Source: Eledone cirrhosa
Taxonomy: Eukaryota
DNA length: 64,000 nt
Assembly: GCA_964016885.1 (NCBI GenBank)
Contig: OZ024741.1
Location: 412,176,001 to 412,240,000 of the forward strand
Reading direction: 5' to 3'
This document shows positions 1-64,000 of this stretch, piece by piece; positions within the stretch are counted from its first letter, which is position 1; every line of letters begins with the position of its first letter. A program made the translations under genes and the position numbers. The notes under the pieces were generated by a model. That model did no database searches, was not told where the DNA came from, and saw only the letters and a list, made by a program, of their open reading frames with translations.

Positions 1-3000
1 TTGTTTAACCCTTTCATTACCATATTTCTAATGAAAGACACTGTCTATGTTGTTTAACATTTTCATTACCATATTTCTAATGTAAGACACTGTCTATGTT
101 GTTTAACCTTTTCATTACCATATTTCTAATGTAAGACATTGTCTATGTTGTTTAACCCTTTCATTACCATATTTGTAATGAAAGACACTGTCTATGTTGT
201 TTAACCCTTTCATTACCATATTTCTAATGTAAGACACTGTCTATGTTGTTTAAACTTTTCATTACCATATTTCTAATGTAAGACACTGTCTATGTTGTTT
301 AACCCTTTAATTACCATGTTTCTAATGTAAGACACTATCTATGTTGTTTAACCCTTTCATTACCATGTTTCTAATGTAAGACACTGTCTATGTTGTTTAA
401 CCCTTTCATTACCATATTTCTAATGAAAGACACTGTCTATGTTGTTTAACCCTTTCATTTCCATATTTCTAATGTAAGACACTGTCTATGTTGTATAACC
501 CTTTCATTACCGTATTTCTAATGTACGACACTGTCTATGTTGTTTAACCCTTTCATTACCATATTTCTAATGTAAGACACTGTCTATATGGTTTAACCCT
601 TTCATTACCATATTTCTAATGAAAGACACTGTCTATGTTGTTTAACCCTTTCATTTCCATATTTCTAATGTAAGACACTGTCTATGTTGTATAACCCTTT
701 CATTACCGTATTTCTAATGTACGACACTGTCTATGTTGTTTAACCCTTTCATTACCATATTTCTAATGTAAGACACTGTCTATGTTGTTTAACCCTTTCA
801 TTACCATATTTCTAATGAAAGACACTGTCTATGTTGTTTAACCCTTTCATTTCCATATTTCTAATGTAAGACACTGTCTATGTTGTATAACCCTTTCATT
901 ACCGTATTTCTAATGTACGACACTGTCTATGTTGTTTAACCCTTTCATTACCTTCTAATGTAAGACACTGTCTATGTTGTTTAACCCTTTCATTACCATA
1001 TTTCTAATGAAAGACACTGTCTATGTTGTTTAACCCTTTCATTTCCATATTTCTAATGTAAGACACTGTCTATGTTGTATAACCCTTTCATTACCGTATT
1101 TCTAATGTACGACACTGTCTATGTTGTTTAACCCTTGCATTACCATATTTCTAATGTAAGACACTGTCTATGTTGTTTAACCCTTTCATTACCATATTTC
1201 TAATGAAAGACACTGTCTATGTCTTTAACCCTTTCATTGCCATATTTCTAATGAAAGACACTGTCTATGTTGTTTAACCCTTTCATTACCATATTTGTAA
1301 TGTAAGACTCTGTCTATGTTGTATAACCCTTTCATTACTATATTTCTAATGTAAGACACTGTCTATGTTGTTTAACCCTTTCATTACCATATTTCTAATG
1401 AAAGACACTATCTATGTTGTTTAACCCTTTCATTACAATATTTCTAATGAAAGACACTGTCTATGTTGTTTAACCCTTTCATTACTATATTTCTAATGTA
1501 AGACACTGTCTATGTTTTATAACCCTTTCATTACCATATTTCTAATGAAAGACAGTCTATGTTGTTTAACCCTTTCATTGCCATATTTCTAATGTAAGAC
1601 ACTGTCTATGTTGTTTAACCCTTTCATTACCATATTTCTAATGAAAGACACTATGTATGTTGTTTAACCTTTTCTTTACCATATTGCTAATGAAAGACAC
1701 TGTCTATGTTGTTTAACCCTTTCATTAACATTTTTCCAATGAAAGAAACTGTCTAAGTTGTTTAACCCTTTCATTACCATATTTGTAATGTAAGACACTG
1801 TCTATGTTGTTTAACACTTTAATTACCATATTTCTAATGTAATACATCGTCTATGTTGTTTAACCCTTTCATTACCATATTTGTAATGTAAGACACTCTC
1901 TATGTTGTTTAACCCTTTCATTACAATATTTCTAATGTAAGACACTGTCTATGTTGTTTAATCCTTTCATTATCATATTTCTAATGAAAGACACTGTATA
2001 TGTCGTTTAACTATTTCATTACCATATTTCTAATGTAAGAAACTATCTATGTTGTTTATCCCTTTCAATACCATATTTCTAATGTAAGACACTGTCTATG
2101 TTGTTTAACCCTTTCATTAACATATTTCTAATGAAAGACACTCTCTATGTTGTTTAACCCTTTCATTACCATATTTCTAATGAAAGACACTGTCTATGTT
2201 GTTTAACCCTTTCATTAACATATTTCTAATGAAAGACACTCTCTATGTTGTTTAACCCTTTCATTAACATATTTCTAATGAAAGACACTCTCTATGTTGT
2301 TTAACCCTTTCATTACCATATTTCTAATGAAAGACACTGTCTATGTTGTTTAACCCTTTCATTACCATATTTCTAATGAAAGACACTGTCTATGTTGTTT
2401 AACCCTTTCATTTCCATATTTCTAATGTAAGACACTGTCTATGTTGTATAACCCTTTCATTACCGTATTTCTAATGTACAACACTGTCTATGTTGTTTAA
2501 CCCTTTCATTACCATATTTCTAATGTAAGACACTGTCTATATGGTTTAACCCTTTCATTACCATATTTCTAATGAAAGACACTGTCTATGTTGTTTAACC
2601 CTTTCATTTCCATATTTCTAATGTAAGACACTGTCTATGTTGTATAACCCTTTCATTACCGTATTTCTAATGTACGACACTGTCTATGTTGTTTAACCCT
2701 TTCATTACCATATTTCTAATGTAAGACACTGTCTATGTTGTTTAACCCTTTCATTACCATATTTCTAATGAAAGACACTGTCTATGTTGTTTAACCCTTT
2801 CATTTCCATATTTCTAATGTAAGACACTGTCTATGTTGTATAACCCTTTCATTACCGTATTTCTAATGTACGACACTGTCTATGTTGTTTAACCCTTTCA
2901 TTACCTTCTAATGTAAGACACTGTCTATGTTGTTTAACCCTTTCATTACCATATTTCTAATGAAAGACACTGTCTATGTTGTTTAACCCTTTCATTTCCA

Positions 3001-6000
3001 TATTTCTAATGTAAGACACTGTCTATGTTGTATAACCCTTTCATTACCGTATTTCTAATGTACGACACTGTCTATGTTGTTTAACCCTTTCATTACCATA
3101 TTTCTAATGTAAGACACTGTCTATGTTGTTTAACCCTTTCATTACCATATTTCTAATGAAAGACACTGTCTATGTCTTTAACCCTTTCATTACCATATTT
3201 CTAATGAAAGACACTGTCTATGTTGTTTAACCCTTTCATTACCATGTTTGTAATGTAAGACTCTGTCTATGTTGTATAACCCTTTCATTACTATATTTCT
3301 AATGTAAGACACTGTCTATGTTGTTTAACCCTTTCATTACCATATTTCTAATGAAAGACAGTCTATGTTGTTTAACCCTTTCATTACAATATTTCTAATG
3401 AAAGACACTGTCTATATTGTTTAACCCTTTCATTACTATATTTCTAATGTAAGACACTGTCTATGTTTTATAACCCTTTCATTACCATATTTCTAATGAA
3501 AGACAGTGTATGTTGTTTAACCCTTTCATTGCCATATTTCTAATGTAAGACACTGTCTATGTTGTTTAACCCTTTCATTACCATATTTCTAATGAAAGAC
3601 ACTATGTATGTTGTTTAAACTTTTCTTTACCATATTGCTAATGAAAGACACTGTCTATGTTGTTTAACCCTTTCATTAACATTTTTCCAATGAAAGAAAC
3701 TGTCTAAGTTGTTTAACCCTTTCATTACCATATTTGTAATGTAAGACACTGTCTATGTTGTTTAACACTTTAATTACCATATTTCTAATGTAATACATCG
3801 TCTATGTTGTTTAAAACCTTTCATTACCATATTTGTAATGTAAGACACTCTCTATGTTGTTTAACCCTTTCATTACAATATTTCTAATGTAAGACACTGT
3901 CTATGTTGTTTAATCCTTTCATTATCATATTTCTAATGAAAGACACTGTATATGTCGTTTAACTATTTCATTACCATATTTCTAATGTAAGAAACTATCT
4001 ATGTTGTTTATCCCTTTCAATACCACATTTCTAATGTAAGACACTGTATATGTTGTTTAACCCTTTCATTAACATATTTCTAGTGAAAGACACTCTCTAT
4101 GTTGTTTAACCCTTTCATTACCATATTTCTAATGAAAGACACTGTCTATGTTGTTTAACCCTTTCAATACCATATTTCTAATGTAAGAAACTATCTATGT
4201 TGTTTAACCCTTTAATTACCATATTTCTAATGTAAGACACTGTCTATGTTGTTTAACCCTTTCATTAACATATTTCTAATGAAAGACACTCTCTATGTTG
4301 TTTAACCCTTTCATTACCATATTTCTAATGAAAGACACTGTCTATGTTGTTTAACCCTTTCATTAACATATTTCTAATGAAAGACACTCTCTATGTTGTT
4401 TAACCCTTTCATTAACATATTTCTAATGAAAGACACTCTCTATGTTTTTTTTAACCCTTTCATTGCCATATTTCTAATGAAAGACACTGTCTATGTTGTT
4501 TAACCCTTTCATTACTAAATTTCTAATGTAAGACACTGTCTATGTTGTATAACCCTTTCATTACCATATTTCTAATGAAAGACAGTCTATGTTGTTTAAC
4601 CCTTTCATTACAATATTTCTAATGAAAGACACTGTCTATGTTGTTTAACCCTTTCATTACTATATTTCTAATGTAAGACACTGTCTATGTTTTATAACCC
4701 TTTCATTACGATATTTCTAATGAAAGACAGTCTATGTTGTTTAACCCTTTCATTACCATATTTCTAATGAAAGACAGTCTATGTTCTTTAACCCTTTCAT
4801 TGCCATATTTCTAATGTAAGAAACTATCTATGTTGTTTAACCCTTTAATTACCATATTTCTAATGTAAGACACTGTCTATGTTGTTTAACCCTTTCATTA
4901 ACATATTTCTAATGAAAGACACTCTCTATGTTGTTTAACCCTTTCATTACCATATTTCTAATGAAAGACACTGTCTATGTTGTTTAACCCTTTCATTAAC
5001 ATATTTCTAATGAAAGACACTCTCTATGTTGTTTAACCCTTTCATTAACATATTTCTAATGAAAGACACTCTCTATGTTTTTTTTAACCCTTTCATTGCC
5101 ATATTTCTAATGAAAGACACTGTCTATGTTGTTTAACCCTTTCATTACTAAATTTCTAATGTAAGACACTGTCTATGTTGTATAACCCTTTCATTACCAT
5201 ATTTCTAATGAAAGACAGTCTATGTTGTTTAACCCTTTCATTACAATATTTCTAATGAAAGACACTGTCTATGTTGTTTAACCCTTTCATTACTATATTT
5301 CTAATGTAAGACACTGTCTATGTTTTATAACCCTTTCATTACGATATTTCTAATGAAAGACAGTCTATGTTGTTTAACCCTTTCATTACCATATTTCTAA
5401 TGAAAGACAGTCTATGTTCTTTAACCCTTTCATTGCCATATTTCTAATGTAAGACACTGTCTATGTTGTATAACCCTTTCATTACCATATTTGTAATGTA
5501 AGACTCTGTCTATGTTGTTTAACCCTTTCATTGCCATATTTCTAATGTAAGACTCTGTCTATGTTGTTTAACCCTTTCATTACCATATTTCTAATGTAAG
5601 ACAGTGTCTATGTTGTATAACCCTTTCATTACCATATTTCTAATGAAAGACACTGTCTATGTTGTTTAACCCTTTCATTACCATATTTCTAATGAAAGAC
5701 GCTGTCTATGTCTTTAACCCTTTCATTACCATATTTCTAATGAAAGACACTGTCTATGTTGTTTAACCCTTTCATTACCATATTTCTAATGAAAGACACT
5801 GTCTATGTTGTTTAACCCTTTCATTACTATATTTCTAATGAAAGACACTGTCTATGTTGTTTAACCCTTTCATTACCATATTTCTAATGAAAGACAGTCT
5901 ATGTTGTTTAACCCTTTCATTACCATATTTCTAATGTAAGACACTCTATATGTTGTTTAACCCTTTAATTACCATATTTCTAATGTAAGACACTGTCTAT

Positions 6001-9000
6001 GTTGTTTAACCCTTTCATTACCATATTTCTAATGAAAGACACTATGTATGTTGTTTAACCTTTTCTTTACCATATTGCTAATGAAAGACACTGTCTATGT
6101 TGTTTAACCCTTTCATTAACATTTTTTCAATGCAAGAAACTGTCTAAGTTGTTTAACCCTTTCATTACCATATTTGTAATGTAAGACACTGTCTATGTTG
6201 TTTAACACTTTAATTACCATATTTCTAATGTAATACATCGTCTATGTTGTTTAACCCTTTCATTACTATATTTGTAATGTAAGACACTCTCTATGTTGGT
6301 TAACCCTTTCATTACAGTATTTCTAATGAAAGACACTGTATATGTCGTTTAACTATTTCATTACCATATTTCTAATGTAAGAAACTATCTATGTTGTTTA
6401 TCCCTTTCAATACCACATTTCTAATGTAAGACACTATATATGTTGTTTAACCCTTTCATTACCATATTTCTAATGAAAGACACTCTCTATGTTGTTTAAC
6501 CCTTTCATTACCATATTTCTAATGAAAGACACTGTCTATGTTGTTTAACTCATTCAATACGATATTTCTAATGTAAGAAACTATCTATGTTGTTTAACCC
6601 TTTCATTACCATATTTCTAATGAAAGACACTCTCTATGTTGTTTAACCCTTTCATTACCATATTTCTAATGAAAGACACTGTCTATGTTGTTTAACATTT
6701 TCATTAACATATTTCTAATGTAAGACACTGTCTATGTTGTTTAACCTTTTCATTACCATATTTCTAATGTAAGACATTGTCTATGTTGTTTAACCCTTTC
6801 ATTACCATATTTGTAATGAAAGACACTGTCTATGTTGTTTAACCCTTTCATTACTATATTTCTAATGTAAGACACTGTCTATGTTGTATAACCCTTTCAT
6901 TACCATATTTCTAATGAAAGACACTGTCTATGTTGTTTAACCCTTTAATTACCATGTTTCTAATGTAAGACACTATCTATGTTGTTTAACCCTTTCATTA
7001 CCATGTTTCTAATGTAAGACACTGTCTATGTTGTTTAACCCTTTCATTACCATATTTCTAATGAAAGACACTGTCTATGTTGTTTAACCCTTTCATTTCC
7101 ATATTTCTAATGTAAGACACTGTCTATGTTGTATAACCCTTTCATTACCATATTTCTAATGTACGACACTGTCTATGTTGTTTAACCCTTTCATTACCAT
7201 ATTTCTAATGAAAGACACTGTCTATGTCTTTAACCCTTTCATTACCATATTTCTAATGAAAGACACTGTCTATGTTGTTTAACCCTTTCATTTCCATATT
7301 TCTAATGTAAGACACTGTCTATGTTGTATAACCCTTTCATTACCATATTTGTAATGTAAGACTCTGTCTATGTTGTTTAACCCTTTCATTACCATATTTC
7401 TAATGTAAGACACTGTCTATGTTGTTTAACCCTTTCATTTCCATATTTCTAATGTAAGACACTGTCTATGTTGTATAACCCTTTCATTACCATATTTGTA
7501 ATGTAAGACTCTGTCTATGTTGTTTAACCCTTTCATTACCATATTTCTAATGAAAGCCACTGTCTATGTTGTTTAACCCTTTCATTACCATATTTCTAAT
7601 GTAAGACACTGTCTATGTTGTTTAACCCTTTCATTACTATATTTCTAATGTAAGACACTGTCTATGTTGTATAACCCTTTCATTACCATATTTCTAATGA
7701 AAGACACTGTCTATGTTGTTTAACCCTTTCATTACCATATTTCTAATGAAAGACGCTGTCTATGTTGTTTTAACCTTTCATTACCATATTTCTAATGAAA
7801 GACACTGTCTATGTTGTTTAACCCTTTCATTACCGTATTTCTAATGTACGACACTGTCTATGTTGTTTAACCCTTTCATTACCATATTTCTAATGAAAGA
7901 CACTGTCTATGTCTTTAACCCTTTCATTACCATATTTCTAATGAAAGACACAGTCTATGTTGTTTAACCCTTTCATTACCATATTTGTAATGTAAGACTC
8001 TGTCTATGTTGTATAACCCTTTCATTACTATATTTCTAATGAAAGACACTGTCTATGTTGTTTAACCCTTTCATTTCCATATTTCTAATGAAAGACACTG
8101 TCTATGTTGTTTAACCCTTTCATTTCCATATTTTTAATGTAAGACACTGTCTATGTTGTTTAACCCTTTCATTACTATATTTCTAATGTAAGACACTGTC
8201 TATGTTGTTTAACCCTTTCATTGCCATATTTCTAATGTAAGACACTGTCTATGTTGTTTAACCCTTTCATTGCCATATTTCTAATGAAAGACACTGTCTA
8301 TGTTTTTTAACCCTTTCATTTCCATATTTCTAATGAAAGACACTGTCTATGTTGTTTAACCCTTTCATTTCCATATTTTTAATGTAAGACACTGTCTATG
8401 TTGTATAACCCTTTCATTACCATATTTCTAATGAAAGACACTGTCTATGTTGTTTAACCCTTTCATTACCATATTTCTAATGAAAGACGCTGTCTATGTT
8501 GTTTTACCCTTTCATTACCATATTTCTAATGAAAGACACTGTCTATGTTGTTTAACCCTTTCATTACCGTATTTCTAATGTACGACACTGTCTATGTTGT
8601 TTAACCCTTTCATTACCATATTTCTAATGAAAGACACTGTCTATGTCTTTAACCCTTTCATTACCATATTTCTAATGAAAGACACTGTCTATGTCTTTAA
8701 CCCTTTCATTACCATATTTCTAATGAAAGACACTGTCTATGTTGTTTAACCCTTTCATTACCATATTTGTAATGTAAGACTCTGTCTATGTTGTATAACC
8801 CTTTCATTACTATATTTCTAATGAAAGACACTGTCTATGTTGTTTAACCCTTTCATTTCCATATTTCTAATGAAAGACACTGTCTATGTTGTTTAACCCT
8901 TTCATTTCCATATTTTTAATGTAAGACACTGTCTATGTTGTTTAACCCTTTCATTACTATATTTCTAATGTAAGACACTGTCTATGTTGTTTAACCCTTT

Positions 9001-12000
9001 CATTGCCATATTTCTAATGTAAGACACTGTCTATGATGTTTAACCCTTTCATTGCCATATTTCTAATGAAAGACACTGTCTATGTTTTTTAACCCTTTCA
9101 TTTCCATATTTCTAATGAAAGACACTGTCTATGTTGTTTAACCCTTTCATTTCCATATTTTTAATGTAAGACACTGTCTATGTTGTATAACCCTTTCATT
9201 ATTATATTTCTAATGTAAGACACTGTCTATGTTGTTTAACCCTTTCATTACCATATTTCTAATGTAAGACACTGTCTATGTTGTTTAACCCTTTCATTAC
9301 CATATTTCTAATGTAAGACACTGTCTATGTTGTTTAACCCTTTCATTACCATATTTCTAATGTAAGACACTGTCTATGTTGTTTAACCCTTTCATTACCA
9401 TATTTCTAATGTAAGACATTGTCTATGTTGTTTAACCCTTTCATTTCCATATTTCTAATGAAAGACACTGTCTATATTGTTTAACCCTTTCACTACCATG
9501 TTTATAATGTAAGACAATGTCTATGTTGTTTAACCCTTCATTAGCATATTTCTAATGTAAGACACTGTCTATGTTCTTTAACCCTTTCATTAACATATTT
9601 CTAATGTAAGACACTGTCTATGTTGTTGAACCCTTTCATTAACATATTTGTAATGTAAGACACTGTCTATGTTGTTTAACCCTTTCATTATCATATTTCT
9701 AATGTAAGACACTGTCTATGTTGTTTAACCCTTTCATTACCATATTTCTAATGTAAGACACTGTCTATGTTGTTTAACCCTTTAATTACCATATTTCTAA
9801 TGTAAGACACTCTCTATGCTGTTTAACCCTTTCATTACCATATTCGTAATGTAAGACACTGTCTATGTTGTTTAACCCTTTCACTACCATGTTTATAATG
9901 TAAGACAATGTCTATGTTGTTTAACCCTTCATTAGCATATTTCTAATGTAAGACACTGTCTATGTTCTTTAACCCTTTCATTAACATATTTCTAATGTAA
10001 GACACTGTCTATGTTGTTGAACCGTTTCATTAACATATTTGTAATGTAAGACACTGTCTATGTTGTTTAACCCTTTAATTACCATATTTCTAATGTAAGA
10101 CACTGTCTATGTTGTTTAACCCTTTCATTACCATATTTCTAATGTAAGACACTGTCTATGTTGTTTAACCCTTTCATTACCATATTTCTAATGTAAGACA
10201 CTGTCTATGTTGTTTAACCCTTTCATTACCATATTTCTAATGCAAGACACTGTCTATGTTGTTTAACCCTTTAATTACCATATTTCTAATGTAAGACACT
10301 GTCTATGTTGTTTAACCCTTTCATTACCATATTTCTAATGTAAGACACTGTCTATGTTGTTTAACCCTTTCATTACCATATTTCTAATGTAAGACACTGT
10401 CTATGTTGTTTAACCCTTTCATTACCATATTGCTAATGTAAGACACTGTCTATGTTGTTTAACCCTTTAATTACCATATTTCTAATGTAAGACACTGTCT
10501 ATGTTGTTTAACCCTTTCATTACCATATTTCTAATGTAAGACACTGTCTATGTTGTTTAACCCTTTCATTACCATATTTCTAATATAAGACACTGTCTAT
10601 GTTGTTTAACCCTTTAATTACCATATTTCTAATGTAAGACACTGTCTATGTTGTTTAACCCTTTCATTACCATATTTCTAATGTAAGACACTGTCTATGT
10701 TGTATAACCCTTTCATTACCATATTTCTAATGAAAGACACTGTCTATGTTGTTTAACCCTTTCATTACCATATTTCTAATGAAAGACGCTGTCTATGTCT
10801 TTAACCCTTTCATTACCATATTTCTAATGTAAGACACTCTATATGTTGTTTAACCCTTTAATTACCATATTTCTAATGTAAGACACTGTCTATGTTGTTT
10901 AACCCTTTCATTACCATATTTCTAATGAAAGACACTATGTATGTTGTTTAACCTTTTCTTTACCATATTGCTAATGAAAGACACTGTCTATGTTGTTTAA
11001 CCCTTTCATTAACATTTTTCCAATGAAAGAAACTGTCTAAGTTGTTTAACCCTTTCATTACCATATTTGTAATGTAAGACACTGTCTATGTTGTTTAACA
11101 CTTTAATTACCATATTTCTAATGTAATACATCGTCTATGTTGTTTAACCCTTTCATTACCATATTTGTAATGTAAGACACTCTCTATGTTGTTTAACCCT
11201 TTCATTACAATATTTCTAATGTAAGACACTGTCTATGTTGTTTAATCCTTTCATTATCATATTTCTAATGAAAGACACTGTATATGTCGTTTAACTATTT
11301 CATTACCATATTTCTAATGTAAGAAACTATCTATGTTGTTTATCCCTTTCAATACCACATTTCTAATGTAAGACACTGTATATGTTGTTTAACCCTTTCA
11401 TTACAATATTTCTAATGAAAGACACTCTCTATGTTGTTTAACCCTTTCAATACCATATTTCTAATGAAAGACACTGTCTATGTTGTTTAACTCTTTCAAT
11501 ACCATATTTCTAATGTAAGAAACTATCTATGTTGTTTAACCCTTTCATTACCATATTTCTAATGAAAGACACTCTCTATGTTGTTTAACCCTTTCATTAC
11601 CATATTTCTAATGAAAGACACTGTCTATGTTGTTTAACATTTTCATTAACATATTTCTAATGTAAGACACTGTCTATGTTGTTTAACCTTTTCATTACCA
11701 TATTTCTAATGTAAGACATTGTCTATGTTGTTTAACCCTTTCATTACCATATTTGTAATGAAAGACACTGTCTATGTTGTTTAACCCTTTCATTACCATA
11801 TTTCTAATGTAAGACACTGTCTATGTTGTTTAAACTTTTCATTACCATATTTCTAATGTAAGACACTGTCTATGTTGTTTAACACTTTAATTACCATATT
11901 TCTAATGTAATACATCGTCTATGTTGTTTAACCCTTTCATTACCATATTTGTAATGTAAGACACTCTCTATGTTGTTTAACCCTTTCATTACAATATTTC

Positions 12001-15000
12001 TAATGTAAGACACTGTCTATGTTGTTTAATCCTTTCATTATCATATTTCTAATGAAAGACACTGTATATGTCGTTTAACTATTTCATTACCATATTTCTA
12101 ATGTAAGAAACTATCTATGTTGTTTATCCCTTTCAATACCACATTTCTAATGTAAGACACTGTATATGTTGTTTAACCCTTTCAATACCATATTTCTAAT
12201 GAAAGACACTGTCTATGTTGTTTAACTCTTTCAATACCATATTTCTAATGTAAGAAACTATCTATGTTGTTTAACCCTTTCATTACCATATTTCTAATGA
12301 AAGACACTCTCTATGTTGTTTAACCCTTTCATTACCATATTTCTAATGAAAGACACTGTCTATGTTGTTTAACATTTTCATTAACATATTTCTAATGTAA
12401 GACACTGTCTATGTTGTTTAACCTTTTCATTACCATATTTCTAATGTAAGACATTGTCTATGTAGTTTAACCCTTTCATTACCATATTTGTAATGAAAGA
12501 CACTGTCTATGTTGTTTAACCCTTTCATTACCATATTTCTAATGTAAGACACTGTCTATGTTGTTTAACCCTTTCATTACCATATTTCTAATGTAAGACA
12601 CTGTCTATGTTGTTTAACCCTTTCATTACCATATTTCTAATGTAAGACACTGTCTATGTTGTTTAACCCTTTAATTACCATATTTGTAATGTAAGACACT
12701 GTCTATGTTGTTTAACCCTTTCATTACCATATTTCTAATGTAAGACACTGTCTATGTTGTTTAACCCTTTCATTACCATATTTCTAATATAAGACACTGT
12801 CTATGTTGTTTAACCCTTTAATTACCATATTTCTAATGTAAGACACTGTCTATGTTGTTTAACCCTTTCATTACCATATTTCTAATGTAAGACACTGTCT
12901 ATGTTGTATAACCCTTTCATTACCATATTTCTAATGAAAGACACTGTCTATGTTGTTTAACCCTTTCATTACCATATTTCTAATGAAAGACGCTGTCTAT
13001 GTCTTTAACCCTTTCATTACCATATTTCTAATGTAAGACACTCTATATGTTGTTTAACCCTTTAATTACCATATTTCTAATGTAAGACACTGTCTATGTT
13101 GTTTAACCCTTTCATTACCATATTTCTAATGAAAGACACTATGTATGTTGTTTAACCTTTTCTTTACCATATTGCTAATGAAAGACACTGTCTATGTTGT
13201 TTAACCCTTTCATTAACATTTTTCCAATGAAAGAAACTGTCTAAGTTGTTTAACCCTTTCATTACCATATTTGTAATGTAAGACACTGTCTATGTTGTTT
13301 AACACTTTAATTACCATATTTCTAATGTAATACATCGTCTATGTTGTTTAACCCTTTCATTACCATATTTGTAATGTAAGACACTCTCTATGTTGTTTAA
13401 CCCTTTCATTACAATATTTCTAATGTAAGACACTGTCTATGTTGTTTAATCCTTTCATTATCATATTTCTAATGAAAGACACTGTATATGTCGTTTAACT
13501 ATTTCATTACCATATTTCTAATGTAAGAAACTATCTATGTTGTTTATCCCTTTCAATACCACATTTCTAATGTAAGACACTGTATATGTTGTTTAACCCT
13601 TTCATTACCATATTTCTAATGAAAGACACTCTCTATGTTGTTTAACCCTTTCAATACCATATTTCTAATGAAAGACACTGTCTATGTTGTTTAACTCTTT
13701 CAATACCATATTTCTAATGTAAGAAACTATCTATGTTGTTTAACCCTTTCATTACCATATTTCTAATGAAAGACACTCTCTATGTTGTTTAACCCTTTCA
13801 TTACCATATTTCTAATGAAAGACACTGTCTATGTTGTTTAACATTTTCATTAACATATTTCTAATGTAAGACACTGTCTATGTTGTTTAACCTTTTCATT
13901 ACCATATTTCTAATGTAAGACATTGTCTATGTTGTTTAACCCTTTCATTACCATATTTGTAATGAAAGACACTGTCTATGTTGTTTAACCCTTTCATTAC
14001 CATATTTCTAATGTAAGACACTGTCTATGTTGTTTAAACTTTTCATTACCATATTTCTAATGTAAGACACTGTCTATGTTGTATAACCCTTTCATTACCG
14101 TATTTCTAATGTACGACACTGTCTATGTTGTTTAACCCTTTCATTACCATATTTCTAATGAAAGACACTGTCTATGTCTTTAACCCTTTCATTACCATAT
14201 TTCTAATGAAAGACACTGTCTATGTTGTTTAACCCTTTCATTACCATATTTGTAATGTAAGACTCTGTCTATGTTGTATAACCCTTTCATTACTATATTT
14301 CTAATGAAAGACACTGTCTATGTTGTTTAACCCTTTCATTTCCATATTTCTAATGAAAGACACTGTCTATGTTTTTTAACCCTTTCATTTCCATATTTCT
14401 AATGAAAGACACTGTCTATGTTGTTTAACCCTTTCATTTCCATATTTTTAATGTAAGACACTGTCTATGTTGTATAACCCTTTCATTACTATATTTCTAA
14501 TTTAAGACACTGTCTATGTTGTTTAACCCTTTCATTACCATATTTCTAATGTAAGACACTGTTTATGTTGTTTAACCCTTTCATTACCATATTTCTAATG
14601 TAAGACACTGTCTATGTTGTTTAACCCTTTCATTACCATATTTCTAATGTAAGACACTGTCTATGTTGTTTAACCCTTTCATTACCATATTTCTAATGTA
14701 AGACACTGTCTATGTTGTTTAACCCTTTCATTACCATATTTCTAATGTAAGACACTGTCTATGTTGTTTAACCCTTTAATTACCATATTTCTAATGTAAG
14801 ACACTCTCTATGCTGTTTAACCCTTTCATTACCATATTCGTAATGTAAGACACTGTCTATGTTGTTTAACCCTTTCACTACCATGTTTATAATGTAAGAC
14901 AATGTCTATGTTGTTTAACCCTTCATTAGCATATTTCTAATGTAAGACACTGTCTATGTTCTTTAACCCTTTCATTAACATATTTCTAATGTAAGACACT

Positions 15001-18000
15001 GTCTATGTTGTTGAACCCTTTCATTAACATATTTGTAATGTAAGACACTGTCTATGTTGTTTAACCCTTTAATTACCATATTTCTAATGTAAGACACTGT
15101 CTATGTTGTTTAACCCTTTCATTACCATATTTGTAATGTAAGACACTTTGTATCTTGTTTAACCCTTTCATTACCATATTTCTAATGTAAGACACTGTCT
15201 ATGTTGTTTAACCCTTTCATTAACATATTTCTAATGTAAGACACTGTCTATGTTGTTTAACCCTTTCGTTACCATATTTGTAATGTAAGACACTTTGTAT
15301 CTTGTTTAACCCTTTCATTACCATATTTCTAATGTAAGACACTGTCTATGTTGTTTAACCCTTTAATTACCATATTTCTAATGTAAGACACTGTCTATGT
15401 TGTTTAACCCTTTCATTACCATATTTCTAATGTAAGACACTGTCTATGTTGTTTAATCCTTTCATTACCATATTTCTAATGTAAGACACTGTCTATGTTG
15501 TTTAACCCTTTCATTACCATATTTCTAATGTAAGACACTGTCTATGTTGTTTAACCCTTTCATTACCATATTTCTAATGTAAGACACTGTCAATGTTGTT
15601 TAACCCTTTAATTACCATATTTCTAATGTAAGACACTGTCTATGTTGTTTAACCCTTTCATTACCATATTTCTAATGTAAGACACTGTCTATGTTGTTTA
15701 ACCCTTTCATTACCATATTTCTAATGTAAGACACTGTCTATGTTGTTTAACCCTTTCATTACCATATTTCTAATGTAAGACACTGTCTATGTTGTTTAAC
15801 CCTTTAATTACCATATTTCTAATGTAAGACACTGTCTATGTTGTTTAACCCTTTCATTACCATATTTCTAATGTAAGACACTGTCTATGTTGTTTAACCC
15901 TTTCATTACCATATTTCTCATATAAGACACTGTCTATGTTGTTTAACCCTTTAATTACCATATTTCTAATGTAAGACACTGTCTATGTTGTTTAACCCTT
16001 TCATTACCATATTTCTAATGTAAGACACTGTCTATGTTGTATAACCCTTTCATTACCATATTTCTAATGAAAGACACTGTCTATGTTGTTTAACCCTTTC
16101 ATTACCATATTTCTAATGAAAGACGCTGTCTATGTCTTTAACCCTTTCATTACCATATTTCTAATGAAAGACACTGTCTATGTTGTTTAACCCTTTCATT
16201 ACCATATTTCTAATGAAAGACACTGTCTATGTTGTTTAACCCTTTCATTACTATATTTCTAATGAAAGACACTGTCTATGTTGTTTAACCCTTTCATTAC
16301 CATATTTCTAATGAAAGACAGTCTATGTTGTTTAACCCTTTCATTACCATATTTCTAATGTAAGACACTCTATATGTTGTTTAACCCTTTAATTACCATA
16401 TTTCTAATGTAAGACACTGTCTATGTTGTTTAACCCTTTCATTACCATATTTCTAATGTAAGACACTGTCTATGTTGTTTAACCCTTTCATTACCATATT
16501 TCTAATGTAAGACACTGTCAATGTTGTTTAACCCTTTAATTACCATATTTCTAATGTAAGACACTGTCTATGTTGTTTAACCCTTTCATTACCATATTTC
16601 TAATGAAAGACACTGTCTATGTTGTTTAACTCTTTCAATACCATATTTCTAATGTTAGAAACTATCTATGTTGTTTAACCCTTTCATTACCATATTTCTA
16701 ATGAAAGACACTCTCTATGTTGTTTAACCCTTTCATTACCATATTTCTAATGAAAGACACTGTCTATGTTGTTTAACATTTTCATCAACATATTTCTAAT
16801 GTAAGACACTGTCTATGTTGTTTAACCTTTTCATTACCATATTTCTAATGTAAGACATTGTCTATGTTGTTTAACCCTTTCATTACCATATTTGTAATGA
16901 AAGACACTGTCTATGTTGTTTAACCCTTTCATTACCATATTTCTAATGTAAGACACTGTCTATGTTGTTTAAACTTTTCATTACCATATTTCTAATGTAA
17001 GACACTGTCTATGTTGTTTAACCCTTTAATTACCATGTTTCTAATGTAAGACACTATCTATGTTGTTTAACCCTTTCATTACCACGTTTCTAATGTAAGA
17101 CACTGTCTATGTTGTTTAACCCTTTCATTACCATATTTCTAATGAAAGACACTGTCTATGTTGTTTAACCCTTTCATTTCCATATTTCTAATGTAAGACA
17201 CTGTCTATGTTGTATAACCCTTTCATTACCATATTTCTAATGAAAGACACTGTCTATGTTGTTTAACCCTTTAATTACCATGTTTCTAATGTAAGACACT
17301 ATCTATGTTGTTTAACCCTTTCATTACCATGTTTCTAATGTAAGACACTGTCTATGTTGTTTAACCCTTTCATTTCCATATTTCTAATGTAAGACACTGT
17401 CTATGTTGTATAACCCTTTCATTACCGTATTTCTAATGTACGACACTGTCTATGTTGTTTAACCCTTTCATTACCATATTTCTAATGAAAGACACTGTCT
17501 ATGTCTTTAACCCTTTCATTACCATATTTCTAATGAAAGACACTGTCTATGTTGTTTAACCCTTTCATTACCATATTTGTAATGTAAGACTCTGTCTATG
17601 TTGTATAACCCTTTCATTACTATATTTCTAATGAAAGACACTGTCTATGTTGTTTAACCCTTTCATTTCCATATTTCTAATGAAAGACACTGTCTATGTT
17701 GTTTAACCCTTTCATTTCCATATTTTTAATGTAAGACACTGTCTATGTTGTTTAACCCTTTCATTACTATATTTCTAATGTAAGACACTGTCTATGTTGT
17801 TTAACCCTTTCATTGCCATATTTCTAATGTAAGACACTGTCTATGTTGTTTAACCCTTTCATTGCCATATTTCTAATGAAAGACACTGTCTATGTTTTTT
17901 AACCCTTTCATTTCCATATTTCTAATGAAAGACACTGTCTATGTTGTTTAACCCATTCATTTCCATATTTTTAATGTAAGACACTGTCTATGTTGTATAA

Positions 18001-20679
18001 CCCTTTCATTACTATATTTCTAATGTAAGACACTGTCTATGTTGTTTAACCCTTTCATTACCATATTTCTAATGTAAGACACTGTCTATGTTGTTTAACC
18101 CTTTCATTACCATATTTCTAATGTAAGACACTGTCTATGTTGTTTAACCCTTTCACTACCATGTTTATAATGTAAGACAATGTCTATGTTGTTTAACCCT
18201 TCATTAGCATATTTCTAATGTAAGACACTGTCTATGTTCTTTAACCCTTTCATTAACATATTTCTAATGTAAGACACTGTCTATGTTGTTGAACCCTTTC
18301 ATTAACATATTTGTAATGTAAGACACTGTCTATGTTGTTTAACCCTTTAATTACCATATTTCTAATGTAAGACACTGTCTATGTTGTTTAACCCTTTCAT
18401 TACCATATTTGTAATGTAAGACACTTTGTATCTTGTTTAACCCTTTCATTACCATATTTCTAATGTAAGACACTGTCTATGTTGTTTAACCCTTTCATTA
18501 ACATATTTCTAATGTAAGACACTGTCTATGTTGTTTAACCCTTTCATTACCATATTTCTAATGTAAGACACTGTCTATGTTGTTTAACCCTTTCATTACC
18601 ATATTTCTAATGTAAGACACTGTCTATGTTGTTTAACCCTTTCATTACCATATTTCTAATGTAAGACACTGTCTATGTTGTTTAACCCTTTAATTACCAT
18701 ATTTCTAATGTAAGACACTGTCTATGTTGTTTAACCCTTTCATTACCATATTTCTAATGTAAGACACTGTCTATGTTGTTTAACCCTTTCATTACCATAT
18801 TTCTAATGTAAGACACTGTCTATGTTGTTTAACCCTTTCATTACCATATTTCTAATGTAAGACACTGTCTATGTTGTTTAACCCTTTAATTACCATATTT
18901 CTAATGTAAGACACTGTCTATGTTGTTTAACCCTTTCATTACCATATTTCTAATGTAAGACACTGTCTATGTTGTTTAACCCTTTCATTACCATATTTCT
19001 AATATAAGACACTGTCTATGTTGTTTAACCCTTTAATTACCATATTTCTAATGTAAGACACTGTCTATGTTGTTTGACCCTTTCATTACTATATTTCTAA
19101 TGTAAGACACTGTCTATGTTGTTTAACCCTTTCATTACCATATTTCTAATGAAAGACACTGTCTATGTTGTTTAACCCTTTCATTACCATATTTGTAATG
19201 TAAGACACTGTGTATCTTGTTTAACCTTTCATTACCATATTTCTAATGTAAGACACCGTCTATGTTGTTTAACCCTTTCATTAACATATTTCTAATGTAA
19301 GACAATGTCTATTTTGTTTAACCCTTTCATTTCCATATTTTTAATGTAAGACACTGTCTATGTTGTTTAATCCTTTCATTACCATATTTCTAATGTAAGA
19401 CACTGTCTATGTTGTTTAACCCTTTCGTTACCATATTTGTAATGTAAGACACTGTGTATGTTGTTTAACCCTTTCATTACCATATTTCTAATGAAAGACA
19501 CTGTCTATGTTGTTTAATCCTTTCATTACCATATTTCTAATGTAAGACACTGTCTATGTTGTTTAACCCTTTCATTACCATATTTCTAATGAAAGACACT
19601 GTCTATGTTGTTTAACCCTTTCGTTACCATATTTGTAATGTAAGACACTTTGTATCTTGTTTAACCCTTTCATTACCATATTTCTAATGTAAGACACTGT
19701 CTATGTTGTTTAACCCTTTCATTACCATATTTGTAATGTAAGACACTCTCTATGTTGTTTAACCCTTTCATTACCATATTTGTAATGTAAGACACTGTCT
19801 ATGTTGTTTAACCCTTACATTACCATATTTCTAATGTAAGACACTGTCTATGTTGTTTAACCCTTTCATTACCATATTTCTAATGAAAGACACTGTCTAT
19901 GTTGTTTAACCCTTTCTTTACCATGTTTCTAATGTAAGACACTATCTATGTCTTTAACCCTTTCAGTACCGTATTTCTAATGAAAGACACTGTTTATGTC
20001 TTTAACCCTTTCATTACCATATTTCTAATGTAAGACACTGTCTATGTCTTTAACCCTTTCAGTACCGTATTTCTAATGTAAGACACTATCTATGTCTTTA
20101 ACCCTTTCAGTACCGTATTTCTAATGAAAGACACTGTTTATGTCTTTAACCCTTTCAGTACCATATTTCTAATGTAAGACACTGTCTATGTCTTTAACCC
20201 TTTCAGTACCGTATTTCTAATGTAAGACACTGTCTATGTTGTTTGAGCCTTTCATTACCATATTTCTAATGTAAGACACTGTCTATATTGTTTAACCCTT
20301 TCATTACCATATTTCTAATGTAAGACACTGTCTATGTTGTTTAACCCTTTCATTACCATATATCTAATGTAAGACACTGTCTATGTTGTTTAACCCTTTC
20401 ATTAGCATATTTCTAATGAAAACACTGTCTATGTTGTTTAACCCTTTCATTACCATATTTCTAATGTAAGACACTCTCTATGCTGTTTAACCCTTTCATT
20501 ACCATATTCGTAATGTAAGACACTGTCTATGTTGTTTAACCCTTTCACTACCATGTTTATAATGTAAGACACTGTCTATGTTGTTTAACCCTTTCACTAC
20601 CATGTTTATAATGTAAGACAATGTCTATGTTGTTTAACCCTGTCCTTACCATATTTCTAATAAAAGACATTGTCTATGG
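1..20679. repeat. 49-bp satellite array (~420 copies, runs off the left edge); consensus TTGTTTAACCCTTTCATTACCATATTTCTAATGWAAGACACTGTCTATG
   Basis: Continuous tandem unit of 49 nt with point variants and occasional small indels; recurring variant cassettes indicate higher-order structure. Confidence 0.99.
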
Positions 20680-20876
20680 TTTTCAAATAATTTTGAAAAT
20701 AATCAAGAATTTGGTGTGATTTAGTAATATAACTAACTTTCTCAATATTAAGCTGGTGTTTGGAATATAACTTAACAAAGGTTCTTACATAAAATTACAA
20801 TGGAAAGTTTTTGATAAAGAGGTTTTTATTGTAGAACTAGGGTCCATATCAAGCGGTTTGGTATCAAAAGTGTTAG
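20635..20876. mobile_element. Short non-autonomous DNA element (MITE, TTAA/piggyBac-like termini) whose left end equals the satellite unit
   Basis: The last satellite unit (TTAACCCTGTCCTTACC...) continues into unique sequence ending GGTATCAAAAGTGTTAG (20860-20876), an imperfect reverse complement of TTAACCCTTTCATTACC. Confidence 0.6.
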
Positions 20877-20886
20877 AGGATACCAA

Positions 20887-21503
20887 TTATTTAGATGTTT
20901 TAAAATGTAGGTTTAAAATTGAAATACAATCTTTTGTAACAGAATCAGTGTTGGAACGGTAAGACAGAATATCAAAGATAACATCTGGAGATAAATTTAG
21001 GCTAAAGAAAGTCGCTATAAGATCAAAGAATTCTTCAGAATGCTGAACATTAAATTTTGGTTCAGTAGAAATAAAATATGTTGGCCATTGTAAAAGTGTT
21101 CTTTCTGAGTTGAAAGGCTGTATGGAATATAAACTGTCTTTTTTTAAAGTGTTGTTCCTGGGAGCATAAGTGTAACACTTGTGAGTGAAACTCCCTAAAA
21201 AGGGGTACTTTACTTCACTCAAATTATTTTTAAAATAAAACCTAGTCAAACCTTGTTTTTTTTCTTTCTGATGAGTATTAGATTTAAAATGGAAGGTCTC
21301 TGATTCAAGCAATTTTGAAGGGACCATTTGTACAGAGAAGAGATCTGTATTACTTGCTAGAGTCAGATGTGTGAATGTCTCTGGTTCTAAACTATCTGTT
21401 CTTTGAGACAAGTTTCCTAGGGAGGGAGTATTTGTTGTCATATCAGGTTGAAGGGATATTTCTGGATATTCGTTTTCTCTGCTAACCACATTTTCATAAT
21501 TAC
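20887..21503 (-). CDS. Putative terminal coding exon of an unidentified minus-strand gene
   Basis: 200-aa non-repetitive ORF ending TAA; acceptor TTTTTCCAG at 21504, phase 1, matches the phase-1 donor at 23269. Confidence 0.7.
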
Positions 21504-21754
21504 CTGGAAAAATAATTTTTAATTATAAGATTTATTGAGGTGTTTGGAGGTTTGGAAATTTTTAAACTTTGAAATCCATACATAAAATCACTTCAAATAA
21601 TGTTATAAAATTGAGTAAAGTATGTTGTAAAATACCCTGCAAAATACCCTGTAAAAGCTGGTACAGTAATGCACAAGCTTCAGTAATCAGTAATCAGAAG
21701 AAGGGATGTGGGTGTAAAAGCCAAACTCACTATCTTCAATTTGGTATTCATGCC

Positions 21755-22037
21755 AACCCTTATATGGTCATGAATCTTGGGTAATGACTGAAAGAATATG
21801 ATCGTGAATACAAGAGGGGCAAAATGGGGTTCCTCCAAAGGGTATTTGGAGTAACGTTACTCGATAGAGTGTCTAGCTGGGAGATGAGAGAATCCTTCCA
21901 GGTAGAGCCACTACTTATCCGAATTGAGAGATCACAGCTCTGCTACTATGGAGATGGGGTTAGAATGTCTCAGGAAGGAATCGCTGGACAGATTTTATGA
22001 GCGAAACTAACCGGCAGGCAAGTCAGGGGTAGACCCT
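21755..22037 (+). mobile_element. Decayed RTE-clade LINE ORF C-terminal fragment
   Basis: Translates to LYGHESWVMTER...MGFLQRVFGVTLLDRV...IERSQLCYYG...RGRP with stops and frameshifts. Confidence 0.7.
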
Positions 22038-22044
22038 GAGAAAA

Positions 22045-22288
22045 AGTCTGTCTTAAGCCTGGATGCTCATCAGGCCAGTGCTTATCCTGGTTTCCTTGGC
22101 ATTAAGTGACTGAATGTACAAGACTTCCTCCTGGACAGGACACTAGTCCTTCACAGAGTTAAAACCCCAGCTGAGTATACAGGAGCAACATGAAAGGAAA
22201 TGTTTTGCTCAAGAACACAACACATGACCCAATCCAGAAATCGAATCCATGACATTATGATTGCAGGTCCAACACACTTACCACTAGA
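22045..22288 (-). mobile_element. Decayed tRNA-derived SINE
   Basis: Minus strand TAGTGGTAAG (A box-like), GGATTCGATTTC (B box-like), followed by the TTCTTGAGCAAAACA body shared with other SINEs here. Confidence 0.65.
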
Positions 22289-22496
22289 AATTGATAAAAT
22301 AAGGACCAGACTTGAAAAATGAAATAAGTTTGAGTGTCAATGATTGACTACAATCTCTTCAAAGTAGTGATCCAGCATGGTCAAATAACTGAAACTGGCA
22401 AAAGTGTAAAAGACTATCTTAAATTAGGGGGTTTTAAGTTGACTCAGTGGTTAGAGTAGGTTGGGGCAACCTTTTTTGAGCAGTGGGTCACATGGG

Positions 22497-22839
22497 ATCA
22501 TCATCATTTTCATTTCATTTTACGTCTGCTTTTCCCTGCTTGCAAGGGTGGGACGGGAACTGATTCGGGCTTGATTTCTACAGCTGGATGCCCTTCCTAA
22601 CACCAACCTCATTTACAGTGAGTGCTGGGTGCTTTTATGCCATGGCACCTCCACGACCACTTTGCAGTGGAATGATAAGGACCCCAGTCCCTATCATCAC
22701 ATTTCTACAGCTGAGTAAACTGGAGCAATGTGAAATAAAGTGTCTTGCTCAAGGAAACAACACATCACCCGGTCTGAGAATTGAACTCACAACCTTTCGA
22801 TTGCAAGGTCAATGCTCTAACCACTAAGACATGTGCCTA
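22497..22839 (-). mobile_element. Full-length tRNA-derived SINE with RTE-type 3' tail
   Basis: A box TAGTGGTTAGAG, B box GAGTTCAATTCT, GGAAGGGCATCCAGC motif, tail TTGCAAGCAGGGAAAAGCAGACGTAAAATG(ATG)n; near-identical copy at 54084-54360. Confidence 0.85.
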
Positions 22840-22942
22840 AAGGATGTGGCTCATTATAAGGTGGGTCACATGGGATGTGGCTCATTATAAGGCAGGCCAC
22901 CTGGCCCTGGGGTGGTCGACATGATCTGTCCCCCAGTTTAAA

Positions 22943-23256
22943 ATCACCACCACCACCATCATCACCACCTTCATCACCACAAGCGCTGCCACCACCACCA
23001 CCACGACCACCACCACCACCTTCACCACCACCATCATCATCATTACCACCTTCATTAACACAAGCACTGCCACCAATACCACCACCATCACCACCACCAT
23101 CACCACCACCATCATCATCACCACCTTCATCACCACAAGCGCTACCACCACCACCACCACCACCACCACCACCTTCACCACCACCACCATCATCATCATC
23201 ACCACCTTCGTCATCACAAGTGCTGCCACCACCAGCAAAACAACAACAACAACCAC
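22943..23256. repeat. Degenerate (CAC/CAT)n low-complexity repeat
   Basis: Trinucleotide runs; they explain the poly-Pro and poly-Val ORFs. Confidence 0.95.
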
Positions 23257-23268
23257 TGTTTCACTTAC

Positions 23269-23397
23269 CTAAAGTAGTTTTATTAACTTCACAAAGATTT
23301 CCAGATCCAACAAGAATTTTAAAGAATTCCTCTGCAACATATTCTGTAATGTCTTCTGTTTCAGCATTTGTTAAGGTTTCAGGTGGAACTACTTCAT
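23269..23397 (-). CDS. Putative internal exon (129 bp, phase 1-1): YEVVPPETLTNAETEDITEYVAEEFFKILVGSGNLCEVNKTTL
   Basis: Acceptor TTCAACTCTAG, donor TTAG|GTAAGT, open frame, unique sequence between microsatellites. Confidence 0.72.
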
Positions 23398-23416
23398 CTA
23401 GAGTTGAAGTAGATAT

Positions 23417-23473
<57 letters not shown>

Positions 23474-23581
23474 AGCAAAAGGGATATTCAAATTGTTGGT
23501 AATTCAACAAATATAAATGTTTATAACTGATTCAGAGTTGAATATATATATAATATATACATATATATATATATAATATAT

Positions 23582-23640
<59 letters not shown>

Positions 23641-23649
<9 letters not shown>

Positions 23650-24087
23650 GAGATAAGCGGGGCAAGTAAGATTCAAACAATTTTTTAAAATAAATAAAAA
23701 AATGTAATTTAAACATTCACCTATTCCTTTTGCTTTTACCGACGGTTTCACTTCACAAAAGATTGGAGATCCTAGGGACTTCCAATGGAAATGTTCAGAT
23801 CTTCAGAAAGCATTTTCCCTACCTAGGACGTAAAGTCCCAGGAACAGCAAAATACATTGCCATCTGCCGGCTAGTACAGGATCGAATGAGGCCGTAAACT
23901 TGACCTGTGTATGAACCACGGATTTGTTCTCTACATAACGGAGAATATATAAAAAGGAGACCAATCTTTTGTGAAGTGAAACTGCCGGTAAAAGCAAAAG
24001 GAATAGGTGAATATGTAAATTATATTTTTTTAATTTATTAAAAAAAATTGTTTGAATCTTGCTTGTTCCGCTTATTTCAATTTTATA
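23641..24087. mobile_element. MITE/fold-back element with ~126-bp imperfect terminal inverted repeats
   Basis: 23641-23766 is the reverse complement of 23961-24087; TATA at both ends. Confidence 0.8.
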
Positions 24088-24686
24088 GTTCTGGTATGTC
24101 AAATTAATACCAAAGGACAACCACTGTACCATAGACACCCTATATATTTCCAGAGGTACTTAGTACCTGTGGGGATATTGATCTCCTTTATATATATATA
24201 GGGAGCTCATAGATAGGACAACACACGGTTTTCGTGGGGGTAAGTTTTTACTAATTTTCGTATTCTGAAAGACCAAAATACAACAAAAATGTTTGCTCAT
24301 TGGACGCGGGAAATGTTCTGACAAAAGCTGTGGAAGCTACAGAAATATTCCATATATTCTTCCAGAGCAATCTCTATTTAAAAATTTACATTTTACGCTT
24401 ACTTGTCCGCCATTGCAAAAATGTTATAAATTCAAATTTTGAAAAGAGAGAAAAAGGGACAACAATGAACTTGTACATCTCACTGCCCCCCCCCCCCCCC
24501 CGCCACGAACAAGAAATAACGTCTACACTCGCTCCCCACCACAATCACATAAGTCATTACCCTATCTAAGGTGGCTGACCTGTTGACAAACTGCTAACTC
24601 CTTTGATGTATGTGTATATATATATATATGTATATGTGTGTATATATGTATGTATATATATATCTCAGTGAATGCGACCAGATTTC

Positions 24687-25211
24687 AACACAGCAACATC
24701 TACACCAACAACAGCAACTACAACAAAAGCAACAGCAACAACAAGAACAGCAACAACACCATTGTCTGTGTTGAATGTGTGTGTATGTATTTATATATAT
24801 GCGACTACAATAACAGCAACAGCACCATTGTCTGCAGCAGCAGCATCAGTGAAATGAAGAACAACAACGGCAGCAGCAGCAGCAGCAACAGCAACAGCAA
24901 CAACAACGACAGCAACAACTGCCACCACCATCACTGACATCATCCACCACCTTCACCACCACCACAACCACCACCATCACTGGCACCATCCACCACCACC
25001 ACCATCCCCACCATCACTGACACCATCCACCACCTTCACCACCACCACCACCGCCATCACCACCATCACTGACATCGTCCATCACCTTCATCACCACAAC
25101 TACTACCACCGCCACCATCACTGGCACCATCTACCACCACCACCATCGCCAGCATCACTGTCACCATCCGCCACCACCACCATCACTGAGACCATCCACC
25201 ACCATCACCAG
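24687..25211. repeat. Compound (CAA/CAG/CAC)n low-complexity tract
   Basis: Directly visible trinucleotide runs. Confidence 0.92.
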
Positions 25212-25312
25212 CGTAAAGCAAACAATTATTATTATTATTATATAAAAACTGAACTGGACTGGGAAAAGTCAACAGTTGACATGATTTTGACTTTGTATCA
25301 GTACTGACGGTA

Positions 25313-25344
<32 letters not shown>

Positions 25345-25499
25345 ATGTATGTGAGTGATGTGTGTGTTTGTATGCATGAGTGTTGGTGTGTTTGTAGTTT
25401 GTATGCATGAGTGTTGGTGTGTGCGTGTCGTGTCAATAAGTGGGGTCTTTTTATGACCATGCTGTAAAATGGAGGGATAGAGAGGGCCCTTGAATCTAG

Positions 25500-28400
25500 T
25501 AAGACATCCTCTCTAGTGCTGGTGGCACAAATAAAAGCACCCAGTCCATGCTGTAAAGTGGCGCTGGTGTTAGGAAGGGCATCCAACCAGTGTATCAATG
25601 CCAAAACGCTTATCAGCACAGCAACAAATAGATAGGAACAACAACAAAATATGAAGACGTCGCATCTCAGAGTTGCAACACTTAATGATGGCACTCTCAG
25701 AGGTAGATCTGCTGAAATAGCAGAGATGCTGGAGAGAAGGCATGTGGATGTGTGCTGCATGCAAGAGGTGAGATCGAGAGGTACCTCTGCGAGATTAGTC
25801 CTAGGCAAACATCTTAGCTATAAGCTTTTCTGGGTAGGTAAGGATGATGGGTTAGGGAGAGTAGGCATTTTTCTGGCTGAGAGATAGATCAATAAGACAA
25901 TAGAGGTAGTTCGAGTTAGTAATCGAATAATTAAGCTTAGATTAGTTGTAGGCAAGAGACTACTGACAATCATCTCGGCCTATGATCCCCAAGCAAGCCA
26001 AGGCAAAGATGAGAAAGACTGCTTTTACGAGCAACTTTTACAAACATCCGCAATGACATAGGACGGAGACATCGTTATGCTAGCAGGGGACTTCAATAGT
26101 CATGTTGGACAGCTCCAGGATGGTTACACTGGGGTACACGGGGGGCACGGTTACGGCTCAAGAAATGAAGAAGGAGTGAGACTTCTTGAATTTTGTGATG
26201 CAAGTGCACTAACCATTTGGAACACTAACTTCCAGAAACCTGCCAACCACCTAATAACCTACAAATCTGGCGAGCACATAAGCCAGATTGACTTCTTACT
26301 CGTTAGGCAGCGGGATAGGCAGATAGTGTCTAATACCAAGGCATACCCTGGGGAAAAATGTACCCCACAGCATAGGTTAGTCGTTAGTGATATCTCAGTA
26401 AGCAAGAGATGGAATGAGACATACAGGAAGGTGTGGAGAAGAAAGGTCTGGAAGCTAAAAGACCTTTCACTAAAATACAAATTTAGGAAAGCTTTTCAAG
26501 ATGTGTATGACGAAAAAGAAGACGATTTAAAGACGTATGACATAGATAATAACTGGAATTTCTTATGTGACAACTTACTGCAGACTACTGATGAAACTTG
26601 TGGCTGGAGCAGAGCTCCAACCAGCCAGAGAGTGACCTGGTGGTGGAACAGCACAGTAGATAAGGCCATTAGAGACAAAAGACTAGCATGGAAGGCTTGG
26701 AAAAAGGGTGGGAAGATGTTCTGCAATGGGAAGACCAGAGGCGTGCGGTGTTCTACATTGCAAGTCAGTATGTCAATGCAAATCAGGATGTTGTTGCAGA
26801 TAAATGTGTCCGGAATGATGCCGGTGTACTTAGTGTCACGAATGATCAGAAAATGGAGGCCGGGAAATATCATTATGAGAGACTGATGAATGTGGAGAAC
26901 GAATGGGACAGAGAGAAATTACCCACAGTAGATCCGACAGAGGGACCAGCTATTGAGATTGACGAATATAGGGTCCAAGAGGCGATTAAGGAAATGAAAA
27001 ATGGTAATGCTGCTGGACCATCGAGGATAGTTGCTGAGATGCTGAAGGCATCAGGGGACGTAGTCACTAAACTGGTTGCACGCATCATCAATCAGGCTAT
27101 ATATGGTTGTGTCATACCCAAAGACTGGTGCAGCAGTATTCTCCTAAATTGCTACAAAGGTAAAGGGGATGTTCTGGAGACGAGCAATTATAGGAGTATA
27201 AAACTGATGGATCAGGTTATGAAAGTTGCAGAAAGGATATTAGCACAACTAAAAGGGTCAAACTAGATGAGCTGCAGTTTGGTTTTGTGTCTGGGAAGAG
27301 TACAACAGATGCCCTCTTCTTGGTGAGACAATTAGAAGAAAGGTTCTTAGAGAAAAATTAGCCACTATACTTAGCCTTTGTTGACGTAGAGAAGGACTTT
27401 GTTAGGGTACCCCGATCTGTCATCTGGTGGTCCCTAAGGAAACTAGGTGTTGAGGAATGGCTTGTGAGGACAGTGAAAACTTTGTACAGAGGTACTGTCA
27501 GTAAAGTCAGGGTAGGAATGGAGTTTAGTGAGTAATTCCAGATACAAGTAGGAGTACATCAAGGTTCGGTCCTCAGCCCGCTCTTGTGCATTATAGTCCT
27601 CCAAGCTATAACAGAGGAGTTTAAGACTGGCTGTCCATGGGAACTTCTCTATGCTGACGATCTGGTTCTTATAGCAGTAGAGGAGCTAGAGAATAAATTC
27701 TGGCTATGGAAACAGCAGTTGGAAGCAAGAGGACTGAGAGTAAATCTAGCTAAGACAAAAGTGTTGATGAGTAGAAAAGAGGACAAAACTCTGATTCCGT
27801 CAGGGAAATGGCCATGTTCGATATGCAGAAAAGGAACTGGTATAAATTCTATAAAATGCACACAATGCAGATCTTGGGTACACAAGAGATGTAGCGGGAT
27901 AGCAGGCAAACTAACAGGTAGGGAGAAATACGTATGCAGTAGATGTACATGGAAATTAGACAGTAGAAGTCGCATTGATAGACACATTTTTCAAATGCAG
28001 GCGGGTGCTATAGAAGAGTGGTGGATAGCTTCTGGTACCTAGGAGATCAGATTAGCATGGGAGGGGGTGTTCCAAGGCCATAGTATCTAGAATAAGGACG
28101 GGTTGGAAAAAGTTTAGGGAGCTACTTCCTCTGCTGACAAAGAAGGGTTTCTCCCTGCATACAAAAGGCCAGTTATATGATGCCTGTGTGAGGAGCGTGA
28201 TGCTGCATGGTAGTGAGACATGGGCAGCAACTGCAGAGGATATGCGACAGCTGGAGAGAAATGAGGCAAGCATGTCCGTTGGATGTGCAATGTCAATGTG
28301 CGTGAACGACCCAGCATAAATGTGTTGAGAGAGAAACTGTGTCTGAAAGGGATAGAATGTAGTGTGCGAGAGAGGAGACTGAGGTGGTATGGACATGTGA

Positions 28401-28646
28401 TGCGCATGGAGGATGACCAATGGGTGAAGAAGTGCCAGGAAATGCCAGTAGAAGGAAGACGTGGTAGAGGTAGACCACAAAAAACATGGGTGGAGGTGGT
28501 GAGAACAGACCTCAGATCACTGAAGCTCACGGTGGAGATGACGAAGGACCGTGAGAAGTGGAGAGATGCTGTGCTGAATAAGACGCATCCTACCCTTGCA
28601 AGCAGGGAAAATCGGACGTAAAATGATGATGATGTTGATGATGATG
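25500..28646 (+). mobile_element. Near full-length decayed RTE LINE (APE, RT, PHD-like finger), with stops, frameshifts and an internal deletion
   Basis: ORF pieces carry VATLN/QE, AGDFNSHVG, SQIDFLL, ELLYADDL, CSIC...WVHKRC, LRWYGHV; (GAT)n tail; homologous to 30145-33390. Confidence 0.95.
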
Positions 28647-28688
28647 ATATATATATGTATATATATATATATATATATGTGTATATAT

Positions 28689-28731
<43 letters not shown>

Positions 28732-28735
<4 letters not shown>

Positions 28736-29214
28736 TATGGGATTAACCGAACAGAGATGTGTGGACCACATTATGGTCTGTTGGTTGTGAAGCAGATAAA
28801 AAAAGGGCTCATCGACCTGTATAAATGGTGAAATATGTATAACGGAGTTTTAAATAAGCCTGAATCAACTGAATATGGCCTCCTATCTTTTATTAATACA
28901 TATACATAATATGGAAAATGAAGAATCAGTGATGCATCGGAACACAATTTATTACGTATTACAAATGTTTCTCCGTCGAACAGCTCGAGGTGTAATTCTG
29001 TCGCCAGAATTACTGCTAAATAGGCCCTTGCCTATCTAGCAGTAATTCTGGTGACAGAATTAAGGTGAGTGACAGCTCACACCTGAATGGAAATGGTCAG
29101 CGGGCAGATTTGAATGGTCAAACATACAGATGACGTCTCAAACTCTTGACCAATCGAAAGGCTGCACAAACAGGATGATGGCAGATGATAGAAATTGTAA
29201 GGTTCCGAGTCCAG
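28732..29214 (-). mobile_element. Probable Penelope-type 3' tail fragment in (TA)n with an internal hairpin
   Basis: Flanked by (TA)n; minus strand GAAACATTTGTA...AATAAA; 33-bp-arm hairpin at 28993-29062. Confidence 0.45.
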
Positions 29215-29226
29215 TATATATATAGT

Positions 29227-29445
29227 GAAGGCGTGTGGCTGAGTGGTTAGAGAATTGGATTCGCAATCGTAAGGTTGTGAGTTCGATTCCTGGACCAGGC
29301 GATGCGTTATGTCCTTGAGCAAGACACTTTATTTCACGTTGCTCCTTCTACCTGGAGTTGCGACCGATAGATAGTATTAGCAATTGGAAAGACCAACGGA
29401 AATATTGTTCCCTCGGTCCGATTTGACGAAAGTCGATCGTTCCAT
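29227..29445 (+). mobile_element. tRNA-derived SINE (5' part)
   Basis: TGGCTGAGTGG A box, GAGTTCGATTCC B box, CCTTGAGCAAGACACTTTATTTCAC body. Confidence 0.8.
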
Positions 29446-29457
29446 TATATATATATA

Positions 29458-29633
29458 TAATATAGAAGAGCTTCTACAGGACTAGAACTGTTTCATTCAG
29501 GGAGCTAATGATGTCTCATGAATGAAACAGTTCTAGTCCTGTAGAAGCTCTTCTATATTAAAACTTTTATACTCTGCTATGTATTGAGTACCTTACTTAC
29601 TGTGGTTACCTCCGATTCAACCCGGAATAACTT
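29458..29633 (+). mobile_element. Minimal fold-back insertion with a hammerhead 3' half and Penelope-type tail
   Basis: 42-bp inverted arms 29458-29499/29519-29560; GAAACAG-8nt-CTGTA at 29524-29543; TATTGAGTAC motif downstream. Confidence 0.6.
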
Positions 29634-32600
29634 ATCATCATCATCATCATCATCATCATCAGGTTTAGCGTCCGTGTTCCACGCTTGCATGGGTTTGGAC
29701 GGGGGTTTTCCCACTTGAGGCAAGAGTGGTTGTCTTGCTCGCATAGGACTGTCTGGCGGGTTTTCTACAGTTGGATGCCCTTCCTAACACCAACCACATT
29801 TACAGTGTGGGGCTGGGAGGTTTTTACCGTGTTGCCTACACGGCCACATTACAGCGTGGACTGTCTGGCGGGTTTTCTACAGCTGGATGCCCTTCCTAAC
29901 ACCAACCACATTTACAGTGTGGGGCTGGGAGGTTTTTACCGTGTTGCCTACACGGCCACATTTACAGCGTGGACTGTGTGTTTTTTGTCGTGACACCTAC
30001 ACGATCTCATTTGTTTCGGCCTGGATGTTGTGGGACCAACATAACTTTACATTGAAAGGGGCGGTGTGGGTGGGGTGGAGGTGGTGGGACGGGGGGTGTT
30101 TTGATAGAGATGCCTACTGACTGTAGTAGGTTTTTACTTTGTATTTAGGTAAGGCGGGTCTTCTCTATTACTGAGTACCGCCAAAGGTCTCGGTCCAGTG
30201 ACATTGTCTTGGAGAGGTGTAAGCGTGTGAGGTCGAAATTTATCAGCTCGTCCCATGTTTTTCTGGGTCTGCCTACTCCGTGGCTACCGTCTATCTTTAT
30301 TGCCCTGCACTTTGTTATACAGCTGTCGTCTTTCATGCGCATCACGTGACCGTACCAACATAGCCTTCTCTCGAGTAAACAACATCTGATCCCTCTTATT
30401 TCTAATTTTTTCCTTAGTTCGTTTATGCTTTGCCGTTCACGTATATTACTATTGCACATCCAGCGGAGCATGCAAGCTTCATTCCTCTCTAGTCTGCGTA
30501 TATCCTCTGCACACAATGCCCAGGTCTCACTGCCATGCAGCATTGCTGTTCGTATGCAGGCATCGTATAACCTGCCTTTCATTTTTAGGGAGAACCCTCT
30601 AGCGGCTAATAGTGGTATAAGCTCTCTGAACTTTTTCCATCCAGTTCTGACTCTAGCTACTGTACTTTCAGAGCACCCTCCCCCACTGCTGATTTTGTCA
30701 CCCAGATAACGGAAGCTGTCCACTATTTCTATAGAACCCTCTGCGCAGTTGAAGGAGCTAGTATTTTGTGGGCACTTGCTGCTACTTATTGCACCAGAGC
30801 ACCGGCCACATGTAAAATCTATGTTCTTAGTTAGCTTACCTGTGATCCCACTACATCTTTTATGCACCCATACTTTGCATTTGGGACATAAAATGGAGTT
30901 TCTACCTACGCCTTTCCTACACACTGAGCATGGCCATTTCCCAGATGGGACCGCCGCCTTATTTTCTTTCCTACAAACTAGAACTTTAGTCTTAGCCAGG
31001 TTAATTTTAAGGCCTTTTGATTCTAGGCCGTGCTTCCACGTTTGGAATTTCTTCTCTAGTTCGGTCATTGATTCAGCTATGAGCGTTAGATCATCTGCGT
31101 ATAGGAGTTCCCATGGGCAGCCGGTCTTGAACTCCTCTGTTATAGCCTGAAGGGCAATAATAAATAGTAGGGGGCTAAGAACAGAGCCCTGATGGACACC
31201 AACTTTTACGCTAAACTCTTCACTATATTCGTTGTTAATTCTAACCTTACTGACTGTTTCTTTATACATGGCTTGTATAGCTCTCACAAGCCATTCGTCA
31301 ACACCTAGTTTTCTAAGAGACCACCAGATAATGGAACGGGGGACTCTGTCGAAGGCTTTCTCCAAGTCGACGAAAGCTAAGTATAGGGGTTTACTTTTAG
31401 CTAGGTACTTCTCCTGTAGTTGTCGTACAATGAAAAGAGCGTCTGTGGTACTTTTGCCTGACACAAACCCGAACTGCATTTCATCTAGATCAATTCTCTC
31501 TCTGATTAGTTGCGCTATTACTTTTTCCGTGACCTTCATGACCTGGTCGATTAATTTAATGCCTCTATAGTTACTCCTATCTAGGGCATCTCCTTTTCCC
31601 TTATAGCAGTTAACGATGATGCTGCTACGCCATTCCTTCGGAACAACCCCATTCTGTACGACTTGGTTAACTATCCGGGTGACCATGGTGTGTCCCACCG
31701 AACCAGATGCCTTCAGCATCTCAGCAACTATTTCCGAAGGCCCAGCCGCCTTACCTGTCTTCATATCTTTGATTCCCTTACTTATTATACTACCTTTAAC
31801 TAACACTGCTGGTCCCTCTATTGGATCGATCTGGGGGAGACTGTCTTTCTCCCATTTGTTCTCCTCATTTAGAAGCCTTTCGTAGTGACACTTCCAAGCT
31901 ACCTTCTTATCAGCGTCGGTGATGGCAAGTATGCCATCATCGTTAAGTACACACTTCTCCCCGACAATATCACGGTTTTCCTTGACACATTGCCTGGCAA
32001 TCCTGAACACCTCACGTTTTTGGTCCTCACGTTGTAGAACATGCTTGAACTTTCTTTCCTCTGCTTCCCTTCTTGCGAAGTACACTTGTCTCCTAGCTTC
32101 CCTCCTGGCCACTTGATAGTCTTCTCTACTTCCCCCATCCCGCCATACTTTCCAAGCCTGCTTTTCGGCCTTAATTGACTCCTCCACCTTACTGTTCCAC
32201 CACCATGTTACTCTCCTCCTACCTACAGGCCTGCTCCAGCCACAGACCTCGTCTGCCGCCGTCAGCAGGGTTGCTCTCAGGAATTCCCACTGTTCCTCTA
32301 TATTATACGACTCTAATTGCTCTTCCTTACTGTCGAAAGCGTCAAGTAATATGCTTTGGAATTTATTTCTGGCTATGGGGTCCTTTAGCTTCCATATTTT
32401 TCTCCTGAGGATAGTCCTCTTCCGCTGTCTAGTACGTCTCGTCCTGACTATGAGGTCGCTAATTATCAGTCTATGTTGGGAGGTGAATTCTTCATGGGGG
32501 TGGGATTTAGTGTTAACAACAGACACTCTGTCACGTCTTCTGGTAAGGATATAATCTACCTGGCTTGTGTGTTCCCCCGATCTATAGGTGATCAAGTGAT

Positions 32601-33525
32601 TGTCTCGTTTTTTTAAGTTAGTGTTACAGATAGTTAAGTTATTTGCGTCGCAGAATTCCAGGATTCTGGAGCCTTCCTCATTTCTAGTACCGAACCCATA
32701 GCCTCCATGGATTCCGTCATAGCCGTCACAATGTTGTCCAACGTGACCATTTAGGTCGCCTGCAATAACTATATAGTCACTGTCGGTTATTTGGGAGGTA
32801 GCGAGCATCAGTGTCTCGTAGAATCTGTCTTTTATAGCGCCGGGCAGTCCGGATTGGGGTGCGTACGCAGATATTACTGTCACCGTAGTTTTATTGAGGA
32901 CAAGTCTTATTTTAATTATTCTGTCGTTCACTCTATTTACGTCTATTATCTTATCTGCCCACTTTTCTGCTACCATGATTCCTACCCCACCCAACCCATT
33001 GTCATTTCCCACCCAGAAAAGCTTATAGCATCGTTCTTTACCCACGATGAATCTAGCCGACCCTCCCCTCCACCTGGTCTCTTGAATACAACAAACATCG
33101 ACCTCCTTACGTTCAAGCATTTCTACAACCTCGTTAGAGCGACCCTTTAAGGTGCCTACATTCATGGTACCAACTCTGAAGTTTTGGATTGCGTTTGGAG
33201 GGTGGGAGCGGTGGGGAGCGGTGGGGGATGGGGTTATGTTAGCCATCCTGGGCCGAAACAAGGAGGAGTGCTTGCATTCTCGTCCACGAGGTGAATTTGG
33301 CTTTATCTTTGGCATTGTCGCTGAGCGTCCACATTTTTCTCTCTTCAACTCTCCAGAATTCCGTAGTCCATCCATCATATCGAAAAGCAACCAGTTAAGC
33401 GATAGTATGGGCCTCTGACTTATGATTGGTCCACGTAATAATGGTGGTGCGTGGGGGCGGGAGGGAGGGATGATGGGTTGTTAGCGAGAATGTAAGGTTT
33501 AAGATAAGATCGCCGTATTTTGGGC
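29634..33525 (-). mobile_element. Apparently full-length RTE-clade LINE
   Basis: Single long ORF, ~500-bp 3' UTR with an internal ~115-bp duplication, (GAT)n tail at 29634-29660; 5' boundary approximate. Confidence 0.93.
30145..33390 (-). CDS. RTE LINE polyprotein: AP endonuclease, reverse transcriptase, C4HC3 PHD-like finger
   Basis: 1081-aa uninterrupted ORF: VGTMNV, IQET, YAPQ, GDLNGHVG, QVDYIL, SQHRL (APE); QFGF, FVDLEKAFD, GVHQGSVLSPLLF, YADD (RT). First ATG is at 33378. Confidence 0.96.
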   Translation of the reverse strand: MLFDMMDGLRNSGELKREKCGRSATMPKIKPNSPRGRECKHSSLFRPRMANITPSPTAPHRSHPPNAIQNFRVGTMNVGTLKGRSNEVVEMLERKEVDVCCIQETRWRGGSARFIVGKERCYKLFWVGNDNGLGGVGIMVAEKWADKIIDVNRVNDRIIKIRLVLNKTTVTVISAYAPQSGLPGAIKDRFYETLMLATSQITDSDYIVIAGDLNGHVGQHCDGYDGIHGGYGFGTRNEEGSRILEFCDANNLTICNTNLKKRDNHLITYRSGEHTSQVDYILTRRRDRVSVVNTKSHPHEEFTSQHRLIISDLIVRTRRTRQRKRTILRRKIWKLKDPIARNKFQSILLDAFDSKEEQLESYNIEEQWEFLRATLLTAADEVCGWSRPVGRRRVTWWWNSKVEESIKAEKQAWKVWRDGGSREDYQVARREARRQVYFARREAEERKFKHVLQREDQKREVFRIARQCVKENRDIVGEKCVLNDDGILAITDADKKVAWKCHYERLLNEENKWEKDSLPQIDPIEGPAVLVKGSIISKGIKDMKTGKAAGPSEIVAEMLKASGSVGHTMVTRIVNQVVQNGVVPKEWRSSIIVNCYKGKGDALDRSNYRGIKLIDQVMKVTEKVIAQLIRERIDLDEMQFGFVSGKSTTDALFIVRQLQEKYLAKSKPLYLAFVDLEKAFDRVPRSIIWWSLRKLGVDEWLVRAIQAMYKETVSKVRINNEYSEEFSVKVGVHQGSVLSPLLFIIALQAITEEFKTGCPWELLYADDLTLIAESMTELEKKFQTWKHGLESKGLKINLAKTKVLVCRKENKAAVPSGKWPCSVCRKGVGRNSILCPKCKVWVHKRCSGITGKLTKNIDFTCGRCSGAISSSKCPQNTSSFNCAEGSIEIVDSFRYLGDKISSGGGCSESTVARVRTGWKKFRELIPLLAARGFSLKMKGRLYDACIRTAMLHGSETWALCAEDIRRLERNEACMLRWMCNSNIRERQSINELRKKLEIRGIRCCLLERRLCWYGHVMRMKDDSCITKCRAIKIDGSHGVGRPRKTWDELINFDLTRLHLSKTMSLDRDLWRYSVIEKTRLT

Positions 33526-33644
33526 ATAATTTAACAATAAACGAAAATACAAGATTTGTTTTGTTTAAGAAAATACGATAGAGAAAATGCGGTGATAGGG
33601 AAAATATGATTTTTAGAGAAAAGATATGATATAGAATGGTGAAA

Positions 33645-33688
<44 letters not shown>

Positions 33689-33774
33689 TCTGTTGGTGTG
33701 AGGAAGGGCATCCAGCTGTAGAAACTGAGCCTAAATCAGTTCTGTATGAGAAAGACATGGTCACTTGACCTGGC

Positions 33775-34575
33775 ATTACCAACAACAGGAGCATGCTTGC
33801 TTCATTTCTCTCCAGTCATCACATATCCTCTGTAGTTGCTGCCCATATCTCACTACCATGCAGCATTGCGCATCTCACACAGGCATCATATAACTGACCT
33901 TTTGTTCGTAGGGAAAAACCCTTCTTTGTCAACAGAGGAAGCAGCTTCCTAAACTTCTTCCAACCCATCCTTATTCTAGATACTATGGTCTCGGAAAAGC
34001 CTCTCCCATGCTAATCTGATCACTTAGGTTTCGGAAGCTATCAACCACCTCTATAGATCCTACCTGCATTTGAAAAATGTGTCAATCACTGCGACTTCTG
34101 CTATCAAATTTCCTAGAACATCTGCTGCATACGTAGTTTTCCCTACCTGTTAGTTTGCCTGCTATCCCACTACACCTCTTGTGTACCCAAGATCTGCATT
34201 GTGTACATTCTATAGAGTTTATGCCAACTCCTTTTCTACATATCGAACATGGCCATTTCCCTGGTGGAATCAGAGTTTTGTCCTCTTTCCCGCTTATCAA
34301 CACTTTAGTCTTTGCTGGGTTCTTTCTCAGTCCTCTTGATTCCAACTGTTGTTTCCATAGCTGGAATTTATTCTCTAGCTCCTCCAAGCACAAAACTAAA
34401 CCACATCTCATCTAATTTGACTCTTTCTCTAATTAGTTGTGCTAGCACTTTTTCTGCGGCTTTCATAACTTGATCCATCAATTTTATGCCCCTATAATTG
34501 CTCCTCTCCAGAGCATCCCTTTTACCTTTGTAGCAATTTACAAGAATACTGCTGTACCAGTCTTTGAGTATGACT
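33775..34575 (-). mobile_element. Internally deleted RTE LINE fragment, same family as 25500-28646
   Basis: ELENKFQLWKQQLESRGL...GKWPCSIC...WVHKRC closely matches 27584-28042. Confidence 0.9.
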
Positions 34576-35277
34576 CAAAGCCCCTTCTGTCCACATATAT
34601 TATGCAACAATGCATAATTGGTGTATGTGGCTTCATCAGTGGGCTTCGCCTAATCAATAACCAATCGATCAACAGAATTCGACTTCAGTCCATGCCAGCT
34701 ATGACTGTATGTGACGGCCAACACAGTAAAACGTTGGTAACTGGAATCTCTACGTGTCACAATGCCGTCTCCTGATTGGCTACCGATTTATAAATTTACG
34801 TGATGACAGGAGACGAAATTCAAGTAGTTCCGCTCTCACCATAAGCACTCAGCCAACAAATCTCAAACACAAATTAACAAGTTAGTGAAAAATTGGTTAT
34901 TAGAGAAATTAGTAGCATTCGACTCTAGTCTCCAAGTCCCATGGCGAGAAATAATGCGATAGTAATAATGGTAGGGCCTACAACCTTTCCAGACATTAAA
35001 TACCAACCGGTGATTACACAGCGATATAGAATAGTGCGTTGGTTAGAATCTGAATTCTAGATGTTTCAGCCAACCACGTGTGTAAACCGGTTTATTTCAC
35101 AACTTGTACGATTTAATAAACTTGTACATATATATATATATATATATAATGGTAAAAAAACTGGGAGGTTATATCTGTAGTAAGTAGAGTACTCAATGAA
35201 GAGGACGGGTTCAGGTTGAAAATCCATTGGGTGAAACTCACATCCTCGTGTATGGTCTGCTAACTTGTTGTGGAAAT

Positions 35278-35348
<71 letters not shown>

Positions 35349-35349
<1 letters not shown>

Positions 35350-37520
35350 CCGTAGGATCTCCACCCTCTCTTCCTCAGAAGCTATTTTCAATAAGGCATC
35401 CCCCTACTATAATAAAGCCCTTCAAAATAGCGGATTTAGCAAACCGATTAAGTACATACCCAACAATACTAACTCTTTTAAACATAATAATAGGAAAAGA
35501 AAAATAATCTGGTTCACATCCCCCTACTCTCTAGCAGTTAAAACTAATGTAGGCAAAACATTCCTAGAGCTCTTAGATAAACATTTCCCTAGAACACATA
35601 GATACTATAAGATCTTCAATAGAAACTGTGTCAAAATTAGCTACTCATGCGGTCCCCCTATTAAATCTTATATCATCAATAAGAAATCACCCAGAGAACA
35701 TCAAAATTGCTCCTGTAGAGTCAAAAGTGAATGCCCATTACAAGGTAAATGCAACACCAAAAGCCATTGTATATGCGGCTAAAGTGACAACCATCAGCAA
35801 CAACCAACCAGCCACCAGCGAACGATATGTGGGTATGACACAAGACAGATTCAAAACGCGGTATTATTCACATGTCGCATCTTTCCGACATCCAGAAAAA
35901 AGATTCACAACAGCTCTGGCTAGCAGAATATGGGATTTGAAAGACCAAGGTATCCAATATAAATTGGATTGGTCAATTTTGAACCAATCTAAAGAATATG
36001 CACAAGGAACAAGAAGATGCACACTCTGCATAAGTGAAAAATATTGGATTTTACAGAACCTTAAATCACCAAAAACCTGCCTAAATACAAAAACAGAAAT
36101 TTTCACCAGTTGCTCACACATGAAATCACACTTGCTTTCCAGCTCATATAAACTTAACTCACTTTCAGATACTTATCCTCCATAAACTCTTATTCTTCAC
36201 TTTCCTTAAATTGTCCTCTTTACAGACTTCTCTTTCTGATTTACTTTCAATTTTAACTTTATTTTTAATTTTATTTTTATTTTTATTTTTATTTTTATTT
36301 TTATTTTTATTTTTACTTCACATCCACCAGTACCCCCCCCTACTTTTCGATTCACTTACCTAATATCTTCACATTCCACATTTTACTTCCCCATTTTCTT
36401 TCACTACCTGATACCACATGTCACTTGCGTTTTCCACTCCAGGTATATTCTGTTGTTTCGCAGCCGATTTTATATTTGTACTCATTTATTCATATTTATA
36501 ATCTGTATCTATGTGTCTGAGTGTGCTTATGTGTGTATACGTTCTGTATATGTATACGAACGCCTCCGTATGTGTGCGTGCGTACGTATATATATGTGTG
36601 TGTATGTGTGTTTTTATATCTATGTTCTTTTATATCTATGTTTTTTACATTCTTATTTTTACGTGTGTGTGTGTATGCGGGTGAATGTATGTGTATGTGT
36701 ATGTATATGTATATGTATGTATGGGTGTGTATGTATATGTGTATATATATATATAGGCGCATACGTACGTGTGATTAGATATACATGGGGCGATATATAT
36801 ATATATGTGCCTCGTGTGTATGTATGTATGCATGCGCTTTTGTCTGTACGTATTTGTGTGTATAAATATTTTTTTATATAGATATGTGTGTGTACGTGCG
36901 TACCTATGTTTGTTTTCTTTTTTCTAGTGTTAATTGATTACTTTCTCTTTGATTTAAACATTTTTTCATTCTCATATATTGTTTCATTTTTATACATATA
37001 TCGAGAATGACACTTCTTTTTACTATTACACTCCCTTCTCTCTTTATCTTCCGCATATAAGTGACCGCGCGTGTGTGTGTGTTTATACGCGTGCTTTCAT
37101 ACTCATATGTATATTTAATACCTGTATCTGGATGCGTGTCAACTATATTTTCATACAATTTCTTTTTCAACTCATATTATATACGTATTTGTGGTCACAT
37201 ATACACAAATATACTTTCCCTCATATATGTACTTACGCACACATTTTCACCATACACATGCATTTGTACATACACACATATGGACATTTGTGAGTGTATA
37301 TACATACATATACACATACCCTAACTATATTTCCTTATATTTTTTTATATATCATTACTTTTATTTATATATGTTTTGCATCTCTTGAGGAGACTTTCCA
37401 AATATTTCACTATGTTTGAAATTGCCTTGTCCGACGAACGAATGAGGACGTTTTCGTATTCGTCTTATTCGGGAAACCTCTGGTAATGAGGTAATTATAT
37501 TGTATTGTTTATTATACATT
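35349..37520 (+). mobile_element. 5'-truncated Penelope-like element (RT thumb, Cys linker, GIY-YIG, long 3' tail) inserted in (TA)n
   Basis: RRISTLSSSEAIF, IIWFTSPYS, VKISYSC, CSC...CPLQGKC, frameshift, IVY...YVGMT..FKTRY..H, CTLCISEK; hammerhead motif near the 3' end. Confidence 0.9.
37425..37491 (+). ncRNA. Type I hammerhead ribozyme-like motif with CCGACGA core variant
   Basis: Stem I CCTTGT/ATGAGG; CCGACGA; stem II CGAATGAGGACG/CGTCTTATTCG; GAAACC-TCT-GGTA (predicted cleavage after 37485). Confidence 0.65.
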
Positions 37521-37535
37521 ATATATATATATATA

Positions 37536-37726
37536 ACGAAGGAAATGTGGTAAGGAACCAGGTGGACCATAACGCACCAAAGTACTCAATACTTAGAGTA
37601 GTAGAGTGGGTAATAGGAACGAGTAGGACCCCGACGGCTGAGCTCAAGCCGTTTCGACGGCTAATTCTGGACTCCAGAATTAGCCGTCGAAACGGCTTGA
37701 GCTCAGCCGTCGGGGTCCTACTCGTT

Positions 37727-37731
<5 letters not shown>
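37536..37731 (-). mobile_element. Minimal fold-back insertion: perfect 59-bp-arm palindrome plus tail, between (TA)n tracts
   Basis: 37613-37671 and 37673-37731 are exact reverse complements; contains GAAACGGCT-TGAGCTC-AGCCGTC (hammerhead stem III and GUC); TATTGAGTAC in the tail. Confidence 0.75.
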
Positions 37732-37767
<36 letters not shown>

Positions 37768-37974
37768 ATATAGTATTAAGGATACTATTTATGGTTATGT
37801 ATATACTAAAACCTTTTATAGTTATATATATTTTATACCCTAAATAGTGAAAGACAGTAATTTATTACTATCTTATTACCAGTAAGATAAATAGCTCAAT
37901 GTAACAACATCAGTTGTTTTACAGAGCAGTTATATAGAGATTACATGAAACAAAGTTTTGTTTAAATCATTTAT

Positions 37975-38023
37975 TTGCTTACAATTGTTTCTTCCAAACC
38001 GAGATTTGGAGTCTTCGGAGCAA
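37975..38023 (-). ncRNA. Minimal type I hammerhead-like motif (CCGAAGA core), left copy
   Basis: Reverse complement of 39443-39491. Confidence 0.7.
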
Positions 38024-39442
38024 TTATTCAGTGATTTTTAACATACTTGACCTCCTTATCAACACAAGAGACATATAGAAACATATGTATATATTGACCC
38101 ACAGTGGGTTGACATCCATTGTAATAATATAGCATGGTATTTTACATACAAAGATTACAGTCATATTAAAGGACAAAATTAAAGTTAAAATTAAAATAAA
38201 ACATTGCATTGGCAGTATACTAAGATAAAGCAAGTGTATGTAACAGTCACACCTGTGGCATGCACGCGTGTCCTATTTATACAAGATTATAGTGCGGCAG
38301 ATTGTTACAAGTAAAACAAGCAGTCAAAGCAGGCAATCAAGAGCATCATGGGGGCTGTACTTGTAAAGCATTATTCACTACACACCTGTACGATATAGAA
38401 GCCCGTGTATGGAGAAACACCAAAAATATCAAAAATATTACAAATGAGAAGCAAAACAGCACCACTTTCCTCGTACACACCACCACTCTCACAATCCAGG
38501 AAATGCAATTTATAGACTACATGTCCATCTCACAATCCACGATGATTCAACATTGGGTGCCTGGTGAACCATGATAGAAGGTAATCATCCTAATATGAAC
38601 ACCTTTAGTACTTCTTGATAGACTACACTGTAATTTATAGATAAGATACTTAAATTTAGAAATTGTTTATAACCTTATATGATAGGAATTCATTTGGGAC
38701 ACCATTAATGTACTTTGGATAATAAATTTAGCTATAGAAATCAGCTAGTTACCTCCCCTTAAGCATTAACTCCCCTTAATCACACACACACTTCCGGAAT
38801 ATAATGCGATGTCATCTCTCACAACAAAAACAACCTACTCTATAGAATCAAATTAATGAACGACAAGCTGTGATGTTCTAGCATGGTTCACCAGGCACCC
38901 AATGTTGAATCATCGTGGATTGTGAGATGGACATGTAGTCTATAAATTGTATTTCCTGGATTGTGAGAGTGGTGGTGTGTACGAGGACAGTGGTGCTGTT
39001 TTGCTTCTCATTTGTAATATTTTTGATATTTTTGGTGTTTCTCCACACACGGGCTTCTATATCGTACAGGTGTGTGTGAATAATGCTTTACAAGTACAGC
39101 CCCTATGGTGCTCTTGATTGCCTGCTTTGACTGCTTGTTTTACTTGTAACAATCTGCCGCACTATAATCTTGTATAAATAGGACACGCGTGCATGCCACA
39201 GGTGTGACTGTTACATACACTTGCTTTATCTTAGTAGACTGCCAATGCAATGTTTTATTTTAATTTTAATTTTAATTTTAACTTTAATTTTGTCCTTTAA
39301 TATGACTGTAATCTTTGTATGTAAATTACCATGCTATATTATTATAATGGATGTTAACCCACTGTGGGTCAATATATACATATGTTTCTATATGTCTCTT
39401 GTGTTGATAAGAAGGTCAAGTATGTTAAAAATCACTGAATAA

Positions 39443-39491
39443 TTGCTCCGAAGACTCCAAATCTCGGTTTGGAAGAAACAATTGTAAGCAA
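39443..39491 (+). ncRNA. Minimal type I hammerhead-like motif (CCGAAGA core), right copy
   Basis: Stem I TTGCT/AGCAA; CCGAAGA; stem II TCCAAA/TTTGGA; GAAAC-AATT-GTA with palindromic stem III; AATAAA immediately after. Confidence 0.7.
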
Positions 39492-39642
39492 ATAAATGAT
39501 TTAAACAAAACTTTGTTTCATGTAATCTCTATATATATAAATATGTATATATATATAGAGAGAGAGATGATTATCATTTAGAGAGAGTATGTGTATGTGA
39601 GTAAAAGAGAGTGTATGAGAGAGAGTAGGTATGTGTTTGAGA

Positions 39643-39688
<46 letters not shown>

Positions 39689-39771
39689 ACATGTGAAAGA
39701 GGAAGAGGAAAAGGGAGAAAGTGAGACAGAGGAGGAGAGAAAATAAAAAAAATATTTAATATTTTACTTAC

Positions 39772-39922
39772 AAATATTTTGAATTTCCAGGTAAAATGTT
39801 GAAACCCAGTGAACAAAGGAGAGACCTGTAAATGATTTCTCTTTAGACTGGAGACACTGTTTCATCTTGAGAAGTAACTTCATTTTAGAGATGGAGAAGC
39901 AGTGAGGGCAATCATCCTTGAT
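39772..39922 (-). CDS. Putative internal exon (151 bp, phase 0-1): IKDDCPHCFSISKMKLLLKMKQCLQSKEKSFTGLSFVHWVSTFYLEIQNI
   Basis: Acceptor CTTTTGTTTAG, donor T|GTAAGT; only one of three frames is open, and it fits both neighbouring exons. Confidence 0.65.
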
Positions 39923-40034
39923 CTAAACAAAAGTTGGGTTTATTTCAACACATGTAGTAGATAGAAGAGAAAAATGGGGGCAGGAGAAATAATTTGAAAT
40001 AGGAGAGGGTGAGGGAAAACTTTACACCTTTGGC

Positions 40035-42460
40035 TGTCTAACACACATGGACATGCCAACAAAGTCAGAAAACAGCACAGTTCCCATGACTTTCATAAAC
40101 ATTTTTTCACGTTCAGAGTTGCTGAAGCATGGAACAAACTACCTCCATCAGTTGTTAGCTGTCAAGACACTGCATCCTTTAAAACCTCCATGGAACAAAC
40201 TACCTGCATCAGTTGTTAGCTGTCGGGACACTGCATCCTTTAAAACCTCCACAGAACAAACTACCAGCATTAGTTGTTAGCTGTCAAGACACTGCATCCT
40301 TTAAAACCTCCACGGAACAAACTACCTGCATCAGTTGTTAGCTGTCGAGACACTGCATCCTTTAAAACCACCATGGAACAAACTACCTGTATTAGTTGTT
40401 AACTGTCGAGACACTGCATCCTTTAAAACCTCCATGGAACAAACTACCTGTATTAGTTGTTAGCTGTCGAGACACTGCATCCTTTAAAACCTCCATGGAA
40501 CAAACTACCTGCATCAGTTGTTAGCTGTCGAGACACTGCATCCTTTAAAACCTCCATGGAACAAACTACCTGCATCAGTTGTTAGCTGTCGAGACACTGC
40601 ATCCTTTAAAACCTCCATGGAACAAACTACCTGCATCAGTTATTAGCTGTCGAGACACTGCATCCTTTAAAACCTCCATGGAACAAACTACCTGCATCAG
40701 TTGTTAGCTACCGAGACACTGCATCCTTTAAAACCTCCATGGAACAAACTACCTGCATCATTTGTTAGCTGTCGAGACACTGCATCCTTTAAAACCTCCA
40801 TGGAACAAACTACCTGCATCAGTTGTTAGCTGTTGAGACACTGCATCCTTTAAAACCTCCATGGAACAAACTACCTGCATCAGTTGTTAGCTGTCGAGAC
40901 ACTGCATCCTTTAAAACCTCCATGGAACAAACTACCTGCATCAGTTGTTAGCTACCAAGACACTGCATCCTTTAAAACCTCCATGGAACAAACTACCTGC
41001 ATCATTTGTTAGCTGTCGAGACACTGCATCCTTTAAAACCTCCATGGAACAAACTACCTGCATCAGTTGTTAGCTGTTGAGACACTGCATCCTTTAAAAC
41101 CTCCATGGAACAAACTACCTGCATCAGTTGTTAGCTACCGAGACACTGCATCCTTTAAAACCTCCATGGAACAAACTACCTGCATCATTTGTTAGCTGTC
41201 GAGACACTGCATCCTTTAAAACCTCCATGGAACAAACTACCTGCATCAGTTGTTAGCTGTTGAGACACTGCATCCTTTAAAACCTCCATGGAACAAACTA
41301 CCTGCATCAGTTGTTAGCTGTCGAGACACTGCATCCTTTAAAACCTCCATGGAACAAACTACCTGCATCAGTTGTTAGCTGTCGAGACACTGCATCCTTT
41401 AAAACCTCCACGGAAGAAACTACCTGCATCAGTTGTTAGCTACCGAGACACTGCATCCTTTAAAACCACCATGGAACAAACTACCTGTATTAGTTGTTAG
41501 CTGTCGAGACACTGCATCCTTTAAAACCTCCATGGAACAAACTACCTGTATTAGTTGTTAGCTGTCAAGACACTGCATCCTTTAAAACCTCCACGGAACA
41601 AACTACCTGTATTAGTTGTTAACTGTCGAGACACTGCATCCTTTAAAACCTCCATGGAACAAACTATCTGCATCAGTTGTTAGCTGTCGAGGCACTGCAT
41701 CCTTTAAAACCTCCATGGAACAAACTACCTGCATCAGTTGTTAGCTGTCGAGACACTGCATCCTTTAAAACCTCCATGGAACAAACTACCTGCATCAGTT
41801 ATTAGCTGTCGATAGCTACCGAGACACTGCATCCTTTAAAACCTCCATGGAACAAACTACCTGCATCAGTTGTTAGCTGTCGAGACACTGCATCCTTTAA
41901 AACCTCCATGGAACAAACTACCTGCATCATTTGTTAGCTGTCGAGACACTGCATCCTTTAAAACCTCCATGGAACAAACTACCTGCATCAGTTGTTAGCT
42001 GTCGAGACACTGCATCCTTTAAAACCTCCATGGAACAAACTACCTGCATCAGTTGTTAGCTGTCGAGACACTGCATCCTTTAAAACCTCCATGGAACAAA
42101 CTACCTGCATCATTTGTTAGCTGTCGAGACACTGCATCCTTTAAAACCTCCATGGAACAAACTACCTGCATCAGTTGTTAGCTGTCGAGACACTGCATCC
42201 TTTAAAACCTCCATGGAACAAACTACCTGCATCAGTTGTTAGCTGTCGAGACACTGCATCCTTCAAAACTTCCATGCTTCCTGAGATTCGCCAACACTAC
42301 ACCTAATATTCACCCTCCATACACACACGTACACATGTATATCATGACTCATCCACAATTCACTTCCCTGACATTTGTACATTATTCTATGTAATATACA
42401 TGCACCTTTGATGAGTTGTAGTGCACCTGAGCATTGTTCACAATAATTTCATTATTATTA
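40035..42460 (+). mobile_element. 3' end of a CR1/L2-group LINE, expanded by an internal minisatellite
   Basis: THGHANKVRKQHSSHDFHKHFFTFRVAEAWNKLPASVVSCRDTASFKTSMLPEIRQHYT* fits the TRGH...FF..RV...WN.LP..VV...FK C-terminus; 3' UTR ends in (ATT)n. Confidence 0.8.
40128..42276. repeat. 61-bp minisatellite, ~35 copies: CATGGAACAAACTACCTGCATCAGTTGTTAGCTGTCGAGACACTGCATCCTTTAAAACCTC
   Basis: Tandem unit shifts by 1 nt per 60-nt line. Confidence 0.98.
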
Positions 42461-43086
42461 TTTACCTCGTACAGAAAAGATGGTGAGAGAAATGCTGTGG
42501 AGAATAACCAGCAATGCCTGCTACATCAGCCACTCCACGGTAAAGGGGACCTCTTCATTAAGCTAGATGCACTCCTTGATTTTGCAGGGATCGAGGACAC
42601 CAGAAGTCTTGGCAACAATGGCACCATAAAAATGAAGTGGTCAGTGAAGTCCTGGTATTTTGTTATCGTCCATTCCTCTACTTTAAAGGTGGTAGGGCCT
42701 GCATTTGAGGGGATGAGAAGGTGATAGGCAAGTCTTCAGCTACCTTTAAGTACCTCAACAAGATCTGGGCCAGCTGGCAAGGGATGGACAGATCTACATA
42801 AGTCAGTACATAAGTGGGACTACTGACCTCCCAGGCAGGCCAAGGGACCTGCATCCTGCTTACATACAATCATATCAAGTTCAGAGGAGAAGTTGTGTCT
42901 TTTGACACAAACTGAAGGGTCCTCCTAGCTCTTTGGCAAGATTTCTCTGGTTAGATGCTCTTCCCGAACCACATTACAGAGTGAACTGGGTGCTTTTATT
43001 GTGTAGATCACAGGATGAATGATGACATATAAACAGATTACACACAGTAAACTAGAGAGAGATTATATTTTACTAGTTTCACTCAC

Positions 43087-43167
43087 CTGTAGATTTATAC
43101 TCCAGAGAAGTCGGGCTAATGTAATGCTTGGCATCAAATGAAGATTCAACTTGAAAGAAAAGCCATT
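43087..43167 (-). CDS. Putative internal exon (81 bp, phase 0-0): NGFSFKLNLHLMPSITLARLLWSINLQ
   Basis: Acceptor ATATTCCAG, donor CAG|GTGAGT; a phase-1 frame is also open, so the frame is inferred from neighbours. Confidence 0.6.
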
Positions 43168-43182
43168 CTGGAATATAGATTA

Positions 43183-43442
43183 TATATATACTAGTACACA
43201 ACCTGGGTATCATCATCATCATCATCATCATTTTATGTCCACTTTTCCCTGCTTGCAAGGTATATAGTTATATATACTAGTAAACAACATAGATATATAG
43301 TTATATATACTAGTACACAACCTGGATATATAGTTATATATACTAGTACACAACCTGGATATATAGTTATATATACTAGTACACAACCTGGGTATATAGT
43401 TATATAAAACTAGTACACAACCTGGGTATATAGTTATATATA
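43183..43442. repeat. 33-bp minisatellite (ATATATACTAGTACACAACCTGGATATATAGTT), first copy interrupted by a minus-strand SINE/RTE tail at ~43209-43259
   Basis: About 6 visible copies; the insert reads CCTTGCAAGCAGGGAAAAGTGGACATAAAA(TGA)n on the minus strand. Confidence 0.85.
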
Positions 43443-43913
43443 AAGAGAATTAATACTTCCAAGAAATAATATTTTCAAACTCAATGTGATTATGTCATTA
43501 GAGATGGAAACAGAAATTTAGAAGTGATTTTTTTAAAGAATTAGGAACATTTTTAAGAAATAAGGGTCACACAAAGTATATCATTGAGATGAGAGAATAG
43601 ATTTCTTAAACCATCGATGATGATGATGAAAGCCAGTTACTACTGTATGTATATAAGAGTAGATGTCTTACACTATTTAATACTTTACAAATGTTTCAAT
43701 ACATCTTATTCAACTAATGCTTATATTATTTCAATTTAGTTAAAGAGGAAAAATATGGAATTTAACAAAACAGTATCAACTATTGTACATCTTCAGAAGC
43801 ACTATAAATGATTTTACAATATTTTTCTGTTTGGTGGGTTTATACACCCTGTTATTATTAGACTATTTTATTTACTCAAAGTTGCAGTGAAATTTTCTAA
43901 TTCAATTTGGCCT

Positions 43914-44192
43914 ATTCGCCTAATAGAGGTAACTAGCGAATCTCGCGAAGGCGCTTGGTTGTTCCAGCGCATTAGTCTCGCCATCACCCGAGGCAACGCT
44001 GCGAGTGTGCTGGGTTGCCTAAAAAATCATTAGAGAGGTATCCCAGTACTCCTCGCAATGCTGCTGTCTTTTGCTCCGGTGTTGACTCTGTTGTTCACCC
44101 CCTTCCTTTATATTTTCTTTAATATTGTAACATTTAAAGAATATATCCTTCTGATTTTCAAATTCTGTTCGCTGATTTCTGAACATATGTCT
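43914..44192 (+). mobile_element. 3' end of a CRE-like (restriction-like endonuclease) non-LTR retrotransposon
   Basis: 43914-44033 encodes IRLIEVTSESREGAWLFQRISLAITRGNAASVLGCLKNH*, matching the QR.S.AI.RGNA C-terminal motif; followed by a UTR and (TA)n. Confidence 0.65.
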
Positions 44193-44223
<31 letters not shown>

Positions 44224-44239
44224 ATATATATATATACAC

Positions 44240-44581
44240 ACCCCCGTCCCACTACCCCCACCCCATCCACACCACCCCCTTAAATGTGAAGTTATGTTGG
44301 TACCACAACATCCAGTCCGAAACAAATGAGGTCGTGTAGGTGTCACGACAAAAAAACACACAGTCCACGCTGTAATGTGGCCGTGTAGGTAACACGGTAA
44401 AAACCTCCCAGTCCACACTGTAAACGTGGTTGGTGTTAGGAAGGGCATCCAGCCGTAGAAAACCCGCCAGACAGTCCTATACGAGCAGGACAACAAATCT
44501 TGCCTCAAGTGGGAAACCTCCCGTCCAAACCCATGCAAGCGTGGAAGATGGACGTTAAACGATGATGATGATGATGATGAT
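44240..44581 (+). mobile_element. 5'-truncated copy of the 3' UTR of the RTE at 29634-33525
   Basis: Reverse-complement match to ~29634-30098 without the internal duplication; (GAT)n tail; sits between (TA)n tracts. Confidence 0.85.
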
Positions 44582-44679
44582 ATATATATATATATATATG
44601 AAGTTGCAATGAAAAGGTTTAAAATTTGTTGTAAAAAGAAAAAAATTTTAAAAAGGAAGTAAAATATATGAAGACTTAC

Positions 44680-44775
44680 AGTATTTTCTAAAATACTCTC
44701 TTGAATACGATAGTCTGATAAAGAATATACCATTTCCAGCAACATCTGCAAGAATGTAGAATATGAAATCATTGT
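44680..44775 (-). CDS. Putative internal exon (96 bp, phase 0-0): TMISYSTFLQMLLEMVYSLSDYRIQESILENT
   Basis: Acceptor TTCCTCACAG, donor ACT|GTAAGT; an alternative phase-1 frame is also open. Confidence 0.58.
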
Positions 44776-45144
44776 CTGTGAGGAACGTGAAGATATTTAG
44801 CTTTGTTTCTCACAACCAGACATCACATTGCATTTGTGAGCAAAATACTTCATTTATGTTGTGTTATATGATAAGACTGAGACCAGTGTGATTTAAGATA
44901 ATACTGAGACCTGTATTATTTAAGACACCCAAGAATCCTCCTAGGGGGCCAGCTAAACAAACAGAAAATGATAAACCCGCCAAGATTGTTGAAAAGAGGG
45001 GAAAAAATTATTCTTAAACTAAAGATATATCCATAATGCCTGCACACTCATACACACAATCACACGCATATATATATATATATGTGTATATATATATATA
45101 TATTTTTTTTCATCATTTCATTTTTTTATATATATATATATATA

Positions 45145-46666
45145 AGCAACTCGGCACGTGGAGGGGCAGACCGATGCCCTCCGATGGCGTCGGACGCTGG
45201 ACGGAGGGCCCGGTGAAGTTGCTCGGGGTCTGGTTCGGACCGGACCTCCAGGTGGAGAAAAACTGGGCGGAGGTTACGAACAGTGTGTTTGCACTGACCC
45301 AGAAGTGGGCCAGTTGCAAACTATCCCTGAAAGGTCGGGCGGAGGTGGCGAACACCTACATAGCGTCCGTCATCTACTACCGCCTGACCGTAGTGCCCTG
45401 CCCAAGGGAAACCCTCACCAAGATGGAGCGCGCGCTCTTCCAATTCCTTTGGAAGAGGCGGGCTCCTATGGTGAGGAGATCCATCTGCTGTCAACACTCT
45501 TCGAAAGGAGGGCTGGGGATGCCGTGGCTAATGATGCGTAAACACGCATTAAGGCTACGGCACCTCTACGTATTCCTCACCGGTCAACCGGTGTGGGCCC
45601 CGTTTGTGAGGCGAGCCTTTCGCAGACTCGTCTCACTCACCGAGCTGCAATCCTGGGTCAAGCAAAGACCGAGAAAACTGGGCGCCTGGCACACTGAGTG
45701 TGCCCAGGCGCTCACTGCCCTCTGGCAGGCGGATCCGGTTATCAGTGGAGACTCCACCGCAACATTCTATAGAGGGCTGGTACGCAGCAGGTGCGACGAC
45801 GCCCTCGGAGAAGCCCTAGACATGGAGGAGGACGAACTGGCCAGCCTGTTCGGTAGGACATTCAACCCGGGACCTATGGACAACTTCCAGAAGTCCCTGG
45901 CCTGGCAGTGCTACCGAGGGGCTTTACCCGTTCGAGAAAGGCTCTACAGACACGGGCGCCCGGGTAGGGACCCCGCCAAAAAGATCTGTCCCAGATGCGT
46001 GTGCGACGAGGAAACCGTTGCACACGCATTGGTACACTGCTCGGGCGTAGCCGATCTGTGGGGCTATGTCGAACAACTGCTGTCAAGGGTGGGACCGATC
46101 CGATTGACCACCGAGTCTATTGTAATGATCAAGCCGCCTCCCCCCTTCAAAGATGAAGCAGAGGCGGTGTTTCTGTGCGTAATAGCCATGGCGAAAGAGG
46201 TTGTATGGTGGACGCGTCTGAAAGGACTGAGGTCAGGCACCTTTCTCTCTGGCCAACAACTGGTCCGTTTCTTCCGATATCATTTCGGAAGAAGGATCAG
46301 GATGGAGAGAGAGGTGCTGCACCCCAGCCGTTTCTATGAAAGATGGGTGAAAGTGGCGAGAATGGCCCGTGTGAATGGGCCTTCACTCTACATCAGACTA
46401 TAGGTGAGGAAGATGAAAGACCAAGGGAGCACCCCTTCTCTGTGCTCCTGAGGAGAAGGGTTGCACACTTTTTTCGGGGGTGTGTGCGACCCCCCAAGGC
46501 GCCTCCTCTCTATTGAGGATTTTGTTAAAAATTTTATTTTTTGTTATATCTTATTTTATTTTTATATTTTGTTATTGCCTCCTCCTTATTGAGGACGCCT
46601 TTTTGTGTAAACTCGCCCCTTTGTACTTGTCCCACTTTTGATGCCCTAGTGGCAAATAAAAGAAAC
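45145..46666 (+). mobile_element. 5'-truncated L1/Tx1-clade LINE (RT C-terminal part, CCHC zinc knuckle, 3' UTR) in (TA)n
   Basis: Open frame to 46403 with VKLLGVWF, LSLKGRAEVAN, GGLGMP, CPRC...ETVAHALVHC; GC-rich island; AATAAA at 46655. Confidence 0.92.
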
Positions 46667-46684
46667 ATATATATATATATATAG

Positions 46685-47027
46685 TTAAAAGAATAGAGGT
46701 GTAACACACAAGTTATTATATATTGGTAAACGGAATAGAAAATGCTGACAAATTGTTCACAGTTGAGAAATGGTTTAATTAGGAATAAAAGAGTATTAGT
46801 GATTGTATGGGTTAGTATTCAGTTGTTTGCTCTGATCAGAGCAAACAACACGGACACTCTATCTCAAAATTATTTTTGAAAAACATTTAGAAATGTGCAA
46901 CCGGTAAAAACTTAAAAACTTAAAACCACAACTGAATACTAACCCATACAGTCACTAATACTCTTTTATTCCTAATTAAACCATTTCTCAACTGTGAACA
47001 ATTTGTCAGCATTTTCTATTCCGTTTA

Positions 47028-47037
<10 letters not shown>
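46685..47037. mobile_element. Short fold-back insertion in (TA)n with ~110-bp inverted arms and an internal 28-bp palindrome
   Basis: 46717-46826 vs 46928-47037 inverted; GTTGTTTGCTCTGATCAGAGCAAACAAC at 46822-46849. Confidence 0.7.
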
Positions 47038-47080
<43 letters not shown>

Positions 47081-49561
47081 CGTAAAATAAGAAAATTATA
47101 AAATTAACTTACTTACTAAAATATATATATATATATATATATAAAATTTCAGGTTATCAATAATGTAGTGATAATATATCGTTACGTTAGAGATGAACAG
47201 CGTACGTGCAGGTTTGCTCAACGAGTATAAATTATATTCCGGAGAAATGTAGAAAGGATGAATATAAAATGAAAGTGCTTTTTTTAAAAAAGGAATTTAT
47301 TAGGTATTGACATATGTTTCTGTAACAGACGGAATACCTATGTATCGCTGCTTGCGTAATCATATAACGTTAGCAAGTATTCGATAGCAAATGTATAATC
47401 AGTTGTCACTTCTTCAGAGATTTTGGATAAGTGGGATAAAATCAGAAAATTTGAAGTATTTATATTAGTAATAGAGGAAGAAAAAGAGGGGATAGTATAT
47501 GACAGATGGTAAATTAATTTACTGCTAAACAAGTATATAATGGGTTTCTAATGAGAATACCATGAGTAAATGGTTCATTTGATCTAAATAAGAATTTTTG
47601 GGAGTGCCAATTTTAATCTCTACTTGACCAATTGGACAGTGGACAGAGCTGGTCATTTGGTGTAGTAGTATTAATTATAAAGTGTCAATTGGGGAAGGGG
47701 GAGATTTCGATTGCTACTGAATAACATCAATGCTAGTAGCCAGCTGGTATATGCATTAGGGAATTGAATTAAGAAATCAGAAATCTCATTTTATCTATAG
47801 CAGTTTATATTAAAAGGTAAATAATAGAAGAGTTGATAGAATTAAGACTAATAAAGAATGTTCATATCTATTTTGACAATCAAACGGGGATAGAGACAGG
47901 CGTTCAATCCTGGTAGTATTTATAATATGAAAATGTAGATTTTAAGCGATGGTTACAGTATAACGATCGCTCTATTCTGTTATTTAATAAAATGTTTTTG
48001 GATTTTATAATACAAAATAATTCTACATTACATAATTTACAAAATTCCTGTCCATGGGATTATGGGGGGGGGGGGGCAGCCTCTATTATATCCCATTTTA
48101 GGTGAAATTGTTGGTTATTTTCACGCAGCTGCCAAGTCTTGTCTGCGAGTGTTGTTACATAACGCTGGTTTTCATGTTTTATCGAGTATCGATGTCTATA
48201 AAGGCGTGATTTGAAGGAGGTGGCTGTAGATCCCACATAGTACCACTTCTGTCTATCCGATTCGATAGTACATTTGTATACGATGTTGCGTTCAAGACAC
48301 TGATTGTTCAACGGACACATTCCTGGTTGGACACAGTTGCAATTATAATTTTGCGTTGTTGTATTGCCATGGATTTATTGATGAGGTTGCTTATGTAGGA
48401 CAGGATGTTGTTTGTTGTTTTGTGATGTTATAGCTAATGTTTTACGTGTATTGTTATGTGTTGGAAGGCGTTTATACAACCGTTTTGCGTTAAGCTTTTT
48501 TATATGTTGTTCAATATTAGGGGCGGTTGAATATGAAAGTCGAATAGTGTTAGGGTTTAAGATTTTATTATATTTATGTGATGTTGGAAAGTGTTTTTTA
48601 ACTAATCGAAAGAATTGTGAGGGTAGATTGGTTTTAATAGAGTTGTTATAGACCGGGTTGTACCAAATATACTCCTTACACTGCCTTCTGTTTGGTGGTG
48701 TGCGACTATTATTGTGTCTATTGCGGTAGTGTATGTATGGTGGTGATTCTGTGCTATTTCTACTCCTATGGGATTTATTTTGGGTGTTTTGGTGATCTTT
48801 GACTATATACTCTATATTATCTAGGTGACCGGCTTTCCTAAGTGCTGCCCCCCCCCCATATTCCCATGGACAGGAATTTTGTAAATTATGTAATGTAGAA
48901 TTATTTTGTATTATGAAATCCAAAAACATTTTATTAAATAACAGAATAGAGCGATCGTTATACTGTAACCATCGCTTAAAATCTACATTTTCATATTATA
49001 AATACTACCAGGATTGAACGCCTGTCTCTATCCCCGTTTGATTGTCAAAATAGATATTAACATTCTTTATTAGTCTTAATTCTATCAACTCTTCTATTAT
49101 TTACCTTTTAATACAAACTGCTATAGATAAAATGAGATTTCTGATTTCTTGATTCAATTCCCTAATGCATATACCAGCTGGCTACTAGCATTGATGTTAT
49201 TTAGTAGCAATCGAAATCTCATCCTTCCCCAATTGACACTTTATAATTTATACTACTGCACCAAATGACCAGCCCTGTCCACTGTCCAGTTGGTCAAGTA
49301 GAGATTAAAATTGGCACTCCCAAAATTCTTATTTAGATTTACTCATGGTATTCTCATTAGAAACCCATTATATACTTGTTTAGCAGTAAATTAATTTACC
49401 ATCTGTCATATACTATCCCCTCTGTTTCTTCCTCTATTACTAATATAAATACTTCAATTTTTCTGATTTTATCCAATTTATCCAAAATCTCTGAAGAAGT
49501 GACAACTGATTATACATTTGCTATCGAATACTTGCTAACATTATATGATTACGCAAGCAGC

Positions 49562-49612
49562 GATACATAGGTATTCCGTCTGTTACAGAAACATATGTCA
49601 ATACCTAATAAA
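49562..49612 (+). ncRNA. Degenerate hammerhead-like motif in the Penelope pseudo-LTR (also at ~53890-53938 and inverted at ~47295-47345)
   Basis: TAGGTATT/AATACCTA stem closes CCGTCTGTTACA-GAAAC-ATAT-GTC; AATAAA follows; a CTGAAGA lies upstream at 49491. Confidence 0.45.
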
Positions 49613-49813
49613 TTCCTTTTTTAAAAAAGCACTTTCATTTTATATTCATCCTTTCTACATTTTCTCCGGAATATAATTTATACTCGTTGAGCAAACCTGC
49701 ACGTACGCTGTTCATCTCTAACGTAACGATATATTATCACTACATTATTGATAACCTGAAATTTTATTAATCTCCTATACAGTTGAGCAACTAATTCAGC
49801 ATACGCCTCTAAA

Positions 49814-52100
49814 ATGGAATGGCACCAATTGGATATGTCGTTAAAAAACATACCTATTCAGGCAAAAAGGGAATATATTCTAGGTATGATACGAAGGACC
49901 AATGATTTTATTCGACGAATCAGATGGAAAACATTCCATTTTGACAAAAGCCGTATAAACCAAACATCGGATCTTAACAAGGATAAATTTGGATTTAAAT
50001 CTTACAAGAACCCACCCTCAAACCCACTTTTGGATGCATTTGAACAAGACCTAATGGATATGATCATGGAGATCAAATTTACAAAACGGAAGAACAATAA
50101 ACTACAGAATGACATCACGGCACTGCTCAATAATCTAAAAAACGCCAATGGAATTATTGTTAGAGCAGACAAAACATCAAACCTATATACCATGGATGTG
50201 GACACTTACAATAACTTCATCCGTAAGGAATTGCATAAAAAATACAGGAAAACTAATGAAGCTACACTTAAAAACATCAACAACTCGGCATGTGATATTG
50301 TTAAAAAACTTTATATTGACGATAGAACGCAACCCTTAATACCAGCTATACCATCCTTCAACCTGAAGGACCACAAGGTAAACTTCGATACTAACCCTAA
50401 TATTAGACTTATATGCCCCTCTAAATCTGATATAGGCAAAATTAGAAAATATATACTAGACAGAATTATCCCCCAAGTTAAGGTTAAAGTAGAGATTAAA
50501 CTATGGGGTAACACTCATGAAGCAATAAGATGGTTTAATAACATTACTGATAAGAAAAAATCAAAATTTATTCAGTTTGATATTGATGAATATTATTCCT
50601 CAATTTCACCTGATACTCTACATGAAGCTCTTTCGTTCGCTAAGGATAATTCCGACCTTACGGATGCTGAAATTAAAATTATTATGGAAGCGACGAAAAC
50701 TATAGTTAAATTCAATGATAGCTACTGGTTTCGCAAAGATAGACCTTCTAATTTTGATATTACTATGGGTTCTAATGATTCGGCGGAAGTAACAGATCTT
50801 GTGGGAATTTATATCACCCACAGATTACAAGGAAAATTCAAGGATCTCCACGGTGGAATCTACCGTGACGATGCGCTCCTATTAGTTAAGCATATGAATA
50901 ACCAGAATTTAGAAAGGATGCGTAAAAATATCAGAAAGCTTTTTAAGGAACTAGGATTAAATATTACATTTGAATATAACCTCAAAGAGGTCAATTTCCT
51001 TGATGTTACTTTCAATCTCAATACAGATACGATTAAACCGTCCCATAAACTAAATGAGAACCTTAAATATGTAAATACGAGTTCTAACCATCCACTCTCT
51101 ATAATTAAATCCATCCCTAGAAATGTTTCTCTTAGAATCTCCCGCCTGTCGTCCAACCAACAAACCTTCAAAGAACATGCCGAATATTATGATGATGCAC
51201 TTAGGAAAGCCGGTCACCTAGATAATATAGAGTATATAGTCAAAGATCACCAAAACACCCAAAATAAATCCCATAGTAGAAATAGCACAGAATCACCACC
51301 ATACATACACTACCGCAATAGACAATAATAGTCGCACACCACCAAACAGAAGGCGATGTAAAGAGTATATTTGGTACAACCCGGTCTATAACAACTCTAT
51401 TAAAACCAATCTACCCTCAAAATTCTTTCGATTAGTTAAAAAACACTTTCCAACATCACATAAATATAATAAAATCTTAAACCCTAACACTATTCGACTT
51501 TCATATTCAACCGCCCCTAATATTGAACAACATATAAAAAAGCTTAACGCAAAACGGTTGTATAAACGCCTTCCAACACATAACAATACACGTAAAACAT
51601 TAGCTATAACATCACAAAACAACAAACAACATCCTGTCCTACATAAGCAACCTCATCAACCTATCCATGGCAATACAACAACGCAAAATTATAATTGCAA
51701 CTGTGTCCAACCAGGAATGTGTCCGTTGAACAATCAGTGTCTTGAACGCAACATCGTATACAAATGTACTATCGAATCGGATAGACAGAAGTGGTACTAC
51801 GTGGGATCTACAGCCACCTCCTTCAAATTACGCCTTTATAGACATCGTTACTCGATAAAACATGAAAACCAGCGTTATGTAACAACACTCGCAGACAAGG
51901 CTTGGCAGCTGCGTGAAAATAACCAACAATTTCACCTAAAATAGGATATAATAGCGGCTGCCCCCCCCCCCCCCCCCATATTCCCATGGACAGGAATTTT
52001 GTAAATTATGTAATGTAGAATTATTTTGTATTATGAAATCCAAAAACATTTTATTAAATAACAGAATAGAGCGATCGTTATACTGTAACCATCGCTTAAA
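49814..52100 (+). pseudogene. Penelope-like RT-GIY-YIG ORF with frameshifts and a stop (Naiad-like Cys linker)
   Basis: SLKNIP, ADKTSN, FDIDEYYSSI, MGSNDSAEV, YRDDAL, FLDVTF, SNHP; CNC-x5-CP-x4-C; NIVY...YVGST...R..H; CKLC; break at 51328, TAG at 51942. Confidence 0.93.
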
Positions 52101-52416
52101 ATCTACATTTTCATATTATAAATACTACCAGGATTGAACGCCTGTCTCTATCTCCGTTTGATTGTCAAAATAGATATTAACATTCTTTATTAGTCTTAAT
52201 TCTATCAACTCTTCTATTATTTACCTTTTAATACAAACTGCTATAGATAAAATGAGATTTCTGATTTCTTGATTCAATTCCCTAATGCATATACCAGCTG
52301 GCTACTAGCATTGATGTTATTTAGTAGCAATCGAAATCTCCCCCTTCCCCAATTGACACTTTATAATTTATACTACTGTCCAGTTGGTCAAGTAGAGATT
52401 AAAATTGGCACTCCAA

Positions 52417-53641
52417 TTTCCAACTAGAGAATAAATTCCAAACCTGGAAGCAGGGACTAGAGAGAAAGGGCCTCAAAGTCAACATGACAAAGACTAAGGT
52501 CCTTATAAGTAGACGAGAAAACAGAACCCAGATCCCCTCAGGGAAATGGCCTTGCTCAGTATGTAGGAAAGGTGTAGGTAGGAACTCCATTCTCTGCCCC
52601 AAATGCAAACAATGGGTACACAAGAGATGTAGCGGGATCTCAGGAAGCTTAATTAAGAATGTAGGATTCACATGCAGCAGCTGTGCTGAAACAGCAAGCA
52701 AACAGCCACAGGAAACAAGTACCACCAATCTCTGGGAGGGCCCTGTAGAAACAGTAGACAGCTTCTGCTACCTAGGTGACCGAATTAGCAACGGAGGTGG
52801 GTGCTCAGAAAGTACAATAACTAGGGTAAGAACGGGATGGAAGAAGTTTAGGGAACTACTACCACTGCTAGCTGCAAAAGGCTTCTCCCTCAGAATGAAA
52901 GGCAGACTGTATGATGCGTGTATCCGAACAGCGATGTTGCATGGTAGTGAGACCTGGGCGCTGAAGGTGGAAGACTTACGTAGATTAGAGAGAAACGAAG
53001 CCTGCATGCTCCGATGGATGTGTAACAGTAATATACGTGAACGACAAAGCATAAAGGAATTGAGAGAGAGACTGAGCATAAGAGGAATCAAATGCTGCGT
53101 GCAGGAGAGGCGGTTACGCTGGTATGGACATGTGATGCGTATGAAGGATGACAGCTGCATAAAAAGGTGCAGAGCACTAGAAGTTGATGGAAACCGCGGA
53201 GTGGGGAGACCCAAGATGACTTGGGATGAGGTGATAAAAGCCGACCTTACCCAACTACACCTCTCAAAGTCAATGACACACGACCGTGACTTCTGGCGTC
53301 ACGCAGTAATACAGGGTACCCGACCTCCCATGGGTACATGCTGAAGCATATAAACAATATGCCCCCCCCCCCACCGCAAGGTGGTCGTGGAGGTGCCACG
53401 GCAAAAAAGCACCCAGCCCACACTGTAAAGTGGACGTGTAGGCGCCACGAAAAAGCACCCAGCACTCACTGTAAATGAGGTTGGTGTTAGGAAGGGCATC
53501 CAGCTGTAGAAATCAAGCCAGATCAGTTCCTGTATGAGCAAGGCATGGTCAGCCGACCAGACACTGCCCACAACAGGACAACCCGTCTAACCCATGCTAG
53601 CGTGGAAGAACAGACGTAAAACGGTGATGATGATGATGATG
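52417..53641 (+). mobile_element. 5'-truncated RTE LINE nested in the Penelope 3' pseudo-LTR
   Basis: ORF 52484-53344 is similar to the C-terminus of 30145-33390; (GAT)n tail; target duplication ACTCC(C)AA at 52410 and 53642. Confidence 0.93.
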
Positions 53642-54083
53642 ACTCCCAAAATTATTATTTAGATTTACTCATGGTATTCTCATTAGAAACCTATTATATA
53701 CTTGTTTAGCAGTAAATTAATTTACCATCTGCCATATACTATCCCCTCTGTTTCTTCCTCTATTACTAATATAAATACTTCAATTTTTCTGATTTTATCC
53801 AATTTATCCAAAATCTCTGAAGAAGTGACAACTGATTATACATTTGCTATCGAATACTTGCTAACATTATATGATTACGCAAGCAGCGATACATAGGTAT
53901 TCCGTCTGTTACAGAAACATATGTCAATACCTAATAAATTCCTTTTTTAAAAAAAGCACTTTCATTTTATATTCGTCCTTTCTACATTTTCTCCGGAATA
54001 TAATTTATACTCGTTGAGCAAACCTGCACGTACGCTGTTCATCTCTAACGTAACGATATATTATCACTACATTATTGATAACC

Positions 54084-54360
54084 TGGGTGATGTGTTGTTT
54101 CCTTGAGCAAGACGATTTATTTCACATTGCTCCAGTTTACTCAGCTGTAGAAATGAGATGATAGTGACTTGGGTCCCTATCATTCCACTACAAAGTGGTC
54201 GTGGAGGTGCCACGCCAAAAAAGCACCCCCACTCACTGTAAATGAGGTTGGTGTTAGGAAGGGCATCCAGCTGTAGAAATCAAGCCAGAATCAGTTCCCG
54301 TCCCACCCATGCAAGCAGGGAAAAGCGGACGTAAAATGAAATGATGATGATGAATGATGA
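54084..54360 (+). mobile_element. 5'-truncated SINE, same family as 22497-22839
   Basis: Near-identical body and GAT tail. Confidence 0.88.
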
Positions 54361-54362
54361 TA

Positions 54363-55592
54363 CAGGGCACGGACGATATTTGTTTACAAGATTACTGTCT
54401 AGGAAAAAATAACACAGTAGTTTTATTTTTAAAGATATATTTATCAAACTTGGGTCAGTTTGTCTTCATGACTTGTTCTTTTGATCTCACTCGATAAACC
54501 TGCCATTGGCTTTTATGATGGCCTCAAGGTGGCCTTCGGCACTGTCGCCCGACTTAGGCCCCTAAAGGCACTTGTGATCCTGGCCTTCAGATCGTCTTTC
54601 GTATTGCAGCTAGATCTGTTGGTGTCTCATTCCACTGCGCCCCACACAAAGAAGTCGAAGGGGTTGCAGTCAGGCGATCTGGGAAGCCAGATGTCAGGTG
54701 AAGTGTGGTCGATGAAGTTCTCTGACAGCCAGGCTTGGGTCTTTCGGCTGGTATGGCAGGGTGTTGAGTCTTGCTGCCACACGTACGGCCTACCTGCAGC
54801 TACTTGGTCAATCCAGGGCTTTACTACCTCGCGCAGAACGCAGATGTAGCCATCGGTGTTCAGCTTGAGGCCCTCAGGGAAGAAGTGAGGTGGCATGGCA
54901 TCACCTTGACTGCTGACGACACCTAAGACCAATGTCGCTGGAAACTTTGTCTGCATGAATCTGGGCACGTCTTTGGATGAGACAGCGAGCCACCTGTTGT
55001 TCTGGGAGTTGATCTTCTGGTCTAGGCAGAAGTTTTTCTCGTCGGAGAAAAACCACAGCATGTCTGGCTCTAGTGGGTGTTTCAACTTGTTGATCAGCTT
55101 CTTTGCGTGCTTCAGTCGCTTTTGTTGCATCGCCTTTGGCAGAAATTGTCCTTTCCTCATCTTGTATGGAACATAGCGAATGTCTTCATGTACCACCAGC
55201 CTAATGAGCTTTTCATCCACACCTTTCTCCCATGCGACGAACTCGGGCGTTCTGGAGGGGTCAGATCGTCGATCATGTGTTTTCCTCTCTGATGTTGCTT
55301 CGTAGTCGAATCCTGAATCTTCCAATTCCTTTCTGACTTTTTCCACCATTCTCCTGCTGACACTGAGAAAGGCTGAAATTTCCTCATTTGTCCTCCCGGC
55401 ACGGATTCCAAGAAGAACTCTGTGTCTCTTCCACAAATTTGGCGGTTCAAAATTATTCATAATCAATTATTCTGAAAATAAATAATGGAAATATAGTCAC
55501 TGTTTTTATGAAGACAGAGTGACAATGGAAGTAAAAAAGATCTGCATAAAATTAGCAGTTGAAAATTGCGAACAAATATCGTCCACACCCTG
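54363..55592 (-). mobile_element. Tc1/mariner superfamily transposon, DD37D (maT-type), defective
   Basis: ~27-bp TIRs CAGGGCACGGACGATATTTGTTTACAA / TTGCGAACAAATATCGTCCACACCCTG, TA on both sides. Confidence 0.93.
54627..55466 (-). pseudogene. maT-type transposase, premature stop after VWGAVE
   Basis: WFFSDEKNF, WQQDSTPCH, SPDCNPFD; 37 residues between the second and third Asp. Confidence 0.88.
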
Positions 55593-55596
55593 TATA

Positions 55597-55650
<54 letters not shown>

Positions 55651-55675
55651 TAAATATGTATATATATATATGTAT

Positions 55676-55975
55676 GTAAAAGGTAAACAGAAATAACAAC
55701 ACAATCAGTACAGTATATTAAAGGTATATATTAGGTTAACACTTGAGATAGCAGGAAGAGGGTCTTAACGTTTAGATGCTAGTCCTTCATCAGAAGAAAG
55801 AATGAGAAATAAGATAGATTGAGGGGACGGGTGGGCGGGAATTGGAAAAAATGTCTTTAGATGAAAATAATAGGTCCATATATATGTATATATAAGGAAG
55901 AGAGGACATGTAATAATGTAGTCCAAGGTGAACTGTGGATCAACTAGAGATGGGATAATCATAGCTGGGTTGTCA
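55676..55975 (-). mobile_element. Probable Penelope-type tail remnant with a decayed hammerhead (55763-55797)
   Basis: Minus strand TCTT-CTGATGA-AGGACTAGCATC-TAAACGTT-AAGA; ends in (TA)n. Confidence 0.45.
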
Positions 55976-56004
55976 ACTTTAGCATGGTTGACCTGGGGTT
56001 AAAA

Positions 56005-56094
56005 AAACAATAAACACAACAACAATCACAACAGCGAAAACATCAACAACTCTACAACAACAACCACACACCAACAACATCAACAACAACAACC

Positions 56095-56125
<31 letters not shown>

Positions 56126-56243
56126 AATCAACAACAACATCAACAACAACCACACAACAACAACAACCACAATAACAAAAACAACATCAACAACAACCAC
56201 ACAACAACAACAACAACAACCACAACAACCACAACAACAACAT
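56005..56243. repeat. Degenerate (CAA)n microsatellite
   Basis: Directly visible. Confidence 0.95.
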
Positions 56244-59200
56244 CATGACTGCTATATTCTTAGTTAACTGTAGCATGACGGCTATTACCTTAGTTAACTG
56301 TAACATGATTGCTATTAACTTAGTTAACTGTAACATGACTGCTATTACCTTAGTAAACTGTAACATGACTGCTATTACCTTAGTTAACTGTAACATGACT
56401 GCTATTACCTTAGTTAACTGTAACACGACTGCTATTACCTTAGTTAACTGTAACATGACTGCTATTACCTTAGTTAACTGAAACATGACTGCTATTACCT
56501 TAGTTAACTGTAACATGACTGCTATTACCTTAGTTAACTGTAACATGACTGCTAATATCTTAGTTAACTGTAACATGGCTGCTATTACCTTAGTTAACTG
56601 TAACATGACAGCTATTATCTTAGTTAACTGTTACATGACTGCTATTATCTTAGTTAAATGTAACATGACTGCTGTTATCTTAGTTAACTGTAACATGACT
56701 GCTATTACATTAGTTAACTGTAACATGACTGCTATTACCTTAGTTAACTGTAACATGGCTGCTATTATCTTAGTTAACTGTAACATGACTGCTATTATCT
56801 TAGTTAAATGTAACGTGACTGCTATTATCTTAGTTAAATGTAACATCACAACTATTACCTTAGTTAACTGTAACATGACTGATATTATCTTAGTTAACTG
56901 TAACATGGCTGCTATTACCTTAGTTAACTGTAACATGGCTGCTATTATCTTAGTTAACTGTAACATGACTGCTATTATCTTAGTTAACTGTAACTTGACT
57001 GCTATTACCTTAGTTAACTGTAACATGGCTGCTATTATCTTAGTTAACTGTAACATGACTGCTATTCTCTTAGTTAACTGTAACTTGACTGCTATTACCT
57101 TAGTTAACTGTAACATGACTGCTATTATCTTAGTTAAATGTAACATGACTGCTATTATCTTAGTTAACTGTAACATGACTGCTATTATCTTAGTTAACTG
57201 TAACATGACTGCAATAACCTTAGTTAACTGTAACATGGCTGCTATTATCTTAGTTAACTGTAACGTGGATGCTATTACCTTTGTTAACTGTAACGTGGCT
57301 GCAATTATCTTAGTTAACTGTAACATGACTGCTATGACCTTAGTTAACTGTAAGATGACTGCTATTACCTTAGTTAACTGTAACATGACTGCTATTATCT
57401 TAGTTAACTGTAACATGGCTGTTATTATATTAGTTAACTGTAACATGACTGCTATTACCTTAGTTAACTGTAACATGACTGCTATTACCTTAGTTAACTG
57501 TAACATGACTGCTATTACCTTAGTTAAATATAACATGGCTGCTATTATCTTAGTTAACTGTAACATGACTGCTATTATCTTAGTTAACTGTAACATGGCT
57601 GCTATTATCTTACTTAACTGTAACATGACTCCTATTATCTTAGTTAACTGTAACATGACTGCTATTATCTTAGTTAACTGTAACATGACTGCTATTATCT
57701 TAGTTAACTGTAACTTGACTGCTATTACCTTAGTTAACTCTAACATGACTGCTATTATCTTAGTTAAATGTAACATGACTGCTATTATCTTAGTTAACTG
57801 TAACATGACTGCTATTATCTTAGTTAACTGTAACATGGCTGCTATTAACTTAGTTAACTGTAGCATGGCTGCTATTAACTTAGTTAACTGTAACATGACT
57901 GCTATTATCTTAGTTAACTGTAACATGACTGCTATTATCTTAGTTAACTGTAATATGACTGCTATAACCTTAGTTAACTGTAACATGGCTGCTATTATCT
58001 TAGTTAACTGTAACGTGGATGCTATTACCTTTGTTAACTGTAACATGGCTGCAATTATCTTAGTTAACTGTAACATGACTGCTATTACCTTAGTTAACTG
58101 TAAGATGACTGCTATTACCTTAGTTAACTGTAACATGGCTGCTATTATCTTAGTTAACTGTAACATGACTGCTATTACCTTAGTTAACTGTAACATGACA
58201 GCTATTATCTTAGTTAACTGTTACATGACTGCTATTATCTTAGTTAACTGTAACATGGCTGCTATTATCTTAGTTAACTGTAACATGGCTGCTATTACCT
58301 TAGTTAACTGTAACATGACAGCTATTAACTTAGTTAACTGTAACATGACTGCTATTAACTTAGTTAACTGTAACATGGCTGCTATTAACTTAGTTAACTG
58401 TAACATGGCTGCTATTAACTTAGTTAACTGTAACATGGCTGCTATTAACTTAGTTAACTGTAACATGACTGCTATGACCTTAGTTAACTGTAAGATGACT
58501 GCTATTACCTTAGTTAACTGTAACATGACTGCTATTATCTTAGTTAACTGTAACATGGCTGCTATTATATTAGTTAACTGTAACATGACTGCTATTACCT
58601 TAGTTAACTGTAACATGACTGCTATTACCTTAGTTAACTGTAACATGACTGCTATTACCTTAGTTAACTGTAACATGACTGCTATTATCTTAGTTAACTG
58701 TAACATGACTGCTATTATCTTAGTTAACTGTAACATGGCTGCTATTAACTTAGTTAACTGTAGCATGGCTGCTATTAACTTAGTTAACTGTAACATGACT
58801 GCTATTATCTTAGTTAACTGTAACATGGCTGCTATTAACTTAGTTAACTGTAGCATGGCTGCTATTAACTTAGTTAACTGTAACATGACTGCTATTATCT
58901 TAGTTAACTGTAACATGACTGCTATTATCTTAGTTAACTGTAACATGACTGCTATAACCTTAGTTAACTGTAACATGGCTGCTATTATCTTAGTTAACTG
59001 TAACGTGGATGCTATTACCTTTGTTAACTGTAACGTGGCTGCAATTATCTTAGTTAACTGTAACATGACTGCTATTACCTTAGTTAACTGTAAGATGACT
59101 GCTATTACCTTAGTTAACTGTAACATGACTGCTATTATCTTATTTAACTGTAACAAGGCTACTATTATCTTAGTTAACTGTAACATGACTGCTATTACCT

Positions 59201-62200
59201 TAGTTAACTGGAACATGACTGCTATTACCTTAGTCAACTGTAACATGACTACTATTACCTTAGTTAACTGTAACATGACTGCTAATATCTTAGTTAACTG
59301 TAACATGGCTGCTATTACCTTAGTTAACTGTAACATGACTGCTATTATCTTAGTTAACTGTAACATGGCTGCTATTACCTTAGTTAACTGTAACATGGCT
59401 GCTAGTATCTTGGTTAACTGTAATATGGCTGCTATTATCTTAGTTAACTGTAACATGACTGCTATTACCTTAGTTAACTGTAACATGGCTGCTATTATCT
59501 TGGTTAACTGTAATATGACTGCTATTAACTTAGTTTACTCTAACATGACTGCTATTATCTTAGTTAACTGTAACATGACTGCTATTAACTTAGTTAACTG
59601 TAAGATGGCTGCTATTATCTTAGTTAACTGTAACATGACTGCTATTATCTTAGTTAAATGTAACATTACTGCTATTATCTTAGTTAACTGTAACATGACT
59701 GCTATTACATTAGTTAACTGTAACATGACTGCTATTACCTTAGTTAACTGTAACATGGCTGCTATTATCTTAGTTAACTGTAACATGACTGCTATTATCT
59801 TAGTTAAATGTAACGTGACTGCTATTATCTTAGTTAAATGTAACATCACAACTATTACCTTAGTTAACTGTAACATGAATGATATTATCTTAGTTAACTG
59901 TAACACGGCTGCTATTACCTTAGTTAAAGGTAACATGGCTGCTATTATCTTAGTTAACTGTAACATGACTGCTATTATCTTAGTTAACTGTAACATGACT
60001 GCTATTATCTTAGTTAACTGTAACATGACTGCTATTATCTTAGTTAACTGTAACATGACTGCTATTATCTTAGTTAACTGTAACATTACTGCTATAACCT
60101 TAGTTAACTGTAACATGGCTGCTATTATCTTAGTTAACTGTAACGTGGATGCTATTACCTTTGTTAACTGTAACGTGGCTGCAATTATCTTAGTTAACTG
60201 TAACATGACTGCTATGACCTTAGTTAACTGTAAGATGACTGCTATTACCTTAGTTAAATGTAACATGACTGCTATTATCTTAGTTAACTGTAACATGGCT
60301 GCTATTATATTAGTTAACTGTAACATGACTGCTATTAACTTAGGTAACTGTAACATGACTGCTATTACCTTAGTTAACTGTAACATGACTGCTATTACCT
60401 TAGTTAACTGTAACATGACTGCTATTACCTTAGTTAACTGTAACATGACAGCTATTATCTTAGTTAAATGTAACATGACTGCTATTATCTTAGTTAACTG
60501 TAACATGACTGCTATTACATTAGTTAACTGTAACATGACTGCTATTACCTTAGTTAACTGTAACATGGCTGCTATTATCTTAGTTAACTGTAACATGACT
60601 GCTATTATCTTAGTTAAATGTAACGTGACTGCTATTATCTTAGTTAAATGTAACATAGCTGCTATTACCTTAGTTAACTGTAACATGACTGCTATTATCT
60701 TAGTTAACTGTAACATGGCTGCTATTATATTAGTTAACTGTAACATGACTGCTATTACCTTAGTTAACTGTAACATGACTGCTATTACCTTAGTTAACTG
60801 TAACATGACTGCTATTAACTTAGTTAACTGTAACATGACTGCTATTACCTTAGTTAACTATAACATGGCTGCTATTATCTTAGTTAACTGTAACATGACT
60901 GCTATTATCTTAGTTAAATGTAACGTGACTGCTAATATCTAGGTTAACTGTAACATGGCTGCTATTACCTTAGTTAACTGTAACATGACTGCTATTATCT
61001 TAGTTAACTGCAACATGGCTGCTATTATCTTAGTTAAATGTAACATGACTGCTATTATCTTATTTAACTGTAACATGACTGCTATTATCTTAGTTAACTG
61101 TAACATGGCTGCTATTAACTTAGTTAACTGTAGCATGGCTGCTATTAACTTAGTTAACTGTAACATGACTGCTATTATCTTAGTTAACTGTAACATGACT
61201 GCTATTATCTTAGTTAACTGTAACATGACTGCTATAACCTTAGTTAACTGTAACATGGCTGCTATTATCTTAGTTAACTGTAACGTGGATGCTATTACCT
61301 TTGTTAACTGTAACGTGGCTGCAATTATCTTAGTTAACTGTAACATGACTGCTATTACCTTAGTTAACTGTAACATGACTGCTATTACCTTAGTCAACTG
61401 TAACATGACTGCTATTATCTTAGTTAACTGTAACATGACTGCTATTATCTTAGTTAAATGTAACGTGACTGCTATTATCTTAGTTAAATGTAACACCACA
61501 ACTATTACCTTAGTTAACTGTAACATGACTGATATTATCTTAGTTAACTGTAACATGGCTGCTATTACCTTAGTTAACTGTAACATGGCTGCTATTATCT
61601 TAGTTAACTGTAACATGACTGCTATTATCTTAGTTAACTGTAACATGACTGCTATTATCTTAGTTAACTGTAACATGACTGCTATTATCTTAGTTAACTG
61701 TAACTTGACTGCTATTACCTTAGTTAACTGTAACATGACTGCTATTATCTTAGTTAAATGTAACATGACTGCTATTATCTTAGTTAACTGTAACATGACT
61801 GCTATTATCTAAGTTAACTGTAACATGGCTGCTATTAACTTAGTTAACTGTAGCATGGCTGCTATTAACTTAGTTAACTGTAACATGACTGCTATTATGT
61901 TAGTTAACTGTAACATGACTGCTATTATCTTAGTTAACTGTAACATGACTGCTATAACCTTAGTTAACTGTAACATGGCTGCTATTATCTTAGTTAACTG
62001 TAACGTGGATGCTATTACCTTTGTTAACTGTAACGTGGCTGCAATTATCTTAGTTAACTGTAACATGACTGCTATTACCTTAGTTAACTGTAACATGACT
62101 GCTATTACCTTAGTCAACTGTAACATGACTGCTATTATCTTAGTTAACTGTAACATGACTGCTATTATCTTAGTTAAATGTAACGTGACTGCTATTATCT

Positions 62201-64000
62201 TAGTTAAATGTAACACCACAACTATTACCTTAGTTAACTGTAACATGACTGATATTATCTTAGTTAACTGTAACATGGCTGCTATTACCTTAGTTAACTG
62301 TAACATGGCTGCTATTATCTTAGTTAACTGTAACATGACTGCTATTATCTTAGTTAACTGTAACATGACTGCTATTATCTTAGTTAACTGTAACATGACT
62401 GCTATTATCTTAGTTAACTGTAACTTGACTGCTATTACCTTAGTTAACTGTAACATGACTGCTATTATCTTAGTTAACTGTAACATGACTGCTATTATCT
62501 TAGTTAACTGTAACATGACTGCTATAACCTTAGTTAACTGTAACATGGCTGCTATTATCTTAGTTAACTGTAACGTGGATGCTATTACCTTTGTTAACTG
62601 TAACGTGGCTGCAATTATCTTAGTTAACTGTAACATGACTGCTATGACCTTAGTTAACTGTAAGATGACTGCTATTACCTTAGTTAAATGTAACATGACT
62701 GCTATTATCTTAGTTAACTGTAACATGGCTGCTATTATCTTAGTTAATTGTAACATGACTGCTATTATCTTAGTTAAATGTAACATGACTGCTATTATCT
62801 TAGTTAACTGTAACATGACTGCTATTACATTAGTTCACTGTAACATGACTGCTATTAACTTAGTTAACTGTAACATGGCTGCTATTATCTTAGTTAACTG
62901 TAACATGACTGCTATTATCTTAGTTAAATGTAACGTGACTGCTATTATCTTAGTTAAATGTAACATCACAACTATTACCTTAGTTAACTGTAACATGACT
63001 GATATTATCTTAGTTAACTGTAACATGGCTGCTATTACCTTAGTTAACTGTAACATGACTGCTATTATCTTAGTTAACTGTAACATGGCTGCTATTATAT
63101 TAGTTAACTGTAACATGGCTGCTATTATCTTAGTTAACTGTAACATGACTGCTATTATCTTAGTTAACTGTAACATGACTGCTATTATCTTAGTTAAATG
63201 TAACATGACTGCTATTATCTTAGTTAACTGTAACATGACTGCTATTATCTTAGTTAACTGTAACATGGCTGCTATTAACTTAGTTAACTGTAGCATGGCT
63301 GCTATTAACTTAGTTAACTGTAACATGACTGCTATTATCTTAGTTAACTGTAACATGACTGCTATAACCTTAGTTAACTGTAACATGGCTGCTATTATCT
63401 TAGTTAACTGTAACGTGGATGCTATTACCTTTGTTAACTGTAACGTGGCTGCAATTATCTTAGTTAACTGTAACATGACTGCTATTACCTTAGTTACCTG
63501 TAAGATGACTGCTATTACCTTAGTTAACTGTAACATGGCTGCTATTACCTTAGTTAACTGTAACATGACTGCTATTACCTTAGTTAACTGTAACATGACT
63601 GCTATTACCTTAGTTAACTATAACATGACTGCTATTATCTTAGTTAACTGTAACATGGCTGCTATTACCTTAGTTAACTGTAACATGGCTGCTATTATCT
63701 TGGTTAACTGTAATATGACTGCTATTATCTTAGTTAACTGTAACATGACTGCTATTAACTTAGTTAACTGTAACATGGCTGCTATTATCTTGGTTAACTG
63801 TAATATGACTGCTATTATCTTAGTTTACTCTAACATGACTGCTATTATCTTAGTTAACTGTAACATGACTGCTATTAACTTAGTTAACTGTAAGATGGCT
63901 GCTATTATCTTAGTTAACTGTAACATGACTGCTATTATCTTAGTTAAATGTAACGTGACTGCTATTATCTTAGTTAAACGTAACATCACAACTATTACCT
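56244..64000. repeat. 30-bp satellite (~258 copies, runs off the right edge); consensus TAACATGRCTGCTATTAYCTTAGTTAACTG
   Basis: Exact 30-nt register throughout; stop-free in one frame on each strand. Confidence 0.99.

Follow-up and report, generated by a model that had tools for sequence, protein, structure and literature searches.

Does a hammerhead motif with a cytosine at core position 4 (C4) in place of the usual uridine (U4) represent a damaged copy, or can such a change become the normal state of a mobile element? The question is raised by a 64,000-nucleotide stretch of the Eledone cirrhosa genome (the window, in its whole length), in which two hammerhead motifs, A and B, read CCGANGA instead of CUGANGA. 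U4 makes a contact to the phosphate that links positions 6 and 7 (Perreault 2011, PMC3088659), and a natural U4C variant of a viroid shows lowered activity in vitro and supports viroid infectivity (Ambros and Flores 1998 as cited in Perreault 2011, PMC3088659). Both motifs of the window lie in Penelope-like elements (PLEs), whose hammerheads have been described as weak and dimer-acting (Cervera and de la Pena 2014, PMC4209133). In one PLE, PAc (Poseidon), the hammerhead cleaved only in the presence of the element's protein (Frangieh 2024, PMC11167929). PLE hammerheads cut poorly alone, one depends on a protein, and some PLE clades lack them, which raises the question of why they are kept.

C4 hammerheads in Hydra-clade Penelope-like elements

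A full type I hammerhead layout with a CCGANGA core had been proposed for two tails in an earlier note on this DNA. A descriptor scan of both strands found both motifs again, with CCGACGA at 37431 and CCGAAGA at 39448 and in the inverted copy of the latter. Across the window, the descriptor matched at three places only (37431 on the plus strand, 39448 on the plus strand and 38018 on the minus strand), all of them C4. An Rfam search over the window at E<=5 returned 25 matches, with no hammerhead family among them.

In motif A, an 11-bp stem I (37420-37430 paired with 37486-37496) is followed by the core CCGACGA (37431-37437). Stem II opens with an A/G mismatch (37438/37472) and continues for 11 bp with one bulge, GAA lies at 37473-37475, stem III consists of 3 bp (ACC/GGU) with a UCU loop, and A17 is nucleotide 37485, directly after which the cut is predicted. 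Motif B has a 5-bp stem I (39443-39447 paired with 39487-39491), the core CCGAAGA (39448-39454), a C/A mismatch (39455/39474) ahead of 7 bp of stem II, and a perfectly palindromic 4-bp stem III, ACAAUUGU, with A17 at 39486. Both motifs contain C3, G5, A6, G8, A9, G12, A13, A14, the A15.1-U16.1 pair and H17; of these, C3, G5, A6 and G8 are also the majority state in tallies of families A and B that leave positions 3-8 free. Two features of the hammerhead consensus are absent from both motifs, namely U4, which is C, and the G10.1-C11.1 pair, which is A/G in one motif and C/A in the other. The 10.1-11.1 pair varies across family B. The features of the three families present in the window are collected in Table 1.

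Table 1. Hammerheads and parts of Penelope-like elements (PLEs) located in the window.
Feature	Position	Strand	Basis or remark
Family A Hydra-type PLE, broken 3' ORF end in two frames	35264..36185	+	ORF list; tblastn to other family A copies; blastn to copy L209
Motif A, type I hammerhead layout, C4 core	37420..37496	+	Descriptor scan; short tail and (TA)n behind
Family B inverted fragment: 3' UTR, hammerhead, start of 5' UTR, without ORF	37770..38579	-	blastn to RT-bearing L110/L155; inverted repeats I9, I11, I13
Motif B, inverted copy	37975..38023	-	Descriptor scan; C3 at 38018
Family B fragment: 3' UTR, hammerhead, tail, then (TA)n	38717..39535	+	blastn to RT-bearing copies
Motif B, type I hammerhead layout, C4 core	39443..39491	+	Descriptor scan; predicted cut after A39486
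Family C hammerhead, canonical U4 core, palindromic stem III	49490..49600	+	Alignment with sister families
Family C Hydra-clade PLE ORF (RT with RWK and DKT, CxCX5C linker, endonuclease)	49814..51944	+	Frameshifted near 51240-51325
Family C, further copy	core at 53817	+	
Family C, further copy	core at 47417	-	

That these tails belong to Penelope-type elements was borne out by other copies, in which a reverse transcriptase (RT) lies downstream of the motif in both family A (L042, L049) and family B (L101, L109, L110). In families A, B and C, the RT frame begins approximately 250-330 nt downstream of the hammerhead, which recurs at the 3' end of the element, ahead of a short tail and (TA)n. PLEs of the Hydra clade are characterized by an RWK motif, DKT replacing DKG, a CxCX5C linker and a C-terminal endonuclease (Craig 2021, PMC8557442). 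The corresponding RT motifs are RMRWK and SDKT in family A, RVRWR and ADKT in family B, and RIRWK and ADKT in family C. A CxCX5C linker was read in the A and C ORFs, the broken family A ORF of the window encodes a linker of this type together with a GIY-YIG-type endonuclease, and the full B ORF ends in a homologous endonuclease region. Insertion at (TA)n, a repeat containing hammerhead and tail, and inverted 5'-truncated copies are further Hydra-clade traits present here. Judged by these protein motifs, the elements that carry motifs A and B in their terminal repeats are Hydra-clade PLEs. A Pfam search with pieces of the window gave no match. A pattern for the RT N-terminus detected 3,542 copies in the genome (control 13), with 85 of the first 100 places examined, and stem-loop II is greatly extended in several of the Hydra families here. 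The only species-named protein matches were to Argonauta, at 38-39%.

Position 4 within and between families

The assembly searched comprises 2.996 Gb. C4 is present in all of the 30 best family B copies, two of which are the window's own, and in 29 of 29 anchored copies from the 30 best of family A. Because lists of best copies favour the query, the tallies were redone with patterns leaving core positions 3-8 free, and position 4 was counted by hand in the first 100 places listed, all on contig C1. Family B yielded 6,454 matches genome-wide (control 0), with 95 C4 and 5 U4 in the first 100. Its older subfamilies yielded 1,957 matches (83 C4, 12 U4, 4 A4 and 1 G4 in the first 100), and family A yielded 1,230 with no control hits (74 C4, 23 U4, 2 G4 and 1 A4). 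In this genome-wide descriptor tally of C against U, which the earlier note had proposed as a check, C4 is the majority in both families. Among multi-copy clusters of family B, recovered partly with a C4 pattern, C4 is the majority in eight of nine and tied in the ninth, and their flanks differ by approximately 47% (ungapped). With a listing threshold of 5%, contigs of two public runs show no alternative letter at 39449. C4 characterizes families A and B as such and does not reflect damage.

C4 had also been read as a lineage-specific variant. Its status as a family state stands on the tallies above, but a single variant shared across the lineage is unsupported because U4 is about as numerous, C4 originated separately in certain families, U4 persists in an active subfamily of A, and A4 is found in one large family. 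Genome-wide, the C4 pattern with a short stem III (CCGANGA..GAAACNNNNGTH) gave 12,022 matches against 887 for the reversed-pattern control, the equivalent U4 pattern 13,271 against 2,944, and the A4 or G4 pattern 3,277 against 2,670. By these counts, C4 exceeds chance and is roughly as frequent as U4, and A4 or G4 forms of the short-stem-III shape are near background. The A4 family differs in shape: its core is CAGAAGA, stem I has 5 bp and stem III is long. With 17,582 copies and A4 in 100 of 100, it is the most abundant family found.

Within family A, U4 marks a subfamily, as 9 of 11 U4 copies share one branch in a tree of the 57 copies, out of 82, that were long enough for inclusion. U4 is inherited in this family, so that C4 and U4 forms were both amplified by source elements. 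Of two other accounts of the U4 copies, neither holds for family A. An older A subfamily marked by U4 is not supported, since the ages are alike: divergence is 3.1% in the U4 branch vs 3.3% in the C4 branches, which indicates a similar time of amplification. Mere CpG decay would fit young family B (5 U4 vs 2 G5A), but it does not fit family A, in which U4 marks a subfamily.

A third family, C, had been presented as a further case on the basis of a CCG at 49576. This triplet lacks a following ANGA and lies inside an expanded loop II, within which the claimed stem I strand also falls. The core of family C is the canonical CUGAAGA at 49491-49497, and it aligns with the U4 cores of the sister families L159/L195/L226 and L190/L231 with equal loop sizes. 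Its stem II opens with an A/A mismatch, after which 6 bp (49499-49504/49581-49586) close the long loop, and its stem I has 1 bp only. Copies of family C are about 99% identical, i.e., young; in cores from 30 loci, CUGAAGA was read in 32 of 34 and U4 in 33 of 34. In motifs A and B alike, stem II begins with an unpaired pair, as had been described, but the connection of this feature to C4 did not hold up. U4 families in this genome open stem II with U/U, C/A or A/A, and a U/U opening also occurs in 14 of 26 Hydra rows of File S2 in Craig 2021, all of them U4. A mismatch at the opening of stem II is a general Hydra feature that also accompanies U4.

RT trees were built from 82 of 89 rows, the seven left out having fewer than 250 aligned residues. 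On the 32-row maximum-likelihood tree, which is unrooted, was computed under LG+G4 without a mixture model, carries a long-branch warning and takes some labels from family mates, family A groups with the U4 family L211 (99/99) and family B with the U4 families L174 and L222 (100/100). Among the U4 families with long loops lies a third C4 motif (L196, with L091 as second copy). Position 4 requires four changes on this tree, three U4C and one U4A. AU tests reject both A and B as one clade (p 5e-6) and B with L196 (p 2e-49), and with them a single C4 origin. Judged from the RT tree, U4C arose independently at least three times. Exchange of terminal repeats between families could also make C4 recur, but the A and B motifs each resemble those of their own U4 sisters. 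Most Hydra families in this genome are U4.

Selection, folding and the probable role of the motifs

The stems of these hammerheads stay paired, as the earlier note had described, and they covary. In 24 B-type rows, 91.4% of cells are paired, and none of 500 shuffles scored as high. A single stem II pair accounts for six AU-to-GC double changes in these rows and stem III for one more, a covariation confined to few pairs among related rows. In the core, the C3-G8 pair has been swapped to U3-A8 in three separate lineages. Among the first 100 places of family A, C4U occurs in 23 vs G5A in 3, and C7U in 26 vs G8A in 2; in older family B, 12 U4 compare with 2 G5A. These core asymmetries overstate selection because C-to-T changes also exceed G-to-A changes at several non-core CpG sites of family A and at non-CpG sites (4.6% vs 2.9%), and because the copies share ancestry. 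The core looks to be under selection, given the covarying 3-8 pair and G5A and G8A copies that are not amplified.

Predicted folding differs between the families. Two family B copies are predicted to co-fold as a double hammerhead at -25.4 kcal/mol, and the stem III palindrome of this family also exists in AAUU and AGCU variants. Stem III of motif A is a poor palindrome, and its predicted co-fold is not a double hammerhead. The predicted probability of the monomer hammerhead is 0.016 in A, 0.05 in B and 0.002 in the A4 family, and the stability of the A and B monomers is unremarkable (z -1.9 and -0.3). In family A, C4 lowers the predicted hammerhead fraction approximately six-fold, whereas C4 and U4 have no comparable effect in family B (0.051 vs 0.066). 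The idea that C4 generally locks the monomer was discarded, since the effect is predicted for A only.

The C4 hammerheads of families A and B probably serve a slow, dimer- or protein-assisted cleavage of element RNA in which position 4 tolerates change. C4 would weaken the U4-type turn contact, lowering the rate of cleavage without abolishing it. The viroid experiments of Ambros and Flores from 1998 reportedly showed a drop of about eight-fold for U4C and no cleavage for U4A and U4G. Pairing as dimers, as predicted for B, or the element's own protein might assist the slow reaction, and slow or assisted cutting would suffice to release RNA of unit length from tandem or read-through transcripts. 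Position 4 could then drift (to U, C and once A) while the catalytic positions stay selected. Several findings stand against cleavage: the largest family has A4, family C is young yet has a 1-bp stem I, monomers rarely fold as hammerheads in prediction, and A has no clean dimer.

A bolder form of the cleavage reading, tentative but conceivable, is that these elements have repeatedly rebuilt their active site, through three U4C changes, U4A in a family of 17,000 copies, three swaps to U3-A8 and giant stem-loops II, and that cleavage would persist with the element protein replacing the U4 turn contact. If true, the motifs would form a protein-dependent class of hammerheads, tens of thousands of which are overlooked by standard searches.

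Alternatively, the motifs may no longer need to cut and may be kept as a folded RNA handle, e.g., for the RT-endonuclease protein, while catalytic details including position 4 erode. The A4 family, the near loss of stem I in family C, and copies of another family that have C3 together with A8 (L179, L200) suggest such erosion. Cleavage of PAc is dispensable for its insertion in vitro, as hammerhead mutants were not impaired and no RNA ends were seen at the PAc cut site (Frangieh 2024, PMC11167929), and Naiad elements thrive without canonical hammerheads. However, G5, A6, A9, G12-A14, A15.1-U16.1 and a non-G at 17 are kept in the recovered motifs (partly by construction of the descriptor), the 3-8 pair covaries three times, and A4 or G4 cores with a short stem III barely exceed the control. 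A handle of this kind is regarded as unlikely.

C4 could also be positively favoured, if it tuned the ribozyme down or made it dependent on dimers or protein and thereby shielded element RNA from premature cutting. Three origins in this genome, against none among 63 Hydra elements elsewhere, fit this proposal, as do the C4 majorities in the diverged B clusters despite the CpG position and the predicted six-fold effect in A. It is doubtful nonetheless: the effect is not predicted for B, the U4 and C4 branches of family A were amplified at similar times, most Hydra families here keep U4, and the B clusters owe their recovery in part to a C4 pattern. An origin of the C4 copies in decay or mis-assembly of canonical hammerheads, or in chance matching, as their missing Rfam score and weak monomer folds might suggest, is highly improbable and refuted by the family tallies, with thousands of copies, zero control matches and a C4 majority, by independent public contigs that agree on C4, and by the direction of CpG mutation, which here would go from C to U.

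Hammerheads of other elements

U4C itself is already known from a viroid, where it is a single variant (PMC3088659, in the part covered); in this genome, the same substitution has been fixed repeatedly in high-copy families of an animal retrotransposon. In phage DNA, one of at least 121 matches to a U4C pattern folded as a type I hammerhead. As far as the literature was searched, this repeated fixation of C4 in PLE families is the new part. Searches combining hammerhead with Penelope or U4C found no account of C4 as a fixed state in retrotransposon families of animals, within an incomplete coverage that leaves an earlier mention possible. The covered parts of PMC6765202, PMC6155905, PMC7229834, PMC3376415, PMC13282606 and PMC13725137 contain no C4 in PLE hammerheads, and a CYGANGA descriptor was already used in PMC13481778.

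Hydra-clade hammerheads described previously (Craig 2021, PMC8557442, File S2) share the element clade, (TA)n targets, the position in terminal repeats, a palindromic stem III and a frequent stem II mismatch with those described here. In contrast, all 26 Hydra rows of that file have CUGA, whereas C4 and A4 are family states in this genome and stem-loop II is lengthened. Minimal PLE hammerheads (Cervera 2014, PMC4209133) are likewise of type I, combine a short stem I with a long stem II and a palindromic stem III, are predicted to dimerize and include a U3-A8 swap, but no change at position 4 appears in the covered portion of the main text or in two supplements. The PAc hammerhead (PMC11167929) also occupies a PLE terminal repeat near the ORF start and tail. 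It belongs to another PLE clade, however, the covered part of the source mentions no change at position 4, and protein dependence is a feature of PAc.

In this one animal genome, the motifs overlooked by CUGANGA descriptors and Rfam number approximately 11,000 with C4 and at least 17,582 with A4. Its matched sister families differ at position 4 (U, C or A), all at thousands of copies, and one family contains branches of both C4 and U4, which makes the need of PLEs for the ribozyme directly testable. The C4 motifs probably still cut, only more slowly, and would then allow the dependence of these transposons on the ribozyme to be tested in nature.

Outside this genome, 78 Hydra-type loci, partly redundant, were identified on metagenome contigs. 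A hammerhead of their own was found in 63 (58 by strict and 5 by relaxed matching), in every case with U4, and none was detected in the other 15. At one metagenome locus (L345), an additional, unrelated C4 motif lies upstream.

Substitution of A at core position 4

One very abundant Hydra-clade family of Penelope-like elements (loci L168, L183, L225 and L234) carries A at hammerhead core position 4, where U is canonical. Genome-wide, 17,582 copies match its exact pattern, and all 100 copies tallied have A at this position. Stem I of this hammerhead comprises 5 bp, and its stem III is long; folding of the family's RNA predicts that the main fold is an alternative structure in which the core is hidden.

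Other core and stem variants

The 3-8 core pair, canonically C3-G8, is replaced by U3-A8 in three separate Hydra lineages (L161, L180, L182, L199, L232), and some copies of one of these lineages (L179, L200) combine C3 with A8, an unpaired state. Canonical U4 hammerheads with a stem-loop II of approximately 110-125 nt are present at L151, L171, L192 and L228, and would be missed by common descriptors. In family C, a Hydra-clade family with a U4 core, and in its U4 sister families (L190, L195, L226), a strand within the long loop II is able to pair with the stem I 3' strand. This pairing comprises 8 bp in family C, whose normal stem I has only 1 bp despite the youth of the family.

Additional motifs with C at position 4 (L236-L239; L240) are known here without a linked reverse transcriptase frame. 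One combines a canonical G10.1-C11.1 stem II with a stem I of only 2 bp and a tail like that of motif B, a C4 hammerhead layout of the window; the other has an 8-bp stem I. A C4 hammerhead-like motif also occurs on a metagenome contig from a different organism (L345:1152); the Hydra ORF that lies downstream of it has a 3' hammerhead of its own, with U4.

Repeat content of the window

Two other Hydra families are represented in the window by short fold-back fragments, each with its junction at or near its hammerhead region, and one fragment lies between the C4 motifs A and B. The (TA)n tracts of the window hold nested insertions from at least five Hydra families. Among the LINE-type elements, one retains an open frame of 1,110 aa. 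The strongly skewed stretch looks like a long satellite.

Coordinates of hammerhead features and repeats
Feature	Sequence	Position	Strand
A4 hammerhead, example	G000 C1	18181421-18181453	
Family C hammerhead region, strand inside long loop II	window	49490-49610	
Fold-back fragments	window	37530-37731; 29446-29634	
LINE-type elements (endonuclease, reverse transcriptase, inserted PHD finger)	window	30145-33480; 26062-28042; 52403-53344	- (first)
Tandem array, unit ~60 nt	window	~40130 to at least 41500	
Tandem array, 30-nt unit, >250 copies	window	~56100-64000	
Strongly skewed stretch	window	1-20000
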